Shown here: piece by piece, positions 1 to 64,000 of the stretch
Numbering within the stretch: the first letter of the stretch is position 1
How the letters are laid out: each line of letters opens with the position of its first letter
Origin: Fidelibacterota bacterium
GTDB lineage: Bacteria > Fidelibacterota > UBA8477 > JABMPR01
Direction of reading: 5' to 3'
Assembly (NCBI GenBank): GCA_016844945.1
Contig: JAERTJ010000086.1
Location: 36,180 to 100,179 of the forward strand
Length of the DNA: 64,000 nucleotides
The notes under the pieces: generated by a model
The model's input: only the letters and a program-made list of their open reading frames with translations
Database searches by the model: none
What the model was told of the DNA's origin: nothing
Program-made: the position numbers and the translations under genes

Positions 1-924
1 CGTGATGGTACTGGCATCTCCAAAAAGTGGATACTGTTCATTTGGGTCCACATCCACAAACAACTGATCCAGATAACCTCTATCCGTATCCAGTGACGCT
101 GTCAGTCTCAGGCCAGGTTTGATACTCCCCTTTGCATAAAATGCAGTACGACCACCCAGTAGGACATGATCACCTAGAGTGGTATTGTTTTGATTCAATA
201 AACCAAAATGTGGTAGTGCATCTGGATTCTGGTCTTCAGCTAGCGTTGAAAGCCCTGCACTTGCAGCACCCACCAGGATAAGCGGTTCCTCAGGGATAGA
301 ATAACTCACCTGGATTTTTTCAGTATAGCCTTGAGAAGCAATTTCCAGCGTGGCTCGTTCTGTGGCAACATCAGGAGCCTGGATTGTGAGTGTAACAAAT
401 CCTTCTATGACCCTTAATTGGAACCCCCCAGAAATTTCATCAGCATCGGGGTCAATAATTGTTCCCGAACTTAGATTCACATTGACAATTTTGAGATCAT
501 GAAGTCGATACCCCCATTCATCCTGGAGTTCGAATTTGTATGTGTGGGTGGTTCGTCCATCAGCAGGCAGTTGGATTAAGCCTGCAGAACTAATAATTTT
601 TTTTGTAGTTCCCAGTGAGTGGATTACTCTTTCAGAAGCGTACTGTTTGCCCCCTGCACCCTCAGCTTCAATGCGGATTTTTACAGGACCTGGAGGAATT
701 TCAACGTTTAGAAAATCTAACAGTCCGTCAATTCTAAATGATTCTGTAGCAACAGCGACATCATTGATATACAGGGTTGCAGGCGCACCTGCTACTCCAG
801 CGACGGTAACTGCTACATGATTGGATTGGGTCACAGTATTTTCTTTGGGTTCTAAAATCAGAACTTGTCCAAAGAGGATAGAAGAAAACAGGAGACCGCT
901 AAAAATTTTGAGTAGTCTATTCAT
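1..924 (-). CDS. Secreted protein, N-terminal 308 codons only (3' end runs off the window). It has a signal peptide, an Ig-like (Big_1/invasin-like) region, then a possible outer-membrane-type segment.
   Basis: My own minus-strand translation from the ATG at 924-922 gives MNRLLKIFSGLLFSSILFGQ... and stays open to position 1. It is absent from the ORF track because no stop lies in the window. The ATG overlaps the stop (917-919) of the upstream 2240-aa gene by 8 nt. LPADGRTTHTYKFELQDEWG resembles a Big_1 motif. Confidence 0.6.
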   Translation of the reverse strand, partial: MNRLLKIFSGLLFSSILFGQVLILEPKENTVTQSNHVAVTVAGVAGAPATLYINDVAVATESFRIDGLLDFLNVEIPPGPVKIRIEAEGAGGKQYASERVIHSLGTTKKIISSAGLIQLPADGRTTHTYKFELQDEWGYRLHDLKIVNVNLSSGTIIDPDADEISGGFQLRVIEGFVTLTIQAPDVATERATLEIASQGYTEKIQVSYSIPEEPLILVGAASAGLSTLAEDQNPDALPHFGLLNQNNTTLGDHVLLGGRTAFYAKGSIKPGLRLTASLDTDRGYLDQLFVDVDPNEQYPLFGDASTIT

Positions 925-3900
925 TGATAGTCCCTGGTTCTTCATTATTCACGGATTTAACTGTGTCCTCAGGTTTTTCAAAGTTCACCTTGAGAACTCT
1001 TTCAATATTACTTGATAGTGCCAACCCATCCTTGTACAGTTGAACATTCATAAATAGATCGCGAACCCCTTCAACACCTTCTGGTGCGTTCAGGTGAATG
1101 GGTGTAACCACTTCGTATGTACCAGGTTCAACGCTCTCACTCCAAGATTTGATTGTCCCGGCAACATCAACATACTCTAAATCATTTGTCAGAGCCAGCG
1201 TAATTGCCATGGAATCTGCTCCTGCATAGGCTGGGAAGCTCAGGTTGAATAGAACCGTTGAGGCTTGGTTCGAAGGAATCACCAGGGCTGAATCAGGTGA
1301 CATAGTTTTTAATGGATCGATTGGGACAACAATCTTCTGTTTCAGAGATTCTTTGATAACATCCAATTCAAGCAATGCGGCTTCACCGACTTCAGCATTC
1401 ACCAGTACTTCAACACGGCGGTTCGTAGCTCTACCAACCCAGGTTTCATTATCGCCTGTTGGATAGTGAGGACCTAAGCCGTGGGTATGGATATTTTCAG
1501 GATTGACTGCATAATTCTCTATCAAATAATTCTTAACACTGGTTGCTCTCCATTCAGATAGGAGCATGTTAAATTCCAGACTTCCTCGATTGTCTGTGAA
1601 TCCCTCAATGACAATCTCAATATCCGGTTGCCATGAAAGGAAATCACCCAATTTGCGAAGACTTGGATAGGCGGATGGTTTCAGGTCTGCTGAACCTACG
1701 TCAAATTGTGTACCTTCAAGAATCATGTTGAAGGAGAGTGTCTCAACAAGGGTTGATATGCGAGTCTCAAGACTGTCTGTAGTGACCACGTTACCTTCCT
1801 CATCGACCATTTCCAGATAGGCGGATACAACACCCGTATTCTGTACTTCATCATAGTCTTCTGGTTTCATGGATACATCAAATTCTTTATGCGTCTTGGA
1901 TTTCCAGTCACCAAAGCTCCACACATCTGATTCACTGGCATGAACGATGGGTTCAAGATTGGTAGAATCGAGCAGGGCGGTACCTTCTTTATAGGCAAAG
2001 CCAGGAGGTAGTTGTTGATGGAATCTGATACCGTGAATGGGTACTTCACCTGTGTAGTTGATATCATACATGAACTCGAGTTGGTTAAATTCAGAGTCAT
2101 CTTCAACGGCGTTATAAAAGACGAGTTCTACACGACGATTCAGAGCACGACCTTCAGGTGTAGCTCCGTCAGCCAATGGTGTTGAGGCGCCCATACCCAG
2201 TGCTTTAATGCGATCTGCATCAATACCCATAGTTTGTATCAGGTAGGTTCTGATCGCTTCTGCACGGGCCTCTGAGAGTGCCTGGTTATCATCAAAGGAA
2301 CTTCCTGGTGCAAGTGGCAGGTGGTCGGTATGACCGTTAATGTCCAGATTGATCTGTGTCTGCCATTTCATCAGGTCGCCAATGTTTTTCAGCTCACTGA
2401 AAATTTCGCTCTGGAGTGTTGCAGATCCAGATACAAAACCAATTCGAATTAACAGACTCCATGGCTTGTATACCAGAAGTCTAAATTCTTCGGTGAGCAT
2501 CTCGGTCTTCATTTCTAGGGTGGATTCTTTACTCAAGACACTGACCAGTTCAAGTTTTTCCAGTGGGATGTTTATGTTTGCACTATCCCCTGAGAATATT
2601 GTTGTGGTCCAATTGCTGAGAGCTAAGCCAATTGAATCCAGTGATGAATCAGACATAAACAGAGTAGCAAATGAAGGCAAGCTGCTTTCATCTATACTCA
2701 AACTCAGGTCACCAAGTGGTGTTTTATCGAAGGTATATTTACCCAGGCTATCTGTCATTGCTACCAGTGAGTCATTGAGTATCATTCGGATATTTGCTTG
2801 AACATCTTCCTCAGTATCCCACATGCCATTACCATTCATATCGTAGTATGCCGTTCCAGTGAGTTTGCCAGGAATAGCAATTTCAGTCAATGCAAAGTTG
2901 ACCTTTGCAATACCGGCGGCAGCGACACGAACAATTTTACTCTGAGTGTCACCAAGATAATCAGGTGAATCAAGAATAATCTCACTGAGGTCAGGTAAGG
3001 TGCGTTCGTTGACACGGATAACATGCATACCGGCTTCAACATCTGGTACGCTGTACTTACCATATTCATCGGTGATGATTCTGGCACCATTTTCCATGAT
3101 GAGTTCAACATTTTTCACTGTTTCCTCATTGTTGTCATGGATGCCATTGGCGTTGGTATCATAGTAGACTTTACCAATGATGAGACCGCGGTCACTAAAC
3201 AGACCCGGTTTTACAATTACATCGGCAGTTGCCAGGTTAGAAATGACAGGGAAACCCAAGAGGGTATGACCCCGAGCCATTACTTCATTTGTATTTGTCC
3301 CTTCGCGGCTGTTCATACCTGAGATTATGCGATATTTCATCACATATGTCTCACCAGGTTGCAACGTGTCACCAATGGTCCAGGACATGGCAATTCGTTT
3401 TCCTGCAGCTTCATTGAAATTTGGATCTCCAATTTTGGATTCATTCCAATAGCTGGTGTTTTTGCGGTATTTAAAACCGTAAGGAAGCACATCTTCGATT
3501 ACAAAGTCATGGACGATGTCATCAACACTGGTGTTGGTCATTTTCACTGTATAAGTGATGACGTCACCAATTTCGATAACACGACGGTTACTTTGTTTTT
3601 CAACTTTAAGGAATGGGAAGATAATTTTGGTCTTCGCATTCGAGTTCGGATTTCTATCGCTCCAGGTGCTATCAAGTTCACTAGCTACGAGTACGCGATT
3701 TTCAATCCATCCCAGACCTGCATCGATTGTAATCTTTGCATCGAATTCAATCGTGATTGAATCATTGACATTAATACCCGCTCTCTCAAATCTCATTTCA
3801 TTTGAGAATGCATCCAGACCAGTATAGACGGTGTTCATATCCGTCTGGATAGATGTCTCAATCAGATTAAGTCCTGTGGGTAGATAATCAGTGATAAACA

Positions 3901-6900
3901 CTGAGTCTAGGAAGGTTACATCTTGAGTACCCAGATTAATGACATAGTGGAGTGTATCTCCCACTGCGGCTTCAACCTTATCTACGGTCTTAATGGCGTA
4001 GAAGGGAGAACTTCTCAGGGTAACATTGGCATTCACAACGTATAGTCCAGGAGTTGTTAGATTTACATCTAGTCCGCCATCGCTATATGAGCTGATGCCA
4101 TTATAGACAACCTGAAGACTGTATTCGCCTGGATATAAATTCGTAAAGAAATACTGTCCAGTAGAATCAGTATAGGTTGAGTCGGTCATGTGATGATCGG
4201 CGGTTTTTCCCAGGGTTGATGTTGTATCAATAACATCACCATTGACGATGACAAGGATACTGTCCTCAGAAATGACTTCACCTGTAATTTCATCATATAA
4301 CCAACCTGAAACAGAATTGAGATTGGTAACCAAAGATCCTTCATTTGGTGTAGCAATTTCAATTTCCTGTACGGTTTCATACTCATTACCATCATCACCT
4401 ATCAGTGTGTAGATAATCTGATAAAAATCATCGCGATAGATAGGAATGAGATAGTAACCGTCAGCGTTGGTACTATCATGACCTGCATATTCGCCTGTTT
4501 CTACATATCTCAATTCAACCCGGACACCTTCTTGGGGAAGACCTTCATAATTGTAGATAATTCCGTCAAAGGCTCCAATCATGAAGACAACCTGAGTTGT
4601 GTCATCAGCATAATCGGTGGCTGAGTAAATAGCCCTGGCGTAAGGTGTAGCTGTCACCGCTTCAAACAGGACGGTATCAGATACCAGCGTGCTAAATGCG
4701 ACACCATCAACAGTGGAAGATGTCAATGCTGAATCAGGAATAGTACCTTCATCAGTATAGAAGTTCACATTTACGCCATCTGGTACCGGATTGCCCAGGA
4801 ATGAATATACATGAGCAGCCAGGGTTGAGAAGGAAGCACCGTTACCAAGAATTGTTCTGGGGTCAGCATCAAGAACAACACTGAGGGGTAGAATATTCGT
4901 AGTCAGAGCTTCCGCAGGAATATCTTCAGACTCATTAGAAACTAACCAGGCACGGTTTCCAACTTGAGCACCATGTTCCAGCATTGCAGTAACTGTGGTA
5001 GTAATGGTGAAACTTTCTGTCTGCTCAACATTGAGTGGTCCGATGTTCCAGGACAGTGAATGTGAGGCTGGATCATAATCATAATTTCCAGTTGCACCCA
5101 GGAATGTCACCCGTGAATCGAGTGTATCCAGGATAGTCACACCACTTGCATGGTCGGTTCCATAATTAGCAACATCCAGTTGGTAGTGAATCGTATCTCC
5201 AGGGAAAACCTCAAGATCTGCTGTTTTGGTAAACACAAAATCTGGGCTTGCCACGACGATAGCCAACCAGGTTGCTGAAGCTTGTAAGATATTATCTGAG
5301 TAGATATAAGCTGTATTTGGTATTTGCAAACCATTGGGTAGAGGATAGTTAACCTCTACATCAATCGTATACTCTGCAGCAGGTTCAGTGACTGCATGTA
5401 CCTGATCTCGGCCAGATGAAGAGTTTTCACTGATTTTACCAGCGACACCTTCTGGCTCCGTAGGTTCAAGGTCACCAATATTCCATGTTACGGCGTGACT
5501 GGAGGGATCATAGATTCCACCATTCGATGCACCACGGAATGTGACTTCTTCTGGCAGTGAGTCAACCACAATAACGTTTGTCGCTATTGTGTCACCCACG
5601 TTTTCAAAAGAGAGGTCATATTGGATCAATTCACCTGCTAGGATGTATGTTGTGTCAGCAATGAGAACAATATTCATCACTGGAGCACGCAGGGTCGTAT
5701 TGAATATATCAACACTTTGCGCACCTTGTTCACATGTAAGGAAAGCACCATTGGGAAGTGAGCCAGTGCCAAGTAAGTCATCACGTACTTTTGCAGTAAT
5801 CCCTACGACACCAGAATCACCAGGAGCCAGATCTTCAAGGTTCCAGGTTACAATTCTAGTCAGCGGATCATATGCATGCTGACGTGTTGCACTGATATAT
5901 TCAAGATTGATATCCAGTGTGTCATGAAGTACAACACCAGTCGCAATCTCTGTTCCCATGTTGCTGTAATCCAGATTATAGAGGATGGTGTCCCCAGCCA
6001 TGACAATCCGATTTCCACTGATGTCCAGGAATAGCCCTGGAGTCGAGTGAATCTCGGTACTTATTGCAGATTGGGTAGCACTACCTTCGATACAGGATAA
6101 GTGAGCCGTGTTTTCCAGAGTTGTGCCATCGATAACCGGATATTTCACATATGTGACCAGTTCCAGAGAATCGGAAGCACCCGAGGCTACATTTCCAATG
6201 TTCCAGAGAACACTGTGGCTTGCCTCATCATATTCATAAGCGATTGAACTAGAGCCCACAGTTAGTTCTGGGGGAAGGGTATCAGTCAAGACCACATCGT
6301 GGGCCATTGAATTACCGGTGTTACCCATTACAAAGGTATACACCAGCGAATCCCCGGCCAGGACTGTTGGTTCAGCTAACTTCTCTAGTACCAATTCAGG
6401 GAAAGCAGCCAGTGATACAGTATGATCACCAAAATTACTTCCTGCATTGGTCGTAGATATCCAGGCTCTATTTGTTACTTGTGGTCTGGCTTCAAGGAGC
6501 GAGCCGACCACCGTTACAACGGACAGGTTAATTTCACTTCCAGAATTCAGAGTGCCCAGCGTCCATTGGACGGCACCATCTTCAAATTCTCCATCATTTG
6601 ATGCGGACAGGAACTGAAGTGGATGGGGCAGTGTATCTGTTACGTTGATATCATTCACGGGATCTGGAGAAGTGTTATCGATCGTGATAACGAACTCAAT
6701 CGTATCTCCATAGCCATACTCACTATCTGCAGCCCATTTTTCAATAGTCTGAATCCATGGATTAGCAAGTGAAGTAGCAGAAGCTTCGTTGGAAGCGCCT
6801 TCATCATTCACAACCATGGCTGTATTGGTAAGGTTGGTATTGGCTGGCATTGACGCATTAATAACAACGTCTAATGTGATACTGGCTGAGTCACCCTCTG

Positions 6901-7639
6901 CAAGATCTCCAAGCATCCAGGTTACCGTGCCATCTGCAAATGTTCCACCTTGGGAAGCATTTGCAAAACTGACGTGTGCTGGTAGCTCATCCGAGACAAG
7001 AGTACCCGTAGAAGTAACATTGCCTGTGTTATATACATTGATGGTATAATGAGTCGTATCTCCCACCAGGGAAACATCCTCAGCAACCAATTTTGCAATA
7101 ACCAGGTCTGAAAATGATCCGATAGTTACATCAACGGATTCACTAGATAGTTCAATTCCTCCAGGAATAGCCAACCAGGCGATATTTGAAATCACCTCAT
7201 CAGCAGGAAGATTTGAATCTACAAGAACTTCCAACTCGATCACAAAGTTTGCGCCACCTGCGAGTTCTGGTACATCCCAATTCAGGATTTGACCATCAAT
7301 ATTCGCAGCAGGCAAACTTGAGATCAACTCAAGTCCTGTACCCAATGTATCAGTTATAGTAAATGGATCGGGTGAAGTATTACCTGTGTTTGAAACAGTG
7401 ATTGTATAGGTCAAACTCTCGCCTGGTGCCACAACACTGGCACTTGCGGATTTGGAGATTGTCAGTACGGAACCTGCTGCAACTGTCGTTTCGACATTGT
7501 TGGAGCTATTAACAAATGTGACCTCAGCAGCATCCTGGTGGGATGACTGTGCCACATTGTTAATCACGGTACCAACTGGAACCTGACCAAATACCACGGC
7601 TCCCATGAGGGAGATTAAGGCGAGGATTCGTCTCATCAT
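917..7639 (-). CDS. Giant (2240 aa) secreted envelope protein. It has many DUF11-type 'conserved repeat' domains, carboxypeptidase-regulatory-like and SdrD-B-like modules, and two C-terminal OmpA-like peptidoglycan-binding domains.
   Basis: Signal peptide MMRRILALISLMGAVVFGQ. Reiterated (L/I)xYTITVxNTGN...V.DTLP..L motifs. GKVYYDTNANGIHDNNEE and GTAYYDMNGNGMWDTEED are SdrD-B-like. OmpA motifs are NGHTDHLP...LSEARAEAIRTYL...NRRVELVF (~2110-2480) and EGFTDNRGS...LSEWRATSVKNYL...NRRVEVLV (~1395-1725). Confidence 0.9.
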   Translation of the reverse strand: MMRRILALISLMGAVVFGQVPVGTVINNVAQSSHQDAAEVTFVNSSNNVETTVAAGSVLTISKSASASVVAPGESLTYTITVSNTGNTSPDPFTITDTLGTGLELISSLPAANIDGQILNWDVPELAGGANFVIELEVLVDSNLPADEVISNIAWLAIPGGIELSSESVDVTIGSFSDLVIAKLVAEDVSLVGDTTHYTINVYNTGNVTSTGTLVSDELPAHVSFANASQGGTFADGTVTWMLGDLAEGDSASITLDVVINASMPANTNLTNTAMVVNDEGASNEASATSLANPWIQTIEKWAADSEYGYGDTIEFVITIDNTSPDPVNDINVTDTLPHPLQFLSASNDGEFEDGAVQWTLGTLNSGSEINLSVVTVVGSLLEARPQVTNRAWISTTNAGSNFGDHTVSLAAFPELVLEKLAEPTVLAGDSLVYTFVMGNTGNSMAHDVVLTDTLPPELTVGSSSIAYEYDEASHSVLWNIGNVASGASDSLELVTYVKYPVIDGTTLENTAHLSCIEGSATQSAISTEIHSTPGLFLDISGNRIVMAGDTILYNLDYSNMGTEIATGVVLHDTLDINLEYISATRQHAYDPLTRIVTWNLEDLAPGDSGVVGITAKVRDDLLGTGSLPNGAFLTCEQGAQSVDIFNTTLRAPVMNIVLIADTTYILAGELIQYDLSFENVGDTIATNVIVVDSLPEEVTFRGASNGGIYDPSSHAVTWNIGDLEPTEPEGVAGKISENSSSGRDQVHAVTEPAAEYTIDVEVNYPLPNGLQIPNTAYIYSDNILQASATWLAIVVASPDFVFTKTADLEVFPGDTIHYQLDVANYGTDHASGVTILDTLDSRVTFLGATGNYDYDPASHSLSWNIGPLNVEQTESFTITTTVTAMLEHGAQVGNRAWLVSNESEDIPAEALTTNILPLSVVLDADPRTILGNGASFSTLAAHVYSFLGNPVPDGVNVNFYTDEGTIPDSALTSSTVDGVAFSTLVSDTVLFEAVTATPYARAIYSATDYADDTTQVVFMIGAFDGIIYNYEGLPQEGVRVELRYVETGEYAGHDSTNADGYYLIPIYRDDFYQIIYTLIGDDGNEYETVQEIEIATPNEGSLVTNLNSVSGWLYDEITGEVISEDSILVIVNGDVIDTTSTLGKTADHHMTDSTYTDSTGQYFFTNLYPGEYSLQVVYNGISSYSDGGLDVNLTTPGLYVVNANVTLRSSPFYAIKTVDKVEAAVGDTLHYVINLGTQDVTFLDSVFITDYLPTGLNLIETSIQTDMNTVYTGLDAFSNEMRFERAGINVNDSITIEFDAKITIDAGLGWIENRVLVASELDSTWSDRNPNSNAKTKIIFPFLKVEKQSNRRVIEIGDVITYTVKMTNTSVDDIVHDFVIEDVLPYGFKYRKNTSYWNESKIGDPNFNEAAGKRIAMSWTIGDTLQPGETYVMKYRIISGMNSREGTNTNEVMARGHTLLGFPVISNLATADVIVKPGLFSDRGLIIGKVYYDTNANGIHDNNEETVKNVELIMENGARIITDEYGKYSVPDVEAGMHVIRVNERTLPDLSEIILDSPDYLGDTQSKIVRVAAAGIAKVNFALTEIAIPGKLTGTAYYDMNGNGMWDTEEDVQANIRMILNDSLVAMTDSLGKYTFDKTPLGDLSLSIDESSLPSFATLFMSDSSLDSIGLALSNWTTTIFSGDSANINIPLEKLELVSVLSKESTLEMKTEMLTEEFRLLVYKPWSLLIRIGFVSGSATLQSEIFSELKNIGDLMKWQTQINLDINGHTDHLPLAPGSSFDDNQALSEARAEAIRTYLIQTMGIDADRIKALGMGASTPLADGATPEGRALNRRVELVFYNAVEDDSEFNQLEFMYDINYTGEVPIHGIRFHQQLPPGFAYKEGTALLDSTNLEPIVHASESDVWSFGDWKSKTHKEFDVSMKPEDYDEVQNTGVVSAYLEMVDEEGNVVTTDSLETRISTLVETLSFNMILEGTQFDVGSADLKPSAYPSLRKLGDFLSWQPDIEIVIEGFTDNRGSLEFNMLLSEWRATSVKNYLIENYAVNPENIHTHGLGPHYPTGDNETWVGRATNRRVEVLVNAEVGEAALLELDVIKESLKQKIVVPIDPLKTMSPDSALVIPSNQASTVLFNLSFPAYAGADSMAITLALTNDLEYVDVAGTIKSWSESVEPGTYEVVTPIHLNAPEGVEGVRDLFMNVQLYKDGLALSSNIERVLKVNFEKPEDTVKSVNNEEPGTINE

Positions 7640-7701
7640 CCGCTCATGGGATTCGTGTGGAGGGTTTTGAACCTAAAAATCACGTTAGCCTTTAGGGAGC
7701 C

Positions 7702-9468
7702 TTAGTCGATTACCACATCAAAAGTAATGACTTGTGGATCACTAACCGCTACAGTGCCGAAGGTAATAGTGACAACACCTTTGGAGTTAACTCCACCAGT
7801 AGTTGTTGCTACGACTTCATCAGCATCTGAACCATCAGTCTTGGTAACATTGTTGATTTCAACAGTACCGGTCTGGTAGGTTACGTCTGCAGGAATGTGG
7901 TCGGTAATGACGACAGTTCTGGCATCCGCATGTCCTGAGTTGGTTACGGTGAGTGTGTAGGTTAAGGTTGTCCCTGGAGGCTGATCACCTGAAGGTGAAA
8001 CAGCTTTCAGAAGACCAGTTTCGCTTACAATGACAGGTGCAAGACAGGTAATGGCACCAGTTGCACTATCAGTGGCAGGATCGTTGGCTGAAGTAGCTGT
8101 AAACGTGAGATTATCATTGGCTTGATCAATGGTACCACCGACGATTGTTGCTACGGCGATATATGAGATCGATGCATCTGCAGCCAATGTTCCAGTATTC
8201 AATGAAGCTACTGGTGTATTGTCTTCTGTACCGCTTAGAAGGCCATCACCATTGGTATCAATGTAAAAGACCCAGACAGTTGTAAAATCAGTGTCTGTGA
8301 GATCTGCATCCGTAACTGGTGAACTGAAATTGAAATTATCATTGCCATTTCCGTCATTGGTGATGGTGAATGGGTACTTGATAGTGTCAATGGCAGCTTC
8401 GCCAGTAAAGGAAGTCGATGCTGCACCAGTATGTTCAACGGTCACACCATAAGTCTGTGCAACTGATGGACCACCGGTGTTATCAGTTGGAACATCAGCA
8501 GGATAGGGAACATCATCTTCATTATCGAAGGTGATTTGTGGGGTATCTGGTGTCAGATCAAGATCTGCAAGTGCATCTGTTGGAACAACAACAGAATAGG
8601 TGACACAAAGCTGAGGGTCAGTAGTCAGCATGTCTCCAATAGGAACAGTCAGTACGCGAGATTGTGTGTCATAATCAACAGAACCTGATGGAATCTGTGT
8701 GGCACCAACGTACACACTGTTCAGATCGAGTGTTACGCCAGCTGGGATAACCGTTGTATAGACCAGACCATAAGCAGTTGCTGTACCATCATTTGTTAGA
8801 CAAACGGAGTACTCTACTGCATCACCTGGCTGTGGAGTTGGATCATCCACAGTGATCACAGCGTCGATTGAAGCAGCCTGAATAGTGGTGGTCAGTATGA
8901 TGGTTGCATCAACTGGAGCACCTGCATCCTGACTCAGATTATAGGCAGATGCGCCAGTAATCGTCAGTGTGTGCTCACTGGCAGCAGGAGAACCACCTGA
9001 GAAGGTGTCAGTAACGCGGACAACCAGCCGATAGTACTCATCGATATCGATACTACCAGTTGTGTCGACAATACCATCGTCAATTTCTGCCTGCTCAAGT
9101 GTTCCATTCCCATTTAGATCATGGTAGATCTCATAGGTGAATGATGAACCAGCAGTTGCTGCATCTGAAGCAGCAATGGTAAAGTTATCGAAATCATTAC
9201 CATTGTTCTGAAATGCCACTGAGTAAACAGTGGATGCCATGGTACTCATGGCTTTGTCGAGTGTTGTACCGAATGATGCATACGCTACCTGACTAACGGT
9301 AGTTGTCACTTCGTTAGAGGCGACTGCATCCATTGCAACTCCACTGGCATCATTGTAGGTACCAGTTGCCATATTCGTAATGGTCGTTCCAGAACGAGTA
9401 ATGGCGCTTGCTGTTGCGACCATCCCTAACAGGACGATTGCCACGATTAAGAAGCGTGTAGGTTTCAT
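7702..9468 (-). CDS. Secreted DUF11-type repeat protein (~588 aa).
   Basis: I chose the internal start MKPTRFLIVAIVLLGMVATASA (signal peptide), which has GGAGGG 7 nt upstream. DUF11-like units include TLTYTLTVTNSGHADARTVVITDHIPADVTY and AVEYSVCLTNDGTATAYGLVYTTVIPAGVTL. Confidence 0.8.
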   Translation of the reverse strand: MKPTRFLIVAIVLLGMVATASAITRSGTTITNMATGTYNDASGVAMDAVASNEVTTTVSQVAYASFGTTLDKAMSTMASTVYSVAFQNNGNDFDNFTIAASDAATAGSSFTYEIYHDLNGNGTLEQAEIDDGIVDTTGSIDIDEYYRLVVRVTDTFSGGSPAASEHTLTITGASAYNLSQDAGAPVDATIILTTTIQAASIDAVITVDDPTPQPGDAVEYSVCLTNDGTATAYGLVYTTVIPAGVTLDLNSVYVGATQIPSGSVDYDTQSRVLTVPIGDMLTTDPQLCVTYSVVVPTDALADLDLTPDTPQITFDNEDDVPYPADVPTDNTGGPSVAQTYGVTVEHTGAASTSFTGEAAIDTIKYPFTITNDGNGNDNFNFSSPVTDADLTDTDFTTVWVFYIDTNGDGLLSGTEDNTPVASLNTGTLAADASISYIAVATIVGGTIDQANDNLTFTATSANDPATDSATGAITCLAPVIVSETGLLKAVSPSGDQPPGTTLTYTLTVTNSGHADARTVVITDHIPADVTYQTGTVEINNVTKTDGSDADEVVATTTGGVNSKGVVTITFGTVAVSDPQVITFDVVID

Positions 9469-9554
9469 TTTAAACCCTCCTTTTGTTTGCTTCTGTTGTT
9501 GATTAATATTTTGGGATTCCATGTTGGAATCTTGGTTCATGCTTAAAGTTTTCA

Positions 9555-10049
9555 TTAGTTGTTAACCTCCACTAAGAATTCCATTGTTGACTTTTCACCC
9601 GGTTGCAAATCCTTCTGAATTGCCCATTTGATATGGGTAATCATTTCCGGGGTTGCTTCACGTTTGATCAGAATACCCTTTGAGTTTCTAACCGTATAGG
9701 TGGGCGGCCAGGCCATATAGGTTCCGCCCTGGTTCAAGGAATAGCTAATTTCCGTGTTATCACCTCTAGCACTTTTGGGGACATATGTCACACCAGCGGG
9801 AATAGGATCGACAATCTCCGGATCCGTCATCAGACCGGTACCAACATTTGAGGCAGTCAAGACATACTGGATGGTGTCACCAGGTGAATACGTCACTTGG
9901 GCTCCATCGACTATCTCAGCTGCTGTCAGATTGACTTTGGAATCTTCAACATGGAGTTCGAGCTTCGGTGCACCTTGACCGAAAGCCATCGAAATACTCA
10001 TGATAGCAATTACTGCCATTTTCCAACTATTGCTTCTCTCACTCTTCAT
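9555..10049 (-). CDS. Small secreted single-DUF11-domain protein (~164 aa), first gene of the operon.
   Basis: The start at MKSERSNSWKMAVIAIMSISMAFGQ (signal peptide) is preceded by GGAGGAAGAG. The domain motif is DTIQYVLTASNVGTGLMTDPEIVDPIPAGVTYVP. The 104 codons further upstream in the track ORF look non-coding. Confidence 0.7.
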   Translation of the reverse strand: MKSERSNSWKMAVIAIMSISMAFGQGAPKLELHVEDSKVNLTAAEIVDGAQVTYSPGDTIQYVLTASNVGTGLMTDPEIVDPIPAGVTYVPKSARGDNTEISYSLNQGGTYMAWPPTYTVRNSKGILIKREATPEMITHIKWAIQKDLQPGEKSTMEFLVEVNN

Positions 10050-10145
10050 CTCTTCCTCCGTTGTTGCATTTTCAGTCACAAATAATTTTTTGTAACCAAC
10101 AGAATTTTTTGAAATCTCTAGGGGATTTTCTGTGTTCATTTCCGA

Positions 10146-10161
10146 TGTGATTTTTGTCACA
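10146..10161. promoter_or_regulatory. Perfect TGTGA-N6-TCACA palindrome (CRP/FNR-superfamily-type operator) about 100 nt upstream of the DUF11 operon start codon.
   Basis: The sequence aTGTGAtttttgTCACAt was read directly and matches the classical CRP half-site arrangement exactly. Confidence 0.4.
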
Positions 10162-10922
10162 TTAAAAAAATTCTGAATCGCACAAATCAAACTTACCTGA
10201 CTGGGATTCTGCCCGTATTGCTCCAGAGCTACAGGATGGAAATTTGAAGAGTTCAATTCACTCCTGATGGCTCTTGTTTTAAAACCTTGAGAATTCACAG
10301 ATAGACCTGTCTTTGTCTCAATAGTTTTGTGGGCGCTGTATGTTTCTTTTCTCGTTCTCATATATACATCCTTATATAAGTCAAAGGTTATGCCACCACT
10401 TTTTAGGCAGGTTATAATATTGTTTTTATTTGTTTTATATTGTGTTTTATTTGATCACTATATGACATAGTAAATTGTTTTGTCATAATTTTTTGACAAC
10501 TCAATCTCGAATAAGAATATTTTTGTTACAACAGGGGGAATTTCCGAAAATCTGCTAAATTTTTGATTGGCGAAATATCTACCACGGAATCCGTGAATTT
10601 AATGACAATATCTCACAACCTACCTTCATTCTGATCTCAAATATATTCAGTAATGTTGGATAATATGAGTGCTTCTAGAGCTCTGTTTTTGCATCTAATC
10701 CTGGACACTGATGGTAACCAGGTATTGAGCTGATATTTGTTATGATGTGATGTTTCTTGTCTCCCGATTGTATGAATTCGCCTATGTAATGATCAGGAAT
10801 AATTTGTCATACTCGCTGTGAAAGTGACAAAGCCCGGGATCATTCGAATCGTTGAAGTGATGTATGTTTTTTACGTGACTCTAGTAATACTTGCTATTAT
10901 GACATATCAAATGCAACGAAAG

Positions 10923-10936
10923 TGACAATATTGTCA
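10923..10936. promoter_or_regulatory. Perfect 14-bp palindrome TGACAATATTGTCA within a cluster of TGACA/TGTCA half-sites.
   Basis: Read directly. Further half-sites lie at 10462-10467, 10481-10486, 10494-10499, 10804-10810, 10824-10830, 10899-10905 and 10946-10963. Confidence 0.3.
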
Positions 10937-11505
10937 ATCTGTTATTGTGATTTTTTTTGTCACTTATGCGTGAACTCAGAGCCTTAGATCAATCCAGAAT
11001 TATCAATATTAAGGACGACTTATTATTCCATCTTCCTGATTCATCTCTAATCTGTAGTTAAATACCAGGACCTACTGACAAACCCTTATAATGCAACGAT
11101 TTTCTACACTTTATCTTCGAATGTTTCAGTTTCACTCCCTCATTTTACTTTGCATAATCCAGGCAAATATGAAGCAACAATAAAATCTAACAATAGCTAC
11201 TGACATACCTGAAAAACTGTAATAATTTTGATATATTAGAAGAATATTTAGAAAATATGATAATATTCAATAAAATACATGTATATTGCCTACAGCAATA
11301 CATGCTATTACACATATTACATTTTATGTAATATCGCGAAGTAACATAGCTAGTTCGAATTTCAAAATAGAGGCTAAAATCCAATGAATTTCGACCGATA
11401 CTTTCAGTAGTGTGCGATTGTGGGTTTGATAAATTGATTTGTCCATTGGAATAGTCTATTTATCTTGTCCAATTGAAACAAATCAACACGATGTGAGGGC
11501 ATGAA

Positions 11506-11964
11506 ATGGATTCAATGATTCTAATTATCAGCGTGAGTGCAATACTTGTCTTAGGACTTGCAGCTATTCTACTGTCAACAGGTGGAAAAAAGAAAAAGCG
11601 TAAGGTTAAGCGTAAGGGAACAGTTAATAAAAACGCTGTTGAAATAGATCCAGAAACCCTCTGCACGAAAATTTTTAAACTTGCCCCATCAGAATCAAAA
11701 AAAGCCAAGCAAAACTACATCGGTCGCACAGTGGAAGTTCGCACCATTCTTGGAAGCAGCAATCGCTCCAAAAAGGGTAGCAATTTTAGAGAGGTTGTCC
11801 TTGATTATCAGGACAATCGAAAGTTTCATATTATTGGTGATATCAATATGAAAGATTATAAAGATCAATCGTGGATGACCCGCGAAGGAAAGTTAAAGGT
11901 TGTGGGCGTGGTAAAAGAGATCACCAAAATGGAAATTCACCTGGACAAGCTTAAAATCATATAA
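11506..11964 (+). CDS. Hypothetical membrane-anchored protein: an N-terminal TM helix, a Lys-rich linker and a ~100-aa soluble domain.
   Basis: The ATG is preceded by GAGGG. The N-terminus reads MDSMILIISVSAILVLGLAAILLS followed by GGKKKKRKVKRKG. I recognised no family. Confidence 0.6.
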   Translation: MDSMILIISVSAILVLGLAAILLSTGGKKKKRKVKRKGTVNKNAVEIDPETLCTKIFKLAPSESKKAKQNYIGRTVEVRTILGSSNRSKKGSNFREVVLDYQDNRKFHIIGDINMKDYKDQSWMTREGKLKVVGVVKEITKMEIHLDKLKII

Positions 11965-12184
11965 CCATCCAGCCTATATCCCCTTACTATAAGCATATCA
12001 TTATGATATTCTTTTATATCGTTTCTTTTTACTAAAAACATTACCCCCCTTAGATAGATATCACCCTAACCTCCTCTATTACAATACTATAGACTACACC
12101 TACCTCAGTTGGCACGGCAATTGTGATAGGTATCGGCATCACTGTTTTTTGAGCATGATGTAGTGACGAGATCTTAGGAACTAG

Positions 12185-12301
12185 ATGAAGATTAAAGTAT
12201 CCTCATTCATCTGGGATCGCATGAAGGATTACATGCACGGTTTCTCATTCACACCACTTCTTGCCTACAATAAACTAGTCAGCTTTTATCGCATCGGATA
12301 A
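12185..12301 (+). CDS. Candidate 38-aa small ORF (MKIKVSSFIWDRMKDYMHGFSFTPLLAYNKLVSFYRIG). It could instead be part of an sRNA.
   Basis: AGGAA lies 5 nt upstream of the ATG. The ORF ends 13 nt before a very strong intrinsic terminator. It is below the ORF-track length cut-off. Confidence 0.25.
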   Translation: MKIKVSSFIWDRMKDYMHGFSFTPLLAYNKLVSFYRIG

Positions 12302-12314
12302 CTCCACTGACTGT

Positions 12315-12351
12315 CCCCCTGTAAAACCCATTTACAGGGGGTTTTCTTTTT
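12315..12351 (+). terminator. Rho-independent terminator.
   Basis: An 11-bp stem CCCCCTGTAAA/TTTACAGGGGG with a 5-nt loop, followed by TTTTCTTTTT. Confidence 0.8.
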
Positions 12352-12441
12352 ATAGTACAGAAGAAAAAAGTTCAACCTGCTTGAACATCATATATATTGC
12401 CCTCGATTATTATAAACCTTCACTCCATAAGGATCATCAAC

Positions 12442-14019
12442 ATGACTCATTCAACCCCCTGGAAAAATTATGCAGATCGACTTTACTGCAACCAGGAGCT
12501 TAATTTCTACCTGGATTTATCACACTCAAATATCGATGGACAACGGCTTGAATCATTGGACTCACAGATTCAAAAAGCACTATCTGAAATGTCATCTCTT
12601 GAAAATGGAGCGATCTCAAACCCTGATGAAAATCGACAGGTCGGTCATTATTGGTTAAGAAATCCTGCTCTCTCTCCCTCCCCGGCTATTAGAGATTCAA
12701 TTAACAATACCCTGCATAAGATCACAACTTTTACCCAATCTGTCCTGAATGGTGAGTTGACCAATACAGCGGGTGAGAAATTCACAGACTTATTACTTGT
12801 TGGAATTGGTGGATCCGCTCTCGGCCCTCAGTTTATCGCTGAAGCCCTGGGGTCGAGTACAGGACTTTCCATTAGGTTTTTAGATAATACAGATCCTGAT
12901 GGTGTGGATTATGTCATGGATACGCTGTCTACCCAACTGCCACAGACACTGGTACTGGTTATCTCTAAATCTGGTGGCACAGCAGAAACACGGAATGGAA
13001 TGTTGGAAGTCCAAAACATTTTCTCAAAAAGAAATCTGGATTTCGCCAAACAAGCAGTCGCAATCACAGGTGAGGGAAGTCAGTTATTCAACCTGGCAAC
13101 ACGGGAAGGTTGGCTTTCGATTTTTCCCATGTGGGACTGGGTAGGTGGCAGAACTTCAGTCATGTCTGCCGTTGGGATCTTACCTGCAGCTCTCATGGGA
13201 ATTAAGGTCGACGAGCTATTGGCGGGTGCTGCAAAAATGGACGAGATCACACGCTCATCCAGTGTTAAAGAAAATCCAGCCGCTCTTCTCGCTTTGAGTT
13301 GGTACATTATTGGAGAAGGGCAAGGTCAAAAAGATATGGTAATCCTTCCTTACAAGGATCGCCTAATTTTATTCAGCCGATATCTACAGCAGCTAATCAT
13401 GGAATCTCTGGGAAAAAGACTCGATCTTGAAGGGCACATCGTTCATCAGGGCATTGCAGTTTATGGCAACAAAGGTTCAACTGATCAGCATGCTTATGTG
13501 CAACAATTGCGAGATGGACTGAACAACTTTTTCGTGACCTTTATTGAAGTTCTTGCTGACCGCAATGGTGATTCAATCAAAGTGGATGATGCAAACACGA
13601 GTGGTGACTATCTGTTTGGATTTCTCAAAGGAACTGAGACCGCATTGTACGGTAGTGAGCGCCAATCTCTGACCATCACTATACCGGATTTGTCCCCTAG
13701 GAGCATTGGTGCTCTCATCGCACTTTATGAAAGGGCTGTAGGTCTTTATGCTTCACTGGTCAACATTAATGCCTACCACCAGCCCGGTGTGGAAGCAGGT
13801 AAAAAAGCAGCCGGGGATGTTCTAGAGCTAAAAAATCAAATTCTGACACTCCTGAATGAGTCAGATATGTTTATGAGTGTTCAGGATATTGGAGAAGCCC
13901 TGAATATTCAAGATAGTGGTATCATGATTTATCAGATCCTCAGGCATCATGCAGCCAACCACCCTATGCAAGTCAAGGGGTCATTCACAGACCCGACATC
14001 TCTAACCGTAAAACTATAG
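12442..14019 (+). CDS. pgi: Glucose-6-phosphate isomerase.
   Basis: Motifs HYWLRNP, VGIGGSALGP, ISKSGGTAET and GGRTSVMSAVGILPAAL. The ATG at 12442 has AAGGA upstream. The track ORF begins at an upstream TTG. Confidence 0.9.
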   Translation: MTHSTPWKNYADRLYCNQELNFYLDLSHSNIDGQRLESLDSQIQKALSEMSSLENGAISNPDENRQVGHYWLRNPALSPSPAIRDSINNTLHKITTFTQSVLNGELTNTAGEKFTDLLLVGIGGSALGPQFIAEALGSSTGLSIRFLDNTDPDGVDYVMDTLSTQLPQTLVLVISKSGGTAETRNGMLEVQNIFSKRNLDFAKQAVAITGEGSQLFNLATREGWLSIFPMWDWVGGRTSVMSAVGILPAALMGIKVDELLAGAAKMDEITRSSSVKENPAALLALSWYIIGEGQGQKDMVILPYKDRLILFSRYLQQLIMESLGKRLDLEGHIVHQGIAVYGNKGSTDQHAYVQQLRDGLNNFFVTFIEVLADRNGDSIKVDDANTSGDYLFGFLKGTETALYGSERQSLTITIPDLSPRSIGALIALYERAVGLYASLVNINAYHQPGVEAGKKAAGDVLELKNQILTLLNESDMFMSVQDIGEALNIQDSGIMIYQILRHHAANHPMQVKGSFTDPTSLTVKL

Positions 14020-14044
14020 TTCCATCCACTGACAAGTATGCAAT

Positions 14045-14083
14045 AACCTTGCGAAGGTTTTAAACCTTCGCAAGGTTAGTTTT
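14045..14083 (+). terminator. Rho-independent terminator after pgi.
   Basis: A 15-bp perfect stem AACCTTGCGAAGGTT/AACCTTCGCAAGGTT with a 3-nt loop and a T-rich tail. Confidence 0.8.
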
Positions 14084-14092
14084 AACTCTGGG

Positions 14093-14126
14093 TAAAAAGA
14101 AGGCAGCCTCTGGGAGAAGCTGCCTT
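14093..14126 (-). terminator. Terminator for the convergent minus-strand gene 14219-14779.
   Basis: Stem AAGGCAGC/GCTGCCTT, followed on the minus strand by CTTTTTACC. Confidence 0.6.
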
Positions 14127-14218
14127 GGGGGTCGGTGTTATACAACACCAGGATGAACATTCCCAATGAAGTTCTGTTTAGGGAAACTCTCGCAGGTTAA
14201 AGAACTCCAGATCCTTGC

Positions 14219-14779
14219 TTATAATTGGGGTAAAGCCTGACTGTATACAGGTCCATCTGAATAAAAAGAGTAGGCATCCATGCCTTGACTCTGATAGCTC
14301 TTGCCATCAAAGTAAATCAAACTTTTGGGGAAACTTGGGTTGTCCAGAATCAACGCCTCTGCACTAGCGGAGATCCGACTCTGTTGTAAGGTAAATGAAT
14401 CAATACGCCATTTATTCAACCAGCTGAAGTCATCGCCCAGATCACCAAATTTTGATCCTGCGCCGATAACGTAGTAGTTAAGGTCATTGTTGTGCAGGAA
14501 GACGATGCCTCTTTTACGTGATGTTTTACTGATAACCTGGATGGCTATATCGATAGCACCATCACCGTTAAAATCACCACGCTGGAAAAAAGGACTCATA
14601 TCAAAATAGACTTCATAGTTATCAAAAAAACCACTTCCAACTAGTGATGTATAGACACCTTTGGGGAGGTCATCGTAGCGAGCTTCGTTTAAAGACTCAC
14701 CAGCGAAAGCTGATAGACTAAGAATCATAGTTATCAGGATAATCAGGGCTATTTTGTTCATTCCGGTTTTCATTTTCAA
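14219..14779 (-). CDS. Secreted hypothetical protein with an FG-GAP/VCBS-like Ca-binding motif.
   Basis: Signal peptide MNKIALIILITMILSLSAFAGE and the motif GDFNGDGAIDIAI. Confidence 0.6.
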   Translation of the reverse strand: MKMKTGMNKIALIILITMILSLSAFAGESLNEARYDDLPKGVYTSLVGSGFFDNYEVYFDMSPFFQRGDFNGDGAIDIAIQVISKTSRKRGIVFLHNNDLNYYVIGAGSKFGDLGDDFSWLNKWRIDSFTLQQSRISASAEALILDNPSFPKSLIYFDGKSYQSQGMDAYSFYSDGPVYSQALPQL

Positions 14780-14925
14780 CCTCCACAGGTTTGTTTGTTC
14801 ATCCTGGTCTAAAGTACAATTCTGAGAGATGCTTTCTATTAGGGGCTTCCCTATTGTCCTATAGGATTTCCCTGATCCCGTTTGTCAAAGATTTGTTTTG
14901 CTGGCTGAAATCATTATTATTAGGT

Positions 14926-15375
14926 ATGTCCGGATGGCTCATTATTTCATCAAAACAAAACCTGGAGATCACTGCCAGGTTGGGTTACGCCTCCCAGGGG
15001 TTAAAACAAAGACACCGTAAAAGGTCACAAGAAATTGAACCAGGTGACTTCTTTTTCTGCTATATCACTGGTGAGCAAAAACTGGCTGCGGTTCTGGAAA
15101 TCCACTCATTTGTCTCAGAGGCGCAAGACAAGGTCTGGGTAAACCTGGGCAAGAATCCAGATGAATGCTACCCCTGGCGGTTTGAGACTTCAGCCCATAT
15201 CGTTCTAGATGAACCTAGATGGATGCCCATGCAGAATTTCGCCGATAAACTTCTCCATTTCAGAAAATGGCCAGCGAAAAACTGGCGTCTGGGTCTACAG
15301 GGTCAAATTCATGCCTTAAGAGATGAAGATGTAACTACATTGCTGGAAGCCTTCTCTAAGGCGAAACAATCTTAA
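14926..15375 (+). CDS. PUA-like / EVE-domain-like protein (~149 aa).
   Basis: I chose the internal ATG at 14926 (MSGWLIISSKQN...). The pattern W..IS...N....G...IEPGDFFFCY...KLAAVLEI is reminiscent of EVE/PUA-like folds. The upstream 45 codons of the track ORF look non-coding. Confidence 0.45.
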   Translation: MSGWLIISSKQNLEITARLGYASQGLKQRHRKRSQEIEPGDFFFCYITGEQKLAAVLEIHSFVSEAQDKVWVNLGKNPDECYPWRFETSAHIVLDEPRWMPMQNFADKLLHFRKWPAKNWRLGLQGQIHALRDEDVTTLLEAFSKAKQS

Positions 15376-15539
15376 TCCAGATCAACAGCTAATCCCTGGT
15401 TCGGTGTAATATTTGCTTCATTGAAAACCATCATTGATGAATAGAAATTCTTCTCACCCCAGATGGGTGAGCATGAATTTGCTATATGAACATACACGGG
15501 TCAGGCTAGATTAGTTTTAAAAACAATAAGGATATTCCT

Positions 15540-16025
15540 ATGACCTTTGATTTGACCTCAAAAAAACATACCCTAAGATTACTTCATCATAATGTGGCTA
15601 TTGTATCATCAGGTAAGGGTACTGAAGCGACTGGAGCAACAGTCACGTGGTTCAACCAGAGTAGTTTTGAACCGCCCCTTCTCACACTAGCCATCAAGGC
15701 CGACAGTGGGCTTTATTCAGCTATCCAGGAAAATAGAAATCTCATAGTTAGCCTGGTAAAATCAGGTGATAAAGCCCTGGCAGGTGCGTTTTTTAAACCC
15801 GGTAGCTGGGACGGTGCATTGTTTGGAGGATTCAAAGCCAAAGCCCATGAACTTGGCGGAGCGATTATTGAATCCAGCCCGGCATGGATGGCATGCGAAG
15901 TAAGATCTATTGTCGAAGAGGGTGATCATCATCTGGTCATCGCCCAGGTCGTCGATACAGGTATTAACAATGAAGATGAAAACGCCATGTGTCTCTCTGA
16001 GACAGGATGGCATTACGGAGGATAA
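15540..16025 (+). CDS. Flavin reductase-like (FMN-binding split-barrel) protein.
   Basis: VAIVSSGKGTEATGATVTWFNQSSFEPPLL and GDHHLVIAQVVD are typical of the HpaC/flavin reductase family. Confidence 0.75.
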   Translation: MTFDLTSKKHTLRLLHHNVAIVSSGKGTEATGATVTWFNQSSFEPPLLTLAIKADSGLYSAIQENRNLIVSLVKSGDKALAGAFFKPGSWDGALFGGFKAKAHELGGAIIESSPAWMACEVRSIVEEGDHHLVIAQVVDTGINNEDENAMCLSETGWHYGG

Positions 16026-16030
16026 TTCTG

Positions 16031-18043
16031 ATGCTAACTGGTTGGGAAAAAGCGGTATTTATTCTGGTTCTCTTGGGCTCGCTGGGAGCCACCCGCACTA
16101 CTTTCGGACGCATGTTTGCGATTATTGGACGCGGAGTAATACCTATTGACTGGTCACTGATGTTCAAAAATATACCAACCGGGATTATGGCATTCCTGGG
16201 CAAACCCTTGTTCAAAACCCGTCCTGTGGTAACCATTATCCATACAGGTGTTGCCTGGGGATTTATCCTCTATATGTTGGTCAATTTCTTTGACATCCTC
16301 TATGGCCTTATACCTGAATTCCATTTGCTCCAAGGCTCCCTGGCTGGAAATCTGTACCGACTCTTTGTGGACATCTTTAGCGTGGTTGTTCTGGTTGGGG
16401 TCATTTATTTTCTGTTCAGACGATTTATCTCAAAGGATCCAGCCCTTACCATCAATGAAACTGTTCTGGTCAATGCAAAAGCCCGAAAAGGTGTCTTCCG
16501 TGATTCCGCTCTGGTAGCCTTTTTCATCTTTTTCCATGTTGGATTTCGCCTCCTCGGTGCTTCCTTTGAATTGGCACAATCACACAGCGACCTCTACCAG
16601 CCCGCCGCCTCAGCCCTCGCAATTTTATGGAGCAACCTGACTCAGCAGCAGTTGATCCTGGGTGAGCACAGTTCCTGGTGGCTGGCCATTGGATTAATCC
16701 TCGCATTCATCCCCTATTTTCCAACAACCAAACACGCCCACCTGTTTATGGGACCCCTGAATCACATGATCAATGGTCGCGATACAACAGCGGCTACCTT
16801 TGAAACCATTGATTTTGAAGATGAGTCATTGGAGCAATATGGTGCTGCCCTTCTGGAGCATCTACCACAGAAAAATATTCTGGACGCCTATGCCTGCATC
16901 ATGTGTAATCGCTGCCAGGATGCCTGTCCGGCCTACATCACTGGCAAACCGCTTTCACCAGCTGCTGTTGAAGTTAACAAACGTTATTATATCCGTGAGC
17001 ATATCTCCGAGCTGGCCAGTGGTGCCGAGAGCGGTGATCGAATGTCAGATTGGATGCTTACCGAGGATGCCATCTGGGCGTGTACCAGTTGCGGGTATTG
17101 CGTGGAAGTTTGTCCTGTCGCCAATGAACCCATGGTAGACATCCTTCGCGCACGCCAGGATCTGGTCATGATGGAAAGTCGTTTCCCTAAAGAAGCAGTC
17201 ACCACCTTTAAAAACCTTGAAGTGAATGGTAACCCCTGGGGGCAGTCACCACAGGATCGTGAGAAGTGGATCGGTGACCTTGATGTTCCACGTATGCGCG
17301 ACAAAGGACAGGCTGAGTACCTTTATTGGGTGGGGTGTGCCGGTGCATATGATGCCAGGGGTCAGGAAGTGTCTCAGGCGATGATTAAGCTCATGAATCA
17401 GGCAGGTGTAGACTATGCCGTCCTGGGAACTGAAGAGACCTGCACAGGCGATTCTGCGCGTCGGTTGGGCAATGAATATTTGTTTCAAATGATGGCCCAG
17501 CAGAATATCGATACATTTGAGAATTATAAGGTTAGCAAAATCATCACACAGTGCCCGCATTGCTTGAATGCTTTAAAAAATGATTATAAATCTCTGGGGA
17601 AAGAATACGAAGTCATACACCATGCCGAGTTTCTGGAAGATCTGGTAAAAACTGGCAAGCTCAGTCCCTCAAAAGCGAGCAATTCCAAAATCGCATATCA
17701 TGACTCATGCTATCTGGGACGACACAATGACATTTACGATGCACCACGAAATGTTATCTCAGCAATTCCGGGAATCAGGCTTGAAGAATTTCCCCGCTCT
17801 GGAAATGAAGGCATGTGTTGTGGTGCCGGTGGTGGTCGTATGTGGCTTGAAGAGACCCTGGGTGAAAAGACAATCAACATCGAGCGTATGGAAGATGTGA
17901 AAGCGGTTAAACCTGACGAAGTTGCCACGGCTTGTCCATTCTGTGCCACCATGGTCAATGATGGTATCAAGGCGGAAGAGCTGGATATCTCAACTGCCAG
18001 CAAGGATGTCGCCCAATATCTCTTGGATTCAATTGTAGATTAG
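16031..18043 (+). CDS. Membrane-anchored Fe-S oxidoreductase. An N-terminal polytopic NarI/DsrM-like domain is fused to an HdrD/DsrK/GlpC-like module (2x[4Fe-4S] plus two CCG domains).
   Basis: The ATG at 16031 sits 5 nt after the flavin reductase stop, with GGAGGA upstream. Cluster motifs are CIMCNRCQDACP and CTSCGYCVEVCP. CCG motifs are CPHC... and YHDSCYLGRH...GMCCGAGGG. The hydrophobic N-terminus carries His-bearing helices. Confidence 0.8.
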   Translation: MLTGWEKAVFILVLLGSLGATRTTFGRMFAIIGRGVIPIDWSLMFKNIPTGIMAFLGKPLFKTRPVVTIIHTGVAWGFILYMLVNFFDILYGLIPEFHLLQGSLAGNLYRLFVDIFSVVVLVGVIYFLFRRFISKDPALTINETVLVNAKARKGVFRDSALVAFFIFFHVGFRLLGASFELAQSHSDLYQPAASALAILWSNLTQQQLILGEHSSWWLAIGLILAFIPYFPTTKHAHLFMGPLNHMINGRDTTAATFETIDFEDESLEQYGAALLEHLPQKNILDAYACIMCNRCQDACPAYITGKPLSPAAVEVNKRYYIREHISELASGAESGDRMSDWMLTEDAIWACTSCGYCVEVCPVANEPMVDILRARQDLVMMESRFPKEAVTTFKNLEVNGNPWGQSPQDREKWIGDLDVPRMRDKGQAEYLYWVGCAGAYDARGQEVSQAMIKLMNQAGVDYAVLGTEETCTGDSARRLGNEYLFQMMAQQNIDTFENYKVSKIITQCPHCLNALKNDYKSLGKEYEVIHHAEFLEDLVKTGKLSPSKASNSKIAYHDSCYLGRHNDIYDAPRNVISAIPGIRLEEFPRSGNEGMCCGAGGGRMWLEETLGEKTINIERMEDVKAVKPDEVATACPFCATMVNDGIKAEELDISTASKDVAQYLLDSIVD

Positions 18044-18063
18044 TAAGAACCACCTTCATTATA

Positions 18064-18104
18064 AAAGAGGTGTTCTCCCTGTGAAGAGCACCTCTTTTTT
18101 GTTT
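18064..18104 (+). terminator. Rho-independent terminator.
   Basis: A ~13-bp stem AAAGAGGTGTTCT/AGAGCACCTCTTT followed by TTTGTTT. Confidence 0.8.
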
Positions 18105-18151
18105 ACCCGAAAAAGCATTTTTATATCATGAATACAGGTGTACACTGAATC

Positions 18152-19195
18152 ATGAATTTCGAAATGAACGATCAACAATGGGAAGACTGGAAATGGCAAC
18201 ACGCAACACGCTGTCAGGATTTGTCCACGCTACGAGCATGGATGGACGCTAGCAAAGCCTCCCTTGACCTTGATCAGAACCAGTTTGAAGCAATAACATC
18301 AAATTACCGAATGGGAATTACCCCATACTATTTCAGTCTGATCAAAAAATTTGACCCTACAGATCCAATCTTCCGCCAGATCGTTCCAGCAAGCGATGAG
18401 CTGACAATTACTCCAGATGAACGAGTAGATCCCATCAGTGACGAGAATCCTGCAAGGGGGTCCCGGCCGTTGAAGGCTTTGATCCATCGTTATACAAATC
18501 GTGTGCTCCTGATTCCAACGGCCCAGTGCGCTGTGTACTGTCGATTCTGCTTCAGGAAACGTTTGGTGGGCGACACAACGCACAACGCCCGTGAGGAAGA
18601 TTTGAACCAGGCTTATGATTACATCGGGCAACATGATGAAATTGAGGAAGTTATCCTCACAGGCGGCGACCCCCTGACGTTGGGTGATGATGCGATTGCG
18701 TCTATTCTCATCCGACTTGAATCAATCAAACACATCAGGCTTATTCGAATCCATACCCGCTTACCTGTGGTCAATCCATTTCGACTTACCCCTGAATTAG
18801 CACAGATTGTAAGGAACTGTTCTAAGCCTATCTGGATATCTGCCCACTTCAATCATCCAAATGAGATCACAGCTACATCAAAAAACAGAATTGGAGGCTG
18901 GATAAACCAGGGGATTCCCTTTGTGAATCAGTCCGTTTTATTAAGAGATGTCAACGATTCTGCCACCACATTAAAAGCCCTCTTTATGTCATTATTGGAA
19001 ATCAAAATAAAACCCTATTATCTCCACCAGGCTGATTTGGTTCAGGGTACAGGTCACCTACGGGTACCCATTGATCGTGGGCTTCAGCTTCTGCGTGAGC
19101 TTCAGGGTGAGCTACCCGGGTATGCCATCCCCCATTATGTGTATGATCAACCCGATGGTTCTGGGAAGATTCCCATCCAGAATAAATATCTATAA
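18152..19195 (+). CDS. KamA-family radical SAM protein (lysine 2,3-aminomutase / EpmB-like size class).
   Basis: The CAVYCRFCFRK (CxxxCxxC) cluster motif, VILTGGDPL, and a length of 347 aa. Confidence 0.85.
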   Translation: MNFEMNDQQWEDWKWQHATRCQDLSTLRAWMDASKASLDLDQNQFEAITSNYRMGITPYYFSLIKKFDPTDPIFRQIVPASDELTITPDERVDPISDENPARGSRPLKALIHRYTNRVLLIPTAQCAVYCRFCFRKRLVGDTTHNAREEDLNQAYDYIGQHDEIEEVILTGGDPLTLGDDAIASILIRLESIKHIRLIRIHTRLPVVNPFRLTPELAQIVRNCSKPIWISAHFNHPNEITATSKNRIGGWINQGIPFVNQSVLLRDVNDSATTLKALFMSLLEIKIKPYYLHQADLVQGTGHLRVPIDRGLQLLRELQGELPGYAIPHYVYDQPDGSGKIPIQNKYL

Positions 19196-19316
19196 TTCAT
19201 CTTTTCAGTTCAGGGTGCAATTGTGTTACATTTGCATAACGTATCCCCCATCACACAGGCTTTTGATTCAGATGGGGTTTTTATAACTTGGTGGAAATTT
19301 TTTGGAGGAATCAGAA

Positions 19317-20591
19317 GTGAAAACGCGCTATATCGCGACAATGTTGATTTTTGTAATAAGTGGGCAACTATTTAATTGTAGTGAGCCCGACGAGGACGAT
19401 ACCAAAGCTCCAGGACCACCATTAAACTTAATCTATGATACCCTAATACTTATAGATAGAGGAATTATATTAAGTTGGACCGCTCCTGTAGATAATGATG
19501 TGGAACGTTATAGTATTCACAGAAACCTAGATGGTGGTGAATTTATAGAGATCGCTCAATCTATTTACACCACATATCAAGATACCAACCTTGACTATGA
19601 TGTTGAATATGGCTATAAAGTTCTTGCTATAGATGGAGCAGGCAACAAAAGTTCATTCTCAAACATTCTAAAGCAATCACCCCCCGATTTAGCCCCTCCC
19701 CCTCCTCCATATAACTTGGAATACGATGTGAATCTATCAGGCGATGGTTCAATATATCTGAGCTGGCAATCTTCTTATGATGAAGAAATATCAGGATACA
19801 AATTATACCGTGATACGGATACAGGTGTATTCAATGAAATTGGAACTACCTCAAGCAATTATTATTTTGATATCGGACTAGATTATTATACTCAATATAC
19901 TTACAAAGTTACAGCAGAAGACAACGCTGGTAATGAGAGTGTGTTTTCAAATATCGTTTCACTCACCCCAATCAACCGTTTCTCTCCAGCAACACCCAAT
20001 GGTATTGAGATTAGAGCGCACAATATTCCTGCTGAGTTTCAAACGAATGTGGAGTTATTCTGGAACCCAAATACAGAAATCGACTTTTCACATTACGGAA
20101 TATATAGATCAGAACTTCCACTTTTTGCAGCCAATGAAAGTTCATTTCTAGATTCAATTACAAATAATTATTATGAGGATAATCAGGTCACTCCGGGTAT
20201 AACATACTATTACAAACTACTAGCTTTTGATTTAGGTGGGTTATCCAGTGATCCGTCCTTTGCTTTGTCTGACACCCCGCTTGAAGTACCCGAATTACTC
20301 AGCCCAATAGACGACAATACAACTTCAAGTGCGACTCCCACATTTGTATGGGAAAATATATCTCATGCTATAAAATACAGAATCGTTGTCAGGACATCGT
20401 CTATGACCGGAGATATCTGGGAGGTCGAATTGACGGCAACAACTGAGAACACAATGAGCATCACCTATCCATCGAATGCCACAACCCAACTTGAATCGAA
20501 TACAAGATATTACTGGTTCATATCTAGCTATTCACAAGATACTGATGAGATAAACTGCTATAGTGACATAAATGCATTCAGGACACCCTAG
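19317..20591 (+). CDS. Lipoprotein with three FN3-like repeats plus a conserved ~100-aa C-terminal domain.
   Basis: The GTG at 19317 has GGAGG 8 nt upstream. The lipobox is SGQLFNC|SEPDEDD. Repeats follow the pattern W.AP.D.DV..Y.I.RN...YGYKV.A.D..GN.S.FSN. Confidence 0.75.
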   Translation: MKTRYIATMLIFVISGQLFNCSEPDEDDTKAPGPPLNLIYDTLILIDRGIILSWTAPVDNDVERYSIHRNLDGGEFIEIAQSIYTTYQDTNLDYDVEYGYKVLAIDGAGNKSSFSNILKQSPPDLAPPPPPYNLEYDVNLSGDGSIYLSWQSSYDEEISGYKLYRDTDTGVFNEIGTTSSNYYFDIGLDYYTQYTYKVTAEDNAGNESVFSNIVSLTPINRFSPATPNGIEIRAHNIPAEFQTNVELFWNPNTEIDFSHYGIYRSELPLFAANESSFLDSITNNYYEDNQVTPGITYYYKLLAFDLGGLSSDPSFALSDTPLEVPELLSPIDDNTTSSATPTFVWENISHAIKYRIVVRTSSMTGDIWEVELTATTENTMSITYPSNATTQLESNTRYYWFISSYSQDTDEINCYSDINAFRTP

Positions 20592-20726
20592 TGATTTGTC
20601 AGACAGTGAGTGCTGAATGCTACATGAATCGAAATCAATGTTATCCATATCACTAAGCCTTTTTATAGAGCTTGATTCTCAATATTGATTCTTAAATTGG
20701 ATCATAAATTATTAACGGAGGAAAAT

Positions 20727-21719
20727 ATGACAAAACGTTACCTTGTTTTAGTATTAGCAGTATTAATTGGACTTTTCATGGTGAGTTGTAGTGATCCGGA
20801 AGAGGATGATGTAACGGCACCCGGAGCTCCAGTAAACCTGACATATGATGAAAACCTTTCTGTAGATGGCAAAGTTTACATAAGCTGGACGGCTCCTTCA
20901 GATGATGATGTTGAGAGCTATAATGTTTATCGCAATGAGGGTAGTGGTGATTTCACTCAGATTAATTCAGTGACAAGACCTGAATATGAGGATCTTAATC
21001 TTGACTATACAATTACTTATAATTACAAGGTAACTGCTGTGGATGATAGCGGTAATGAGAGTCCTTTTTCAAACATGACCAGTGTCATGCCCTTTAATCA
21101 GGCTAGACCTGCTTCACCTGAAAATTTAGAGGTCAAAGCGTATAACTTGGTCGAATCATTCATACTAGAAGTTAAACTAACCTGGAATGCGAACGGTGAA
21201 GGTGATTTCGATCATTATAAAATCTATCGATCGGCTTCATCACCTTCTTTTCAAGCTGATCCTTCAACATTACTTGATTCAACGACTGATACTTCCTACC
21301 CTGATCAGGATGTGGAGCCCGGGATAAAGTATTACTACAAATTAAGGGCTGTTGATCGTGGTGGTCTCGATAGTGACCCAACATTCTCAAAATCTGATAC
21401 TCCCCTGGAAATTCCTGTTCTTGTCAGACCTATCGATGATGCTGGAAATACGTCTTTAACACCAACTTTTGAATGGACGCATGTTCAGGAAGCTGTAAAA
21501 TATAAAATTGTACTCAGAACATCTCCGAATGATGGAAACATCTGGACCTCCGAAATAGCAGCAACAGGAGCCAGTACACTCAGCATCACCTATCCTTCGA
21601 ATGCTACAACTGCACTCATTCCAAATGATACAAGGTACTGGTGGTTTATCGCAGCTTACTCCCAAGAGGATGGAGATATCAACGCTTATTCTGAGGATAC
21701 AACCTTCAAAACTCAGTAG
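20727..21719 (+). CDS. Paralogous lipoprotein with two FN3-like repeats plus the same C-terminal domain.
   Basis: The ATG at 20727 has GGAGG upstream. The lipobox is LFMVSC|SDPEEDD. The C-terminal domain aligns with the upstream paralog (PTFEWTH..AVKYKIVLRTS...SITYPSNATT...TRYWWFIAAYSQ). Confidence 0.8.
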   Translation: MTKRYLVLVLAVLIGLFMVSCSDPEEDDVTAPGAPVNLTYDENLSVDGKVYISWTAPSDDDVESYNVYRNEGSGDFTQINSVTRPEYEDLNLDYTITYNYKVTAVDDSGNESPFSNMTSVMPFNQARPASPENLEVKAYNLVESFILEVKLTWNANGEGDFDHYKIYRSASSPSFQADPSTLLDSTTDTSYPDQDVEPGIKYYYKLRAVDRGGLDSDPTFSKSDTPLEIPVLVRPIDDAGNTSLTPTFEWTHVQEAVKYKIVLRTSPNDGNIWTSEIAATGASTLSITYPSNATTALIPNDTRYWWFIAAYSQEDGDINAYSEDTTFKTQ

Positions 21720-21735
21720 GATTTAATCAACTTTC

Positions 21736-21772
21736 AAAAAAAAGGCTGCCTGGATTGGGCAGCCTTTTTTTT
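21736..21772. terminator. Bidirectional terminator between convergent genes.
   Basis: AAAAAAAAGGCTGCC-tggattg-GGCAGCCTTTTTTTT: a stem flanked by an A-run and a T-run. Confidence 0.8.
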
Positions 21773-21791
21773 GCTTCGATCAAAGTAATAA

Positions 21792-22727
21792 TTAAACAGA
21801 AATATCAGCGCCACCAGATTTTGCCAGCATGACCATCACTGCCTTCTGGGCATGCATGCGATTTTCAGCTTCATCAAAAATTACTGATTGCGGCCCATCC
21901 AGAACAGCTTCGGTGATTTCTTCGCCATAATGAGCAGGTAGACAGTGCATAACCAGCGCATCAGATTTGGCGTGGCTTAACAATTCTTCATTGATCTGAA
22001 AACCTTTGAAATCATTTAATCGCTTCTGACGTTCATCCTCTTGCCCCATTGACGTCCATACATCGGTATAGAGTACATCGGCATCTTTCGCTGCCTCTAC
22101 TGGATCACGGATGACTTCAACCGTACTAATGCCAGCAGCCTGTGCTTTTGCCAGGGTTTCTGGATCAGGATCATACCCTTCAGGTGCAGCCAGAACAAAA
22201 TGATAGGGTACCACAGAGGCGAAGTTCAAAAAGGAATTGCAAACATTATTGCCATCACCAATAAATACTACTTTTTGCCCTTCAACAGTTCCTCTGTGCT
22301 CATGAATGGTTAGCATATCTGCCATGATCTGACAGGGATGATTGTAGTCAGTTAAGCCATTAATCACAGGGGCCGTAGAATACTTCGCCATTTCAATCAT
22401 ATGTTCATGTTTGAATAGACGTGCCATAATCCAATTGTTATAGCGTGAAATAACCCGTGCAATATCCTTGACGGATTCACGCTTACCAATACTGATATCA
22501 TTGGGTCCCAGGTAGAGTGCATGCCCACCAAACTGAACCATACCAGTCTCAAAGCTGACTCGGGTACGCAACGAGGGTTTGGCAAAAACCATTGACATGG
22601 TTTGATTGGCAAAATAGTGATGATCCTTACCTGACTTCACTTCCGCTTTCAGCGCTTTTGCGATACGGAAGGTTTCAAATATCTCTGCTTTGCTAAAATC
22701 AGTGACTGCTAAAAAATCTCGTTTCAT
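21792..22727 (-). CDS. argF: Ornithine carbamoyltransferase.
   Basis: Motifs SLRTRVSFE, HPCQ, DVWTSMGQE and HCLPAHYGEE. AAAGGAGG lies upstream. Confidence 0.85.
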   Translation of the reverse strand: MKRDFLAVTDFSKAEIFETFRIAKALKAEVKSGKDHHYFANQTMSMVFAKPSLRTRVSFETGMVQFGGHALYLGPNDISIGKRESVKDIARVISRYNNWIMARLFKHEHMIEMAKYSTAPVINGLTDYNHPCQIMADMLTIHEHRGTVEGQKVVFIGDGNNVCNSFLNFASVVPYHFVLAAPEGYDPDPETLAKAQAAGISTVEVIRDPVEAAKDADVLYTDVWTSMGQEDERQKRLNDFKGFQINEELLSHAKSDALVMHCLPAHYGEEITEAVLDGPQSVIFDEAENRMHAQKAVMVMLAKSGGADISV

Positions 22728-22751
22728 TCGGCCTCCTTTGCATTAGATGAC

Positions 22752-22782
22752 AAAAAAAAGACCCCGTCTACAGACGGAGTCT
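22752..22782 (-). terminator. Terminator after hslVU.
   Basis: On the minus strand, AGACTCCGTC-tgta-GACGGGGTCT (one mismatch) is followed by TTTTTTTT. Confidence 0.65.
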
Positions 22783-22834
22783 TGAGTTAAAAACTTTTAT
22801 TTCGATTTGAACAATTCTCATCAATTCATTTCCA

Positions 22835-24178
22835 CTATAGAATATACTTACTGAGATCCTGATCAGCCATGGTATCCTTGAAAGTTTTAGTGACCATGGA
22901 TTTAGTGACTTTAATCTGTTTCTGCTTCCCATCAGGCAAATCAAAGAGCGTTTCTTCAAGTAGACGACTCATGATTGTATGCAGTCGACGTGCCCCGATG
23001 TTCTCAACACTCTCATTGACTTCAAAAGCGACTCTGGCAATCTCTGCAATGGCATCCTTGTTAAAAGTAATCTTTACATTCTCAGCACCCACCAGAGCCG
23101 TGTATTGTTTCAAAAGGGCTGATTTGGGTTGAGTTAGAATTTGTATAAAATCATCTTCAGTCAGATTATCGAGCTCAACTCGGATGGGGAAACGTCCCTG
23201 CAATTCTGGAATCAAGTCTGAGGGTTTAGACATATGAAATGCACCAGCAGCAATAAATAGGACATGGTCAGTTACCAGTGTCCCGTATTTTGTTTTCACT
23301 GTGCTACCTTCGATTATGGGTAGAATATCCCGCTGTACACCTTCCCGAGAGACATCAGGACCACCACCGCCGCGATCCACAGCTATCTTGTCAATCTCAT
23401 CGACGAATACGATTCCATCCTGTTCCGCACGGTAGATGGCTTCATGCTGAACCTTCTCTTCATCAATAAGTTTATCGGACTCTTCAGCGGTAATCAAAAT
23501 CCTAGCTTCAGCGACACTCAAGCGACGAATTTTTTTCTTTTTCGGCATGGCGTTGCCCAGCATATCCTGAAGATTCATACTGAGATCATCCATTCCCAAT
23601 GGGCCAAAAATTTGCATCATGGGACTGCTGGCGTCTTCCTGAACCTTGAATTCAACCTGACGATCCTCAAAATCACCTGCCATCAACTTGTTGTACATTT
23701 TTTCCCGGGTAGATTGATAACGAATATAATCTTCTGATTCCTTATCATTATTGCTCAGGGGTGGCAGAAGTAAATCCATGATCCGCTCATTGGTCATCTC
23801 AATCGCTTTTTCACGAACCGTGATTTCATGCTCAGACTTGACAATATTGTAACTGTTATCCACCAGGTCACGAATCATGGAATCGACATCCCGTCCCACA
23901 TACCCAACCTCAGTAAATTTTGAAGCTTCAACCTTGACAAAAGGGGCTTGAACAAGATTTGAAAGTCTACGAGCAATTTCAGTCTTCCCAACACCCGTGG
24001 AACCAATCATGATGATGTTGTTGGGCATTATCTCATCACGTATATCTGAGGTCACCTGTTGTCGTCTCCATCGATTTCTTAATGCAATGGCGACTGACTT
24101 TTTAGCACCGTCCTGTCCGATGATATATTTATCTAATTCTTTTACAATTTGTTTAGGTGTAAGTGAAAATTTGCTCAT
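22835..24178 (-). CDS. hslU: ATP-dependent protease ATPase subunit HslU.
   Basis: LTPKQIVKELDKYIIGQDGAKKSVAIALRNRWRR, Walker A GSTGVGKTEIARRL, and GIVFVDEIDKI. Confidence 0.95.
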   Translation of the reverse strand: MSKFSLTPKQIVKELDKYIIGQDGAKKSVAIALRNRWRRQQVTSDIRDEIMPNNIIMIGSTGVGKTEIARRLSNLVQAPFVKVEASKFTEVGYVGRDVDSMIRDLVDNSYNIVKSEHEITVREKAIEMTNERIMDLLLPPLSNNDKESEDYIRYQSTREKMYNKLMAGDFEDRQVEFKVQEDASSPMMQIFGPLGMDDLSMNLQDMLGNAMPKKKKIRRLSVAEARILITAEESDKLIDEEKVQHEAIYRAEQDGIVFVDEIDKIAVDRGGGGPDVSREGVQRDILPIIEGSTVKTKYGTLVTDHVLFIAAGAFHMSKPSDLIPELQGRFPIRVELDNLTEDDFIQILTQPKSALLKQYTALVGAENVKITFNKDAIAEIARVAFEVNESVENIGARRLHTIMSRLLEETLFDLPDGKQKQIKVTKSMVTKTFKDTMADQDLSKYIL

Positions 24179-24193
24179 TTAAACGATGTTCTC

Positions 24194-24739
24194 TTATTTC
24201 AATTCTAAAACATTAATTTTGTTATTGGTGTAGATACAGATATCTGCCGTGATCTCTAGTGATTGGCGGACTATATCCTTTGGCAATTTCTTACCACTGG
24301 CAATAAAGGCTCTTGCTGCAGCGGTGGCATAGGGGCTACCTGATCCAATGGAGATAACACCATCGTCTGATTCAACCACATCTCCATTTCCAGATATGAT
24401 TAAGCCATGATCAATATCCATAACAATTAACATGGCATCCAGATTGCGAAGCATTTTATCCATGCGCCAATCTTTGGCCAGCTCAACGGCTGCTCGAACC
24501 AGGTCTCCACTAAATTCTTCAAGCTTGGCTTCAAATTTTTCAAAAAGAGCAAAGGCATCAGCAGCAGATCCTGCAAACCCGGTGAGCACTTCACCATCAT
24601 AAATCGAGCGTATTTTTACTGCACCGTGTTTCATAACTGTATCACCAAAAGTGACTTGTCCGTCACCGCCAAGGGCAACTTTTCCGTTATGTCTTACACC
24701 CAGAATTGTTGTGGCATGGAGTTCTGGAAACATGTTCAT
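24194..24739 (-). CDS. hslV: ATP-dependent protease subunit HslV.
   Basis: [23 protein letters not shown] with the catalytic Thr after a short N-terminal extension. It lies directly upstream of hslU. Confidence 0.95.
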
Positions 24740-24942
24740 TTAAGCCTCTTATTCTTATCAACACTTCGGTTCAGCCAAAGCCGCTAAATATAGATTTTGT
24801 CCGTTCGTGAGCAATGTCTTTTAAGATTCAAATCCGCCCAAGGTGAGCCCAAATTGTCAACAATCCCTTCACTCTCAAAACCTTGAGAGTCTTGCTGAGG
24901 CTAAAACCCTCCATTGGCGTGGTCTCGAAGCACCCAAAAACT

Positions 24943-24966
24943 GGAGGCTGAGCTCGTCGAAGCCTG
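24943..24966 (+). repeat. Hairpin motif copy A: GGAGGC-TGAGCTCGTCGAA-GCCTG.
   Basis: Read directly. It shares a 13-nt loop core with two elements at 46867-46934, with compensatory stem differences. Confidence 0.35.
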
Positions 24967-25023
24967 ATACATCAACAGAGAGACAATATTGTACATCAAT
25001 CTGGCAGCGGAGGTCACCCACCA

Positions 25024-25068
25024 AATAAAAAAACAGGGGTATATGTCCAGAAACATATACCCCTGTTT
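25024..25068 (-). terminator. Terminator after hflKC.
   Basis: A 15-bp stem AAACAGGGGTATATG/CATATACCCCTGTTT, followed on the minus strand by a T-run. Confidence 0.8.
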
Positions 25069-25092
25069 AACCAAGATATAACCTGATTTATT

Positions 25093-25944
25093 TTATTTCA
25101 TTTCCTTTAGAAAACGGAAGAAATCAGATTCAGGAGTTAAGACGAATTTTGTCTTTTCATCGAACACTTCCTTATAGGCATCCAGGGTTCTGACAAATTC
25201 ATAAAAGTCAGGATCACTCTGGTAGGCCTGGGCATAAATTCTGATTGCCTGGGCTTCTCCGTCTCCTCGAATTTCCTGTGCTTTTTTATAAGCATCAGCC
25301 AGAATAATTTCACGTTCTTTATCGGTCTCAGCCCGAATTTTGACCGCTTCCTCATCACCTTCAGATCTGAATTGCTTGGCCATTCTTTCACGTTCAGCCT
25401 TCATACGGTCAAATACTGCCTGCTCATTCTCACGAGGAAGGTCTGCACGCTTGATGCGTACATCAATAATTTCAATCCCATACTCTTGAGCAGTAAGTGT
25501 GGCATTTTGAGTTACTTTGTGCATCAATGAATCACGCATGGTAGAAACGATCTCATGCATGAGGTGTGTTCCCAACTGGACTCTCAAACTGGAATAAATG
25601 ATGTCATCCAGGCGAGATTGAGCTAATGCCTGTGTCCGCATGGTCTGCATGAATTTAAGCGGATCAGAAATTCGCCATTGTGCGTAATTATCCAGGATGA
25701 GATTTTTCTTATCCTCAGTCAGGATTGTATTTGGCGCACTATCATATTCCAGAAGTCTTTTCTCGAAGAATGTAGCGGATTGAATAAAGGGAATCTTAAA
25801 GTTCAATCCAGGTTCAGTGATATTTCTGACGGGTTTACCCAATTGTACGATGACGACTTGTTCAGTCTCATCCACGATCATAACTCCACCTGAAAAAATC
25901 ATAAGGATCAGGATGGCAATAACTGTTGTGACTAGATTTCTCAT
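25093..25944 (-). CDS. hflC: SPFH/band-7 protease modulator HflC.
   Basis: The N-terminal TM helix, EPGLNFKIPFIQS, a coiled-coil Glu/Arg-rich segment, and a 4-nt overlap with hflK. Confidence 0.85.
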   Translation of the reverse strand: MRNLVTTVIAILILMIFSGGVMIVDETEQVVIVQLGKPVRNITEPGLNFKIPFIQSATFFEKRLLEYDSAPNTILTEDKKNLILDNYAQWRISDPLKFMQTMRTQALAQSRLDDIIYSSLRVQLGTHLMHEIVSTMRDSLMHKVTQNATLTAQEYGIEIIDVRIKRADLPRENEQAVFDRMKAERERMAKQFRSEGDEEAVKIRAETDKEREIILADAYKKAQEIRGDGEAQAIRIYAQAYQSDPDFYEFVRTLDAYKEVFDEKTKFVLTPESDFFRFLKEMK

Positions 25945-26936
25945 TTGGCACCCCCTTTCACCTTTTCAAGGCTTAGCACGTTAACCAAACCACCAGCATC
26001 TTTACCATCCACGATATATTTATCCAGACCAGGAAGAATTTCTTCCATAGTTTCAATATACATTCGTGTTCTGGTGACATCCTTAGCCTGTCGGTACTGG
26101 TAAAGCATTTGTGCAAAACGGGAGGAATCTCCCTGAGCTTCCTTCATACGAGTTTGTCGAAATGCCTCAGCTTCCTGAAGGGCTTGAGCGCTTTCACCAC
26201 GAGCTTGAGGGATAATTTCATTCTGATAACCCAGAGCGATATTTACCTTCTTTTCTTTTTCCTCCTTAGCAGATTGAACATCCTTAAAGGCTGCATCAAC
26301 CTGTTGTGGCGGTGTCACGTCCTGAAGCTTAATCTCTGCAATATGTACACCGGCTTCATAGCCATCTAAGACTCTCTGTAATAGCTCTTTTGTTTCTGTT
26401 TCAATCATAGCTTTACCAGTAGTCAGAGTTTGATCTATGGGCTGTGATCCTACAACTTGCCGAATAGCAGCTTCTGCTGCATGCGATACTGCCCGTTGGG
26501 GGTCTGCAACTCTAAAGAGAAACTGCCCAGCATCTTTAATCTTGTATTGTACAACCAGATCAACACTGACAATATTCTCATCACCCGTAAGCATGAGTGC
26601 CTCTGATGGCACATCCTTGTACTGGGCTGAGCTCGAGGTTCCCCCGGCTCTTACGGTACGAAAACCTAACTCGAGTCGCTGGACCTCTTCAACATTCACC
26701 AGATCCACGGTTTGGATCGGCCAGGGAAATTTAAATCTTAATCCTGGTTCGGTAATCTGGGTCAATTTCCCAAATGTTCGCACCACACCATTTTGTTCTG
26801 GATCAACAACATAAAATGGTCCGGCAAAAAATATCCAGACCAGAAGTAATAATAAAACAGGATAGATAAAGGCTTTCATTCCAAAGTTTGGAATCTCAAC
26901 TTCACTATCACCAATAACGATACGTTTACCAGCCAT
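25941..26936 (-). CDS. hflK: SPFH/band-7 protease modulator HflK.
   Basis: The TM helix, VVDPEQNGVVRTFGK...EPGLRFKFPWPIQTV, and its position upstream of hflC. Confidence 0.85.
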   Translation of the reverse strand: MAGKRIVIGDSEVEIPNFGMKAFIYPVLLLLLVWIFFAGPFYVVDPEQNGVVRTFGKLTQITEPGLRFKFPWPIQTVDLVNVEEVQRLELGFRTVRAGGTSSSAQYKDVPSEALMLTGDENIVSVDLVVQYKIKDAGQFLFRVADPQRAVSHAAEAAIRQVVGSQPIDQTLTTGKAMIETETKELLQRVLDGYEAGVHIAEIKLQDVTPPQQVDAAFKDVQSAKEEKEKKVNIALGYQNEIIPQARGESAQALQEAEAFRQTRMKEAQGDSSRFAQMLYQYRQAKDVTRTRMYIETMEEILPGLDKYIVDGKDAGGLVNVLSLEKVKGGAK

Positions 26937-27088
26937 AATTCCTCCTTATAATAGCTTATGAATATAAAGGTGACTTGTCCTAATGTCAGGTTAAACCGAA
27001 GGATATCGCGATTCTTTTCAAAAGATTTAACCGTTCACAGCTTTCTTTCTTATAGGATTAATTGACTCATCATTTTATTATTGAACTT

Positions 27089-27610
27089 ATGAAAAATTTG
27101 AATCCCTTATTGAAAGAAATGACCATTCTGGTTCTGATCTCCATCGTTCTGGGGGTCTCAGCTCAAGCCGTCCTCCCTCATGGGATCAGTCTAAAAACAG
27201 AGATAACTCTCGTTGAGAATGATTCAAGCTCGGTTGCCATTGCCGCGGTTTCGATTAACCCAACTGGAGATGGTGAAGCGGCCACTAACATTTCACTTCA
27301 GGATGCCTATCATTCGTATGAGAACAACGCAACTATTTTTTTTGATGCCCGTAGCCCAGAGGATTATGCAGATGGGCATATTCAGGGAGCCAAAAATTTA
27401 CCGGTACATGCATTTCTTGATTCATTATCCTATTTGGAAAGTCTTGATTTCAACGGTCAGATCATCACGTATTGTGATGGTGCAGACTGTAATGCATCCA
27501 TTGATCTGGCCGCTGACCTCAAAATGATGGGTTTTTCAAATGTATACTTCTTTTTTGGTGGATGGCAAGCCTGGGAAGAAGCAGGATACCCCATAGAAAG
27601 TGGATCTTGA
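27089..27610 (+). CDS. Membrane-anchored rhodanese-domain sulfurtransferase.
   Basis: FFDARSPEDYADGHIQGAKNLP and the active-site loop YCDGADCNAS. There is an N-terminal TM helix. Confidence 0.8.
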   Translation: MKNLNPLLKEMTILVLISIVLGVSAQAVLPHGISLKTEITLVENDSSSVAIAAVSINPTGDGEAATNISLQDAYHSYENNATIFFDARSPEDYADGHIQGAKNLPVHAFLDSLSYLESLDFNGQIITYCDGADCNASIDLAADLKMMGFSNVYFFFGGWQAWEEAGYPIESGS

Positions 27611-27611
27611 T

Positions 27612-28085
27612 ATGGCTGCAACCTTCCAGATCCTGATGGACAATCGTTACGGGAAAATAAGTATTCGCCTGATTCAAATTAGCCTCGGCTTGCTTTTTAT
27701 TTATGCCAGCCTGGATAAAATCTGGAATCCGGGTCTGTTTGCCAAAGCAATAGCTAACTATAGAATTTTACCTCTGGAAGTTTTACACCTCTCTGCCATC
27801 ATATTACCCTGGCTGGAACTGGTTTGTGGGCTAGCTCTGGTCTTTAACCGCTACCAGCGGGCTGCCACGCTGCTCATCATGGGTATGTTAATTGTGTTTA
27901 TACTGGCTATTCTTTCAGCCATGAGTCGGGGACTGGATTTCAATTGTGGTTGTTTTAGTGTGGATAGTACTGAATCCAATATGGGGATTCAAAAGATTCT
28001 TCAAAATCTGGGTTTACTTTTTAGTTGTGGACTGCTTGAAGTTCAGCACAGGTTGGAACAAAAGGGAATCTTTAGTAAAGCCTAA
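27612..28085 (+). CDS. MauE/DoxX-family membrane protein.
   Basis: Four hydrophobic helices, LLFIYASLDKIWNP, and DFNCGCFS (the CGCF motif). The ATG lies 1 nt after the rhodanese stop; an alternative GTG is at 27600. Confidence 0.7.
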   Translation: MAATFQILMDNRYGKISIRLIQISLGLLFIYASLDKIWNPGLFAKAIANYRILPLEVLHLSAIILPWLELVCGLALVFNRYQRAATLLIMGMLIVFILAILSAMSRGLDFNCGCFSVDSTESNMGIQKILQNLGLLFSCGLLEVQHRLEQKGIFSKA

Positions 28086-28089
28086 AGTG

Positions 28090-28920
28090 CTAGGCGTCTA
28101 ACACTTCTTCCTTCATTTCAATCGGGGCTTCAGCCAGCAGGTGGGCATTTTCCATGTATCGTTTGATGTGGTGGGCTAACATACCCCCATGATAACCGTC
28201 CATGATACGGTGGTCAAAAGTCCCTGATAACTGAAGAATTTTCCGTATGACAACTTTGTTATCTCTCACGACGGGTGTATCCTCTTCTTTCCCCATAACC
28301 AGGACTGCAGGTAACTTTGATCCAGGAAAGAGAGCACCCATACCGACGGATAAACCGTGGGAGCCAATATTTGATAACAGAATTGAGCCGAATGCACTGT
28401 GTCCCAGGCCCATGGATTTTATTTCAAATCCCAGTGTATTGGTGATGAACCGCAGAAACAAAACAGCCATACGACGAAACGGCCAGGGGATTCGTGATAA
28501 AAACGACTTGTTCTCCATGGTATCATTATCAGAGCCACTGCGAGCCTTTGCCACTCGATTACGTATTTCATCCGCGATATCGAATACCGTCTTTTTGTGG
28601 GCATCATAGAGTTTCACACTGGTCATTTCTTTACCACCATGCATGTTTACAGCGACAGTAACAATGACCTCATCCCGTTGGATTATCTGCCCACGTTTGA
28701 CAAAGGCATTCATCTCAGGGATATCCCAGCCAATAGCCCGACCAATGGCGCCAGCAACGAGGTGAGTCATGGTGATGCGACGACCTTCACTGCGATTTTC
28801 TTTGATCATTTCCCAGGCATCGGTCACATCTACATCTAATATCCCGTAGATTTTTCCTTCGTTGGGAGCACCGTAAACTGCAGTGGAGATGATTCTCCAA
28901 GGGCTATTTATTTTTTTCAT
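28090..28920 (-). CDS. Stand-alone 2-oxoacid dehydrogenase acyltransferase (E2) catalytic-domain protein.
   Basis: The catalytic motif FDHRIMDGYHGG. No lipoyl or subunit-binding domain is present. Confidence 0.75.
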   Translation of the reverse strand: MKKINSPWRIISTAVYGAPNEGKIYGILDVDVTDAWEMIKENRSEGRRITMTHLVAGAIGRAIGWDIPEMNAFVKRGQIIQRDEVIVTVAVNMHGGKEMTSVKLYDAHKKTVFDIADEIRNRVAKARSGSDNDTMENKSFLSRIPWPFRRMAVLFLRFITNTLGFEIKSMGLGHSAFGSILLSNIGSHGLSVGMGALFPGSKLPAVLVMGKEEDTPVVRDNKVVIRKILQLSGTFDHRIMDGYHGGMLAHHIKRYMENAHLLAEAPIEMKEEVLDA

Positions 28921-29078
28921 GCACGCAAGATAGGTCTAGAATTAAAACAACCAATTTCAAAAAGTGACTCGCCTGAATTAACTGAATAAGTGATGGAAAT
29001 TGTTTTGCCTGCGGTATGGACAAAACTATATTGCCTCGCTTTTTAAAGGGGCTTTCTATTAAAGAGCCCGTGTTTCAT

Positions 29079-29154
29079 GGCTGCGTAGCTCAGTTGGTAG
29101 AGCAGTTGACTTTTAATCAATTGGTCGTAGGTTCGATTCCTACCGCAGTCACCA
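29079..29154 (+). tRNA. tRNA-Lys (anticodon UUU), CCA encoded.
   Basis: GGCTGCGTAGCTCAGTTGGTAGAGCAGTTGACTTTTAATCAATTGGTCGTAGGTTCGATTCCTACCGCAGTCACCA folds as a cloverleaf. The anticodon loop is CTTTTAA. Confidence 0.95.
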
Positions 29155-29168
29155 AGCAGATTTCCAAG

Positions 29169-29189
29169 CCCCACTTTTGTGGGGTTTTT
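29169..29189 (+). terminator. Small terminator hairpin after the tRNA.
   Basis: CCCCAC-tttt-GTGGGG followed by TTTTT. Confidence 0.6.
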
Positions 29190-29251
29190 CATTTCGATGG
29201 ACATGCAAATCCAAATAAATAGTTTCTCCAATACTTTTACGGCAATCACCC

Positions 29252-29677
29252 CTATCTAAGAATCACCTGTGGATCAGATGTTATCAGGTAAGGTGTTTTA
29301 TAAATGAGGTGTGAGGGTGCTGTTTCACTTACTTCAAAAAAGCCTTTGTAGCTCCAGATGCGGAAACCCAGATAGGGTACGTAGCAATCAACGATGTATT
29401 TACCTGGATTCAGAGTAATGGAGGTAAGGGTGTGCCATTTTACTTCCTCCTTGAAGACAATTTCACGAGTAAGAAACTCTCTGATAGTAACTTGAGGTCC
29501 CTGCCAGGTCAACAGACTGCTTTGCCTGGGCGCTTTAAACACCAGACCAGTTTCAAAACCTTCATCCCAAACTATTGCAGGCGGCGAATTGTCCAGGATT
29601 ATGGACTTGGATAGCATACAGCGATTAAGACTGAGAACCATCAGCAAACCTAGCATGACAGCAGTTGCTCTGACCAT
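29252..29677 (-). CDS. Hypothetical secreted protein.
   Basis: An ORF with an N-terminal hydrophobic signal (MVRATAVMLGLLMVLSL). I recognised no family. Confidence 0.4.
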   Translation of the reverse strand: MVRATAVMLGLLMVLSLNRCMLSKSIILDNSPPAIVWDEGFETGLVFKAPRQSSLLTWQGPQVTIREFLTREIVFKEEVKWHTLTSITLNPGKYIVDCYVPYLGFRIWSYKGFFEVSETAPSHLIYKTPYLITSDPQVILR

Positions 29678-30076
29678 TTAGTTCCTCAGGTTAGGATCAT
29701 TCGTACTCATCCATATTGCAAACATCATCTAAAAGATAGAAGAATCTATCCCTGTGCTCCAAATTGTCAAGAATGGGATCTATCCACTATTTATCAAAAC
29801 TATGTGCGTTGATCTCGCACAATGGTACAGGTTGATGATATTTTATAGCTGCTATTTGGAATTTTACTGATCCGAATAATTACGGGTGCGAACAACCTAA
29901 GCGTCCATAATTTAGGTTGCAATTGGAGTATTTTTTGGTAAGGATCACCTCATCGGGCAAAAACATCTTAGGGTTTTTCCTAGCTAAGCTGGGAGGTTTC
30001 CCTGATTTTTGTCCTTACAACCCTGCTTTTTTAAATTCTTTTAGGGAGTAGCCAGGTTTTGTCTTAAAGTTTGGCT

Positions 30077-31087
30077 ATGAGACCCATAGACCGACCTGTA
30101 AAGACGCGTATTCAAGACCTGAAGGTCGGTATGTTTGTCCAGATGCCAGGCAATTGGACACAGCATTCTTTCTTTCGCAGTAAATTCTTGATAAAGAGTG
30201 ATGAGCAGATATCCAAGATCGTTAAAAGTGGTCTTTCTACGGTTATAGTTGATCCACTAAAGAGTCACATTCGTCCGGAAATCAAAAAAAAGCCCGTATA
30301 CATCCCTAAGGCACCCGAGAAAAAGATTGAGCCCAAAATAGATTTGGGACCCCGTTTATTGCCTGCTGGCTTTAGTGCTTTTTTAACCGATGCTACCGTA
30401 GCTCCAAAACGTAAAGCCAGTCATCTCTATGAAGTCTGTCTTTATGTGATGGACAAGGTCTTATTGAATCCAAATATAGGCAACATCACGCAGTTTAAGA
30501 TGGGTGTGTCAGAGATTGTCGATCTGCTGGTATCTGACAAGGATACTGCAACCCAACTTTTTCATCTCACATCCCGGGATCATTATTCCTTCACGCATTC
30601 GATTAATGTTGGTGTTATGTCAATCCTCCTCACTAAAGCTCTATATGGTGAATCAACACCCCCTAATATGCAGGAATTAAGTTCCGCCTACTTTTTACAT
30701 GATATTGGAAAAAGCAAAATATCAGACGAGGTACTATACTCAACTCAGGAATACTCTGAGGACGAGCGGACGATAATGGAAGCCCACCCCATGGATGGAC
30801 TCGATCTTCTGGAAGAAGCCAATCTGCTCAGTGATGAAAGCAAAATTATCCTCTCCCAGCACCATGAACGTGAAGATGGATCTGGATATCCAAATGGGCT
30901 CCAGGGTGATGAGATTCACATCTACAGCCGTATATGTGCCACTGCTGATGTGTTCGATGCTCTGACATCAAGACGCCTTTTTAAGCCATCCCTCCTCCTC
31001 TATGATGCGCTGCTATTGATGAAGTATGATAAAGGGTTGCATCTGAATAAGGAAGTATTCTCGGCATTTGTACAATTGTTTAAGTAA
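30077..31087 (+). CDS. HD-GYP domain protein (putative c-di-GMP phosphodiesterase) with a DUF3391-like N-terminus.
   Basis: Motifs HSINVG, LHDIGK and HHEREDGSGYPNGL. An alternative TTG start is at 30071. Confidence 0.85.
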   Translation: MRPIDRPVKTRIQDLKVGMFVQMPGNWTQHSFFRSKFLIKSDEQISKIVKSGLSTVIVDPLKSHIRPEIKKKPVYIPKAPEKKIEPKIDLGPRLLPAGFSAFLTDATVAPKRKASHLYEVCLYVMDKVLLNPNIGNITQFKMGVSEIVDLLVSDKDTATQLFHLTSRDHYSFTHSINVGVMSILLTKALYGESTPPNMQELSSAYFLHDIGKSKISDEVLYSTQEYSEDERTIMEAHPMDGLDLLEEANLLSDESKIILSQHHEREDGSGYPNGLQGDEIHIYSRICATADVFDALTSRRLFKPSLLLYDALLLMKYDKGLHLNKEVFSAFVQLFK

Positions 31088-31372
31088 ATGATCCCCAATC
31101 GGGTTCATTTGCACCTTCTTATTCAACTATAAAAGTATCATAAATCTAAAGCAGGGAAGCCAAAACCCCATCCCACACCAATGGCTGTCAACCTGCTTTG
31201 ATTTAATTGCCTGAACACAGCAGTTGCCTTATATTAGCCGCACTTCTTTACAGAATTTCTTACAGCATTTACTCCCACTGTTTTCCAAGGTTGATTCAAA
31301 ATATTCAAGAGCCAAAGATGATCCATCTAGATCATCCGGGCAGATAGGCAAAATCAATAAAGGAGGGGTAGA

Positions 31373-32554
31373 ATGACTTCTGGTCAAAGATTCACAAAGC
31401 GTATTTTCATCGTCACCTGTGCAATTTTATTGAGCACAGGCATAACCGTCGCTCAAGGAGCTTACACAGACTTTGACATATACTCGGTTAATGTCAGGAC
31501 AGGTGAACTCACACAGCTAACAAGTATACCAAATGCAGGAGAATTTAATGCCTCGTGGTCTAACAATGGTAAACTGATTGCTCATGATGTGGTAGATGGA
31601 CCTGCTGCACTCGGTCATGCTATTTACATCACAGAAGTAAGGACGGGTATCAGTACTCCCCTTGCTGGCGCAGAAGGTGGAAATGATGCAGTATGGGCAT
31701 CAGCTGGTAACAAAATTGCATTTGATCGTATCCCCGTGGGTGATGCCAGCATCTATGTTACCGTACGTGGTGAGAGTACCAGAACTCTCATTAGAAGCGA
31801 TGCAGTTGGACCTGACTGGTCACCTGGCAGTAGCTATCTTGTTTTCTCCCAACCCAGTGACGGATCCATCAGAACAGTCCATGAAGGTGGTGGAACAGCA
31901 ACGCTCATTGGCTACGGTCTATATCCAGTATGGTCCCCCAATGGTAAATGGATCGCTTTTGTATCTGATGGTCATATCTGGAAAGTCAGAGTAAATAGCT
32001 CTGGGGTTCCCCTAAGCGATCCAATACAGGTAACGACTGATCCAGGGTATTACTACCACACGTCCTGGTCCAACAATAGCAGAACCATCGTTGTTCAAAC
32101 AGGTCTAAGTGGTGATCATGACCTATTGACCATTCCTGCTTCAGGTGGAGCTTTGTCTGAATTGTTTACCGATGTAGGCTTTGGTGAATATGATCCATCC
32201 TATTCAAGGAATGGACGATATGTAGCCTTTTCAGGGTACACTGACCCCTCTCTGGCTAAACCGATTACCTCACCGGAGATCACGGCACCTGGCGGCTTCA
32301 CGCTTTGCCAAAATTATCCCAACCCGTTCAATCCAAGTACTTCCATATCCTACACCCTGTCAGAAAGTGGGAATATCAGCTTGAGGGTTTATGATTTTAT
32401 GGGAAGGTTAGTCGCTACCCCTGTTGCTGGTCACCAGGATGTGGGTTTTCATTCAGTTCAGTTCACTGCTGAAAATATGAGCAGTGGCACCTATCTTTAT
32501 GTCTTACAAACGGATGGCTCCCAAGAAGTGAAGAAAATGATTCTCCTAAAGTAA
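31373..32554 (+). CDS. TolB-like (PD40/WD40-like) beta-propeller protein with a T9SS C-terminal sorting domain.
   Basis: AAGGAGGGG RBS and a signal peptide. Repeated SWS.NG..IAF/..D.. blades. The C-terminal domain reads CQNYPNPFNPSTSISY...GTYLYVLQ...KKMILLK. Confidence 0.8.
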   Translation: MTSGQRFTKRIFIVTCAILLSTGITVAQGAYTDFDIYSVNVRTGELTQLTSIPNAGEFNASWSNNGKLIAHDVVDGPAALGHAIYITEVRTGISTPLAGAEGGNDAVWASAGNKIAFDRIPVGDASIYVTVRGESTRTLIRSDAVGPDWSPGSSYLVFSQPSDGSIRTVHEGGGTATLIGYGLYPVWSPNGKWIAFVSDGHIWKVRVNSSGVPLSDPIQVTTDPGYYYHTSWSNNSRTIVVQTGLSGDHDLLTIPASGGALSELFTDVGFGEYDPSYSRNGRYVAFSGYTDPSLAKPITSPEITAPGGFTLCQNYPNPFNPSTSISYTLSESGNISLRVYDFMGRLVATPVAGHQDVGFHSVQFTAENMSSGTYLYVLQTDGSQEVKKMILLK

Positions 32555-32582
32555 TATATCCATTATCTAATGAGTCAACAGG

Positions 32583-32616
32583 AAGCCCCAAGTATTTGCT
32601 TGGGGCTTTACTTTTT
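32583..32616 (+). terminator. Rho-independent terminator.
   Basis: AAGCCCCAAG-tatttg-CTTGGGGCTT followed by TACTTTTT. Confidence 0.75.
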
Positions 32617-32844
32617 ATTAAAGCGTCTCAAGCAAAGTAGATTGGCTGATTGAATAGATGTTAATAAACGGCTTTTTTTTCGATCTCAATAATTATGAAT
32701 CTATAGTGGATAATTGTTTGTGTCCTTTATTGAGATACGGAATGAGAATATATTCTTAAACTGACACCCAATCTCTGATTCATAGGTCAAATCATAGGCA
32801 ATTCAATTGTTAATGCTAAATTGTTTTAGAAGGAGAATACCACA

Positions 32845-33561
32845 ATGAATCTGAAAACCTCATTTGTCCTTGCTTCATTCATCCTAAGCTCCATGGTTTG
32901 TATCCATTCCTGTGAAGAAGCTGATGAGGATGATTTGAACCCTCATATCGGTTTACCCACAGCTTTTCCCCTTGAAACTGGAAACGCCTGGATTTATGAG
33001 CGTCATTATTATGAAGATGATGTCGATTCAGTTGTTTTAGATACCCTATATATCTCCGGACAATATGAAGATTACTTCAAATATACATGGAGACCAGATG
33101 AGTATGCATCTCTAGTTAAAAATTTGGATGGCTTACTATTGTCGTGTGGTCGCATCGACTATACAGGTGACGGAGATACATTGATGTACGAGATCCCCAG
33201 CATCTGGGCATTTTTTGCAGAGGATACAGGGTTTGTCGATTTTACTAAACATAGTGAGTATAGAATTTATGATGAGAAAATTCATATTGGAATAGAGTCA
33301 AATATTGAGGCTTTTGGTAACTTCTATAGTGGATATGTGGCAAGTCGTATCGATACCTCAATCAATGAGATACTCAGAGATCAAGTCACGACCCGAGCAG
33401 GATTTTACCAATGGCGTCATTATGATCAAGAAACTCAGGTGAAGTATAGAGAGAGTATAATGATTCAGCAGCTAAGGAACTTTTTACCAAAGCCATCAGT
33501 TCAGAAAAGGTTCACTAAAAAAGGCTCAACCACTCTACCATTAACAAGTGATGGCTTTTAA
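32845..33561 (+). CDS. Hypothetical lipoprotein.
   Basis: GAAGGAGAA RBS and a lipobox-like signal SSMVCIHSC|EEADEDD. I recognised no family. Confidence 0.55.
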   Translation: MNLKTSFVLASFILSSMVCIHSCEEADEDDLNPHIGLPTAFPLETGNAWIYERHYYEDDVDSVVLDTLYISGQYEDYFKYTWRPDEYASLVKNLDGLLLSCGRIDYTGDGDTLMYEIPSIWAFFAEDTGFVDFTKHSEYRIYDEKIHIGIESNIEAFGNFYSGYVASRIDTSINEILRDQVTTRAGFYQWRHYDQETQVKYRESIMIQQLRNFLPKPSVQKRFTKKGSTTLPLTSDGF

Positions 33562-33669
33562 AGACAAACCCGAAACTATTCATTAAGAAAAGCCTCCTGG
33601 TAACAGCTGAGGGCTTAGAAGTTTATCTCTTGATCGAACGATCAAATGAATGAGGGCTTTTGCCGTTGT

Positions 33670-35208
33670 CTAACCCTCTCGCGAAGTCAAATACTTCGTA
33701 CGATTGACAATACCTGAATACGCAAGATCCAGATGCTTCGCCAAAAGTTTCTTATTGTAATTGTTCAACTTATAGTGATAAGCCAGCATATCCTTTTCAA
33801 ACTGTTCATTGATATCAACCCAACTTTTATCACGATGCAGGCGAGAATACTGCTGTAAACCCTCCACATAGTTGTCGCTGGGGATTTCCACATCATTCCG
33901 ACGAAAATTGGGGAAAGTAATACCCCTGCTGCGCAATCGTTCGGTTGCAGAATAAAAGGAGGATGCTGGAAAGTCTAATGCTTCAAGCGTTTTATTCCCA
34001 ACACCCGTGTTCATGTAATGATATAGGAACAGATTGTAGTGGAAGAGATCCTTGATTTTGACCCAGGTTAGTTCCTTAGAAAACGAGAACAAATCTTCAT
34101 TGGCTGATTCTGCAGCTTCACCAGGGAAGTGTTCTTCAAGAAAAATCACATAATCGTTTAGCAAACCTTGTCGTTTCGAATCGATCGGCACTCCACGTTT
34201 AGCAAGAGCCATAATGGACCCAAAGGCCTGTTGGTAGTAAAAGAAAGCTTTGTTAATGTCCTTAAACTCTCGATGATAGATCTCACCCAGCAAGACACTG
34301 ACAGCGGCGAGCTCAGATCCGATAGAGAAGCGTTGACAGACTTCCATACAGGATTTAGCAGCTTCCATCGCTTCATCGATATTGTTTAACTTGTAGTTTA
34401 GTTCACTTACCTTAAGGAGTATACTCGCTTTGTAGTAATTGTTATCTACTGATTTCAGCAGACCGGTAAAATACCCGATTGCTTCAGAATCCCGGCTTTG
34501 CTCTTCAAGTAAACATCCTTTTGTATAGTCGATGTTCCAGCGCAAATGTTGATACCCAGCCAGAGTCGCCATCTCATGCGCCTGATCCAGGTGATCACTT
34601 GCATCAGATAAATTGCCCTGATCAGCCAGAAACAAGGCCAATTCAAAATGTGCCTGGGATTCCATCACCGTCATGTTGTACTTGTTAAAATAAGCAATAC
34701 TCTGTAACCACTTCTTCAGGGTGGAGCGTTTTTGGGTCCGGCTATCAAACACCAACTGCTTGTAAGCCACCATTTGTTTCATTTTATTGGAAGAGGCAAC
34801 ATTTCGAGCCTTATCCAGATACATCAATGAAGCATTCAGATCACCAATTCTATACTGAAAATCTGAATAATCGTAATAGAAATACGCCAGGGCGTTTTCC
34901 TGCTGGGTGCCCTTATTCAGGTTATTGATTTTTGCCCAGACTTGATCATAGAGTTCAATGGCGAATGCATAATTACCTTCAAGACTGGCGATCCGGGCAT
35001 AGGTAATTTTGTTCAATGCCTCAAGCATTCTATTTCTGCGATCAGAGACTTTCCCCTGATCCAGGAGCATGGCAACTTTGTCTTCACTTATAAAACCAAT
35101 TTGACCAAGTAAACCATAACACTCAGCGGCGTGAAATTTTTCTACCACCTCAGTGCTTTCTGCAGTTTTGTTTAGTTCATTGCTGAGAAGATGTTGTCGT
35201 TGTGTCAT
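33670..35208 (-). CDS. TPR-like repeat protein with two C-terminal helix-turn-helix-like segments (putative regulator).
   Basis: Recurrent A..Y...A......G....A helical repeats. HTH-like segments are GNKTLEALDFPASSFYSATERL and NKKLLAKHLDLAYSGIVNRTKYL. Confidence 0.55.
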   Translation of the reverse strand: MTQRQHLLSNELNKTAESTEVVEKFHAAECYGLLGQIGFISEDKVAMLLDQGKVSDRRNRMLEALNKITYARIASLEGNYAFAIELYDQVWAKINNLNKGTQQENALAYFYYDYSDFQYRIGDLNASLMYLDKARNVASSNKMKQMVAYKQLVFDSRTQKRSTLKKWLQSIAYFNKYNMTVMESQAHFELALFLADQGNLSDASDHLDQAHEMATLAGYQHLRWNIDYTKGCLLEEQSRDSEAIGYFTGLLKSVDNNYYKASILLKVSELNYKLNNIDEAMEAAKSCMEVCQRFSIGSELAAVSVLLGEIYHREFKDINKAFFYYQQAFGSIMALAKRGVPIDSKRQGLLNDYVIFLEEHFPGEAAESANEDLFSFSKELTWVKIKDLFHYNLFLYHYMNTGVGNKTLEALDFPASSFYSATERLRSRGITFPNFRRNDVEIPSDNYVEGLQQYSRLHRDKSWVDINEQFEKDMLAYHYKLNNYNKKLLAKHLDLAYSGIVNRTKYLTSREG

Positions 35209-35746
35209 AGTATCCCATCCTATCCCCCCGATACTTTTGACGTCGTGTCAAAAAAATTGACTATTAAACTTCCTCTGAATTTTTGGAGTGCTCTATCCTC
35301 AGGCGAAAAGATAACGTCCATAATCAGCACTAACAAACTAAATACTGATTTTAGGCTATAATAGTCAAAATAAAGGATACATTTTGATTATATTTACACT
35401 TTTTCTTACTTTTTGTAAAATTATTTATTGGAGGCATCCTGATTGTGGCAGCAATTAGACTACAGAAAACGAATTTGTCGGCAGAAAACATACGCAAGGA
35501 ATCCAGGGCAGGATCAATAGTTGGTCGTAAATCATCGCCGGAGTACAAGAGTTGGGAACCGATGATGGCTTCATCATTACACTGATAAGGCACTACTCTT
35601 GACACGCCAGGAGAAAAGATTCAATCACTTGGATTACATTCTCATCTCTCCTTCATCCTTTTTCCTGAAGTATTACCATTTATATTTCTTGCCTCGCGGA
35701 CGCTCACTATGTGGTCCATAATGATAAAAAGGATACGGATATACTT

Positions 35747-37543
35747 ATGTCTGAAAATATGTTAACTGAAATACAGGAACTGGAAACCGTCTTCAACACT
35801 GATGAAGGTACTGTCAAAGCCGTAGATAAAGTCACATTCTCACTGGAAAAAGGTCGGACAGTAGGCGTTGTTGGGGAATCAGGCTCCGGGAAGTCAGTCA
35901 CTTCACTTTCACTCATGCGTCTAATCCCCAATCCTCCCGGTCAAATTGTGGGTGGTAAACTCATGTATCATTCACGCAGTAAAGGTCTGGTGGATCTCAC
36001 CGAAGTCCCTGAAAACGAGATGCGGGAATTTCGTGGCAATGAAATCGCTATGATATTCCAGGAGCCCATGACTTCCCTGAATCCCGTATTTACCTGCGGT
36101 AATCAGGTAATGGAAGCCCTGATCCTGCATCAAAATATGTCAAAACTGGAAGCCAGAGCAAGGACGCTAGAATTGTTTAAAGAGGTTGAGCTTCCACGAC
36201 CCGAAAAAATAATCGATGCATATCCACATCAGATTTCCGGTGGTCAGAAACAACGGGTTATGATCGCTATGGCTATGTCCTGTAACCCACAAATCCTCAT
36301 CGCAGATGAACCCACTACAGCACTGGATGTTACGGTGCAAGCCACTATCCTTGACTTGATGCGAAAATTACGAGACAGTCATGATATGGGAATTATCTTT
36401 ATAACGCACGACCTGGGTGTCATTGCTGAAATTGCTGATCATGTCGTGGTCATGTACAAAGGCATAATTGTAGAGCAAGGATCGGTCTGGGAAATATTTT
36501 CCAATCCTCAACATCCTTACACAAAAGGCTTGTTAGCCTGTCGTCCGCCCCTGGATCAGCGCCTCAAACTGCTGCCCACCATGGCTGATTTTATGGATGA
36601 GAGTGATTCAGGGGAAATGATTGAAAAAAAGAGATCCGTCACTGAGGCTATCCATGACCTCATTATCACCCCCGAAGAAACGAAAAAACGACATGAAAAC
36701 CTATATGATCAGGAAGCCATCCTCAATGTAAAAAACCTGAAAACCTATTTTCCTGTCCGAGAAGGGCTATTCAGCAAAGTTGTCGATCATGTGAAGGCTG
36801 TTGATGATGTAAGTTTTGATGTCTATCCCGGAGAAACTCTGGGGCTGGTTGGTGAATCAGGTTGCGGAAAAACAACACTCGGTAGAACTATTTTACGTCT
36901 GATTGAACCGACCGAGGGTCGAATCGTATTTCATGGGAAAGACATTACGGACATTGGTGGTGATGAACTGCGGGACATTCGCAGACGTATCCAGATCATT
37001 TTTCAGGATCCCTATTCCTCACTGAATCCGCGTATTACCATTGGATCTGCCATCATTGAACCTATGCAAGTTCACAATTTACATGGTGATGATATTACGC
37101 GTCGAAAAAAGGTCCAGGAATTGTTAGAACGAGTCAATCTCGATCCTGGCCATTATAATCGCTATCCTCATGAATTTTCAGGGGGCCAGCGCCAGAGAAT
37201 CTGTATAGCCCGCGCTCTGGCAGTACAGCCCGAATTCGTGATTTGTGATGAATCAGTTTCTGCACTGGACGTCTCAGTTCAAGCCCAGGTATTGAACCTG
37301 CTCAACGAACTCAGAGACGAGTTCGGACTCACCTACATTTTTATCTCACATGACCTCTCTGTTGTCAAGTTTATGTCTGACCGTATGGTAGTTATGAATG
37401 AGGGTAAGATTGAGGAAATGGACGATGCAGATATGGTTTATCAGAATCCACAAACCGATTATACAAAACGACTCATCGCTGCGATTCCCCGTGGAGACTT
37501 GAAAGATATAGAGAAATCTTATCTCTCAAGAAAATTGGATTAA
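35747..37543 (+). CDS. ABC transporter ATP-binding protein with duplicated ATPase domains (Dpp/Opp-type, YejF/GsiA-like).
   Basis: Walker A GESGSGKS and GESGCGKT. Signature motifs ISGGQKQR and [16 protein letters not shown] is the oligopeptide-type C-terminal motif. Confidence 0.9.
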
Positions 37544-37585
37544 AACAAAAAGTTTGGGAGAGACTATTGAATCTCCCAGTTGAGA

Positions 37586-37909
37586 TTATTTACGTTTCTT
37601 GGAAGCCTCTTTGAGCTTCTTATCCACGTCATCGATGACTTTATCAATTGCTTCTCGCCGTAGATCGCCTGTGGCATCATCAATTTTATCCATAGCTGAT
37701 TTGCCCATGTTAAGCTTATCCTTGATGAGTTTCATTGGATCATCCTCAGTCATATAGAGGTAACCGACATACGCCAGGATGACAACAAAAACAATCATCA
37801 TCATCTTGAATACTTTTTTTAACAGGAAGATTACGATTCCGATGACAACGACACCGGCAATGACCATATAGAGTTTATTACTCAACAGAAGATCTAAGAG
37901 ATCTTGCAT
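37586..37909 (-). CDS. Small two-TM membrane protein with a charged C-terminal tail, hypothetical.
   Basis: LYMVIAGVVVIGIVIFLL and MMMIVFVVILAYVGYLYM. Confidence 0.5.
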   Translation of the reverse strand: MQDLLDLLLSNKLYMVIAGVVVIGIVIFLLKKVFKMMMIVFVVILAYVGYLYMTEDDPMKLIKDKLNMGKSAMDKIDDATGDLRREAIDKVIDDVDKKLKEASKKRK

Positions 37910-38075
37910 CTGATATATCCTTTTTTATCTCTTTTGGAGGCGTACGGACAAGCCCACATTCCGAAACAGCTTAAACGCCTGTTTGTCTGAATTCTGAAAT
38001 CATGCGATGTTAATACTCGCTTCAGAAAATCAAAATAAAAATTGAATCTATATGGCCACCGCTGTATTCATGCAT

Positions 38076-38441
38076 CTATGATTGTTTCAATCGCATGGGT
38101 TTCAACTCCATTTTGCACTCTGCACATCTTCCTGCTGCATCATGTCTGATGTGACTATGAATCAGCATGGGGCAACCCCAGTATTCCATTTTGTCTTCTG
38201 TGGTAATCACTCCAGGTACCAGCTTCATATTGCATTCACCACACTCACCTGGTTCAGCAGAATGAATATGCTTATGCGATTCCATGGGACAGGTATAATA
38301 AATTAACTTCTCCCCCGACGCTTCAGCTTTTGCCATTTGCATCCCTGCATGTGATTCAGATTTCATTGCTGGAGCATCTTTCTGTCCACCACATCCAATC
38401 ATCATTGCCATTATTACAATTGCTGCAATTAAGTATTTCAT
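38076..38441 (-). CDS. Lipoprotein with two heavy-metal-binding domains (HMBD, the YTCPMH...C..C type).
   Basis: Lipobox MMIGC. The two modules are YYTCPMESHKHIHSAEPGECGECNMKLVP and WGCPMLIHSHIRHDAAGRCAECKMELKP. Confidence 0.75.
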   Translation of the reverse strand: MKYLIAAIVIMAMMIGCGGQKDAPAMKSESHAGMQMAKAEASGEKLIYYTCPMESHKHIHSAEPGECGECNMKLVPGVITTEDKMEYWGCPMLIHSHIRHDAAGRCAECKMELKPMRLKQS

Positions 38442-38478
38442 ACTATTTCCTTTTTTAGTTTGTTAAAAATATATTTTT

Positions 38479-39041
<563 letters not shown>

Positions 39042-39056
39042 ATAACTCTCCTTTAC

Positions 39057-39323
39057 TTATGCTTTGCCAAACCACATTAATACGCCAATCGAGATAAAAC
39101 TAACACTGGCTATTTTAGTAATTATTTCCGGAGGGATTCTGGTCTGGACCCAATCTCCCAGAAGCACAGCTATCCCGGTTAAGACAGTAAATGCCAACAT
39201 TGACCCTAGAAATACAGCCCAGGGTCCATAACCTTTCCCAGTCATAGCAAGAATTGCCAACTGTGTTTTGTCGCCCAACTCTGCAATAAATATTGCTCCA
39301 AATGCCAACCATACCGCTTTCAT
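39057..39323 (-). CDS. Half-size UPF0016 (GDT1/TMEM165) family cation transporter subunit.
   Basis: The signature ELGDKTQLA, with three predicted TM helices in 88 aa. Confidence 0.75.
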   Translation of the reverse strand: MKAVWLAFGAIFIAELGDKTQLAILAMTGKGYGPWAVFLGSMLAFTVLTGIAVLLGDWVQTRIPPEIITKIASVSFISIGVLMWFGKA

Positions 39324-39357
39324 TTCAACAATCCTTTCAAATCATCGATCCTGAATT

Positions 39358-42300
39358 CTATTTTTCTTTCAACAATCGTCTTTCAGCAATCATAACGTAC
39401 AGAACAGGTACTACAAAGGTATTCGAGATGGCGAATAACATCCCACCAAAGGTTGGGATTGCCATGGGCACCATCACATCTGCACCCCTCCCTGATGAGG
39501 TTAAAACAGGTATCAAGGCAAGGAGTGTAGTCGCTGTTGTCAGCATCGCAGGGCGAATTCGTTTCATACCAGCCAGTATGGCAGCCTGATGAATATGTTC
39601 AACTGAGTCTGGTTTTAATCTCTCAAAAGATTGATCCAAATAAGTTGAAATCAGCACCCCATCATCTGTGGCAATACCAAAAAGGGCTAAGAATCCAACC
39701 CAAACTGCGACACTCAAGTTAATCTCGTGAATCTGAAATACTTCCCTCAGTTCCAGGCCAGCTACAGACACATTCATAAACCAGGGCTGTCCATACAGCC
39801 AGATGAGGGTAAAACCACCAGCCCAGGCCACAAATATTCCAGAGAACACGATCAATGTAGTCGAGCTTCGTTTGAATTGGAGATATAGAATTACAAAAAT
39901 GGAAGCCAGGGCTAAAGGTAACACAATCCGCATGCGTTTTGTCGCCCGCTCCTGGTTTTCATAAGAGCCTGTAAAACTATAGCTGAGCCCTTCTGGAATG
40001 GAAAGTTGATTGCTACGGATCAGTTCCTCCAGATATCCCTCCGCCTGCTCGACAACCTCTACTTCAGCAAAACCATCCATTTTGTCAAAAAGAACATATG
40101 AAAGGAGAAAGGTATTCTCACTTTTAATGACCTGGGGACCCCGGGTAAAATTAATGGTAGCTAGCTGCCCCAACGGAATTTGGGCACCTGACTTTGTTGG
40201 AACCAGGATAGAAGCAAAGCTTTCATCATCCTGGCGATAATCTCGCATGTATCGTATCCTAATCGGATATCGTTCCCGGCCCTCAACTGAAGTTCCGACT
40301 TGTTTTCCGCCAATAGCAACTGCGATAACCTCATGCACTTCACGGACGGATAATCCATACCGAGCGATGGCATTCCGATTGATGTCGATCTCAAGATAAG
40401 GCTTCCCTACAATTCGATCCGCAAAAACAGCACTTGCTTTAACTGAGGGTACTTCTTTGAGTCGCTGCTCCAATTCTAACCCGAAGGATTCCATGGTTTC
40501 GATGTCTGATCCCTGGATCCTAATCCCCATAGGTGCGCGCATCCCACTTTGGAGCATGACCACTCGGGCAGCAATAGGTTGCAATTTTGGTGCGGAAGTG
40601 GTCCCAGGTAACTGGGCAACCCTGACAAGTTCGTCCCAGATGTTTTCACTGCTTCTGATGTGATCACGCCATTGCCTGAATGGTTTACCTCCTTGATCAG
40701 GGATTAACTCACCAGAATTGTCATAGATAAAATCTCCTAATGGATTTGTCTTGAACCGCAACGGATTGCCTGCAGCATCTTGAAGAAACTCTGACTTGTA
40801 AGTAATCACGGACTCGATCATGGACAGGGGTGCTGGATCAAGGGGGGTTTCTGCTCTGCCGATCTTACCTACCACATTTTCAACTTCAGGAACCGATGAT
40901 AAGGCACGATCCAATGTGGATAGCACATCCAGGGATTCTTCAACACCTGCATGGGGCATTGTAGTAGGCATATAGAGAAATGAGCCTTCATCCAGAGCCG
41001 GCATGAATTCCCTACCCAATCCAGGAAATGTATGGACCATCTGCTGATATGGGCGACTTGAACGGATCCCCTGGGGAGACCACCCAAACAAGAAATCGAA
41101 ACCCAGCCAGGCATTCAACCCTAGCAGGATAATTGTGGTTGGAATGAGCAGCGCATAGCTTCTGTGACTCATCATCCATGCTAAAATCCCTGGGTATAAG
41201 TCAGTGAACTTCTGGATAGAGAAAAGGATGAGGGCGACCAGCAATGCTACAAAGGTGAAATTTGACAGGATGCTATACTCATACCCCAGTGGTACCCAGG
41301 TGAGTGTGAGTAAAAAAATAATCCCTGTGGCCAAAAGAAAATTCAAAGTCTTCTCATCATATAACCATGAGTAGGCCTGTAGTTTCGATTTGAGGAGCTG
41401 AGCGATCGCTGTAAAGACTAGAATGATACCCAGTACAATGCTATAAAAGCCAGTAACTCCCACACCAACCAGGAGTAAGACGGTTAAGAATGCATTCTTG
41501 ACCCAGTTTGATTTAGATTTCACAGAGAATAGGAAGCTTGCGAATGTTGGCAGTACCAATACCGCCAGGACAACTGAGGAAATCAATGCAAAGGTTTTTG
41601 TATAAGCCAGGGGCTTAAACAGTTTTCCTTCTGCGCCCTCCATGGTGAAAATGGGAAGAAAGCTGATGACGGTTGTTGAGACTGCCGTCAAGATGGCTGG
41701 TCCAACTTCTCGTGCTCCATCATAAACTCTTTCGGTGACCGTTCCTGAGGATTCTGGATCATCCAATTTTTTCAGGATATTCTCAGTCATTATGATTCCC
41801 ATATCTACGATTGTACCAATTGCAATGGCTATCCCTGATAGGGCGACGATGTTTGCGTCAACGTTGAACAATTTCATCCCGACAAAAGTGATGAGAACGG
41901 CGGCTGGCATGAGCAGACTGATGAGGATTGAAGCTCTCAATTGCATGAGAAGAACCAGGATGACAATAGCTGTAATGATCAATTCATCCCGTAGGGCATG
42001 ATTCAGTGTACCAAGGGTTTCATGGATAAGTGCAGATCGATCGTAGAAGGGAATGATATTGACCTTTGATACACGACCATCCTCCAGAGTTTTTGCAGGG
42101 AGCCCAGGCGAAATTTCATTGATTTTCTGTTTGACAGCATTTATTGTAGCCAGCGGGTTTTCACCGTACCGGGTGGTCACGACGCCCCCCACCACTTCAG
42201 CTCCACCCTTATCCAGAGCACCCCGTCTTAATGCAGGTCCGTAACTTACATGAGCCACGTCAGCAATTCGAATGGATGCATTATCAATAACTTTCAAAAC

Positions 42301-43113
42301 TGTTGCTTCGATATCCTCAAGACTTTGAATAAAGCCTAGGCCTCGAATCATATATTCCACACGATTTATCTCAACTGTGCGTGCCCCAATTTCATTATTG
42401 GCATCTCTTACTGCCTGGAAAACCTGGAGTAAAGAGATGTCATAATGCCTCAAAGCCTGAGGATTCACATCAATCTGGTACTCCTTGACGTATCCACCCA
42501 CAGAAGCAACTTCAGATACCCCGGAGGCTGTAGATAAACCATATTTGACATAATAATCCTGGATGGATCGCAGCTCATCCAGATTCCACCCTCCTGTGAC
42601 CGTTCCATCTTTATCTCGTCCTTCAAGGGTATACCAGAACACTTGCCCCAACGCTGTTGCATCAGGTCCTAAATTTGGTTTGACAGCTTCAGGGAGGGTT
42701 CCTGCTGGCAGCGCATTGAGTTTTTCAAGGATTCGACTTCTGGACCAATAGAAATCAACTTCTTCATTGAAAATCACATAGATCGTTGAAAAGCCAAACA
42801 TGGAGAAGGAGCGGACTGTTTTTACTTCAGGTGTCCCCAGCAGGGCTACAGTAAGTGGATAAGTGATTTGGTCTTCGATATCCTGGGGAGAACGCCCTGC
42901 CCATTCTGTGAAAACTATTTGCTGGTTCTCCCCAATATCAGGAATGGCATCTACGGAAATTGGAGCTCGATCTATCCCTGGAATATCCCAGTCAAAGGGT
43001 GCCGACAAAATTCCCCAGACCATGAGACCCAGGAATAAAACCAGAGTGATCAACCGGTTCTCGAGGGGTATGCCCAGAATTCTGTCCAGGAGGGATCCCG
43101 CCCGTTTAATCAT
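39358..43113 (-). CDS. cusA: CusA/CzcA-family heavy-metal efflux RND pump, unusually long (1251 aa).
   Basis: N-terminus LENRLITLVLFLGLMVWG...DAIPDIGENQQIVFTEWAGRSPQDIEDQITYPLT. There is an extra hydrophobic insertion at about 41100-41530. Confidence 0.9.
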   Translation of the reverse strand: MIKRAGSLLDRILGIPLENRLITLVLFLGLMVWGILSAPFDWDIPGIDRAPISVDAIPDIGENQQIVFTEWAGRSPQDIEDQITYPLTVALLGTPEVKTVRSFSMFGFSTIYVIFNEEVDFYWSRSRILEKLNALPAGTLPEAVKPNLGPDATALGQVFWYTLEGRDKDGTVTGGWNLDELRSIQDYYVKYGLSTASGVSEVASVGGYVKEYQIDVNPQALRHYDISLLQVFQAVRDANNEIGARTVEINRVEYMIRGLGFIQSLEDIEATVLKVIDNASIRIADVAHVSYGPALRRGALDKGGAEVVGGVVTTRYGENPLATINAVKQKINEISPGLPAKTLEDGRVSKVNIIPFYDRSALIHETLGTLNHALRDELIITAIVILVLLMQLRASILISLLMPAAVLITFVGMKLFNVDANIVALSGIAIAIGTIVDMGIIMTENILKKLDDPESSGTVTERVYDGAREVGPAILTAVSTTVISFLPIFTMEGAEGKLFKPLAYTKTFALISSVVLAVLVLPTFASFLFSVKSKSNWVKNAFLTVLLLVGVGVTGFYSIVLGIILVFTAIAQLLKSKLQAYSWLYDEKTLNFLLATGIIFLLTLTWVPLGYEYSILSNFTFVALLVALILFSIQKFTDLYPGILAWMMSHRSYALLIPTTIILLGLNAWLGFDFLFGWSPQGIRSSRPYQQMVHTFPGLGREFMPALDEGSFLYMPTTMPHAGVEESLDVLSTLDRALSSVPEVENVVGKIGRAETPLDPAPLSMIESVITYKSEFLQDAAGNPLRFKTNPLGDFIYDNSGELIPDQGGKPFRQWRDHIRSSENIWDELVRVAQLPGTTSAPKLQPIAARVVMLQSGMRAPMGIRIQGSDIETMESFGLELEQRLKEVPSVKASAVFADRIVGKPYLEIDINRNAIARYGLSVREVHEVIAVAIGGKQVGTSVEGRERYPIRIRYMRDYRQDDESFASILVPTKSGAQIPLGQLATINFTRGPQVIKSENTFLLSYVLFDKMDGFAEVEVVEQAEGYLEELIRSNQLSIPEGLSYSFTGSYENQERATKRMRIVLPLALASIFVILYLQFKRSSTTLIVFSGIFVAWAGGFTLIWLYGQPWFMNVSVAGLELREVFQIHEINLSVAVWVGFLALFGIATDDGVLISTYLDQSFERLKPDSVEHIHQAAILAGMKRIRPAMLTTATTLLALIPVLTSSGRGADVMVPMAIPTFGGMLFAISNTFVVPVLYVMIAERRLLKEK

Positions 43114-44989
43114 CGTGTACTCCCTGGGGGCTATAACTTTGTTTTATCTCTCCGCAACTGAGCATACTTGCACCAAAATATGGGTTTCTCACCTGTCGAT
43201 CTGTTTGTAGCCAGGCTGCACCCTTGTTGTCAAACGCCATGGGACAATAAACTTCATACAGCATTTGCTCTTCAGTATGACCATAGGTTTTTTGAAGGGT
43301 GAGAATAAGTGATGAGGCATACTCAAATGAAGTTCTTAGCTCTCCTATGGATTGAGTTTTTAAATCATGAGCCATTTTAGCTTGAAAGCCCGTGGATAAA
43401 CTTTTCCAGGATTCTGGCGTCTCTGGAACCTGGGCAATCTGTTCGGTCAGTTTTAGAAATCCCTCCCTGGAAGCTTCTACATCATCAGCGGATAGACTTG
43501 ATTGAAGTGATAAATACTCCTGGTAAATTTTTGAGAGTGATGCCTTGAACCCTGTGGAAATATCTTGCAGGAGCTCACTCTCCGATGCACTCATCATGCT
43601 CTGTTTCCCAGCAATCTGCATGGCACTATCAATTTTAAAGTTTCCCTGGGTAACAACTTTCTCGCCTAACGATAACCCGCTCAACACCAGATAGTCTTCA
43701 CCTACTCGAGGTCCGACCACAATCTCCCTTAGTTCATATGTGTGTTTATCATCCCGGTTTAGCTCTACATATACCAGAGTACGCTTCCCGGTTTTCAGAA
43801 CTGCTGAGCTGGGGATAAGCAGGGCATCGGAAGCCACTGTCTCCCCTATGGCAGGATTCTGATAAGGTACGAGGTCCATTCCACACAAAGAGCATGTTAT
43901 AGATCGATCTTCTATGACTTCAGGGTGCATGGGACAAATCCATTTCCCAGTAAGATCAGGGGACACGACCTGACCATGTGCATTCAGGATCACTGATATG
44001 GTGGCCTCTGTCAACATCCCTGGTTTCAAACGACCTTGCGGGTTGTTGAGTACGGCGCGGACAGTCACACTTCTGGTTTTAGTATTTACCAGCGGATCTA
44101 TGTAAGAGATTTGAGCCGAGAAAGTCTCTCCGGGGAGACCTGCCACTGTAAACTCAATCTCTTGTCCATAACTCAGCCAGGGCAGGTCCTTCTCATAGGC
44201 TTCAAGAACCAGCCAGACTTTATTTAGATCTGCGATGACATAGATTTGCTCACCGGTCCTGACATATTTGCCTTCAATGGCGCTCTTATGGGTAACAATT
44301 CCTGCAATGGGGCTATTTATTTGGATGGTAGACTGAGCCTTATTGGTGCGCAAGATCATTTCAACCTGGGATTCACTCAATCCCAGTAGTTTCGTTTTCT
44401 CTTTCACCGCATTAAAGGTAGAACTTCCTGGTGACCTACGATGTGCCAGGAGGAGTTCTTCCTGGGCTGAATACAGCTCAGGGCTATAAATCTCGTAGAG
44501 GTGGTCTCCGGCATTAACATGGACTCCAGTGTAGTCCACAAAAAGTCGTTCGAGTCGACCAGGAAACCAGGCGGAAATGGTTTTCACTCGAGTTTCATCA
44601 TAAGTGATTTTACCAGACAATTGGACAGCACTATGAGCGCTCCCCTCTCGAACTTCTGTTGTTACAATTCTGGCTAATTTTGCCGACGCAGCAGATATGG
44701 TGTGTTGATCACTTCGGTCTGATCCCATTGCATGATCCAGGGGAATCAAATCCATAAAGCAAATGGGACATTGCCCGGGTTCATCCAGTTTGACCTGCGG
44801 GTGCATAGAACAAGTCCAGTTTGAGGCCTGGGTGTGATTTTCATGCTCACCATGAGCTGAGGTCTGTTCATCCGAAAAGAGGATGTTGCCAATGAACATA
44901 CCCAGGAGTAATACCATTAAAATTCTGATTGTACTATACCTGGTTATTACTTTTGTCTTTTTAATAAGATATTCTAGTGTTGAATTCAT
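43106..44989 (-). CDS. cusB: CusB-like RND periplasmic adaptor with two HMBD modules and a DUF3347-like C-terminal extension.
   Basis: The HMBD modules are WTCSMHPQVKLDEPGQCPICFMDLIP and WICPMHPEVIEDRSITCSLCGMDLVP. The lipoyl/beta-barrel MFP core is present. The C-terminal motif is YCPMAFDNKGAAWLQ. It overlaps cusA by 8 nt. Confidence 0.85.
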   Translation of the reverse strand: MNSTLEYLIKKTKVITRYSTIRILMVLLLGMFIGNILFSDEQTSAHGEHENHTQASNWTCSMHPQVKLDEPGQCPICFMDLIPLDHAMGSDRSDQHTISAASAKLARIVTTEVREGSAHSAVQLSGKITYDETRVKTISAWFPGRLERLFVDYTGVHVNAGDHLYEIYSPELYSAQEELLLAHRRSPGSSTFNAVKEKTKLLGLSESQVEMILRTNKAQSTIQINSPIAGIVTHKSAIEGKYVRTGEQIYVIADLNKVWLVLEAYEKDLPWLSYGQEIEFTVAGLPGETFSAQISYIDPLVNTKTRSVTVRAVLNNPQGRLKPGMLTEATISVILNAHGQVVSPDLTGKWICPMHPEVIEDRSITCSLCGMDLVPYQNPAIGETVASDALLIPSSAVLKTGKRTLVYVELNRDDKHTYELREIVVGPRVGEDYLVLSGLSLGEKVVTQGNFKIDSAMQIAGKQSMMSASESELLQDISTGFKASLSKIYQEYLSLQSSLSADDVEASREGFLKLTEQIAQVPETPESWKSLSTGFQAKMAHDLKTQSIGELRTSFEYASSLILTLQKTYGHTEEQMLYEVYCPMAFDNKGAAWLQTDRQVRNPYFGASMLSCGEIKQSYSPQGVHDD

Positions 44990-44990
44990 T

Positions 44991-46337
44991 TTATTGACCC
45001 CTCAGATAGGTAAGTAGAGCAGATTGAGTTGCTGCTGAAAACCTGGATGCTGCCAGAGCAAGCTGAAGATCCAGACGTTTAATTTTTGTACTTGTGAGAA
45101 CTGAGATATCCGAGGATTGGCTAATATAATCCTGCTCGACCACCTTTTCAATTTCCAGGGTACGGGGAATTAACTCATCTTCATATAGACGGATTTTACG
45201 AAGGTCATCAGTCAAGGTTAACCATGCAATATCATATTCCTCTTTGAGTGCATTTCCTTCCTCAATCCTGAGGTTCTGAACCTGCTTTTTTTGCCAGATA
45301 GATGCCTTCACTTCAGATTTTTTTTGCTTCCAGTTCCAAATGGGCAGAGCCAAACCAGCGCTAATCACAAATGGATTTTTTCCGCTGTCCTCGATTTCCA
45401 CGCCATCTACAACACGTTTGTCAGTCAGGATGTAATCCAGACCAATTCTCAAATCAGGCATATAGTTTGCCCGTGCACCAGATAGATGGGCTCTAGAGAA
45501 ATCACTGAGGTGGTCAAGTCGATTTAATCGAGGATGATCTGAGGGTAATTTTGTGTCGGGTTCATCAAAGCCTGCAGAAGTCGCAGTAGTATGCAAAAAT
45601 GATTCAGATATTGTGTTACCCATATTCAATATGCTGCTCAGTCGGATCCGTAACCGATGTTCCCTACTTTTAGTCTCTGCAAGTTTTTCAGCCAGAAACA
45701 GAGATTGAATCTGTATATCGACCAGCCTTTGATGAGAGAGTGATGCAGACTGGTATTGAACAATGAGAATCTCTTCCAAATCCTTTACCAGCTGAACCTG
45801 CTCTTGGAGAATGAGTTGGGTGGATTGGAGATATTGTGCTTCTGCCCATATCCTACGTATATCTCTCTGCAGATTTAACCTGGCATTATCCAGTACTTCA
45901 AACGCCTGGGCTGCCTGAGAAATCCTCATCTTATGTGACGCCTTGCTTTTTGACAACCAGGGAATAGTATGACCCACGGATATTTTTGCCGTCTGAGCGC
46001 CCTGGGCTGTCTCAATGGGCTCAATGAAATAGCCCAAAGAAATGCTGGGGTCGGGTATAATAACCACCCCATTTGCATGTTCCTCTTGTCTTTGCCAGTC
46101 AGCATACAGAGCACGTAGCTCAACACTATTTATTAATGCCAGGGTAATGAGTTCACTGACATCTACCACCTTTTCAGGCATGGTTTTTTGATCTGAATTT
46201 ATCAGGGTCAACCATGTAGCCGAATCGATTGGCATTTCCCTTTCCTCTCCAAAAGCCATGGCTGGCATTACCAGAACGAAAAGGATCAGCACCAGAAGGG
46301 TGGGTTGAACAGGTAAAATATTTTTTAAACGATACAC
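44991..46337 (-). CDS. TolC-family outer-membrane efflux channel (CusC-like).
   Basis: A signal peptide, two-fold repeat helical/beta architecture, and a position 1 nt upstream of cusB. Confidence 0.75.
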   Translation of the reverse strand: MYRLKNILPVQPTLLVLILFVLVMPAMAFGEEREMPIDSATWLTLINSDQKTMPEKVVDVSELITLALINSVELRALYADWQRQEEHANGVVIIPDPSISLGYFIEPIETAQGAQTAKISVGHTIPWLSKSKASHKMRISQAAQAFEVLDNARLNLQRDIRRIWAEAQYLQSTQLILQEQVQLVKDLEEILIVQYQSASLSHQRLVDIQIQSLFLAEKLAETKSREHRLRIRLSSILNMGNTISESFLHTTATSAGFDEPDTKLPSDHPRLNRLDHLSDFSRAHLSGARANYMPDLRIGLDYILTDKRVVDGVEIEDSGKNPFVISAGLALPIWNWKQKKSEVKASIWQKKQVQNLRIEEGNALKEEYDIAWLTLTDDLRKIRLYEDELIPRTLEIEKVVEQDYISQSSDISVLTSTKIKRLDLQLALAASRFSAATQSALLTYLRGQ

Positions 46338-46419
46338 ATTAACATCTCCAAAACAGGATTTATTTCTCTACAAACACCTGAGCACGAGACTCAGGGTCTA
46401 ATCCATATTTTGTTGATGT

Positions 46420-46782
46420 CTAAATGAGTAGAGGAGTCAGACTGGGGGGGGAACCGTGGGAATACGATATGTCCTGTGCCACCTCGATGTGCTGATCTGA
46501 CAGTAGTACTTCATGAACCTGGGGAAGGCAATCATCCAAATCCATCTGGAAATTGCTATCGACCTTAATGAGTGGTGCAGATATGAGCGGCATGAACAGT
46601 GAAACACTGCACGATGTCATGGCCATATCACAACCCGTTTTTACCTCAGAATCACAACAACTGACCTCTGTTACACAGCAAGCGGCTTCACAATTACTGT
46701 GTGTAGGAATAAATGGTAACACTTGGACCCCACCAAACAATAGGAGCGATAAAAGGGCTGTATATTTCCACATATTCTTCAC
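46420..46782 (-). CDS. Small secreted Cys-rich protein that leads the cus-like operon.
   Basis: A signal peptide, then NCEAACCVTEVSCCDSEVKTGCDMAMTSC. I recognised no family. Confidence 0.5.
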   Translation of the reverse strand: MKNMWKYTALLSLLLFGGVQVLPFIPTHSNCEAACCVTEVSCCDSEVKTGCDMAMTSCSVSLFMPLISAPLIKVDSNFQMDLDDCLPQVHEVLLSDQHIEVAQDISYSHGSPPSLTPLLI

Positions 46783-46866
46783 AGGTAGTTAATATGCTTA
46801 GAGTTGGAAAGGTTCCAAATTATTTTTTAGATGCAATTAATGTGAGGGTCAGGTAGGTTCCTCCCC

Positions 46867-46890
46867 GGAGGTTGAGCCTGTCGAAACCTC
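46867..46890 (+). repeat. Hairpin motif copy B2: GGAGGT-TGAGCCTGTCGAA-ACCTC.
   Basis: Read directly. It matches copy A (24943-24966) at 18 of 24 positions. The C->T and G->A changes on opposite stem arms are compensatory. Confidence 0.35.
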
Positions 46891-46907
46891 AATCCTGTGC
46901 CGGGGGT

Positions 46908-46934
46908 CGGACATTTCGACGAGCTCAATGTCCG
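46908..46934 (-). repeat. Hairpin motif copy B1 (inverted): CGGACAT-TGAGCTCGTCGAA-ATGTCCG on the minus strand.
   Basis: Read directly. It has a 7-bp stem, and its 13-nt loop is identical to that of copy A. Confidence 0.35.
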
Positions 46935-46946
46935 GAGGGAGCGTCC

Positions 46947-49898
46947 TTACTCCACCAACCAATCATACACATTGGATCCATCGAGGCTGCCGCCACCACC
47001 TGCCCATTCGCTGACGAGGGCTTCAACGGGACGAAAATCACCTATACCTGCCCCACCATGATCATCCTGGCAGCCCACTGCGATTTGAAAGGATGCATCA
47101 TTGAGGGCTACTTTGAATAAGCTTTTGGGAAGGGTGAACCTGATCGTTTCAGTGACCGCATTGCCAATGGCACCTGCAGAGGTTTGAGGCATATATTCCG
47201 CCAGAGGGACAAGTTTATCATCTACAACTAATATCCCCCCACTGATATACAGGATCAGGTCCGCTTTAAAATCTTTCTGAAAGTTATCCTGAGCATTTTT
47301 ACCTATTTCTCTACTTCCTGATTTAGAATCATAGCTCACGCCAAGAGCACAGTAGGTAAGCTGATATCCATACTCAGCATGCCAGCCCGGATCGACTAGA
47401 TTGGAAAAAATCATTTCAAATTCATAGAAGGATTCATTCTCCCCCACTGCAAAGCTCAAAATATCTGCAATCCCAGGTTCGAATTGATGGTTAGAAGGAT
47501 AGACATAGTTGCCTGTCAAACCAACATCATCCATACGAGAATCCTCAAGTTTGTGGATAACCTGAAAGGGTTGTTTAAATGCCAAGACTTCATCTTTGCC
47601 AAGCAACCGATGCTCTGGACCTGAGAGAGCTGGTACCTCAAGAGTTGTATCGATTTCACAAAAGGGCAACCCATTGATAGGGAGAGTCACATCACCTACC
47701 GAAACCGCATAATCGGGGATATCCCCTGGAACCGTCCACTGCCCCATTTGCTTTTCAAAGCGTACATGAAGCTCTTCTTTTTGCCAGGTCAAATCGAGAT
47801 GATTCAATTTGGATGCATGGAGGAGCTCAAGGTGGAGACTCACAGCGTGTTGACCTGATCTAGTGATATCAATTTCGAAGGCTGATTCAGATTCCTCATA
47901 GCTCACATCCCACCGGTCATCGCCCACAGGATGCCTGAAGCTGATGCTGGTCAAATCCTCTAGAAGACGTGGTGCAAGGGATACCTTTGATTTTGACAAA
48001 TCAGGTTGGAATCCAAGAATATCCTGATAAAAAGTCCGTAAATATTCTGCCAGACTCCATGCTTGACTAAATGTACCGGATAATCGAGTCTCTCCACGCT
48101 TTGGCCAGGCATCCGTCAATTCTGCAATACTTCCAACGGCACCACGATTGAGAATCTGATCTGTCAGACCATTAAATAGCGCCTCTGCATAGTGATATTG
48201 ATGAAATTTTACAGCGGGCGTAATACTGGCAGCCGAATTCCAGGTCCAGATGATACCATTATGGTAAGCAGCATCCTGTACATATAGACCTGGTTGATGA
48301 TGGTAGGGATGGAAATTGGCGTCATCCTGACTCAGGGACAAGACACCACTTCTCGTAATTAACTGAGGAGCCAGGGTTTTAAATGTGGACCAGTCATAGG
48401 TCTCATTGAATAATGAAGGAACCAGAAAGACATTGGGTCTAATCTGGGTATCTTGTACATCATCAGCATTTAAATGATCGACGATATATGTATGGTCTGT
48501 AGATTTAAATTGCTCTAGTCCAAGGTCAGATTTTTCCAGGTTTTTTTGTGCCGCTGCTTCCAATTCTGGATCATCAAAGAGGTGAGCTAATTTCTGTGTG
48601 ATTGCCAGTTGATCTCGCCAGAGAAATTGGATGTCGATAGCCCTATTCCCTCGTGGACTCCAGGGACCCTCGGGACCTTTGGCATCCATCCAGGTATCGG
48701 CATCATCGTGTCTTAAAAGACCGTGGTCATCCACCCAATTTTTCAGGGAACCCAGGGTTGCATGTCGAATACTTGGCCACATTTTTTTGAGGAATTCTTC
48801 ATCCCCGCTATAACGATAATATTCCCACACAGAGCGAACAAACCAGGGCGTTCCATCAGTGGTGTTATAGATGATGTTTGAGGGTTGAGCACGATTTGGG
48901 ACCCGACCATAATTTGGATCATCCGCTTCAGTGTTTTGTAGTTCAGCAAATGATAGAAGAATATCTCGCGCATCTTCAAAGCGACCATTTACAAGGGCAG
49001 CACCTGTGAATGAAATAAAGGCATCCCGACCCCAATAATCATCAAACCATGGGAGACCGGCATAGATACCCTTCCCCATCTGCTCCATGACAAGGGTATT
49101 TAATGAAAGGTGTGCCCAGGTTAAAGCTTTATCCAATTCTGGTTCATTGCTCTTGATATGTGAAGCATCGATTTGTGATTCAAGGCGATCTCTGCGGGAG
49201 CTCCGAGCGCGTTCCATCCAACCAGGAGAATGTTCCAACTCACGATCCTCTTTGTGAAGTGAAACCGATATTGCCAATCGATGTGAACCCCCATACTCGG
49301 CTCTAGGCGTGAGAAAGGAACTGTACAATGTTTTTCCCGGGGGGATGGCTGGTGACCAATTCATGGCTTGTGAAAACCATATCTTCAAATGAGGATAACT
49401 GGAGGACAATCCATCAAGGCGTTTGATATGGGCATTAAGAACACTTCGATCTGTTAATATTTCAAAGTCCTGTGATGTGCTCCCCCCTAATATGGCAGGC
49501 TGAACAGTCCAATGGGTTTCCTCTTCAGCATGCAATTCTATCAGCAGAGTTCGTTGTCTATCAAGGAGTGTCCAGGTTTCACGAATACCCAGGCCAGGAT
49601 ATGTTCGTACCAATGATACTGGATCAACGGTGACCTCTGCAGCTTCACGAGGTAGCAGAACACCGTTTGCAGAAATAAAAAGATCTTCCAGATATCCTCG
49701 TTTAGAGGCAGTTAGCCCATGCCATGGGGAACTGTTATATCCACCAGACCGGGTTACCCAAAAGGCATCAGCTTTATCTGTGTAAGCGATCTCACGCTCA
49801 CTCCCAGCCTCCAGCTCAAATGATGAAGTTTGGGTAGTTGGTTCTGATGAACAGCTCAATATCCAAACTATTATGGGTAGAAATAGTAGTCGTCTCAT
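46947..49898 (-). CDS. Amylo-alpha-1,6-glucosidase / glycogen-debranching-type enzyme (GDE_C-like) with a glucodextranase-like C-terminal domain.
   Basis: Signal/lipobox-like ILSCSS. GLPWFDDYWGRDAFISF and DGTPWF are GDE_C-type motifs. The C-terminus carries GNYVYPSN...DIL.F.V. Confidence 0.8.
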   Translation of the reverse strand: MRRLLFLPIIVWILSCSSEPTTQTSSFELEAGSEREIAYTDKADAFWVTRSGGYNSSPWHGLTASKRGYLEDLFISANGVLLPREAAEVTVDPVSLVRTYPGLGIRETWTLLDRQRTLLIELHAEEETHWTVQPAILGGSTSQDFEILTDRSVLNAHIKRLDGLSSSYPHLKIWFSQAMNWSPAIPPGKTLYSSFLTPRAEYGGSHRLAISVSLHKEDRELEHSPGWMERARSSRRDRLESQIDASHIKSNEPELDKALTWAHLSLNTLVMEQMGKGIYAGLPWFDDYWGRDAFISFTGAALVNGRFEDARDILLSFAELQNTEADDPNYGRVPNRAQPSNIIYNTTDGTPWFVRSVWEYYRYSGDEEFLKKMWPSIRHATLGSLKNWVDDHGLLRHDDADTWMDAKGPEGPWSPRGNRAIDIQFLWRDQLAITQKLAHLFDDPELEAAAQKNLEKSDLGLEQFKSTDHTYIVDHLNADDVQDTQIRPNVFLVPSLFNETYDWSTFKTLAPQLITRSGVLSLSQDDANFHPYHHQPGLYVQDAAYHNGIIWTWNSAASITPAVKFHQYHYAEALFNGLTDQILNRGAVGSIAELTDAWPKRGETRLSGTFSQAWSLAEYLRTFYQDILGFQPDLSKSKVSLAPRLLEDLTSISFRHPVGDDRWDVSYEESESAFEIDITRSGQHAVSLHLELLHASKLNHLDLTWQKEELHVRFEKQMGQWTVPGDIPDYAVSVGDVTLPINGLPFCEIDTTLEVPALSGPEHRLLGKDEVLAFKQPFQVIHKLEDSRMDDVGLTGNYVYPSNHQFEPGIADILSFAVGENESFYEFEMIFSNLVDPGWHAEYGYQLTYCALGVSYDSKSGSREIGKNAQDNFQKDFKADLILYISGGILVVDDKLVPLAEYMPQTSAGAIGNAVTETIRFTLPKSLFKVALNDASFQIAVGCQDDHGGAGIGDFRPVEALVSEWAGGGGSLDGSNVYDWLVE

Positions 49899-50143
49899 AA
49901 TTTTTTATACTTCTTCTCTATATTTTTCCTCTGGTAAAACCCGTGGATTTAACTGTGGATGTATATCCCAGCCAGTGCGAATTGGTTGATCCTTGTAGTA
50001 TTATATAACATGTTACCTTCACCGTTTTAAACGTATCACCCCTCCAGGATTTAAAAAAGTCCGGGGTAAAGAAATGAGTTTTATACTTTGAAAGGGAAGT
50101 GAAGATTAATCCTCCACTTCCCTGCAATAATTTTGAGTGGCCT

Positions 50144-53086
50144 TTATTTCACCAGCATGAGTTTGTTAACTTCACGGTACTGGGGAGTGCTGAATTCAGC
50201 GAAATAAAGTCCGGTAGCCACTGGTTGGTTGGAGTGGTTTACCCCCGACCAGATCACCTCATGTGAGCCTGCCTGTCTTTCACTACTCTGGGTCCAAATC
50301 TCCCTGCCGCGGATATCATATATCTTAAGATTTACCATTGTCGCTTCTGGTAAATCAAAGCGAAGGGTAGTGCTGGGGTTAAAAGGATTGGGAAAAGCAG
50401 GGTACAACTGATAGGATACGGGGTTCTGATCTTTCTGGTCAATACCCACCCAGAGTCTTTCACTGGTAAATATCCTGGCAGAGGAAGCAGGAATAGTGTA
50501 TCCACCGAACCAGTTTGTCTCAATTGTTACTGTATCATCCTCTGTAAATTCATACCAGGTTCCAGCCCAGGGAAACTCGACATCCATGGTCTGATCCGTG
50601 TGATTAAAATTCACAGCGATAACAAAACCAGCTTCTCCCTCCATGGTCCGGTGGTAAATGATGGCTTTCTGAGTATTTGATTTATAGACGACGTTGATGT
50701 TGTTGGACGTCAAGACAGGATAATTATTCCTTAACCAGATCAAATTCTTGTATTTTTGATGCAACTCAGCCAAAACCGGGTCATTTAGATAGTGCCAGTG
50801 AATGGGGTTAAAGTCCAGTGTGCGTTCAGTATCCATTCCTAATTCAGCACCCATATAGAACATGGGGATTCCAGATGCCGTGAATAAAACCTGGGCTCCA
50901 AGTTCAGCTTTTTTAACTGCAGCCTCATAGCTTAAACCATTGGTCTGTGCTTCGAAAATGACACGTTGTTCATCGTGACTTTCAACATAATTCACACAGG
51001 CTTCACTATTCTGGAATCCATCATTCCAATAGCTGATACCCTTTTCAGTTTTATTCATATCACCATAACTGGAACCTTCAAATGTTCCCTGGCGTAAATT
51101 TGCTTTCATCTGGTCGTGGAAGGCATCATGCCAGTGAGAATTGATGTGAGTCAGATTAATCAGGCTACCCACATTAGAATCAAAATGCTCTGCTATTTGA
51201 TAAGCCGTGTTGTCTGCCTGATAGGTCTGACTGGCAAAATAAGCTATACCATCCCATCCTACGCCTGGTGTATGATCATAGCGATATCCATCGACATGAT
51301 ATTCATTAATCCAATGGCGCACTGTGGCTGCAGCAAGGGCTCTCGTACCAGCTTTACTGTGATCAAAATCTGGGAAACCCCAGGCATTGGCTTCAGCATG
51401 CATATAGGGGGAGTTATCATAATCATTGCCATACATTTGTTCATAGGGTGAACTACCATCGGCATGATTAAATACGAGATCAACTAGGACTGCAATCCCT
51501 CTTTCATGTGCTTGGTCCACAAAGGTTTTAAATTCATTCGGAGTTCCATATGAAGATTCAAAAGCCATAAAAAATGCAGGATTATAACCCCAGGAGGATT
51601 CACCAGGAAATTCTGTAGGTGGCATAATTTCTATGGCATTGATACCCAGATCAGCCAGATAGTCAAGTCTCTCTGTCATGCCTACTATATCACCGCTGGG
51701 TGAAAAATCTCTTATCAAAGCCTCATAAATTATGAGATCTTCCATTTCAGGTTTTACATAGGCATCATCTGTCCAGGGAAAATCATCCTCACCAACGCTA
51801 ACCACTGATTTCTGATTTTGGGCTTCCCAATGCTCATTCCCAAACAAATCGGTCCAGTTCACATCCTTGGCAAAGGGGTCCCCAACTACTTTTTCGCCAT
51901 CGAGTATATATTTATACTCATAGTTGCCTGGCTCTAGAGGAATATTCAACCAGAAAATCTGTTGTGCCGGGTCATATTTCATCAGACCCTCGTCCTCATT
52001 CCAATCGTTAAAATCCCCACTTAATCTTACAAATTTTTTCCCAGGGGCGAGAAGGGCGAAAGTTACAGTCCCATCCAAACGATCATGAACCCCGATATAG
52101 TCATAGGGCGGAAGGGGTTCTTCTACCAGTTCAGGGACTTTCCAGACGGTTTTTATATCCATCATAACTCTACCATTATCTCGTCGAGCAAATGCCACTA
52201 ACTGATGTCGACCATAACTCAAGTTTTCAGTATTGGTTGTGAAGTCCACATTTCCCCCACCTGAAATATGCCGGGTAGCACCATCAATGAGGATTTCGAC
52301 ATAATTAGCATCACTTGTTTCCACCTGGATCAATTGATCATCATCCAGTACGTGTTCATCTTCAATGTTTACCACACTAATGGTGGGATCATTGATTCCT
52401 GGTTCATAAGTAATTGGAAAGTGGAAATCTCCTGAACCCGTTCCTTCCCATGTGTCATCATCCCAATGGAAGACGAAATCCACCATATTGACCGCCTGAC
52501 GGGGGTTATTGAATGGCCCAATATCGATCCAATAAACATCGTTTGAATCTGGTCCCTGTAATTGGGATTGAATTGAGTAACCCGCTTGCGCTTCGATGGT
52601 GTTGTCCGGGTGATAGGCTTCAATAGGTTCTGACCATGAATTCACGCCCCACCACAGATATCCTGAGATGTCTTTTTGCTTACTGATACGAATGGTATCG
52701 TTGGGACCCGGAAAGATTGGTTCCCACAGACCGGGCACATTAACTCCGATATGCCAATCGATTCCCTGTCCCCCGTTATTGTCCCAATTGCCCTGACCAT
52801 CCTGGAAAACAAAATCCAGCACATCTGCTTCTTCAGGGATGGTAAAGTGATAAACCCACCAACCATCGGCTTGGGCCGTCATCGGTAAATCCTCCACATT
52901 GGTCCAATCATTCCACCCGAGGTGGATGAGGACATTGGGAGCATCATCCGGTAACGTTCCAGTAATGGTATTATAATAAATGTCAACTGTTCCACCCTGA
53001 GTGATGGTTGCAGGTTCCCAGTATACTGTCTGCCCAAAAAGGGAAACAGTCAGTGCAAGTGCCAGGAAGTAAATTGATTTTTTCAT
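50144..53086 (-). CDS. Secreted GH13 alpha-amylase/pullulanase-like enzyme with N-terminal starch-binding modules (CBM25/53-like), a CBM48/E-set domain and a T9SS C-terminal domain.
   Basis: WDNNGGQGIDW in the N-terminal modules. GH13 regions are VDLVFNHA, VDGYRYDH, IAEHFD and YVESHD. The C-terminal domain reads YPAFPNPFNPSTTLRF...NKLMLVK. Confidence 0.9.
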   Translation of the reverse strand: MKKSIYFLALALTVSLFGQTVYWEPATITQGGTVDIYYNTITGTLPDDAPNVLIHLGWNDWTNVEDLPMTAQADGWWVYHFTIPEEADVLDFVFQDGQGNWDNNGGQGIDWHIGVNVPGLWEPIFPGPNDTIRISKQKDISGYLWWGVNSWSEPIEAYHPDNTIEAQAGYSIQSQLQGPDSNDVYWIDIGPFNNPRQAVNMVDFVFHWDDDTWEGTGSGDFHFPITYEPGINDPTISVVNIEDEHVLDDDQLIQVETSDANYVEILIDGATRHISGGGNVDFTTNTENLSYGRHQLVAFARRDNGRVMMDIKTVWKVPELVEEPLPPYDYIGVHDRLDGTVTFALLAPGKKFVRLSGDFNDWNEDEGLMKYDPAQQIFWLNIPLEPGNYEYKYILDGEKVVGDPFAKDVNWTDLFGNEHWEAQNQKSVVSVGEDDFPWTDDAYVKPEMEDLIIYEALIRDFSPSGDIVGMTERLDYLADLGINAIEIMPPTEFPGESSWGYNPAFFMAFESSYGTPNEFKTFVDQAHERGIAVLVDLVFNHADGSSPYEQMYGNDYDNSPYMHAEANAWGFPDFDHSKAGTRALAAATVRHWINEYHVDGYRYDHTPGVGWDGIAYFASQTYQADNTAYQIAEHFDSNVGSLINLTHINSHWHDAFHDQMKANLRQGTFEGSSYGDMNKTEKGISYWNDGFQNSEACVNYVESHDEQRVIFEAQTNGLSYEAAVKKAELGAQVLFTASGIPMFYMGAELGMDTERTLDFNPIHWHYLNDPVLAELHQKYKNLIWLRNNYPVLTSNNINVVYKSNTQKAIIYHRTMEGEAGFVIAVNFNHTDQTMDVEFPWAGTWYEFTEDDTVTIETNWFGGYTIPASSARIFTSERLWVGIDQKDQNPVSYQLYPAFPNPFNPSTTLRFDLPEATMVNLKIYDIRGREIWTQSSERQAGSHEVIWSGVNHSNQPVATGLYFAEFSTPQYREVNKLMLVK

Positions 53087-54840
53087 TTGATGACTCCAAA
53101 CTGATGTGGCAGAAGTGACAGGGTGCTATCTGGGTTTTCAGTAACCCCTCCATATAAAATGGATTCCATGCCACCGGCTGAAAATTTAAAGGTGTCTGCA
53201 GAAAAGTTGTAGAAGGTCAGCAAGGGACCATGCTTATATGCCATGACCTGCTTGTCATTATCAGCAATGATAATCTGAAAGGGTGAATCCGCTTTAATAT
53301 GTTCTTTTCTGAGAGCCAGAACATCTGACATGACCTCAGCGATTCCAAAATCACCATTTTCCCAATCCATGGGAACGCGTTCGAAAATAGCCGGGGTGTA
53401 TTCACCGGTAACGCCAATTTCCTGACCAGCATAGATCAGGGGATTTCCCTTCATCAGCGCAATAAAAGACCAGGCTGTTAAATTTAAATCCCTGTTTGGT
53501 GTGAGAGTGGCAGATCTGGTTTTATCGTGGTTCTCTGTAAAGCGCATACGGAGTGCGCCTTGAGGATACTGGAATTGTTCCAGCTCATAGGATCGTTTCA
53601 CTTCGGAAGGGTCTGCATTACCCTGTGTTAATTGAATCATTGCTTCCCACATGTTCCAGGAATAGGTCATATCATGACCATTTAGGTGCAGATCAGGTCT
53701 GGCACCTTCAGCCAGAAAGAAAACATCTCGTTTGATATCCTGACATGCTTTTTTTGCATCAGCCCAGAAGTCATTGGGAACGAGTTCAGCAACATCAAAG
53801 CGATAGCCATCTATGTCTGTTTCAGTGATCCACCATTGGAGCATCTCCAACATATAATTCCTCAACTCAGGATTATCGTAGTTGAGATCCGCAACATCAG
53901 ACCAATCCGCATTGGGTGGAACAATTTCACCTGATTCATCGTGGGTGTACCACTGGGGATGATCAGTCATAAGCTGATTATCCCAGGCTGTATGATTCAT
54001 AACAAAATCAAGAATGATGTGCATGTCTCTTTTATGAATTTCCTTAACCAATGCCTTGAACTCATCGAGTGAGCCAAGCTCTGGGCTGGTGGCATAGTAG
54101 TCTTTCACTGCATAAGGACTGCCTGCTGTGCCTTTCCGGTTTTCTTCACCAATAGGATGAATGGGCATGAGCCAGATTAACTCTATCCCAAGGGATTTGA
54201 TCCGATCCAAATCTCCAATTAAAGCAGTAAAAGTTCCCTCAGGGGTTTGCTGCCTTACGAATATCTCATAGACTGGCGTATTGAGTGCCCAGCTTGGGGC
54301 TTTGGGAGCTTTATGTTTACTGGCTTCTGACCGCACCAGGTCGACCTCATCGATATAGGGTTCCAGATACACAGGTCCGTTGATACCACCTGGCCCACCC
54401 GTGTCCTCAATCCTCAGAACCAGATGATGAATTTTACCATCAGAGAGCTGTTCTCCAATATCAAAATAGAACTTCACCCCATAGCCCATCTGTTTTCCAA
54501 ATAGACGTCCATCTAACCAGATCACAGCGTTATCATCTACCGAATCAAAAACCAGAGCCAGGTTATAGCCTGCAGCTACATGCTTTGCCTGAATGGTGGT
54601 GGCGTACCACGCAAAACCATCATAATCTTCATCGCCCCAGGATCCAGGGACTTCAATGGTCTCCCAATCTGAACGATCATAGTCGTTGTCAAACCAGCCA
54701 GCACGCAAACCAACTTTTGCCGAATCGTATTTCAGAACCCAGGGTCCTTCAATCATTTGTTCTTCCGTAGAGAGGGGTTCACAGTTGAAGAGAGCAAGCG
54801 CTGCTACAACAAGAACTAGTATATGGTGTATCTGTTTCAT
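53083..54840 (-). CDS. GH13 alpha-amylase-family enzyme with an N-terminal GH2-type sugar-binding-like domain.
   Basis: WETIEVPGSWGDEDYDGFAWY in the N-terminal domain. GH13 regions are ILDFVMNHTA, IDGYRFDVA, FFLAEG and FTENHDK. It overlaps the downstream GH13 gene by 4 nt. Confidence 0.9.
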   Translation of the reverse strand: MKQIHHILVLVVAALALFNCEPLSTEEQMIEGPWVLKYDSAKVGLRAGWFDNDYDRSDWETIEVPGSWGDEDYDGFAWYATTIQAKHVAAGYNLALVFDSVDDNAVIWLDGRLFGKQMGYGVKFYFDIGEQLSDGKIHHLVLRIEDTGGPGGINGPVYLEPYIDEVDLVRSEASKHKAPKAPSWALNTPVYEIFVRQQTPEGTFTALIGDLDRIKSLGIELIWLMPIHPIGEENRKGTAGSPYAVKDYYATSPELGSLDEFKALVKEIHKRDMHIILDFVMNHTAWDNQLMTDHPQWYTHDESGEIVPPNADWSDVADLNYDNPELRNYMLEMLQWWITETDIDGYRFDVAELVPNDFWADAKKACQDIKRDVFFLAEGARPDLHLNGHDMTYSWNMWEAMIQLTQGNADPSEVKRSYELEQFQYPQGALRMRFTENHDKTRSATLTPNRDLNLTAWSFIALMKGNPLIYAGQEIGVTGEYTPAIFERVPMDWENGDFGIAEVMSDVLALRKEHIKADSPFQIIIADNDKQVMAYKHGPLLTFYNFSADTFKFSAGGMESILYGGVTENPDSTLSLLPHQFGVIK

Positions 54841-54862
54841 GGTGATTCCTAAAGCGAGATGT

Positions 54863-55696
54863 TTAGCCTTTGACCGAACCCAATGTGAGTCCCCCGATCA
54901 AATACTTTGTCAAAAATAAAAATAACGCAATAGCCGGGATTGAGACAATCATGGCTCCTGCTGCATAAAGTCCCCACTCTGTAGTCATGTTCGCTTGAAA
55001 AGATTTCAGGCCAATGGGCAGGGTGAACATTTCCTCATACCAGAGCACCTGCGCCGCTACGATGTATTCAGTCCAGGCTGACATAAAAGAGAAGAGTGCT
55101 GTAATGACCAGGGCAGGTGAAGCCAGGGGCAGTATAATTTTATAGAATGCCATAAATCGACTGGCGCCATCAATTCTAGCAGCTTCTTCCAGTGAGTAGG
55201 GAATGGTATCATAATAACCCTTCATCTGCCAGACACAGAAGGGCAAAGCTGTTGATGAGTAAATAACAATCAGTCCCAGATAGGTGTTTATAAGATGGAG
55301 GCTGGAAAGCATGATAAACAAAGGCAGCAACAACATGGTTGCAGGAAACATCTGTGTCACCAGAAGACTCAATAAGCTGGCTTCCCTTCCGGGGAATCGA
55401 AAACGCGACAGTGCATACCCTGCTGTGGATGCAAGAGCCACACCAGTGATGACAACAGTAACGGTAACCAGAATCGAATTCCAGATCCAGGTGCCAAAGG
55501 GATGATCCGTGAACAGCGTGATATAGTTGTCGAAACTCCAATCCTCAGGAATGATGGATAAACTTTCCGTCAGGAGGTTGTCACCGGGACGGATAGAGAT
55601 GGTAATCACTCGTAGGATGGGATAGATGGACCATGCAATCGCTAGAAAAAGCAACGCATAGATCATAATATACTGGAGGGCCGATGTCTTTTTCAT
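54863..55696 (-). CDS. Carbohydrate ABC transporter permease (MalG-like).
   Basis: Six TM segments and the EAA loop EEAARIDGASRFMAFYKIILPLASPAL. Confidence 0.85.
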   Translation of the reverse strand: MKKTSALQYIMIYALLFLAIAWSIYPILRVITISIRPGDNLLTESLSIIPEDWSFDNYITLFTDHPFGTWIWNSILVTVTVVITGVALASTAGYALSRFRFPGREASLLSLLVTQMFPATMLLLPLFIMLSSLHLINTYLGLIVIYSSTALPFCVWQMKGYYDTIPYSLEEAARIDGASRFMAFYKIILPLASPALVITALFSFMSAWTEYIVAAQVLWYEEMFTLPIGLKSFQANMTTEWGLYAAGAMIVSIPAIALFLFLTKYLIGGLTLGSVKG

Positions 55697-55819
55697 GATG
55701 GGTCACTCTCTGCTAACCATAAAAGCTCAAAACTATAAGGATTCGCAAAACAAAATTTAATCATTTTTGTGCTACTTCGTGTCTTTGTGACTTGGTGGTT
55801 AAATTCTAAAAGTTTCATA

Positions 55820-58111
55820 CTAGTAAGCCGTTTCCGTGGCTTTGTTTTTTTGCATGAATTTTACTGAGAACAGCGCCAGCATGAGGAATATCATAAAGCT
55901 GAAAGCAGCAGCATAACCATAGCGATAGAGATTGAATGCTGCTCGATAAACAAAACTCACCAAAATATGAGTTTGATCTCCAGGTTGCCCACCGTTTGAG
56001 ACCAACCAGACCACATTGATATTATTAAAAGTCCACACAATGCCCAGGGTAATGGCCGGGACCATAACCGGGCGCAACAAAGGCAATGTAATTTTTTTGA
56101 ATTGATGCCAGGGTGATGCCCCATCAATGGAAGCAGCTTCATAGAGTTCCTGAGGAATGGATTGTAATCCACCCAGAGCAATAATCATCATAAATGGGAT
56201 ACCCAACCAGACATTGGTGATAATGGCTGCAATAAATGCATTGGTAGGATCAATCAGCCAGGAAATGGGCTCCATTCCAAAGACATTCTTAAGGATGATA
56301 TTCACGGCGCCATAATCAATATTGAACATGCCACGCCAGGTAAGAGCCGTGATATAGCTGGGTACAGCCCACGGTAAAATCAGGAGAACTCTAATGATGC
56401 CTTTGCCCGGCAACGGTCTGTTCAATAGCATTGCCAGCATGACACCAAAGACAACATGGAGGCTCACATTCACCACAGTCCAGATGATGGTTTTCATGAA
56501 GAAATAGTAGAACTGATTGTCGGTTAGGACCTTGCCATATTGAGAAAGTCCAATGATACGCCAATCATTCACCGTGGTAAGACCCATATTCGAAAAGGAG
56601 ATCACCAGGTTATAGAAAAAGGGATACACCACCACTCCAAAAATGAATATCGCAGCAGGGGCTACCATGAGGACCCCAAAGCGGGATTCCTTGACCTGAA
56701 CGCCAGGTACACCTCGAATCAGTGGTAGGATAAATGCGATGAAGAGTTTGTAGAGCGCCCAGACTGCAAGGGCAATCCCTGCCAGGTATACCAGGATTGC
56801 TGTAATATTGATGGCGTCTGCATCTACATCCTGTCCTTCGAATAATTCAGCCACCTTTTGCAGGGCAACTTCCTGTTGAAAGGCAACACCCTCTTCAGGG
56901 GACATACTCCCACCTAATACATTTTGGTAAGCAGGACGCATGGCATCCCAGATCGCGCGCATCTGTGGAGATATTGGCATAGCCTTGCCACGTGACACCT
57001 GTTCTATAGATGTACGAATGATGGGATCTTCAGCAATCTGAGGTCGTTCTCTAACTTCAAGTCGGGTGGGGATTGTCGCCAGGCGGCTGGCATACTTAAA
57101 CTGAGCCTCAGCACTTGTGAGAAATTTCATTAGCTCTACGACTTGTGTCTCGCGTTCACCTTCAAGGTAGGGATTTAAATAGTATCCCTTTGTAGCGATC
57201 ATAGGTGCTGGATAAAGACCTGTTTCCTCATTGATGGGCAGAACCGCCAGACCAAAATCAACATGGGGAGATTCCATATATTTTGCCCAGGACCAGGCAC
57301 CATTGATGAGCATACCAGCAGCACCAGTATTGAATTTTGAATCCGCAATATCATAATCACATTCAGCTGGGATGATGCCGTGGACATCTCGCATATCTCT
57401 TACAAATTTGAATGCTTTTACAGCAGCTTCATTACCCAGTGTGGGGTTTTGATCTTCATCCATGACCCACCCGCCGTATGAAGCATAAAAGGGCATAAAG
57501 AAAAATGGTTCTGTAAAATTCCAGACCAGTCCGTATTGATCTACAATACCATCACCATTTTTATCTATGGTAAGTTTTTTTCCGAATTCTATGAGTTCCT
57601 GGAGGGTTTCAGGGGGCCGATCCAATCCAACTTCTGCGAAAAGACGTTTATTATAAACCAGGGCAAGGTGATTGCCCAACTCATCGCCAATCTGGTATAG
57701 ATGCCCCTCATACCAGGTCAGGCCTTTGGGGTCAAATTCCTGGAGTTCCGCTTCAGTGAAAAATTCTTCCAGGGGTTTAATAATGTCCATTTCTACCAGC
57801 GCACCAGTAAAATCACTGGGACCGTACAGTAAGTCTGGGCCACCCTCAGTGAAGGCTGTGGCTGACATGTAAGCCATCCTGACCTCCTCATTCTCTTTAT
57901 AGAGCAGATGGACATTTATATCGGGGTGGGTACTCTCATATTCAGCAATGAGTTCATGAAGCACTGCCCGACTGGGTGAAGGCATAGGATGCCACAAGTG
58001 CAAGGTTGTTTTCTCAGCGCTCCACAAGCTCCCGGTCATCATGATGATGAGTAGCAGAATTTGCAGAGTTGATAACAGTAAACCTAAACTTTGGTCATTC
58101 TTACGCTTCAA
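55820..58111 (-). CDS. Fusion of an extracellular maltodextrin-type solute-binding protein (MalE-like, ~430 aa) to an ABC permease (MalF-like).
   Basis: The N-terminal half has SBP features (LHLWHPM..., DLLYGPSDF, INGAWSW). From about 56800 there are TM helices and the EAA loop YEAASIDGASPWHQFKKITLPLLRP. Confidence 0.85.
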   Translation of the reverse strand: MKRKNDQSLGLLLSTLQILLLIIMMTGSLWSAEKTTLHLWHPMPSPSRAVLHELIAEYESTHPDINVHLLYKENEEVRMAYMSATAFTEGGPDLLYGPSDFTGALVEMDIIKPLEEFFTEAELQEFDPKGLTWYEGHLYQIGDELGNHLALVYNKRLFAEVGLDRPPETLQELIEFGKKLTIDKNGDGIVDQYGLVWNFTEPFFFMPFYASYGGWVMDEDQNPTLGNEAAVKAFKFVRDMRDVHGIIPAECDYDIADSKFNTGAAGMLINGAWSWAKYMESPHVDFGLAVLPINEETGLYPAPMIATKGYYLNPYLEGERETQVVELMKFLTSAEAQFKYASRLATIPTRLEVRERPQIAEDPIIRTSIEQVSRGKAMPISPQMRAIWDAMRPAYQNVLGGSMSPEEGVAFQQEVALQKVAELFEGQDVDADAINITAILVYLAGIALAVWALYKLFIAFILPLIRGVPGVQVKESRFGVLMVAPAAIFIFGVVVYPFFYNLVISFSNMGLTTVNDWRIIGLSQYGKVLTDNQFYYFFMKTIIWTVVNVSLHVVFGVMLAMLLNRPLPGKGIIRVLLILPWAVPSYITALTWRGMFNIDYGAVNIILKNVFGMEPISWLIDPTNAFIAAIITNVWLGIPFMMIIALGGLQSIPQELYEAASIDGASPWHQFKKITLPLLRPVMVPAITLGIVWTFNNINVVWLVSNGGQPGDQTHILVSFVYRAAFNLYRYGYAAAFSFMIFLMLALFSVKFMQKNKATETAY

Positions 58112-58167
58112 ATTGATTCTCCTTCAGGTCATCCCTGTGGATTCAAAATTATGGTAAATAAAATTCT

Positions 58168-59433
58168 TTAACCCTCATCGATACTACTGGTATTCAGGGG
58201 CCAAAAATACTTTAATGCCTCATCAAGATGGGCTCTCCAGGCACCCCATGAATGTCCCTCATGCCATATCATCCATTGGGTGTTCCAGGAGTTGCTCTCT
58301 AAAATATTGTAAAGATTAGAAGAACTATTATAAATAGAGGGCTCATAGGTGCCAGCATCCATAAAAATTTTTACAGGTAAGACAGACTGATCCTCATATT
58401 GTTCAATAATGTCACCAAACCAGATTGCTGGACTATAGGCTCCACAATTTCCGAATACTTCAGGATGTTGAATTGTGAACAAAAGTGAGGTCAATCCCCC
58501 CAGACTCACACCTGCTATTGCCCGGTATTGAGGATCGTTCATGGTTCGGTAATCTGTATCAATCCAGGGTACAAGTTCATTTACGAACATTTCCATAAAG
58601 TCATAGTCATAGGAATATTCTTCATTTCGATTTGTGGGATCGACAAATACACCAATGATTGGTGGAATAGCTTCGGTAGCGATGAGGTAATCCAGTACGT
58701 TGGCTGCATATCCAAGAGAAACATATTCTGAACCATCGTGAAAGTAGATGCTGCGGTAAGAGACTCCTGTATCATCATATTCAGGTGGTGTATAAATTCT
58801 TACTGATCGCGTACGACCTAGAGTCGTGTCTGAAAATGTTGTAGAAGTGATTCTACCATGGGGAAAATCAAATGCTTGAATTTCTTCAGGTTGAATATAG
58901 CTACCCATGGATAATTCTGAATTAGGTCCATAGCCTCCAGCGCAAGTATGCGGATTTAAAGGGTCCAGTATCCAATTCCCGTTCACCACTAATTTATAGT
59001 CCAATCGAGCATCTATTTCAAAGGTGTAGACTGCATAAAATAGATTGGTACCCGTTAATTGATTAAATGTGTGATCTGTGGGATCCCAGCCGGTAAAATC
59101 TCCTGCAACAGCCACCTCTGCAGTCGGTGAGTTTGTGTATAGAAATACAGCCGTTGTATCCTCAACAAAAGGAATCCCTGTCAAACTGTCCGCCCAGAGC
59201 AAAAAAGAGTCTACCATTGCCTGTTTCTGATCTGCAGGTGCTTGGTAGACTGAAGTAATAAAATTTTCAAAAGTGCCAGACTCAACTGTCTGTCGGACTT
59301 TGGTGGCTAAAAACTCTGCAGCCTCGGGAATAGTTGGTCCTTGACTCTCTGGAGCCATCCAACAGGATTGGAGGAATAGCAAACCTACGATTATGAGATT
59401 CGCAGGGCGACTTAAATCAATTTTTGGAAGCAT
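58168..59433 (-). CDS. Esterase-D/enterochelin-esterase-like alpha/beta hydrolase with an N-terminal CBM48/E-set-like module.
   Basis: VAGDFTGWDP...YKLVVNGNWILDP in the N-terminal module, and the nucleophile elbow IAGVSLGGL. Confidence 0.75.
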   Translation of the reverse strand: MLPKIDLSRPANLIIVGLLFLQSCWMAPESQGPTIPEAAEFLATKVRQTVESGTFENFITSVYQAPADQKQAMVDSFLLWADSLTGIPFVEDTTAVFLYTNSPTAEVAVAGDFTGWDPTDHTFNQLTGTNLFYAVYTFEIDARLDYKLVVNGNWILDPLNPHTCAGGYGPNSELSMGSYIQPEEIQAFDFPHGRITSTTFSDTTLGRTRSVRIYTPPEYDDTGVSYRSIYFHDGSEYVSLGYAANVLDYLIATEAIPPIIGVFVDPTNRNEEYSYDYDFMEMFVNELVPWIDTDYRTMNDPQYRAIAGVSLGGLTSLLFTIQHPEVFGNCGAYSPAIWFGDIIEQYEDQSVLPVKIFMDAGTYEPSIYNSSSNLYNILESNSWNTQWMIWHEGHSWGAWRAHLDEALKYFWPLNTSSIDEG

Positions 59434-59454
59434 ATGATGGTTGAATACCCTTTT

Positions 59455-59491
59455 TAAAAAAACGGGGTGGAGAAAAACCTCTCCACCCCGT
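59455..59491 (-). terminator. Rho-independent terminator after the LTD/CBM gene.
   Basis: A 12-bp stem ACGGGGTGGAGA/TCTCCACCCCGT, followed on the minus strand by TTTTTTTA. Confidence 0.8.
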
Positions 59492-59517
59492 CTAATATTA
59501 CATCAATCGCATGGCGA

Positions 59518-62500
59518 TTATTTCAGCATGAGCATTTTCTTGCTGAAGTTCTGGTTTCCTGCAGTCAGTGTATAAATATACAGACCGCTGGGGATCATGT
59601 TACCTGAGTTATCCAGGCCATCCCATGTGACGGAATAGTTTCCGGCAACGAGATAAGCTGTCTTCAGGGTACGAACTTCCTGACCAAGTGCATTGTAGAT
59701 GGTCAGAACAACATTGTTAGCTTCTGGAAGCGCAATATTGATAGTTGTCGTTGGGTTGAAGGGGTTTGGATAGTTCTGGCTCATTGCATAAGACGTTGGA
59801 ATGCCAGGCAATGATTCGATTGATAGCGGTTCACATGATTGTGGGAATGGTAGTGCTTCGTCGGTATTGTGTTCACCAAAGCAATGTTCATCCATCATGT
59901 AAGTTGGGTTGGTATCATCAATAGTGAAATCACGATTCTGAGCAAAGCCAGCCTCGTTATCCAGGGAGTTGATACCATATTTAATCTGCTGTGCTTTTGC
60001 CTGACCCGCAGTATAGAGATAGGTATATGAATATTTGAGACCTTCAGTATCGGTCTGGGTCATTGCCCATTCACCAACACAAGTCACATCATTACCCCAA
60101 TCCCACCATTGGCTGAGAACACCATTAATGGTAACACCATTAACTTCAGACCACAGGGTGATATCATCTGACCCTGTCTGGGTATCGATGAGGGTATCAC
60201 CAGCGTCCAGGGCACGATAAGCAGAGGAGATATCAAGGCTGAAAGTCACTGTAACATCCTGTGTGATTATATCAGCAGGTGTCACGTCTGCAAAATAAGC
60301 AACGGGTTGGATGATTTCACCGTAGCCATCAGAATCTGTATCTACTTCTTCACCTGTCGCTGAGAATGAACGGTTTGGTGAACCTTCCCAGATTGCTTGA
60401 TCAACATCACCACCGGTAAGAATTACGAATTTGTATTCGTAACCTGACCCGACCGGTACAGCGTCAAAGCTAGAGAGATGTGTATAGACATTGGTCTGCT
60501 CTGGGTCAAGAGTCATTTCAATTGCACCACCCCAGTCACCATAATTAGCATGGCCACCGCGGATAACAATCAAGTCACCATTGTCAGGATCATAGTTGCC
60601 ATTCAGAATCTGAACGGTCATATCAACCTGGACAAAAACTTCCACATCTGTGGTTCCAACAGGTTCCTGATTATCAAACCAAACTGTAGGCAGAACATTG
60701 TCGCCATCTACAACTGTATAGGTACGATTCTCAATCGTTTCCCATGAAGTACCATTGATATGGAACTTGTATTCCATTGCACCAGCAGGTGCATTAAAGG
60801 TACCCGTGTAGATACCATCAGCATCATCGTCGGACAGTGGATCAGCGCCCCAACCGTTCAGGGTACCAGCTACACTGACAACGTCTGTACCGACTACGAA
60901 GTTACCCAGAGTGATCTGGAAACTCATATCAACACTAAATGTGACAGGAAACCCAGGAACATATGGATGTGATCCAAGACCATCAATGAAATCTTGTTCC
61001 ATGACAATCCACTGTGAATCGTCAGCATCTGTACCAACTGAGTTGGCCCAGATATCTCCAGAAACAACACTGGCTTTACGTATGAGTGTATGATCTTTTG
61101 TAGCATCTACAACACCTGCAACTGCCCAACCGTCACCAGGATCAACACCATCTACACCGATGTAATCGATGAACATGCCATTTTTCAACAAGGCGATACC
61201 ATCATCACCATTATGATGTACTGGACTTTCATATTCGAGTGCTGTGTCAGCTACAGCCAACATAGCTTCATTGGCATCAGTTGCAGCAATCACATAGACA
61301 TCACCAGCAGCAAGCATTCCAGTCAGTGCGAAATCTCTATCGCCACCGTCGCCCCAGGCAGTACCGTTGTTGGTACCCACGACTGAGTAAGCAGAGAGGT
61401 CAACATCTGCACCAGTGGGATTATAGATCTCGACTGCTTTGTTACTTGAACTACCTTCAATGTATTCTGAGATAAATAGTTCTGGTCCCATAGGTCCACA
61501 AATCTGTGGGAAGGGGAGGTTGGCATCAGTGTTCTGCTCACCAAAACAGAGGTTATCCAGTGTAAAGGTCGCAGCGGCATCATCAACGATGAAATCACGG
61601 TTCTGTGCGAAGCCAGCTTCATTGTCGAGTGAGTTGATACCGAATTTACATTGCTGAGCTTTTGCCTGTCCAGCTGTATATAGATATGAGAAGGTATAGA
61701 GGTAACCATCGTCATCCGTCTGGGTCATTGCCCATTCACCAGCACAGGTCACATCATTACCCCAATCCCACCACTGGCTGAGAACACCATTAATGGTAAC
61801 ACCATTAACTTCAGACCACAGGGTGATATCATCTGACCCTGTCTGGGTGTCAATGAGGGTATCACCGGCAGCTAGTGCACGATAAGCTGGAGAGATATCA
61901 AGGTTGAATGTTACAGTAACATCCTGTGTGATAATATCAGCAGGTGTTACGTCTGCAAAATAGGCAACGGGTTGGATGATTTCGCCGTAGCCATCAGAAT
62001 CTGTATCCACTTCATCGCCTGTGGCGGAAAATGAGCGGTTTGGTGAACCTTCCCAGATTGCTGCATCGACATCACCACCAGTAAGAATAACGAATTTGTA
62101 TTCGAATCCTGAACCAAGAGGCACAGCGTCAAAACTGGAGAGATGTGTATAGACATTGGTCTGCTCTGGATCCAGAGTCATTTCAATTGCACCACCCCAG
62201 TCGCCATAATTAGCATGACCACCACGGATAACAATCAAGTCACCATTGTCTGGATCGTAGTTGCCATTCAGAATCTGAACGGTCATATCAACCTGGACAA
62301 AAACTTCCACATCTGTGGTTCCAACAGGTTCCTGATCGTCAAACCAAACTGTAGGCAGAACATTTTCACCATCTACAACAGTATACGTACGGTTTGCAAC
62401 ATTTTCCCATGTCGTTCCATTGATATGAAACTTGTATTCCATTGGTCCTGCGACAACATCAAAAGTACCTTCATAGATACCATCAGCATCATCATCAGTA

Positions 62501-63243
62501 AGGGGACTACCGCCCCACCCATTGAGAGTACCAGCAACGTTGACAACATCAGTTCCGACAACAAAGTTACCCAATGTGATCTGGAAACTCATGTTAACAG
62601 AAAAAGTAACCTGTTCTGGTTCGATATATGGATGTGATCCAACTGAACCAAAAAAGTTCTGCTCAAAAACAAGCCATTCAGATGATGCTTCATCAGTACC
62701 TGCACCAGCGGTAAAATCTGTATTACCTGCTGTGACGCTTGCCTTGCGAACAAGCGTATGATCTTTTGTAGCGTCTGTTACACCAGCTACATCCCAACCT
62801 GAACCGGGATCAGTTAGATCGTAAACACCAATAATATCTATAAGGGTAGTGTCTGTGCCAGCCATGTGGAATAGCCCACGGACATCATCACCATTAAAGA
62901 CTGTCATAAATGATGAACCACCAGCATATGGGTTCATTACAAGCGAATCAGCATGCATTGCAAGACCTGCGCTATCAGCGTCCAGGTGAGCAACGACATA
63001 AACATCGCCGTCTGCTACAGTTGTACCCACAGGAAATCTTAGGGTATCACTGTAGGGGTTGCCATTGTAATTTCCAAGTACCAGATAATCAGCCAAATCG
63101 ATGGCTGCACCTGATCCATTGTAAATTTCAAAAGCTTTGTTGTCGCCACTTCCTTCAATGTATTCAGAGAAAAATACACTGGTCTGTCCCATTGCAGACA
63201 GAGCTAGAAGGGCAAACAAGGTTACTAGTAATAAGCGTTTCAC
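59518..63243 (-). CDS. Non-catalytic surface protein with the architecture 2 x (lamin-tail domain + three CBM20-like glucan-binding modules) + T9SS C-terminal domain.
   Basis: FFSEYIEGSGDNKAFEIYNGSG and FISEYIEGSSSNKAVEIYNPTG are LTD motifs. Recurring ..G.W......eYKF......WE...NR.F units look CBM20-like. The C-terminal domain reads QNYPNPFNPTTTINI...KKMLMLK. Confidence 0.85.
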   Translation of the reverse strand: MKRLLLVTLFALLALSAMGQTSVFFSEYIEGSGDNKAFEIYNGSGAAIDLADYLVLGNYNGNPYSDTLRFPVGTTVADGDVYVVAHLDADSAGLAMHADSLVMNPYAGGSSFMTVFNGDDVRGLFHMAGTDTTLIDIIGVYDLTDPGSGWDVAGVTDATKDHTLVRKASVTAGNTDFTAGAGTDEASSEWLVFEQNFFGSVGSHPYIEPEQVTFSVNMSFQITLGNFVVGTDVVNVAGTLNGWGGSPLTDDDADGIYEGTFDVVAGPMEYKFHINGTTWENVANRTYTVVDGENVLPTVWFDDQEPVGTTDVEVFVQVDMTVQILNGNYDPDNGDLIVIRGGHANYGDWGGAIEMTLDPEQTNVYTHLSSFDAVPLGSGFEYKFVILTGGDVDAAIWEGSPNRSFSATGDEVDTDSDGYGEIIQPVAYFADVTPADIITQDVTVTFNLDISPAYRALAAGDTLIDTQTGSDDITLWSEVNGVTINGVLSQWWDWGNDVTCAGEWAMTQTDDDGYLYTFSYLYTAGQAKAQQCKFGINSLDNEAGFAQNRDFIVDDAAATFTLDNLCFGEQNTDANLPFPQICGPMGPELFISEYIEGSSSNKAVEIYNPTGADVDLSAYSVVGTNNGTAWGDGGDRDFALTGMLAAGDVYVIAATDANEAMLAVADTALEYESPVHHNGDDGIALLKNGMFIDYIGVDGVDPGDGWAVAGVVDATKDHTLIRKASVVSGDIWANSVGTDADDSQWIVMEQDFIDGLGSHPYVPGFPVTFSVDMSFQITLGNFVVGTDVVSVAGTLNGWGADPLSDDDADGIYTGTFNAPAGAMEYKFHINGTSWETIENRTYTVVDGDNVLPTVWFDNQEPVGTTDVEVFVQVDMTVQILNGNYDPDNGDLIVIRGGHANYGDWGGAIEMTLDPEQTNVYTHLSSFDAVPVGSGYEYKFVILTGGDVDQAIWEGSPNRSFSATGEEVDTDSDGYGEIIQPVAYFADVTPADIITQDVTVTFSLDISSAYRALDAGDTLIDTQTGSDDITLWSEVNGVTINGVLSQWWDWGNDVTCVGEWAMTQTDTEGLKYSYTYLYTAGQAKAQQIKYGINSLDNEAGFAQNRDFTIDDTNPTYMMDEHCFGEHNTDEALPFPQSCEPLSIESLPGIPTSYAMSQNYPNPFNPTTTINIALPEANNVVLTIYNALGQEVRTLKTAYLVAGNYSVTWDGLDNSGNMIPSGLYIYTLTAGNQNFSKKMLMLK
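59830..63180 (-). repeat. Intragenic tandem duplication of a ~1.65-1.70 kb unit (units at ~59830-61482 and ~61483-63180).
   Basis: Long stretches are near-identical at DNA level (for example 60481-60740 vs 62146-62405). The peptide QEPVGTTDVEVFVQVDMTVQILNGNYDPDNGDLIVIRGGHANYGDWGGAIEMTLDPEQTNVYTHLSSFDAVP is identical in both units. Confidence 0.9.
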
Positions 63244-63285
63244 ACTTACCTCCTTTGGTTTGTTTAAATCAGACTAATATTACGA

Positions 63286-64000
63286 CTAGAAATCCAGTGC
63301 GATGCTAAAATTCTGGATATCCTGTAATCTTCCAAAATACTCGTAGCCATAATCAAAACGCACTTTGAGACCACGCATGGGGATATGTAGTCCAACACCC
63401 ATGGTGACACCTTCTTCCGTATCCTCCAGGAAAAGTGCTTTTTGACCGGCACGAACAAAAAACTTATTCAACAAGACATACTCAAAACCAAGATTGACGC
63501 TTTCATAGTTATTGTTGGGATGGATTGCATCCACAGCCATAGAAAGACTCATCAAATCATTGCGATAAAGGTCTAGAGCGATTCCAGCGCGAAAGATCAG
63601 GGGTAAATTGTAGTATCCTGTTTCCAGCGCTGACACGATTTTATTGTTATTTCCGTAGAACTCAGGAGCTACATCATAGAAGTGTTGCAGATCCGAACCA
63701 CTCATTCGCATGGGCAATCCAAAATTGGAAATACTCATTCCCATAGTCATTCCACGAAAATCTGTTTTATAAAGCGTACCCACATCCACAGCCACTGAAT
63801 AAGCAGATTCATGCCAGATGGTCTGACTGATAAATTTGATGGTACCTCCAATGGAGAATTTATCTGTCATAGCTCTGGCAACGGTCAAACCTATAGCCAT
63901 ATCCGTAGCACCAAAAGTCAGACCCGTACCTTCTGGGTCTTCGATGGTTGTATGGAGTAACTGCCCATAATCAAGGACGGTTGCAGATAGGCCGATGGTT
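63286..64000 (-). CDS. Outer-membrane beta-barrel protein, PorV/PorQ-like (T9SS-associated). The 5' end lies outside the window.
   Basis: The frame is open to position 64000 by my own translation. It has alternating beta-strand patterns, a C-terminal ...SIALDF with terminal Phe, and sits directly upstream of a T9SS cargo gene. Confidence 0.5.
   Translation of the reverse strand, partial: TIGLSATVLDYGQLLHTTIEDPEGTGLTFGATDMAIGLTVARAMTDKFSIGGTIKFISQTIWHESAYSVAVDVGTLYKTDFRGMTMGMSISNFGLPMRMSGSDLQHFYDVAPEFYGNNNKIVSALETGYYNLPLIFRAGIALDLYRNDLMSLSMAVDAIHPNNNYESVNLGFEYVLLNKFFVRAGQKALFLEDTEEGVTMGVGLHIPMRGLKVRFDYGYEYFGRLQDIQNFSIALDF

Follow-up and report, generated by a model that had tools for sequence, protein, structure and literature searches.

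Gene Cluster

The analyzed window is a stretch of 64,000 nucleotides from an uncultured marine bacterium (Marinimicrobia). One end of it holds four co-directional genes, whose features given below all lie on the minus strand: a small subunit (g1, 164 aa, 9555–10049), a medium subunit (g2, 588 aa, 7702–9468), an anchor subunit (g3, 2240 aa, 917–7639), and g4 (1–924), of which the first 308 of 1030 codons are visible before the gene runs past the window edge. The rest of g4 was recovered with the full-length protein P0021 (1030 aa), which is 100% identical over the 308 visible residues. Gaps of 87 and 62 nt separate g1 from g2 and g2 from g3, and the stop of g3 overlaps the start of g4 by 8 nt (ATGAATAG, 917–924). 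Upstream of g1 lies an AT-rich (35% G+C) non-coding stretch (10050–11500, no strand assigned) with 22 promoter-like sites against 11.3 ± 3.7 expected. This stretch likely contains the promoter and leader of the operon.

Public annotations give g1 as a 268-aa protein. Among seven orthologues, mismatches in the upstream extension of this open reading frame are spread evenly over the three codon positions (861/955/967), whereas those in g1 proper are uneven (583/369/1422). Therefore, the 164-aa start is correct. The signal peptides of g1–g4, read by eye, consist of a basic and a hydrophobic stretch followed by a small-x-small cleavage site, without a lipobox cysteine. Pfam and NCBIfam profile searches found no T9SS C-terminal domain in g1, g2, g3, or g4; an ORF at 59518–63243 of the same window has one. 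An earlier note on this DNA had claimed four co-directional signal-peptide genes with an 8-nt overlap, a 164-aa first gene, and the absence from these four proteins of a T9SS domain that occurs elsewhere in the window. All of these claims held. The cluster encodes no chaperone, sortase, ATPase, or other energy source.

Domain Architecture

Domains were called by Pfam and NCBIfam profile searches of g1–g4. The DUF11 family is now named CLIPPER. g1 consists of a signal peptide (residues 1–24) and a single DUF11 match (Pfam E 2.8e-6; TIGR01451 2.8e-10). g2 contains a signal peptide (residues 1–22), an N-terminal hairpin discussed below, about four Ig-like domains, and a C-terminal truncated CLIPPER domain; two DUF11 matches were found by Pfam, and BcpA is among its fold matches.

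The giant g3 contains nine DUF11 stretches (Pfam E 1.7e-112), two SdrD_B domains, one CarboxypepD_reg domain (E 1.2e-11), and two OmpA matches (E 1.8e-37). It also scores 98 bits against the NCBIfam model TIGR04226 (isopeptide-forming domain-containing fimbrial protein). The signal peptide (residues 1–18) and a hairpin are followed by CLIPPER repeats 1–7 (residues 58–907, 4919–7468), a region of Big-like and carboxypeptidase-regulatory-like β-sandwiches (908–1211, 4007–4918), CLIPPER repeats 8–9 (1212–1458, 3266–4006), two SdrD_B-like domains (∼1470–1700, 2540–3232), a first OmpA-like domain (1735–1835, 2135–2437; GHTD...SEARA...NRRVE), a degenerate CLIPPER repeat, a second OmpA-like domain (1975–2082, 1394–1717; GFTD...SEWRA...NRRVE), and a C-terminal β domain of ∼155 aa. 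Big_1/Invasin_D3 is annotated on the orthologue of g3 in a related locus (L007). The earlier assignment of DUF11, OmpA, SdrD_B, and carboxypeptidase-regulatory-like domains is confirmed by Pfam and NCBIfam, but the count of "more than ten" DUF11-like repeats in the giant is not: our repeat model finds about ten, nine clear and one degenerate between the OmpA domains. The only PDB sequence match to g3 is the crystallized CLIPPER domain 9IFR, whose K715 and D748 align with Lys and Asp in the first repeat of g3. The Lys/Asp/Asn triad is complete in repeats 1–4 and 7 but without its Lys in repeats 5 and 6.

The sequence of g4 has no match in Pfam, NCBIfam, or the PDB. An AlphaFold2 model (mean pLDDT 81) places two Ig-like β-sandwich domains (residues 22–210, 295–861) after the signal peptide (residues 1–19), which supports the Ig-like N-terminus proposed in the earlier note. 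From residue ∼216 onward (1–279 in the window), the model predicts a giant outer-membrane β-barrel of ∼36–40 strands. The fold matches are exclusively giant barrels (SlpA, SprA, MtrB, LptD, and FimD), with the Deinococcus SlpA tether on top.

Truncated Domains and Donor Hairpins

The C-termini of g1 and g2 are CLIPPER domains that stop early. The g1 domain (residues ∼40–164, 9558–9932) matches a 109-state repeat model over states 2–86 and terminates in ...EFLVEVNN, without the last two strands. The g2 domain (residues 478–588, 7705–8037) stops after strand 7 (...VITFDVVID) at the same state 86, whereas internal repeats reach states 101–109. Its Pfam match ends at profile position 80 of 114. 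This domain retains the isopeptide Lys488 (8005–8007) and the catalytic Asp523 (7900–7902) but does not itself include the Asn strand.

The missing element is found at the other end of the partner proteins. Directly after the signal peptide, the mature N-termini of g2 and g3 form the two-strand element that the truncated domains lack (GTxIxNxA...SNxVTTxV). In g2, this donor hairpin (residues 23–60, 9289–9402; ITRSGTTITN32MATGTYND...SNEVTTTVSQ) is equivalent to strands 8–9 of a CLIPPER repeat, aligns with the terminal part of the repeat model, and contains Asn32 (9373–9375). In g3, it spans residues 19–56 (7472–7585; QVPVGTVINN28VAQSS...SNNVETTVAAG) and contains Asn28 (7556–7558). Both N-termini (GTTITNMATGTY...SNEVTTTV and GTVINNVAQSS...SNNVETTV) resemble the inter-repeat junction ISNIAWL...SESVDVTI. 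Hence, g1 and g2 end short of the two strands with which g2 and g3 begin. g1 has no donor hairpin and would be an acceptor-only tip or cap, g2 would combine donor and acceptor in one chain as a shaft or adaptor, and g3, with a hairpin but no truncated acceptor, would be donor-only. These roles are inferred from sequence alone.

The AlphaFold2 monomer of g2 predicts the hairpin as strands with pLDDT 83–93, a result compatible with docking either in cis on the C-terminal domain of g2 or elsewhere. This model raises the possibility that the hairpin completes the C-terminal domain of the same chain, so that the proteins are clasped monomers acting as separate adhesins. In favor of such self-closure are the high confidence of both hairpin and C-terminal domain in the monomer model and the fact that medium subunits carry both elements in a single chain. 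AlphaFold2 likewise self-complements chaperone-usher pilins. We consider this explanation unlikely. g1 and other tips have an acceptor without a donor, and g3 and other anchors have a donor without an acceptor. Because each lacks the partner element, tip acceptors and anchor donors must pair in trans or remain unpaired. In addition, the anchor hairpin is among the best-conserved segments, including its Asn (37 of 40 anchors), and any cis state of g2 might be a passing, self-chaperoned intermediate and not the final form.

Conservation across Phyla

The g4 family comprises no fewer than 4,757 clusters (50% identity) and is represented in at least 569 species genomes from about ten phyla. Co-occurrence of the genes was found in Marinimicrobia, Ignavibacteriota, Bacteroidota, Chlorobiaceae, Krumholzibacteriota, Latescibacterota, Lentisphaerota, Verrucomicrobia, Nitrospirae, and deltaproteobacterial MAGs. 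The same kit is present in thousands of bacteria from many phyla. The arrangement reflects more than chance, since gene order is conserved across phyla at barrel identities between 97% and 26%. All 66 loci examined have a CLIPPER subunit either upstream of the barrel or in one chain with it; in nine of them, g3- and g4-type genes form a single ORF, and most of the listed top database matches to g4 are barrels fused to an anchor.

The truncation point is also nearly constant. Of 100 non-anchor CLIPPER ORFs in these 66 loci from ∼10 phyla, 96 end at most three residues from an FxVxV strand, while only 22 of 64 anchors fit the same loose pattern. Independently of our own model, the truncated C-termini end at positions 80–84 of the 114-position Pfam DUF11 profile. 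The donor elements were examined with a 123-state model built from 150 internal repeats only. The N-termini of anchors and medium subunits align to states ∼86–116 of this model, with scores above 8 bits for 36 of 59 anchors and 28 of 50 medium subunits, and for none of the reversed sequences. Small-subunit N-termini align instead to states 11–41, not to its end. Over the related loci, the small or tip subunits are acceptor-only, the medium subunits contain both elements, and the anchors are donor-only.

The residues of the isopeptide triad follow the same division. In 307 complete repeats, Lys is present in 79%, Asp in 90%, and Asn in 86%; the truncated acceptors of medium subunits retain Lys in 28 of 29 and Asp in 29 of 29 cases. 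N32, K488, and D523 do not vary among 46 g2 orthologues, whose mean column identity is only 40%. The donor hairpin is the best-conserved part of g2 (invariant: T24, I30, N32, A34, D40, S51, T56, V58, and Q60). Some medium subunits have I, A, H, S, or T in place of the donor Asn, and small subunits of some phyla lack the catalytic Asp, so that not all joints would be covalent. An in silico fusion of acceptor and donor could not discriminate: the DUF11 score changed from 35.2 to 32–34 bits, with a similar result for the reversed control.

A skeptical reading holds that the genes are merely neighbors: g3 would be a single-chain OmpA-anchored adhesin, g1 and g2 independent small adhesins, g4 an unrelated porin-like protein, and the terminal motifs leftovers of repeat shuffling. 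Repeat proteins do recombine, a putative single-chain adhesin with CLIPPER stalk and OmpA domain has been described in Acinetobacter (PMC12617251), and two porin-type Pfam families are precomputed on two homologues of the g4 barrel. We find this explanation very unlikely in view of the identical truncation point in nearly all non-anchor subunits across this range of barrel divergence, the exceptional conservation of the g2 hairpin, the overlap of g3 with g4 and their fusion in many lineages, and the association of CLIPPER subunit and barrel in every locus examined.

The conserved core of the system is the barrel plus at least one subunit bearing both donor hairpin and truncated acceptor; the system is widespread, and the double-OmpA giant represents one of its forms. 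OmpA domains are absent from half of the related anchors. The CLIPPER–SdrD_B module is the part of the anchor retained in every variant, including those without OmpA. Close homologues are named only "hypothetical", "DUF11 domain-containing", or "OmpA family"; none is assigned to a characterized adhesin or S-layer system.

Proposed Fiber

On balance, we lean toward a tip–shaft–anchor fiber that is assembled by hairpin complementation, probably locked by Lys–Asn bonds, held by OmpA domains, and mounted on the barrel. This model is inferred without experimental data. Such a fiber would be a long fibrillar adhesin split into several polypeptides at a loop inside the CLIPPER domain and rejoined after export. 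Judging from the signal peptides, g1–g4 would cross the inner membrane via Sec. The hairpin of one subunit would then complete the truncated CLIPPER domain of the next, giving a chain from g1 (or another acceptor-only tip) through g2 to g3, with the N-to-C direction running from the distal tip to the cell. At the g2–g3 joint, the acceptor would provide K488 and the catalytic D523, and the donor would provide N28. The conservation of these residues suggests that this joint is probably locked by a self-catalyzed Lys–Asn isopeptide, much like a natural SpyCatcher/SpyTag pair. With a donor and no acceptor, g3 would terminate the chain. Its OmpA-like domains, with their canonical motifs, may tie the fiber base to peptidoglycan. 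g4, translationally coupled to g3, may serve as a platform or conduit for mounting the fiber, with its two Ig-like domains in the periplasm; export order and energetics are unknown. The earlier proposal of minor, major, and anchor subunits of one fiber, exported by a route other than T9SS, is thus supported; the subunit idea now rests on truncated domains and donor strands, but it remains an inference; the alternative of a sheath found no support.

Assembly and surface exposure of the g1–g4 products are inferred only, as no experimental datum exists for any family member, and the model does not account for how folded Ig-like domains cross the outer membrane. It also leaves barrel attachment unexplained in minimal clusters of Bacteroidota and Ignavibacteriota, which have no donor-only anchor. 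Because the OmpA domains of g3 are interleaved with Ig-like domains, part of its "stalk" must be periplasmic. One could therefore argue that the assembly is a periplasmic strut, an SlpA/OmpM-like tether or scaffold between outer membrane and peptidoglycan without surface exposure. The two canonical OmpA-like domains, the SlpA tether as best barrel fold match, and the lack of a known secretion signal or T9SS domain speak for this view. It is nevertheless unlikely. The ∼20 Ig-like domains of g3 would extend to ∼80 nm (our estimate at 4 nm per domain), far more than the width of the periplasm, and half of the related anchors lack OmpA altogether. Acceptor-only subunits bear large and variable N-terminal modules (SdrD_B, Calx-β, HYDIN-like Ig, DUF6923), which by analogy resemble those of tip adhesins, and CLIPPER stalks are documented in surface adhesins (PMC12617251).

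Tiling of the subunits into a two-dimensional S-layer or sheath instead of a linear fiber is very unlikely. For some archaea, DUF11 proteins have been suggested to be S-layer-associated porins (PMC12617251), and SlpA belongs to an S-layer complex. However, at most one donor and one acceptor per subunit imply linear rather than two-dimensional connectivity, and Pfam and NCBIfam searches of g1–g4 found no lattice-forming or SLH domains.

Comparison with Known Systems

No description of a split-domain fiber/barrel system was found in the literature searched. The earlier claim that no characterized system has this composition therefore held for the kit, but not for the giant alone. B9T28_05395 from Acinetobacter silvestris, a putative fibrillar adhesin and the source of structure 9IFR, resembles g3 in its ∼2,100 aa, tandem CLIPPER stalk with intramolecular Lys–Asn isopeptides, and C-terminal OmpA-like anchor (PMC12617251). 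This protein combines all parts, including N-terminal adhesive domains, in a single chain, whereas g3 lacks an adhesive head and begins with an orphan half-domain, the head and adaptor being encoded by separate genes. Neither split domains nor an associated barrel were described for B9T28_05395 (PMC12617251).

Chaperone-usher pili (FimH-FimG-FimF-FimA-FimI with the FimD usher) share the principle of an Ig-like fold that is missing strand material at its C-terminal end and is completed by the N-terminal extension of the next subunit. Type 1 and P pili also have a donor-less tip and a terminator that has a donor but cannot accept, and their operon also encodes a large outer-membrane barrel; FimD itself is among the fold matches of g4. 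In contrast, the present system has no match to PapD-like chaperones or the Usher family, a CnaA-like CLIPPER fold instead of the pilin fold, and a two-strand donor hairpin with a probable covalent Lys–Asn lock instead of one strand. g4 has ∼36–40 predicted strands rather than 24 and no sequence similarity to ushers, and the terminator either has peptidoglycan-binding OmpA domains or forms one polypeptide with the barrel.

Experimental support exists for donor-strand exchange with a subsequent isopeptide lock in BsaA from Clostridium perfringens (bioRxiv 10.1101/2024.11.04.621531). In these TasA-family fibers, an N-terminal Asn-bearing donor strand enters the β-sheet of the neighbor, and the intermolecular bond to Lys forms with acidic-residue catalysis (N35-K74-E56) and without sortase. 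BsaA is, however, a Gram-positive homopolymer of TasA/camelysin fold, whereas the present system is built from CLIPPER domains, heteromeric (tip, shaft, anchor), and from a two-membraned organism with a dedicated giant barrel; here, the bond is only inferred. Archaeal threads (Saci_0406) likewise combine head-to-tail donor-strand complementation with intersubunit isopeptides, and a co-transcribed thread subunit without acceptor site was proposed as a cap (PMC9715654). These threads differ in being archaeal homopolymers of unrelated fold without an outer membrane, linked by a non-canonical bond from Asn to the N-terminal amine between subunits n and n+2.

Sortase-assembled Gram-positive pili (SpaA, RrgB, BcpA) also consist of CnaA/CnaB isopeptide domains in covalently linked tip, shaft, and base subunits. 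The present system has no sortase gene, LPXTG motif, or C-terminal membrane anchor; its subunits end directly after a β-strand, and the link would be self-catalyzed and domain-internal rather than a sortase-made Thr–Lys bond. The fused relatives, with signal peptide, stalk "passenger", linker, and C-terminal barrel, are reminiscent of type V secretion, and the split g3/g4 form is similar to two-partner systems. Unlike these, the present system has no Autotransporter, ShlB, or POTRA family matches, the g4 barrel is three times the size of an autotransporter barrel, and further subunits must attach to the passenger. Finally, the likeness of g4 to MtrB, the barrel that sheathes MtrA, consists in TM-scores, which are the highest among the listed g4 matches (0.24 query-normalized, 0.36 target-normalized).

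Gene Structure and Domain Content

The four genes lie head-to-tail on the minus strand. The first, g1 (9555–10049), encodes a small subunit of 164 aa, g2 (7702–9468) a medium subunit of 588 aa, and g3 (917–7639) a giant anchor of 2240 aa; the barrel gene g4 starts at 924 and runs beyond the window, with 308 codons visible. Judging by its best homologues, the source organism belongs to Candidatus Marinimicrobia (SAR406/Neomarinimicrobiota). The end of g3 and the start of g4 share 8 nt (ATGAATAG, 917–924). Reading of the sequences revealed a Sec-type signal peptide at the start of each of the four products and a lipobox cysteine in none. Public annotation extends g1 to 268 aa, and this version was rejected by a codon-position test on seven orthologues. 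The 164-aa part shows strong periodicity (583/369/1422 mismatches at codon positions 1/2/3), and the upstream extension shows none (861/955/967). Because of this difference, the 164-aa start proposed in the earlier note holds.

The leader upstream of g1 (10050–10450) is stop-free in the g1 frame over approximately 100–135 codons in at least seven related genomes. Compared with the equivalent regions of six related loci (L001, L009, L010, L012, L015, and L021), it contains conserved stretches such as GGMSFDLYKEE.MRT.NETYS, yet substitutions occur without codon periodicity. The leader therefore probably resembles a conserved non-coding element more than a protein, and an Rfam scan of the window found nothing in it. 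The AT-rich intergenic region contains a 152-aa ORF on the plus strand (11506–11964), divergent from the operon. Its product has a Lys-rich stretch and an N-terminal transmembrane segment and matches no family.

The products of g1, g2, and g3 all belong to the DUF11 family (PF01345, TIGR01451), with one match in g1 (Pfam E 2.8e-6; TIGR01451 2.8e-10), two in g2 (Pfam, E 2.9e-13), and nine stretches in g3 (Pfam, E 1.7e-112). The giant also contains one CarboxypepD_reg, two SdrD_B, and two OmpA domains (Pfam/NCBIfam). The OmpA match (PF00691) comprises two stretches (Pfam, E 1.8e-37), the region is hit by many OmpA/Pal/MotB models of NCBIfam, and both domains carry the conserved (G)xTD...LSxxRA...NRRVE motifs on reading of the sequence. 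A repeat model built from g3 itself resolved nine clear repeats and a degenerate one between the two OmpA domains.

PF01345, called CLIPPER since 2025, describes a CnaA-like β-sandwich with an intramolecular, Asp-catalysed Lys-Asn isopeptide bond (PMC12617251). This bond has been shown by crystallography for one repeat of a 2129-aa putative fibrillar adhesin from Acinetobacter silvestris, in which a CLIPPER/cadherin stalk joins an adhesive N-terminus to an OmpA-like anchor at the C-terminus (PMC12617251). The crystallised domain (9IFR) is the sole PDB sequence match to g3, and its K715 and D748 are aligned with the Lys and Asp in repeat 1 of g3. The full Lys/Asp/Asn triad is present in g3 repeats 1–4, 7, and 9 and probably in repeat 8; repeats 5 and 6 lack the Lys. 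The residues of the CLIPPER triad (strand-1 Lys, catalytic Asp, and strand-8 Asn; K715/D748/N806 in 9IFR) are hence shown for g3, and bond formation is inferred. Across 307 complete repeats, Lys is found in 79%, Asp in 90%, and Asn in 86%. Taken alone, g3 belongs to a described kind of protein, the CLIPPER-stalk adhesin with an OmpA anchor.

A CLIPPER Domain Split between Subunits

The repeat alignment shows that g1 (...EFLVEVNN) and g2 (...ITFDVVID) terminate directly after strand 7 of their last CLIPPER domain, at state 86 of the 109-state repeat model; internal repeats reach states 101–109. Neither protein therefore has the strand bearing the isopeptide Asn, nor the one after it. Copies of exactly these two strands form the mature N-termini of g2 (A/ITRSGTTITNMATGTYND...SNEVTTTV) and g3 (G/QVPVGTVINNVAQSS...SNNVETTV), as seen by comparison with an internal repeat junction (...EVISNIAWLAIPGGIELSSESVDVTI); the consensus PAGTxIxNxA is common to these donor hairpins and the internal repeats.

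Truncation and donor motif both extend beyond the window. In 96 of 100 non-anchor CLIPPER ORFs from 66 related loci, the protein ends at most three residues from the FxVxV strand. Pfam independently places the subunit C-termini at profile positions 80–84 of 114. With a model made only from 150 internal repeats, anchor and medium N-termini align to the last ~30 states, scoring above 8 bits in 36 of 59 anchors, 28 of 50 mediums, and no reversed sequence. Small-subunit N-termini align to the start of the domain instead of its end. Three classes of subunit can be distinguished. The acceptor-only class contains the small subunit (~160 aa) as well as larger proteins whose N-terminal modules are varied, for example SdrD_B, Calx-beta, HYDIN-like Ig, and DUF6923; medium subunits contain both donor and acceptor, and anchors contain a donor only.

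These truncations and donor motifs are shown; that they pair in trans is an inference. In silico chimeras of acceptor and donor extended the Pfam alignment to profile positions 100–110 without raising the score, and a reversed control behaved alike. An AlphaFold2 model of g2 alone presents the hairpin as confident strands (pLDDT 83–93), and its docking site was not read from this model.

Another acceptor-only family of ~600 aa (L019 178–2382, L029 1668–3527, L030 556–2331, L056 482–2299, and L083 4433–6268) carries CLIPPER domains and a truncated acceptor after an N-terminal region of ~370 aa. This region, with the motifs ESWPL...W.P and GxIYDTRD..P.S.AG.W, has no database match. The family ranges from Marinimicrobia to Nitrospirae and could be a conserved tip module.

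Distribution of the Isopeptide Triad

The truncated acceptors of medium subunits retain the Lys (28 of 29) and the Asp (29 of 29), and their own Asn strand is absent. Donor Asn32, acceptor Lys488, and Asp523 are among the invariant residues of 46 g2 orthologues with a mean column identity of 40%. In the anchors, the donor Asn is present in 37 of 40 sequences. The conservation of N32/N28, K488, and D523 at places that fit an intermolecular isopeptide is a direct observation; the bond itself is inferred. The simplest reading of this distribution is that the Asn would be supplied in trans and that the joint would be covalent. The proposed Lys-Asn lock would mirror, by analogy, those of BsaA (N35-K74-E56) and the archaeal threads.

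This pattern is not uniform. The donor Asn is replaced in some mediums (I, A, H, S, or T), and the Asp is missing in some small subunits. Because of these losses, the joint between tip and medium may often be non-covalent. The joint between medium and anchor appears to be the one that is consistently lockable.

The Barrel Encoded by g4

A word-indexed search with the visible N-terminus of g4 returned only two matches, and the barrel part was needed to find more. A related 84-kb contig, L001, carries the same four genes in the same order. With a 786-aa part of its g4 orthologue as the query, we recovered about 145 full-length proteins, each ~1030 aa long. Among them, P0021 (1030 aa) is 100% identical to the 308 g4 residues visible in the window and is the full g4 protein. 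No sequence match to the family was found in Pfam, NCBIfam, or the PDB; its profile yielded only chance Ig-domain matches against PDB sequences (E > 0.03).

AlphaFold2 modelling with 67 sequences (mean pLDDT 81) predicts that P0021 consists of two Ig-like domains (22–210) and a β-barrel from ~216 to 1022 with about 36–40 long strands. A conserved inserted domain at ~372–460 contains the strongest motifs of the family (GEGISGFYY, GTLMFKQP, and NPIFIVVSYE), and residues 284–309 form a conserved segment of low pLDDT. Foldseek searches against the PDB matched the barrel only to giant barrels at TM about 0.2, namely Deinococcus SlpA, the T9SS translocon SprA, MtrB, LptD, and the usher FimD. No specific relative emerged, and the same holds for g2, which matched Ig arrays at TM about 0.2.

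Residues 284–309 and 372–460 are the two most conserved parts of the barrel protein, and residues 284–308 are encoded by window 1–75. The first part (DQLFVDVDPNEQYPLFGDAS), left disordered by AlphaFold2, contains several invariant D, G, P, and Y residues. The idea that this segment (DQLFVDVDPNEQYPLFGDASTITYDAQ) is a pseudo-donor strand was rejected: its similarity to the repeat model is no better than that of reversed controls. The second part is inserted after about the seventh or eighth strand, a position reminiscent, by analogy, of an usher plug. The plug of FimD lies between strands 6 and 7.

An exhaustive profile search at E ≤ 1e-3 assigns 4,757 clusters (50% identity) to the barrel family; for 2,347 of them the match reaches E ≤ 1e-30. 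A scan of GTDB species genomes confirmed at least 569 loci. Carriers occur in Marinimicrobia/Fidelibacterota, Ignavibacteriota, Bacteroidota, Chlorobiaceae, Krumholzibacteriota, Latescibacterota, Lentisphaerota, Verrucomicrobia, Nitrospirae, and Deltaproteobacteria. One carrier is in culture: the Lentisphaerota match is Oligosphaera ethanolica DSM 24202, whose locus (L075; NZ_JAUSVL010000001.1, about 5,325,100–5,334,100) contains a small, a medium, and a fused anchor-barrel gene.

Two kinds of deviant barrel gene were observed. A frameshift splits the g4 orthologue into 242 and 786 aa at L001 10001–13119 and L002 8535–11653, on contigs of two independent samples (one JGI, one Logan); every other g4 orthologue is one ORF of ~1030 aa. 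The split could reflect pseudogene formation, programmed frameshifting, or a homopolymer error that recurs. In four family members of 2,300–2,400 aa (P0280, P0285, P0330, and P0333), the usually C-terminal barrel sits mid-protein and is followed by 340–470 further residues.

Conserved Core and Variable Anchors

In all 66 loci analysed, a CLIPPER protein is located directly upstream of the barrel or fused to it. Loci of the window type encode a small subunit (~160 aa), a medium subunit (~560–620 aa), a giant anchor, and the barrel; the anchor has two OmpA domains in 26 loci and otherwise one. In nine loci, anchor and barrel form a single ORF of 1,600–2,000 aa with one OmpA domain or none, in the order signal peptide, stalk, Pro/Ala/Thr-rich linker, Ig domains, and barrel. 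Most of the listed top matches of the exhaustive barrel search are of this fused type. A minimal layout in Bacteroidota and Ignavibacteriota consists of a helix-turn-helix regulator, one subunit of ~620–680 aa, and the barrel. Since the layouts vary in this way, the double-OmpA giant is one variant, and the core that they conserve is the barrel together with CLIPPER subunits. Joint action of anchor and barrel is supported by the fusions and by the 8-nt overlap.

In the minimal clusters, the protein directly upstream of the CLIPPER subunit has ~300 aa and an excisionase/MerR-like helix-turn-helix N-terminus with the conserved motif LFTTNDAANxLRVDKSTVKRWTDEGKLKCFRTPGGHRKF (L040, L041, L045, L047, L050, L053, L059, L065, L068, and L071, at about 7000–8000 in each). 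It could be a dedicated regulator of these clusters. At L008 (1–9749), a CLIPPER giant of 3,984 aa, with its N-terminus outside the fetched locus, lies directly upstream of the barrel. The part covered contains 19 repeats and two OmpA domains, and the protein may be an unsplit, single-chain version of the system.

Comparison with Known Systems

The single-chain CLIPPER adhesin of the Acinetobacter type (B9T28_05395) carries an adhesive N-terminal domain on the stalk and anchor chain, and this domain is absent from g3. In g3 the signal peptide is followed by the half-domain hairpin and then the repeats, with nothing between, and no adhesive-domain family was matched by Pfam or NCBIfam.

Chaperone-usher pili follow the same logic as the subunits described here. 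Their subunits combine an incomplete fold with an N-terminal donor extension; both elements are found in the shaft, whereas the tip lacks the donor and the terminator lacks the acceptor. No PapD-like chaperone was found in g1–g4 (Pfam, NCBIfam) or among the genes listed for the related loci fetched. The barrel is no recognisable usher (PF00577), as it has no Pfam, NCBIfam, or PDB sequence match, and FimD is only a weak fold match (Foldseek TM about 0.18). We conclude that the two systems work alike with different folds, and that the likeness does not imply membership.

Sortase-assembled pili would require other features. An LPXTG-type signal with a hydrophobic tail is absent, as the subunits end with ...FxVxV(K/N/D/Q) before the stop codon, and no sortase gene is found among the genes called in the neighbourhood and the related loci. 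The TasA/camelysin fold (Peptidase_M73), which marks the TasA/BsaA donor-strand-exchange-and-lock fibres, has no Pfam match in g1–g4. The C-terminal sorting domain of type IX secretion (PF18962/CHU_C) is absent from g1–g4 by Pfam and present on a glycan-degrading protein elsewhere in the window (59518–63243). Finally, no autotransporter, ShlB, or POTRA family was matched (Pfam, NCBIfam), and type V secretion barrels have 12 or 16 strands, compared to the ~36–40 predicted for g4. By analogy, the fused anchor-barrel proteins resemble an autotransporter on a much larger scale, or MtrB sheathing MtrA.

Proposed Assembly Model

The earlier note had described g1–g4 as an envelope operon of DUF11-type repeat proteins, possibly the minor, major, and anchor subunits of one surface fibre or sheath. 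The present analysis confirms that observation, and it supports and refines the interpretation. We place the system best among donor-strand-complemented fibres, to which it adds as new parts a split CLIPPER domain, a donor in the form of a hairpin, an unclassified giant barrel, and probably an autocatalytic lock. Each chain would run N-to-C from the distal tip toward the cell, in the order tip module, g2 stalk, g3 stalk of about 17 β-sandwich domains, and a base of two OmpA domains on peptidoglycan. Before assembly, the truncated g2 domain might transiently complement itself. The fibre would in effect be an Acinetobacter-type single-chain adhesin cut at CLIPPER loops, and the barrel would serve as its outer-membrane platform or conduit. 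Surface exposure and passage through the barrel are inferred, and there are no experimental data for any family member. On balance we lean toward this model as a whole.

A bolder reading is that these genes define a new pilus or fibre class of two-membrane bacteria, the "split-CLIPPER" fibre. Its subunits would be exported separately and need neither chaperone nor sortase to join. Once the hairpin had entered a truncated isopeptide domain, a natural Lys-Asn bond of the SpyCatcher kind would seal the joint covalently. The fibre would have an outer-membrane barrel of its own, previously unclassified and with ~38 strands, that serves as both its export channel and its anchor. We hold this reading only tentatively and consider it slightly more likely to fail than to stand. 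In the literature searched, which was limited to open-access papers and preprints, we found no account of the gene cluster, of the barrel family, or of CLIPPER domains that are split.

If correct, the assembly model adds a route of fibre building in two-membrane bacteria to chaperone-usher, type IV, and type V pili and curli, one that would be common among environmental phyla that are abundant yet poorly known (SAR406/Marinimicrobia, Ignavibacteriota, Latescibacterota, Krumholzibacteriota, and others). For Marinimicrobia, it would probably represent a particle-attachment organelle. It would also mean that Gram-negative bacteria use intermolecular, self-catalysed isopeptide locking, and would offer protein engineering a large natural library of orthogonal Catcher/Tag-like pairs. 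The barrels would constitute a new giant outer-membrane family (at least 4,757 clusters at 50% identity) that domain databases do not recognise and that is relevant to the passage of large folded cargo across the outer membrane. Under the bolder reading, the barrel would rank among the largest single-chain barrels known, and the system would span about ten phyla and thousands of protein clusters. Its tip modules would be interchangeable, and its anchoring would be of three kinds: by two OmpA domains, by one, or by direct fusion to the barrel.

Other Features of the Window

An RND efflux pair at 39358–44989 (minus strand), likely a metal efflux system, combines a 1251-aa AcrB/CusA-like pump with a CusB/HlyD-like adaptor that carries two heavy-metal-binding domains. 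The only Rfam match in the window is a tRNA gene at 29079–29151 (plus strand, 76.5 bits). An α-glucan utilisation cluster at 46947–63243 (minus strand) encodes a GDE_C/glucodextranase-like protein and two α-amylase-family proteins with CBM53/CBM48. It also encodes a fused solute-binding/permease protein and a CBM20/lamin-tail protein of 1241 aa that carries a T9SS C-terminal domain.
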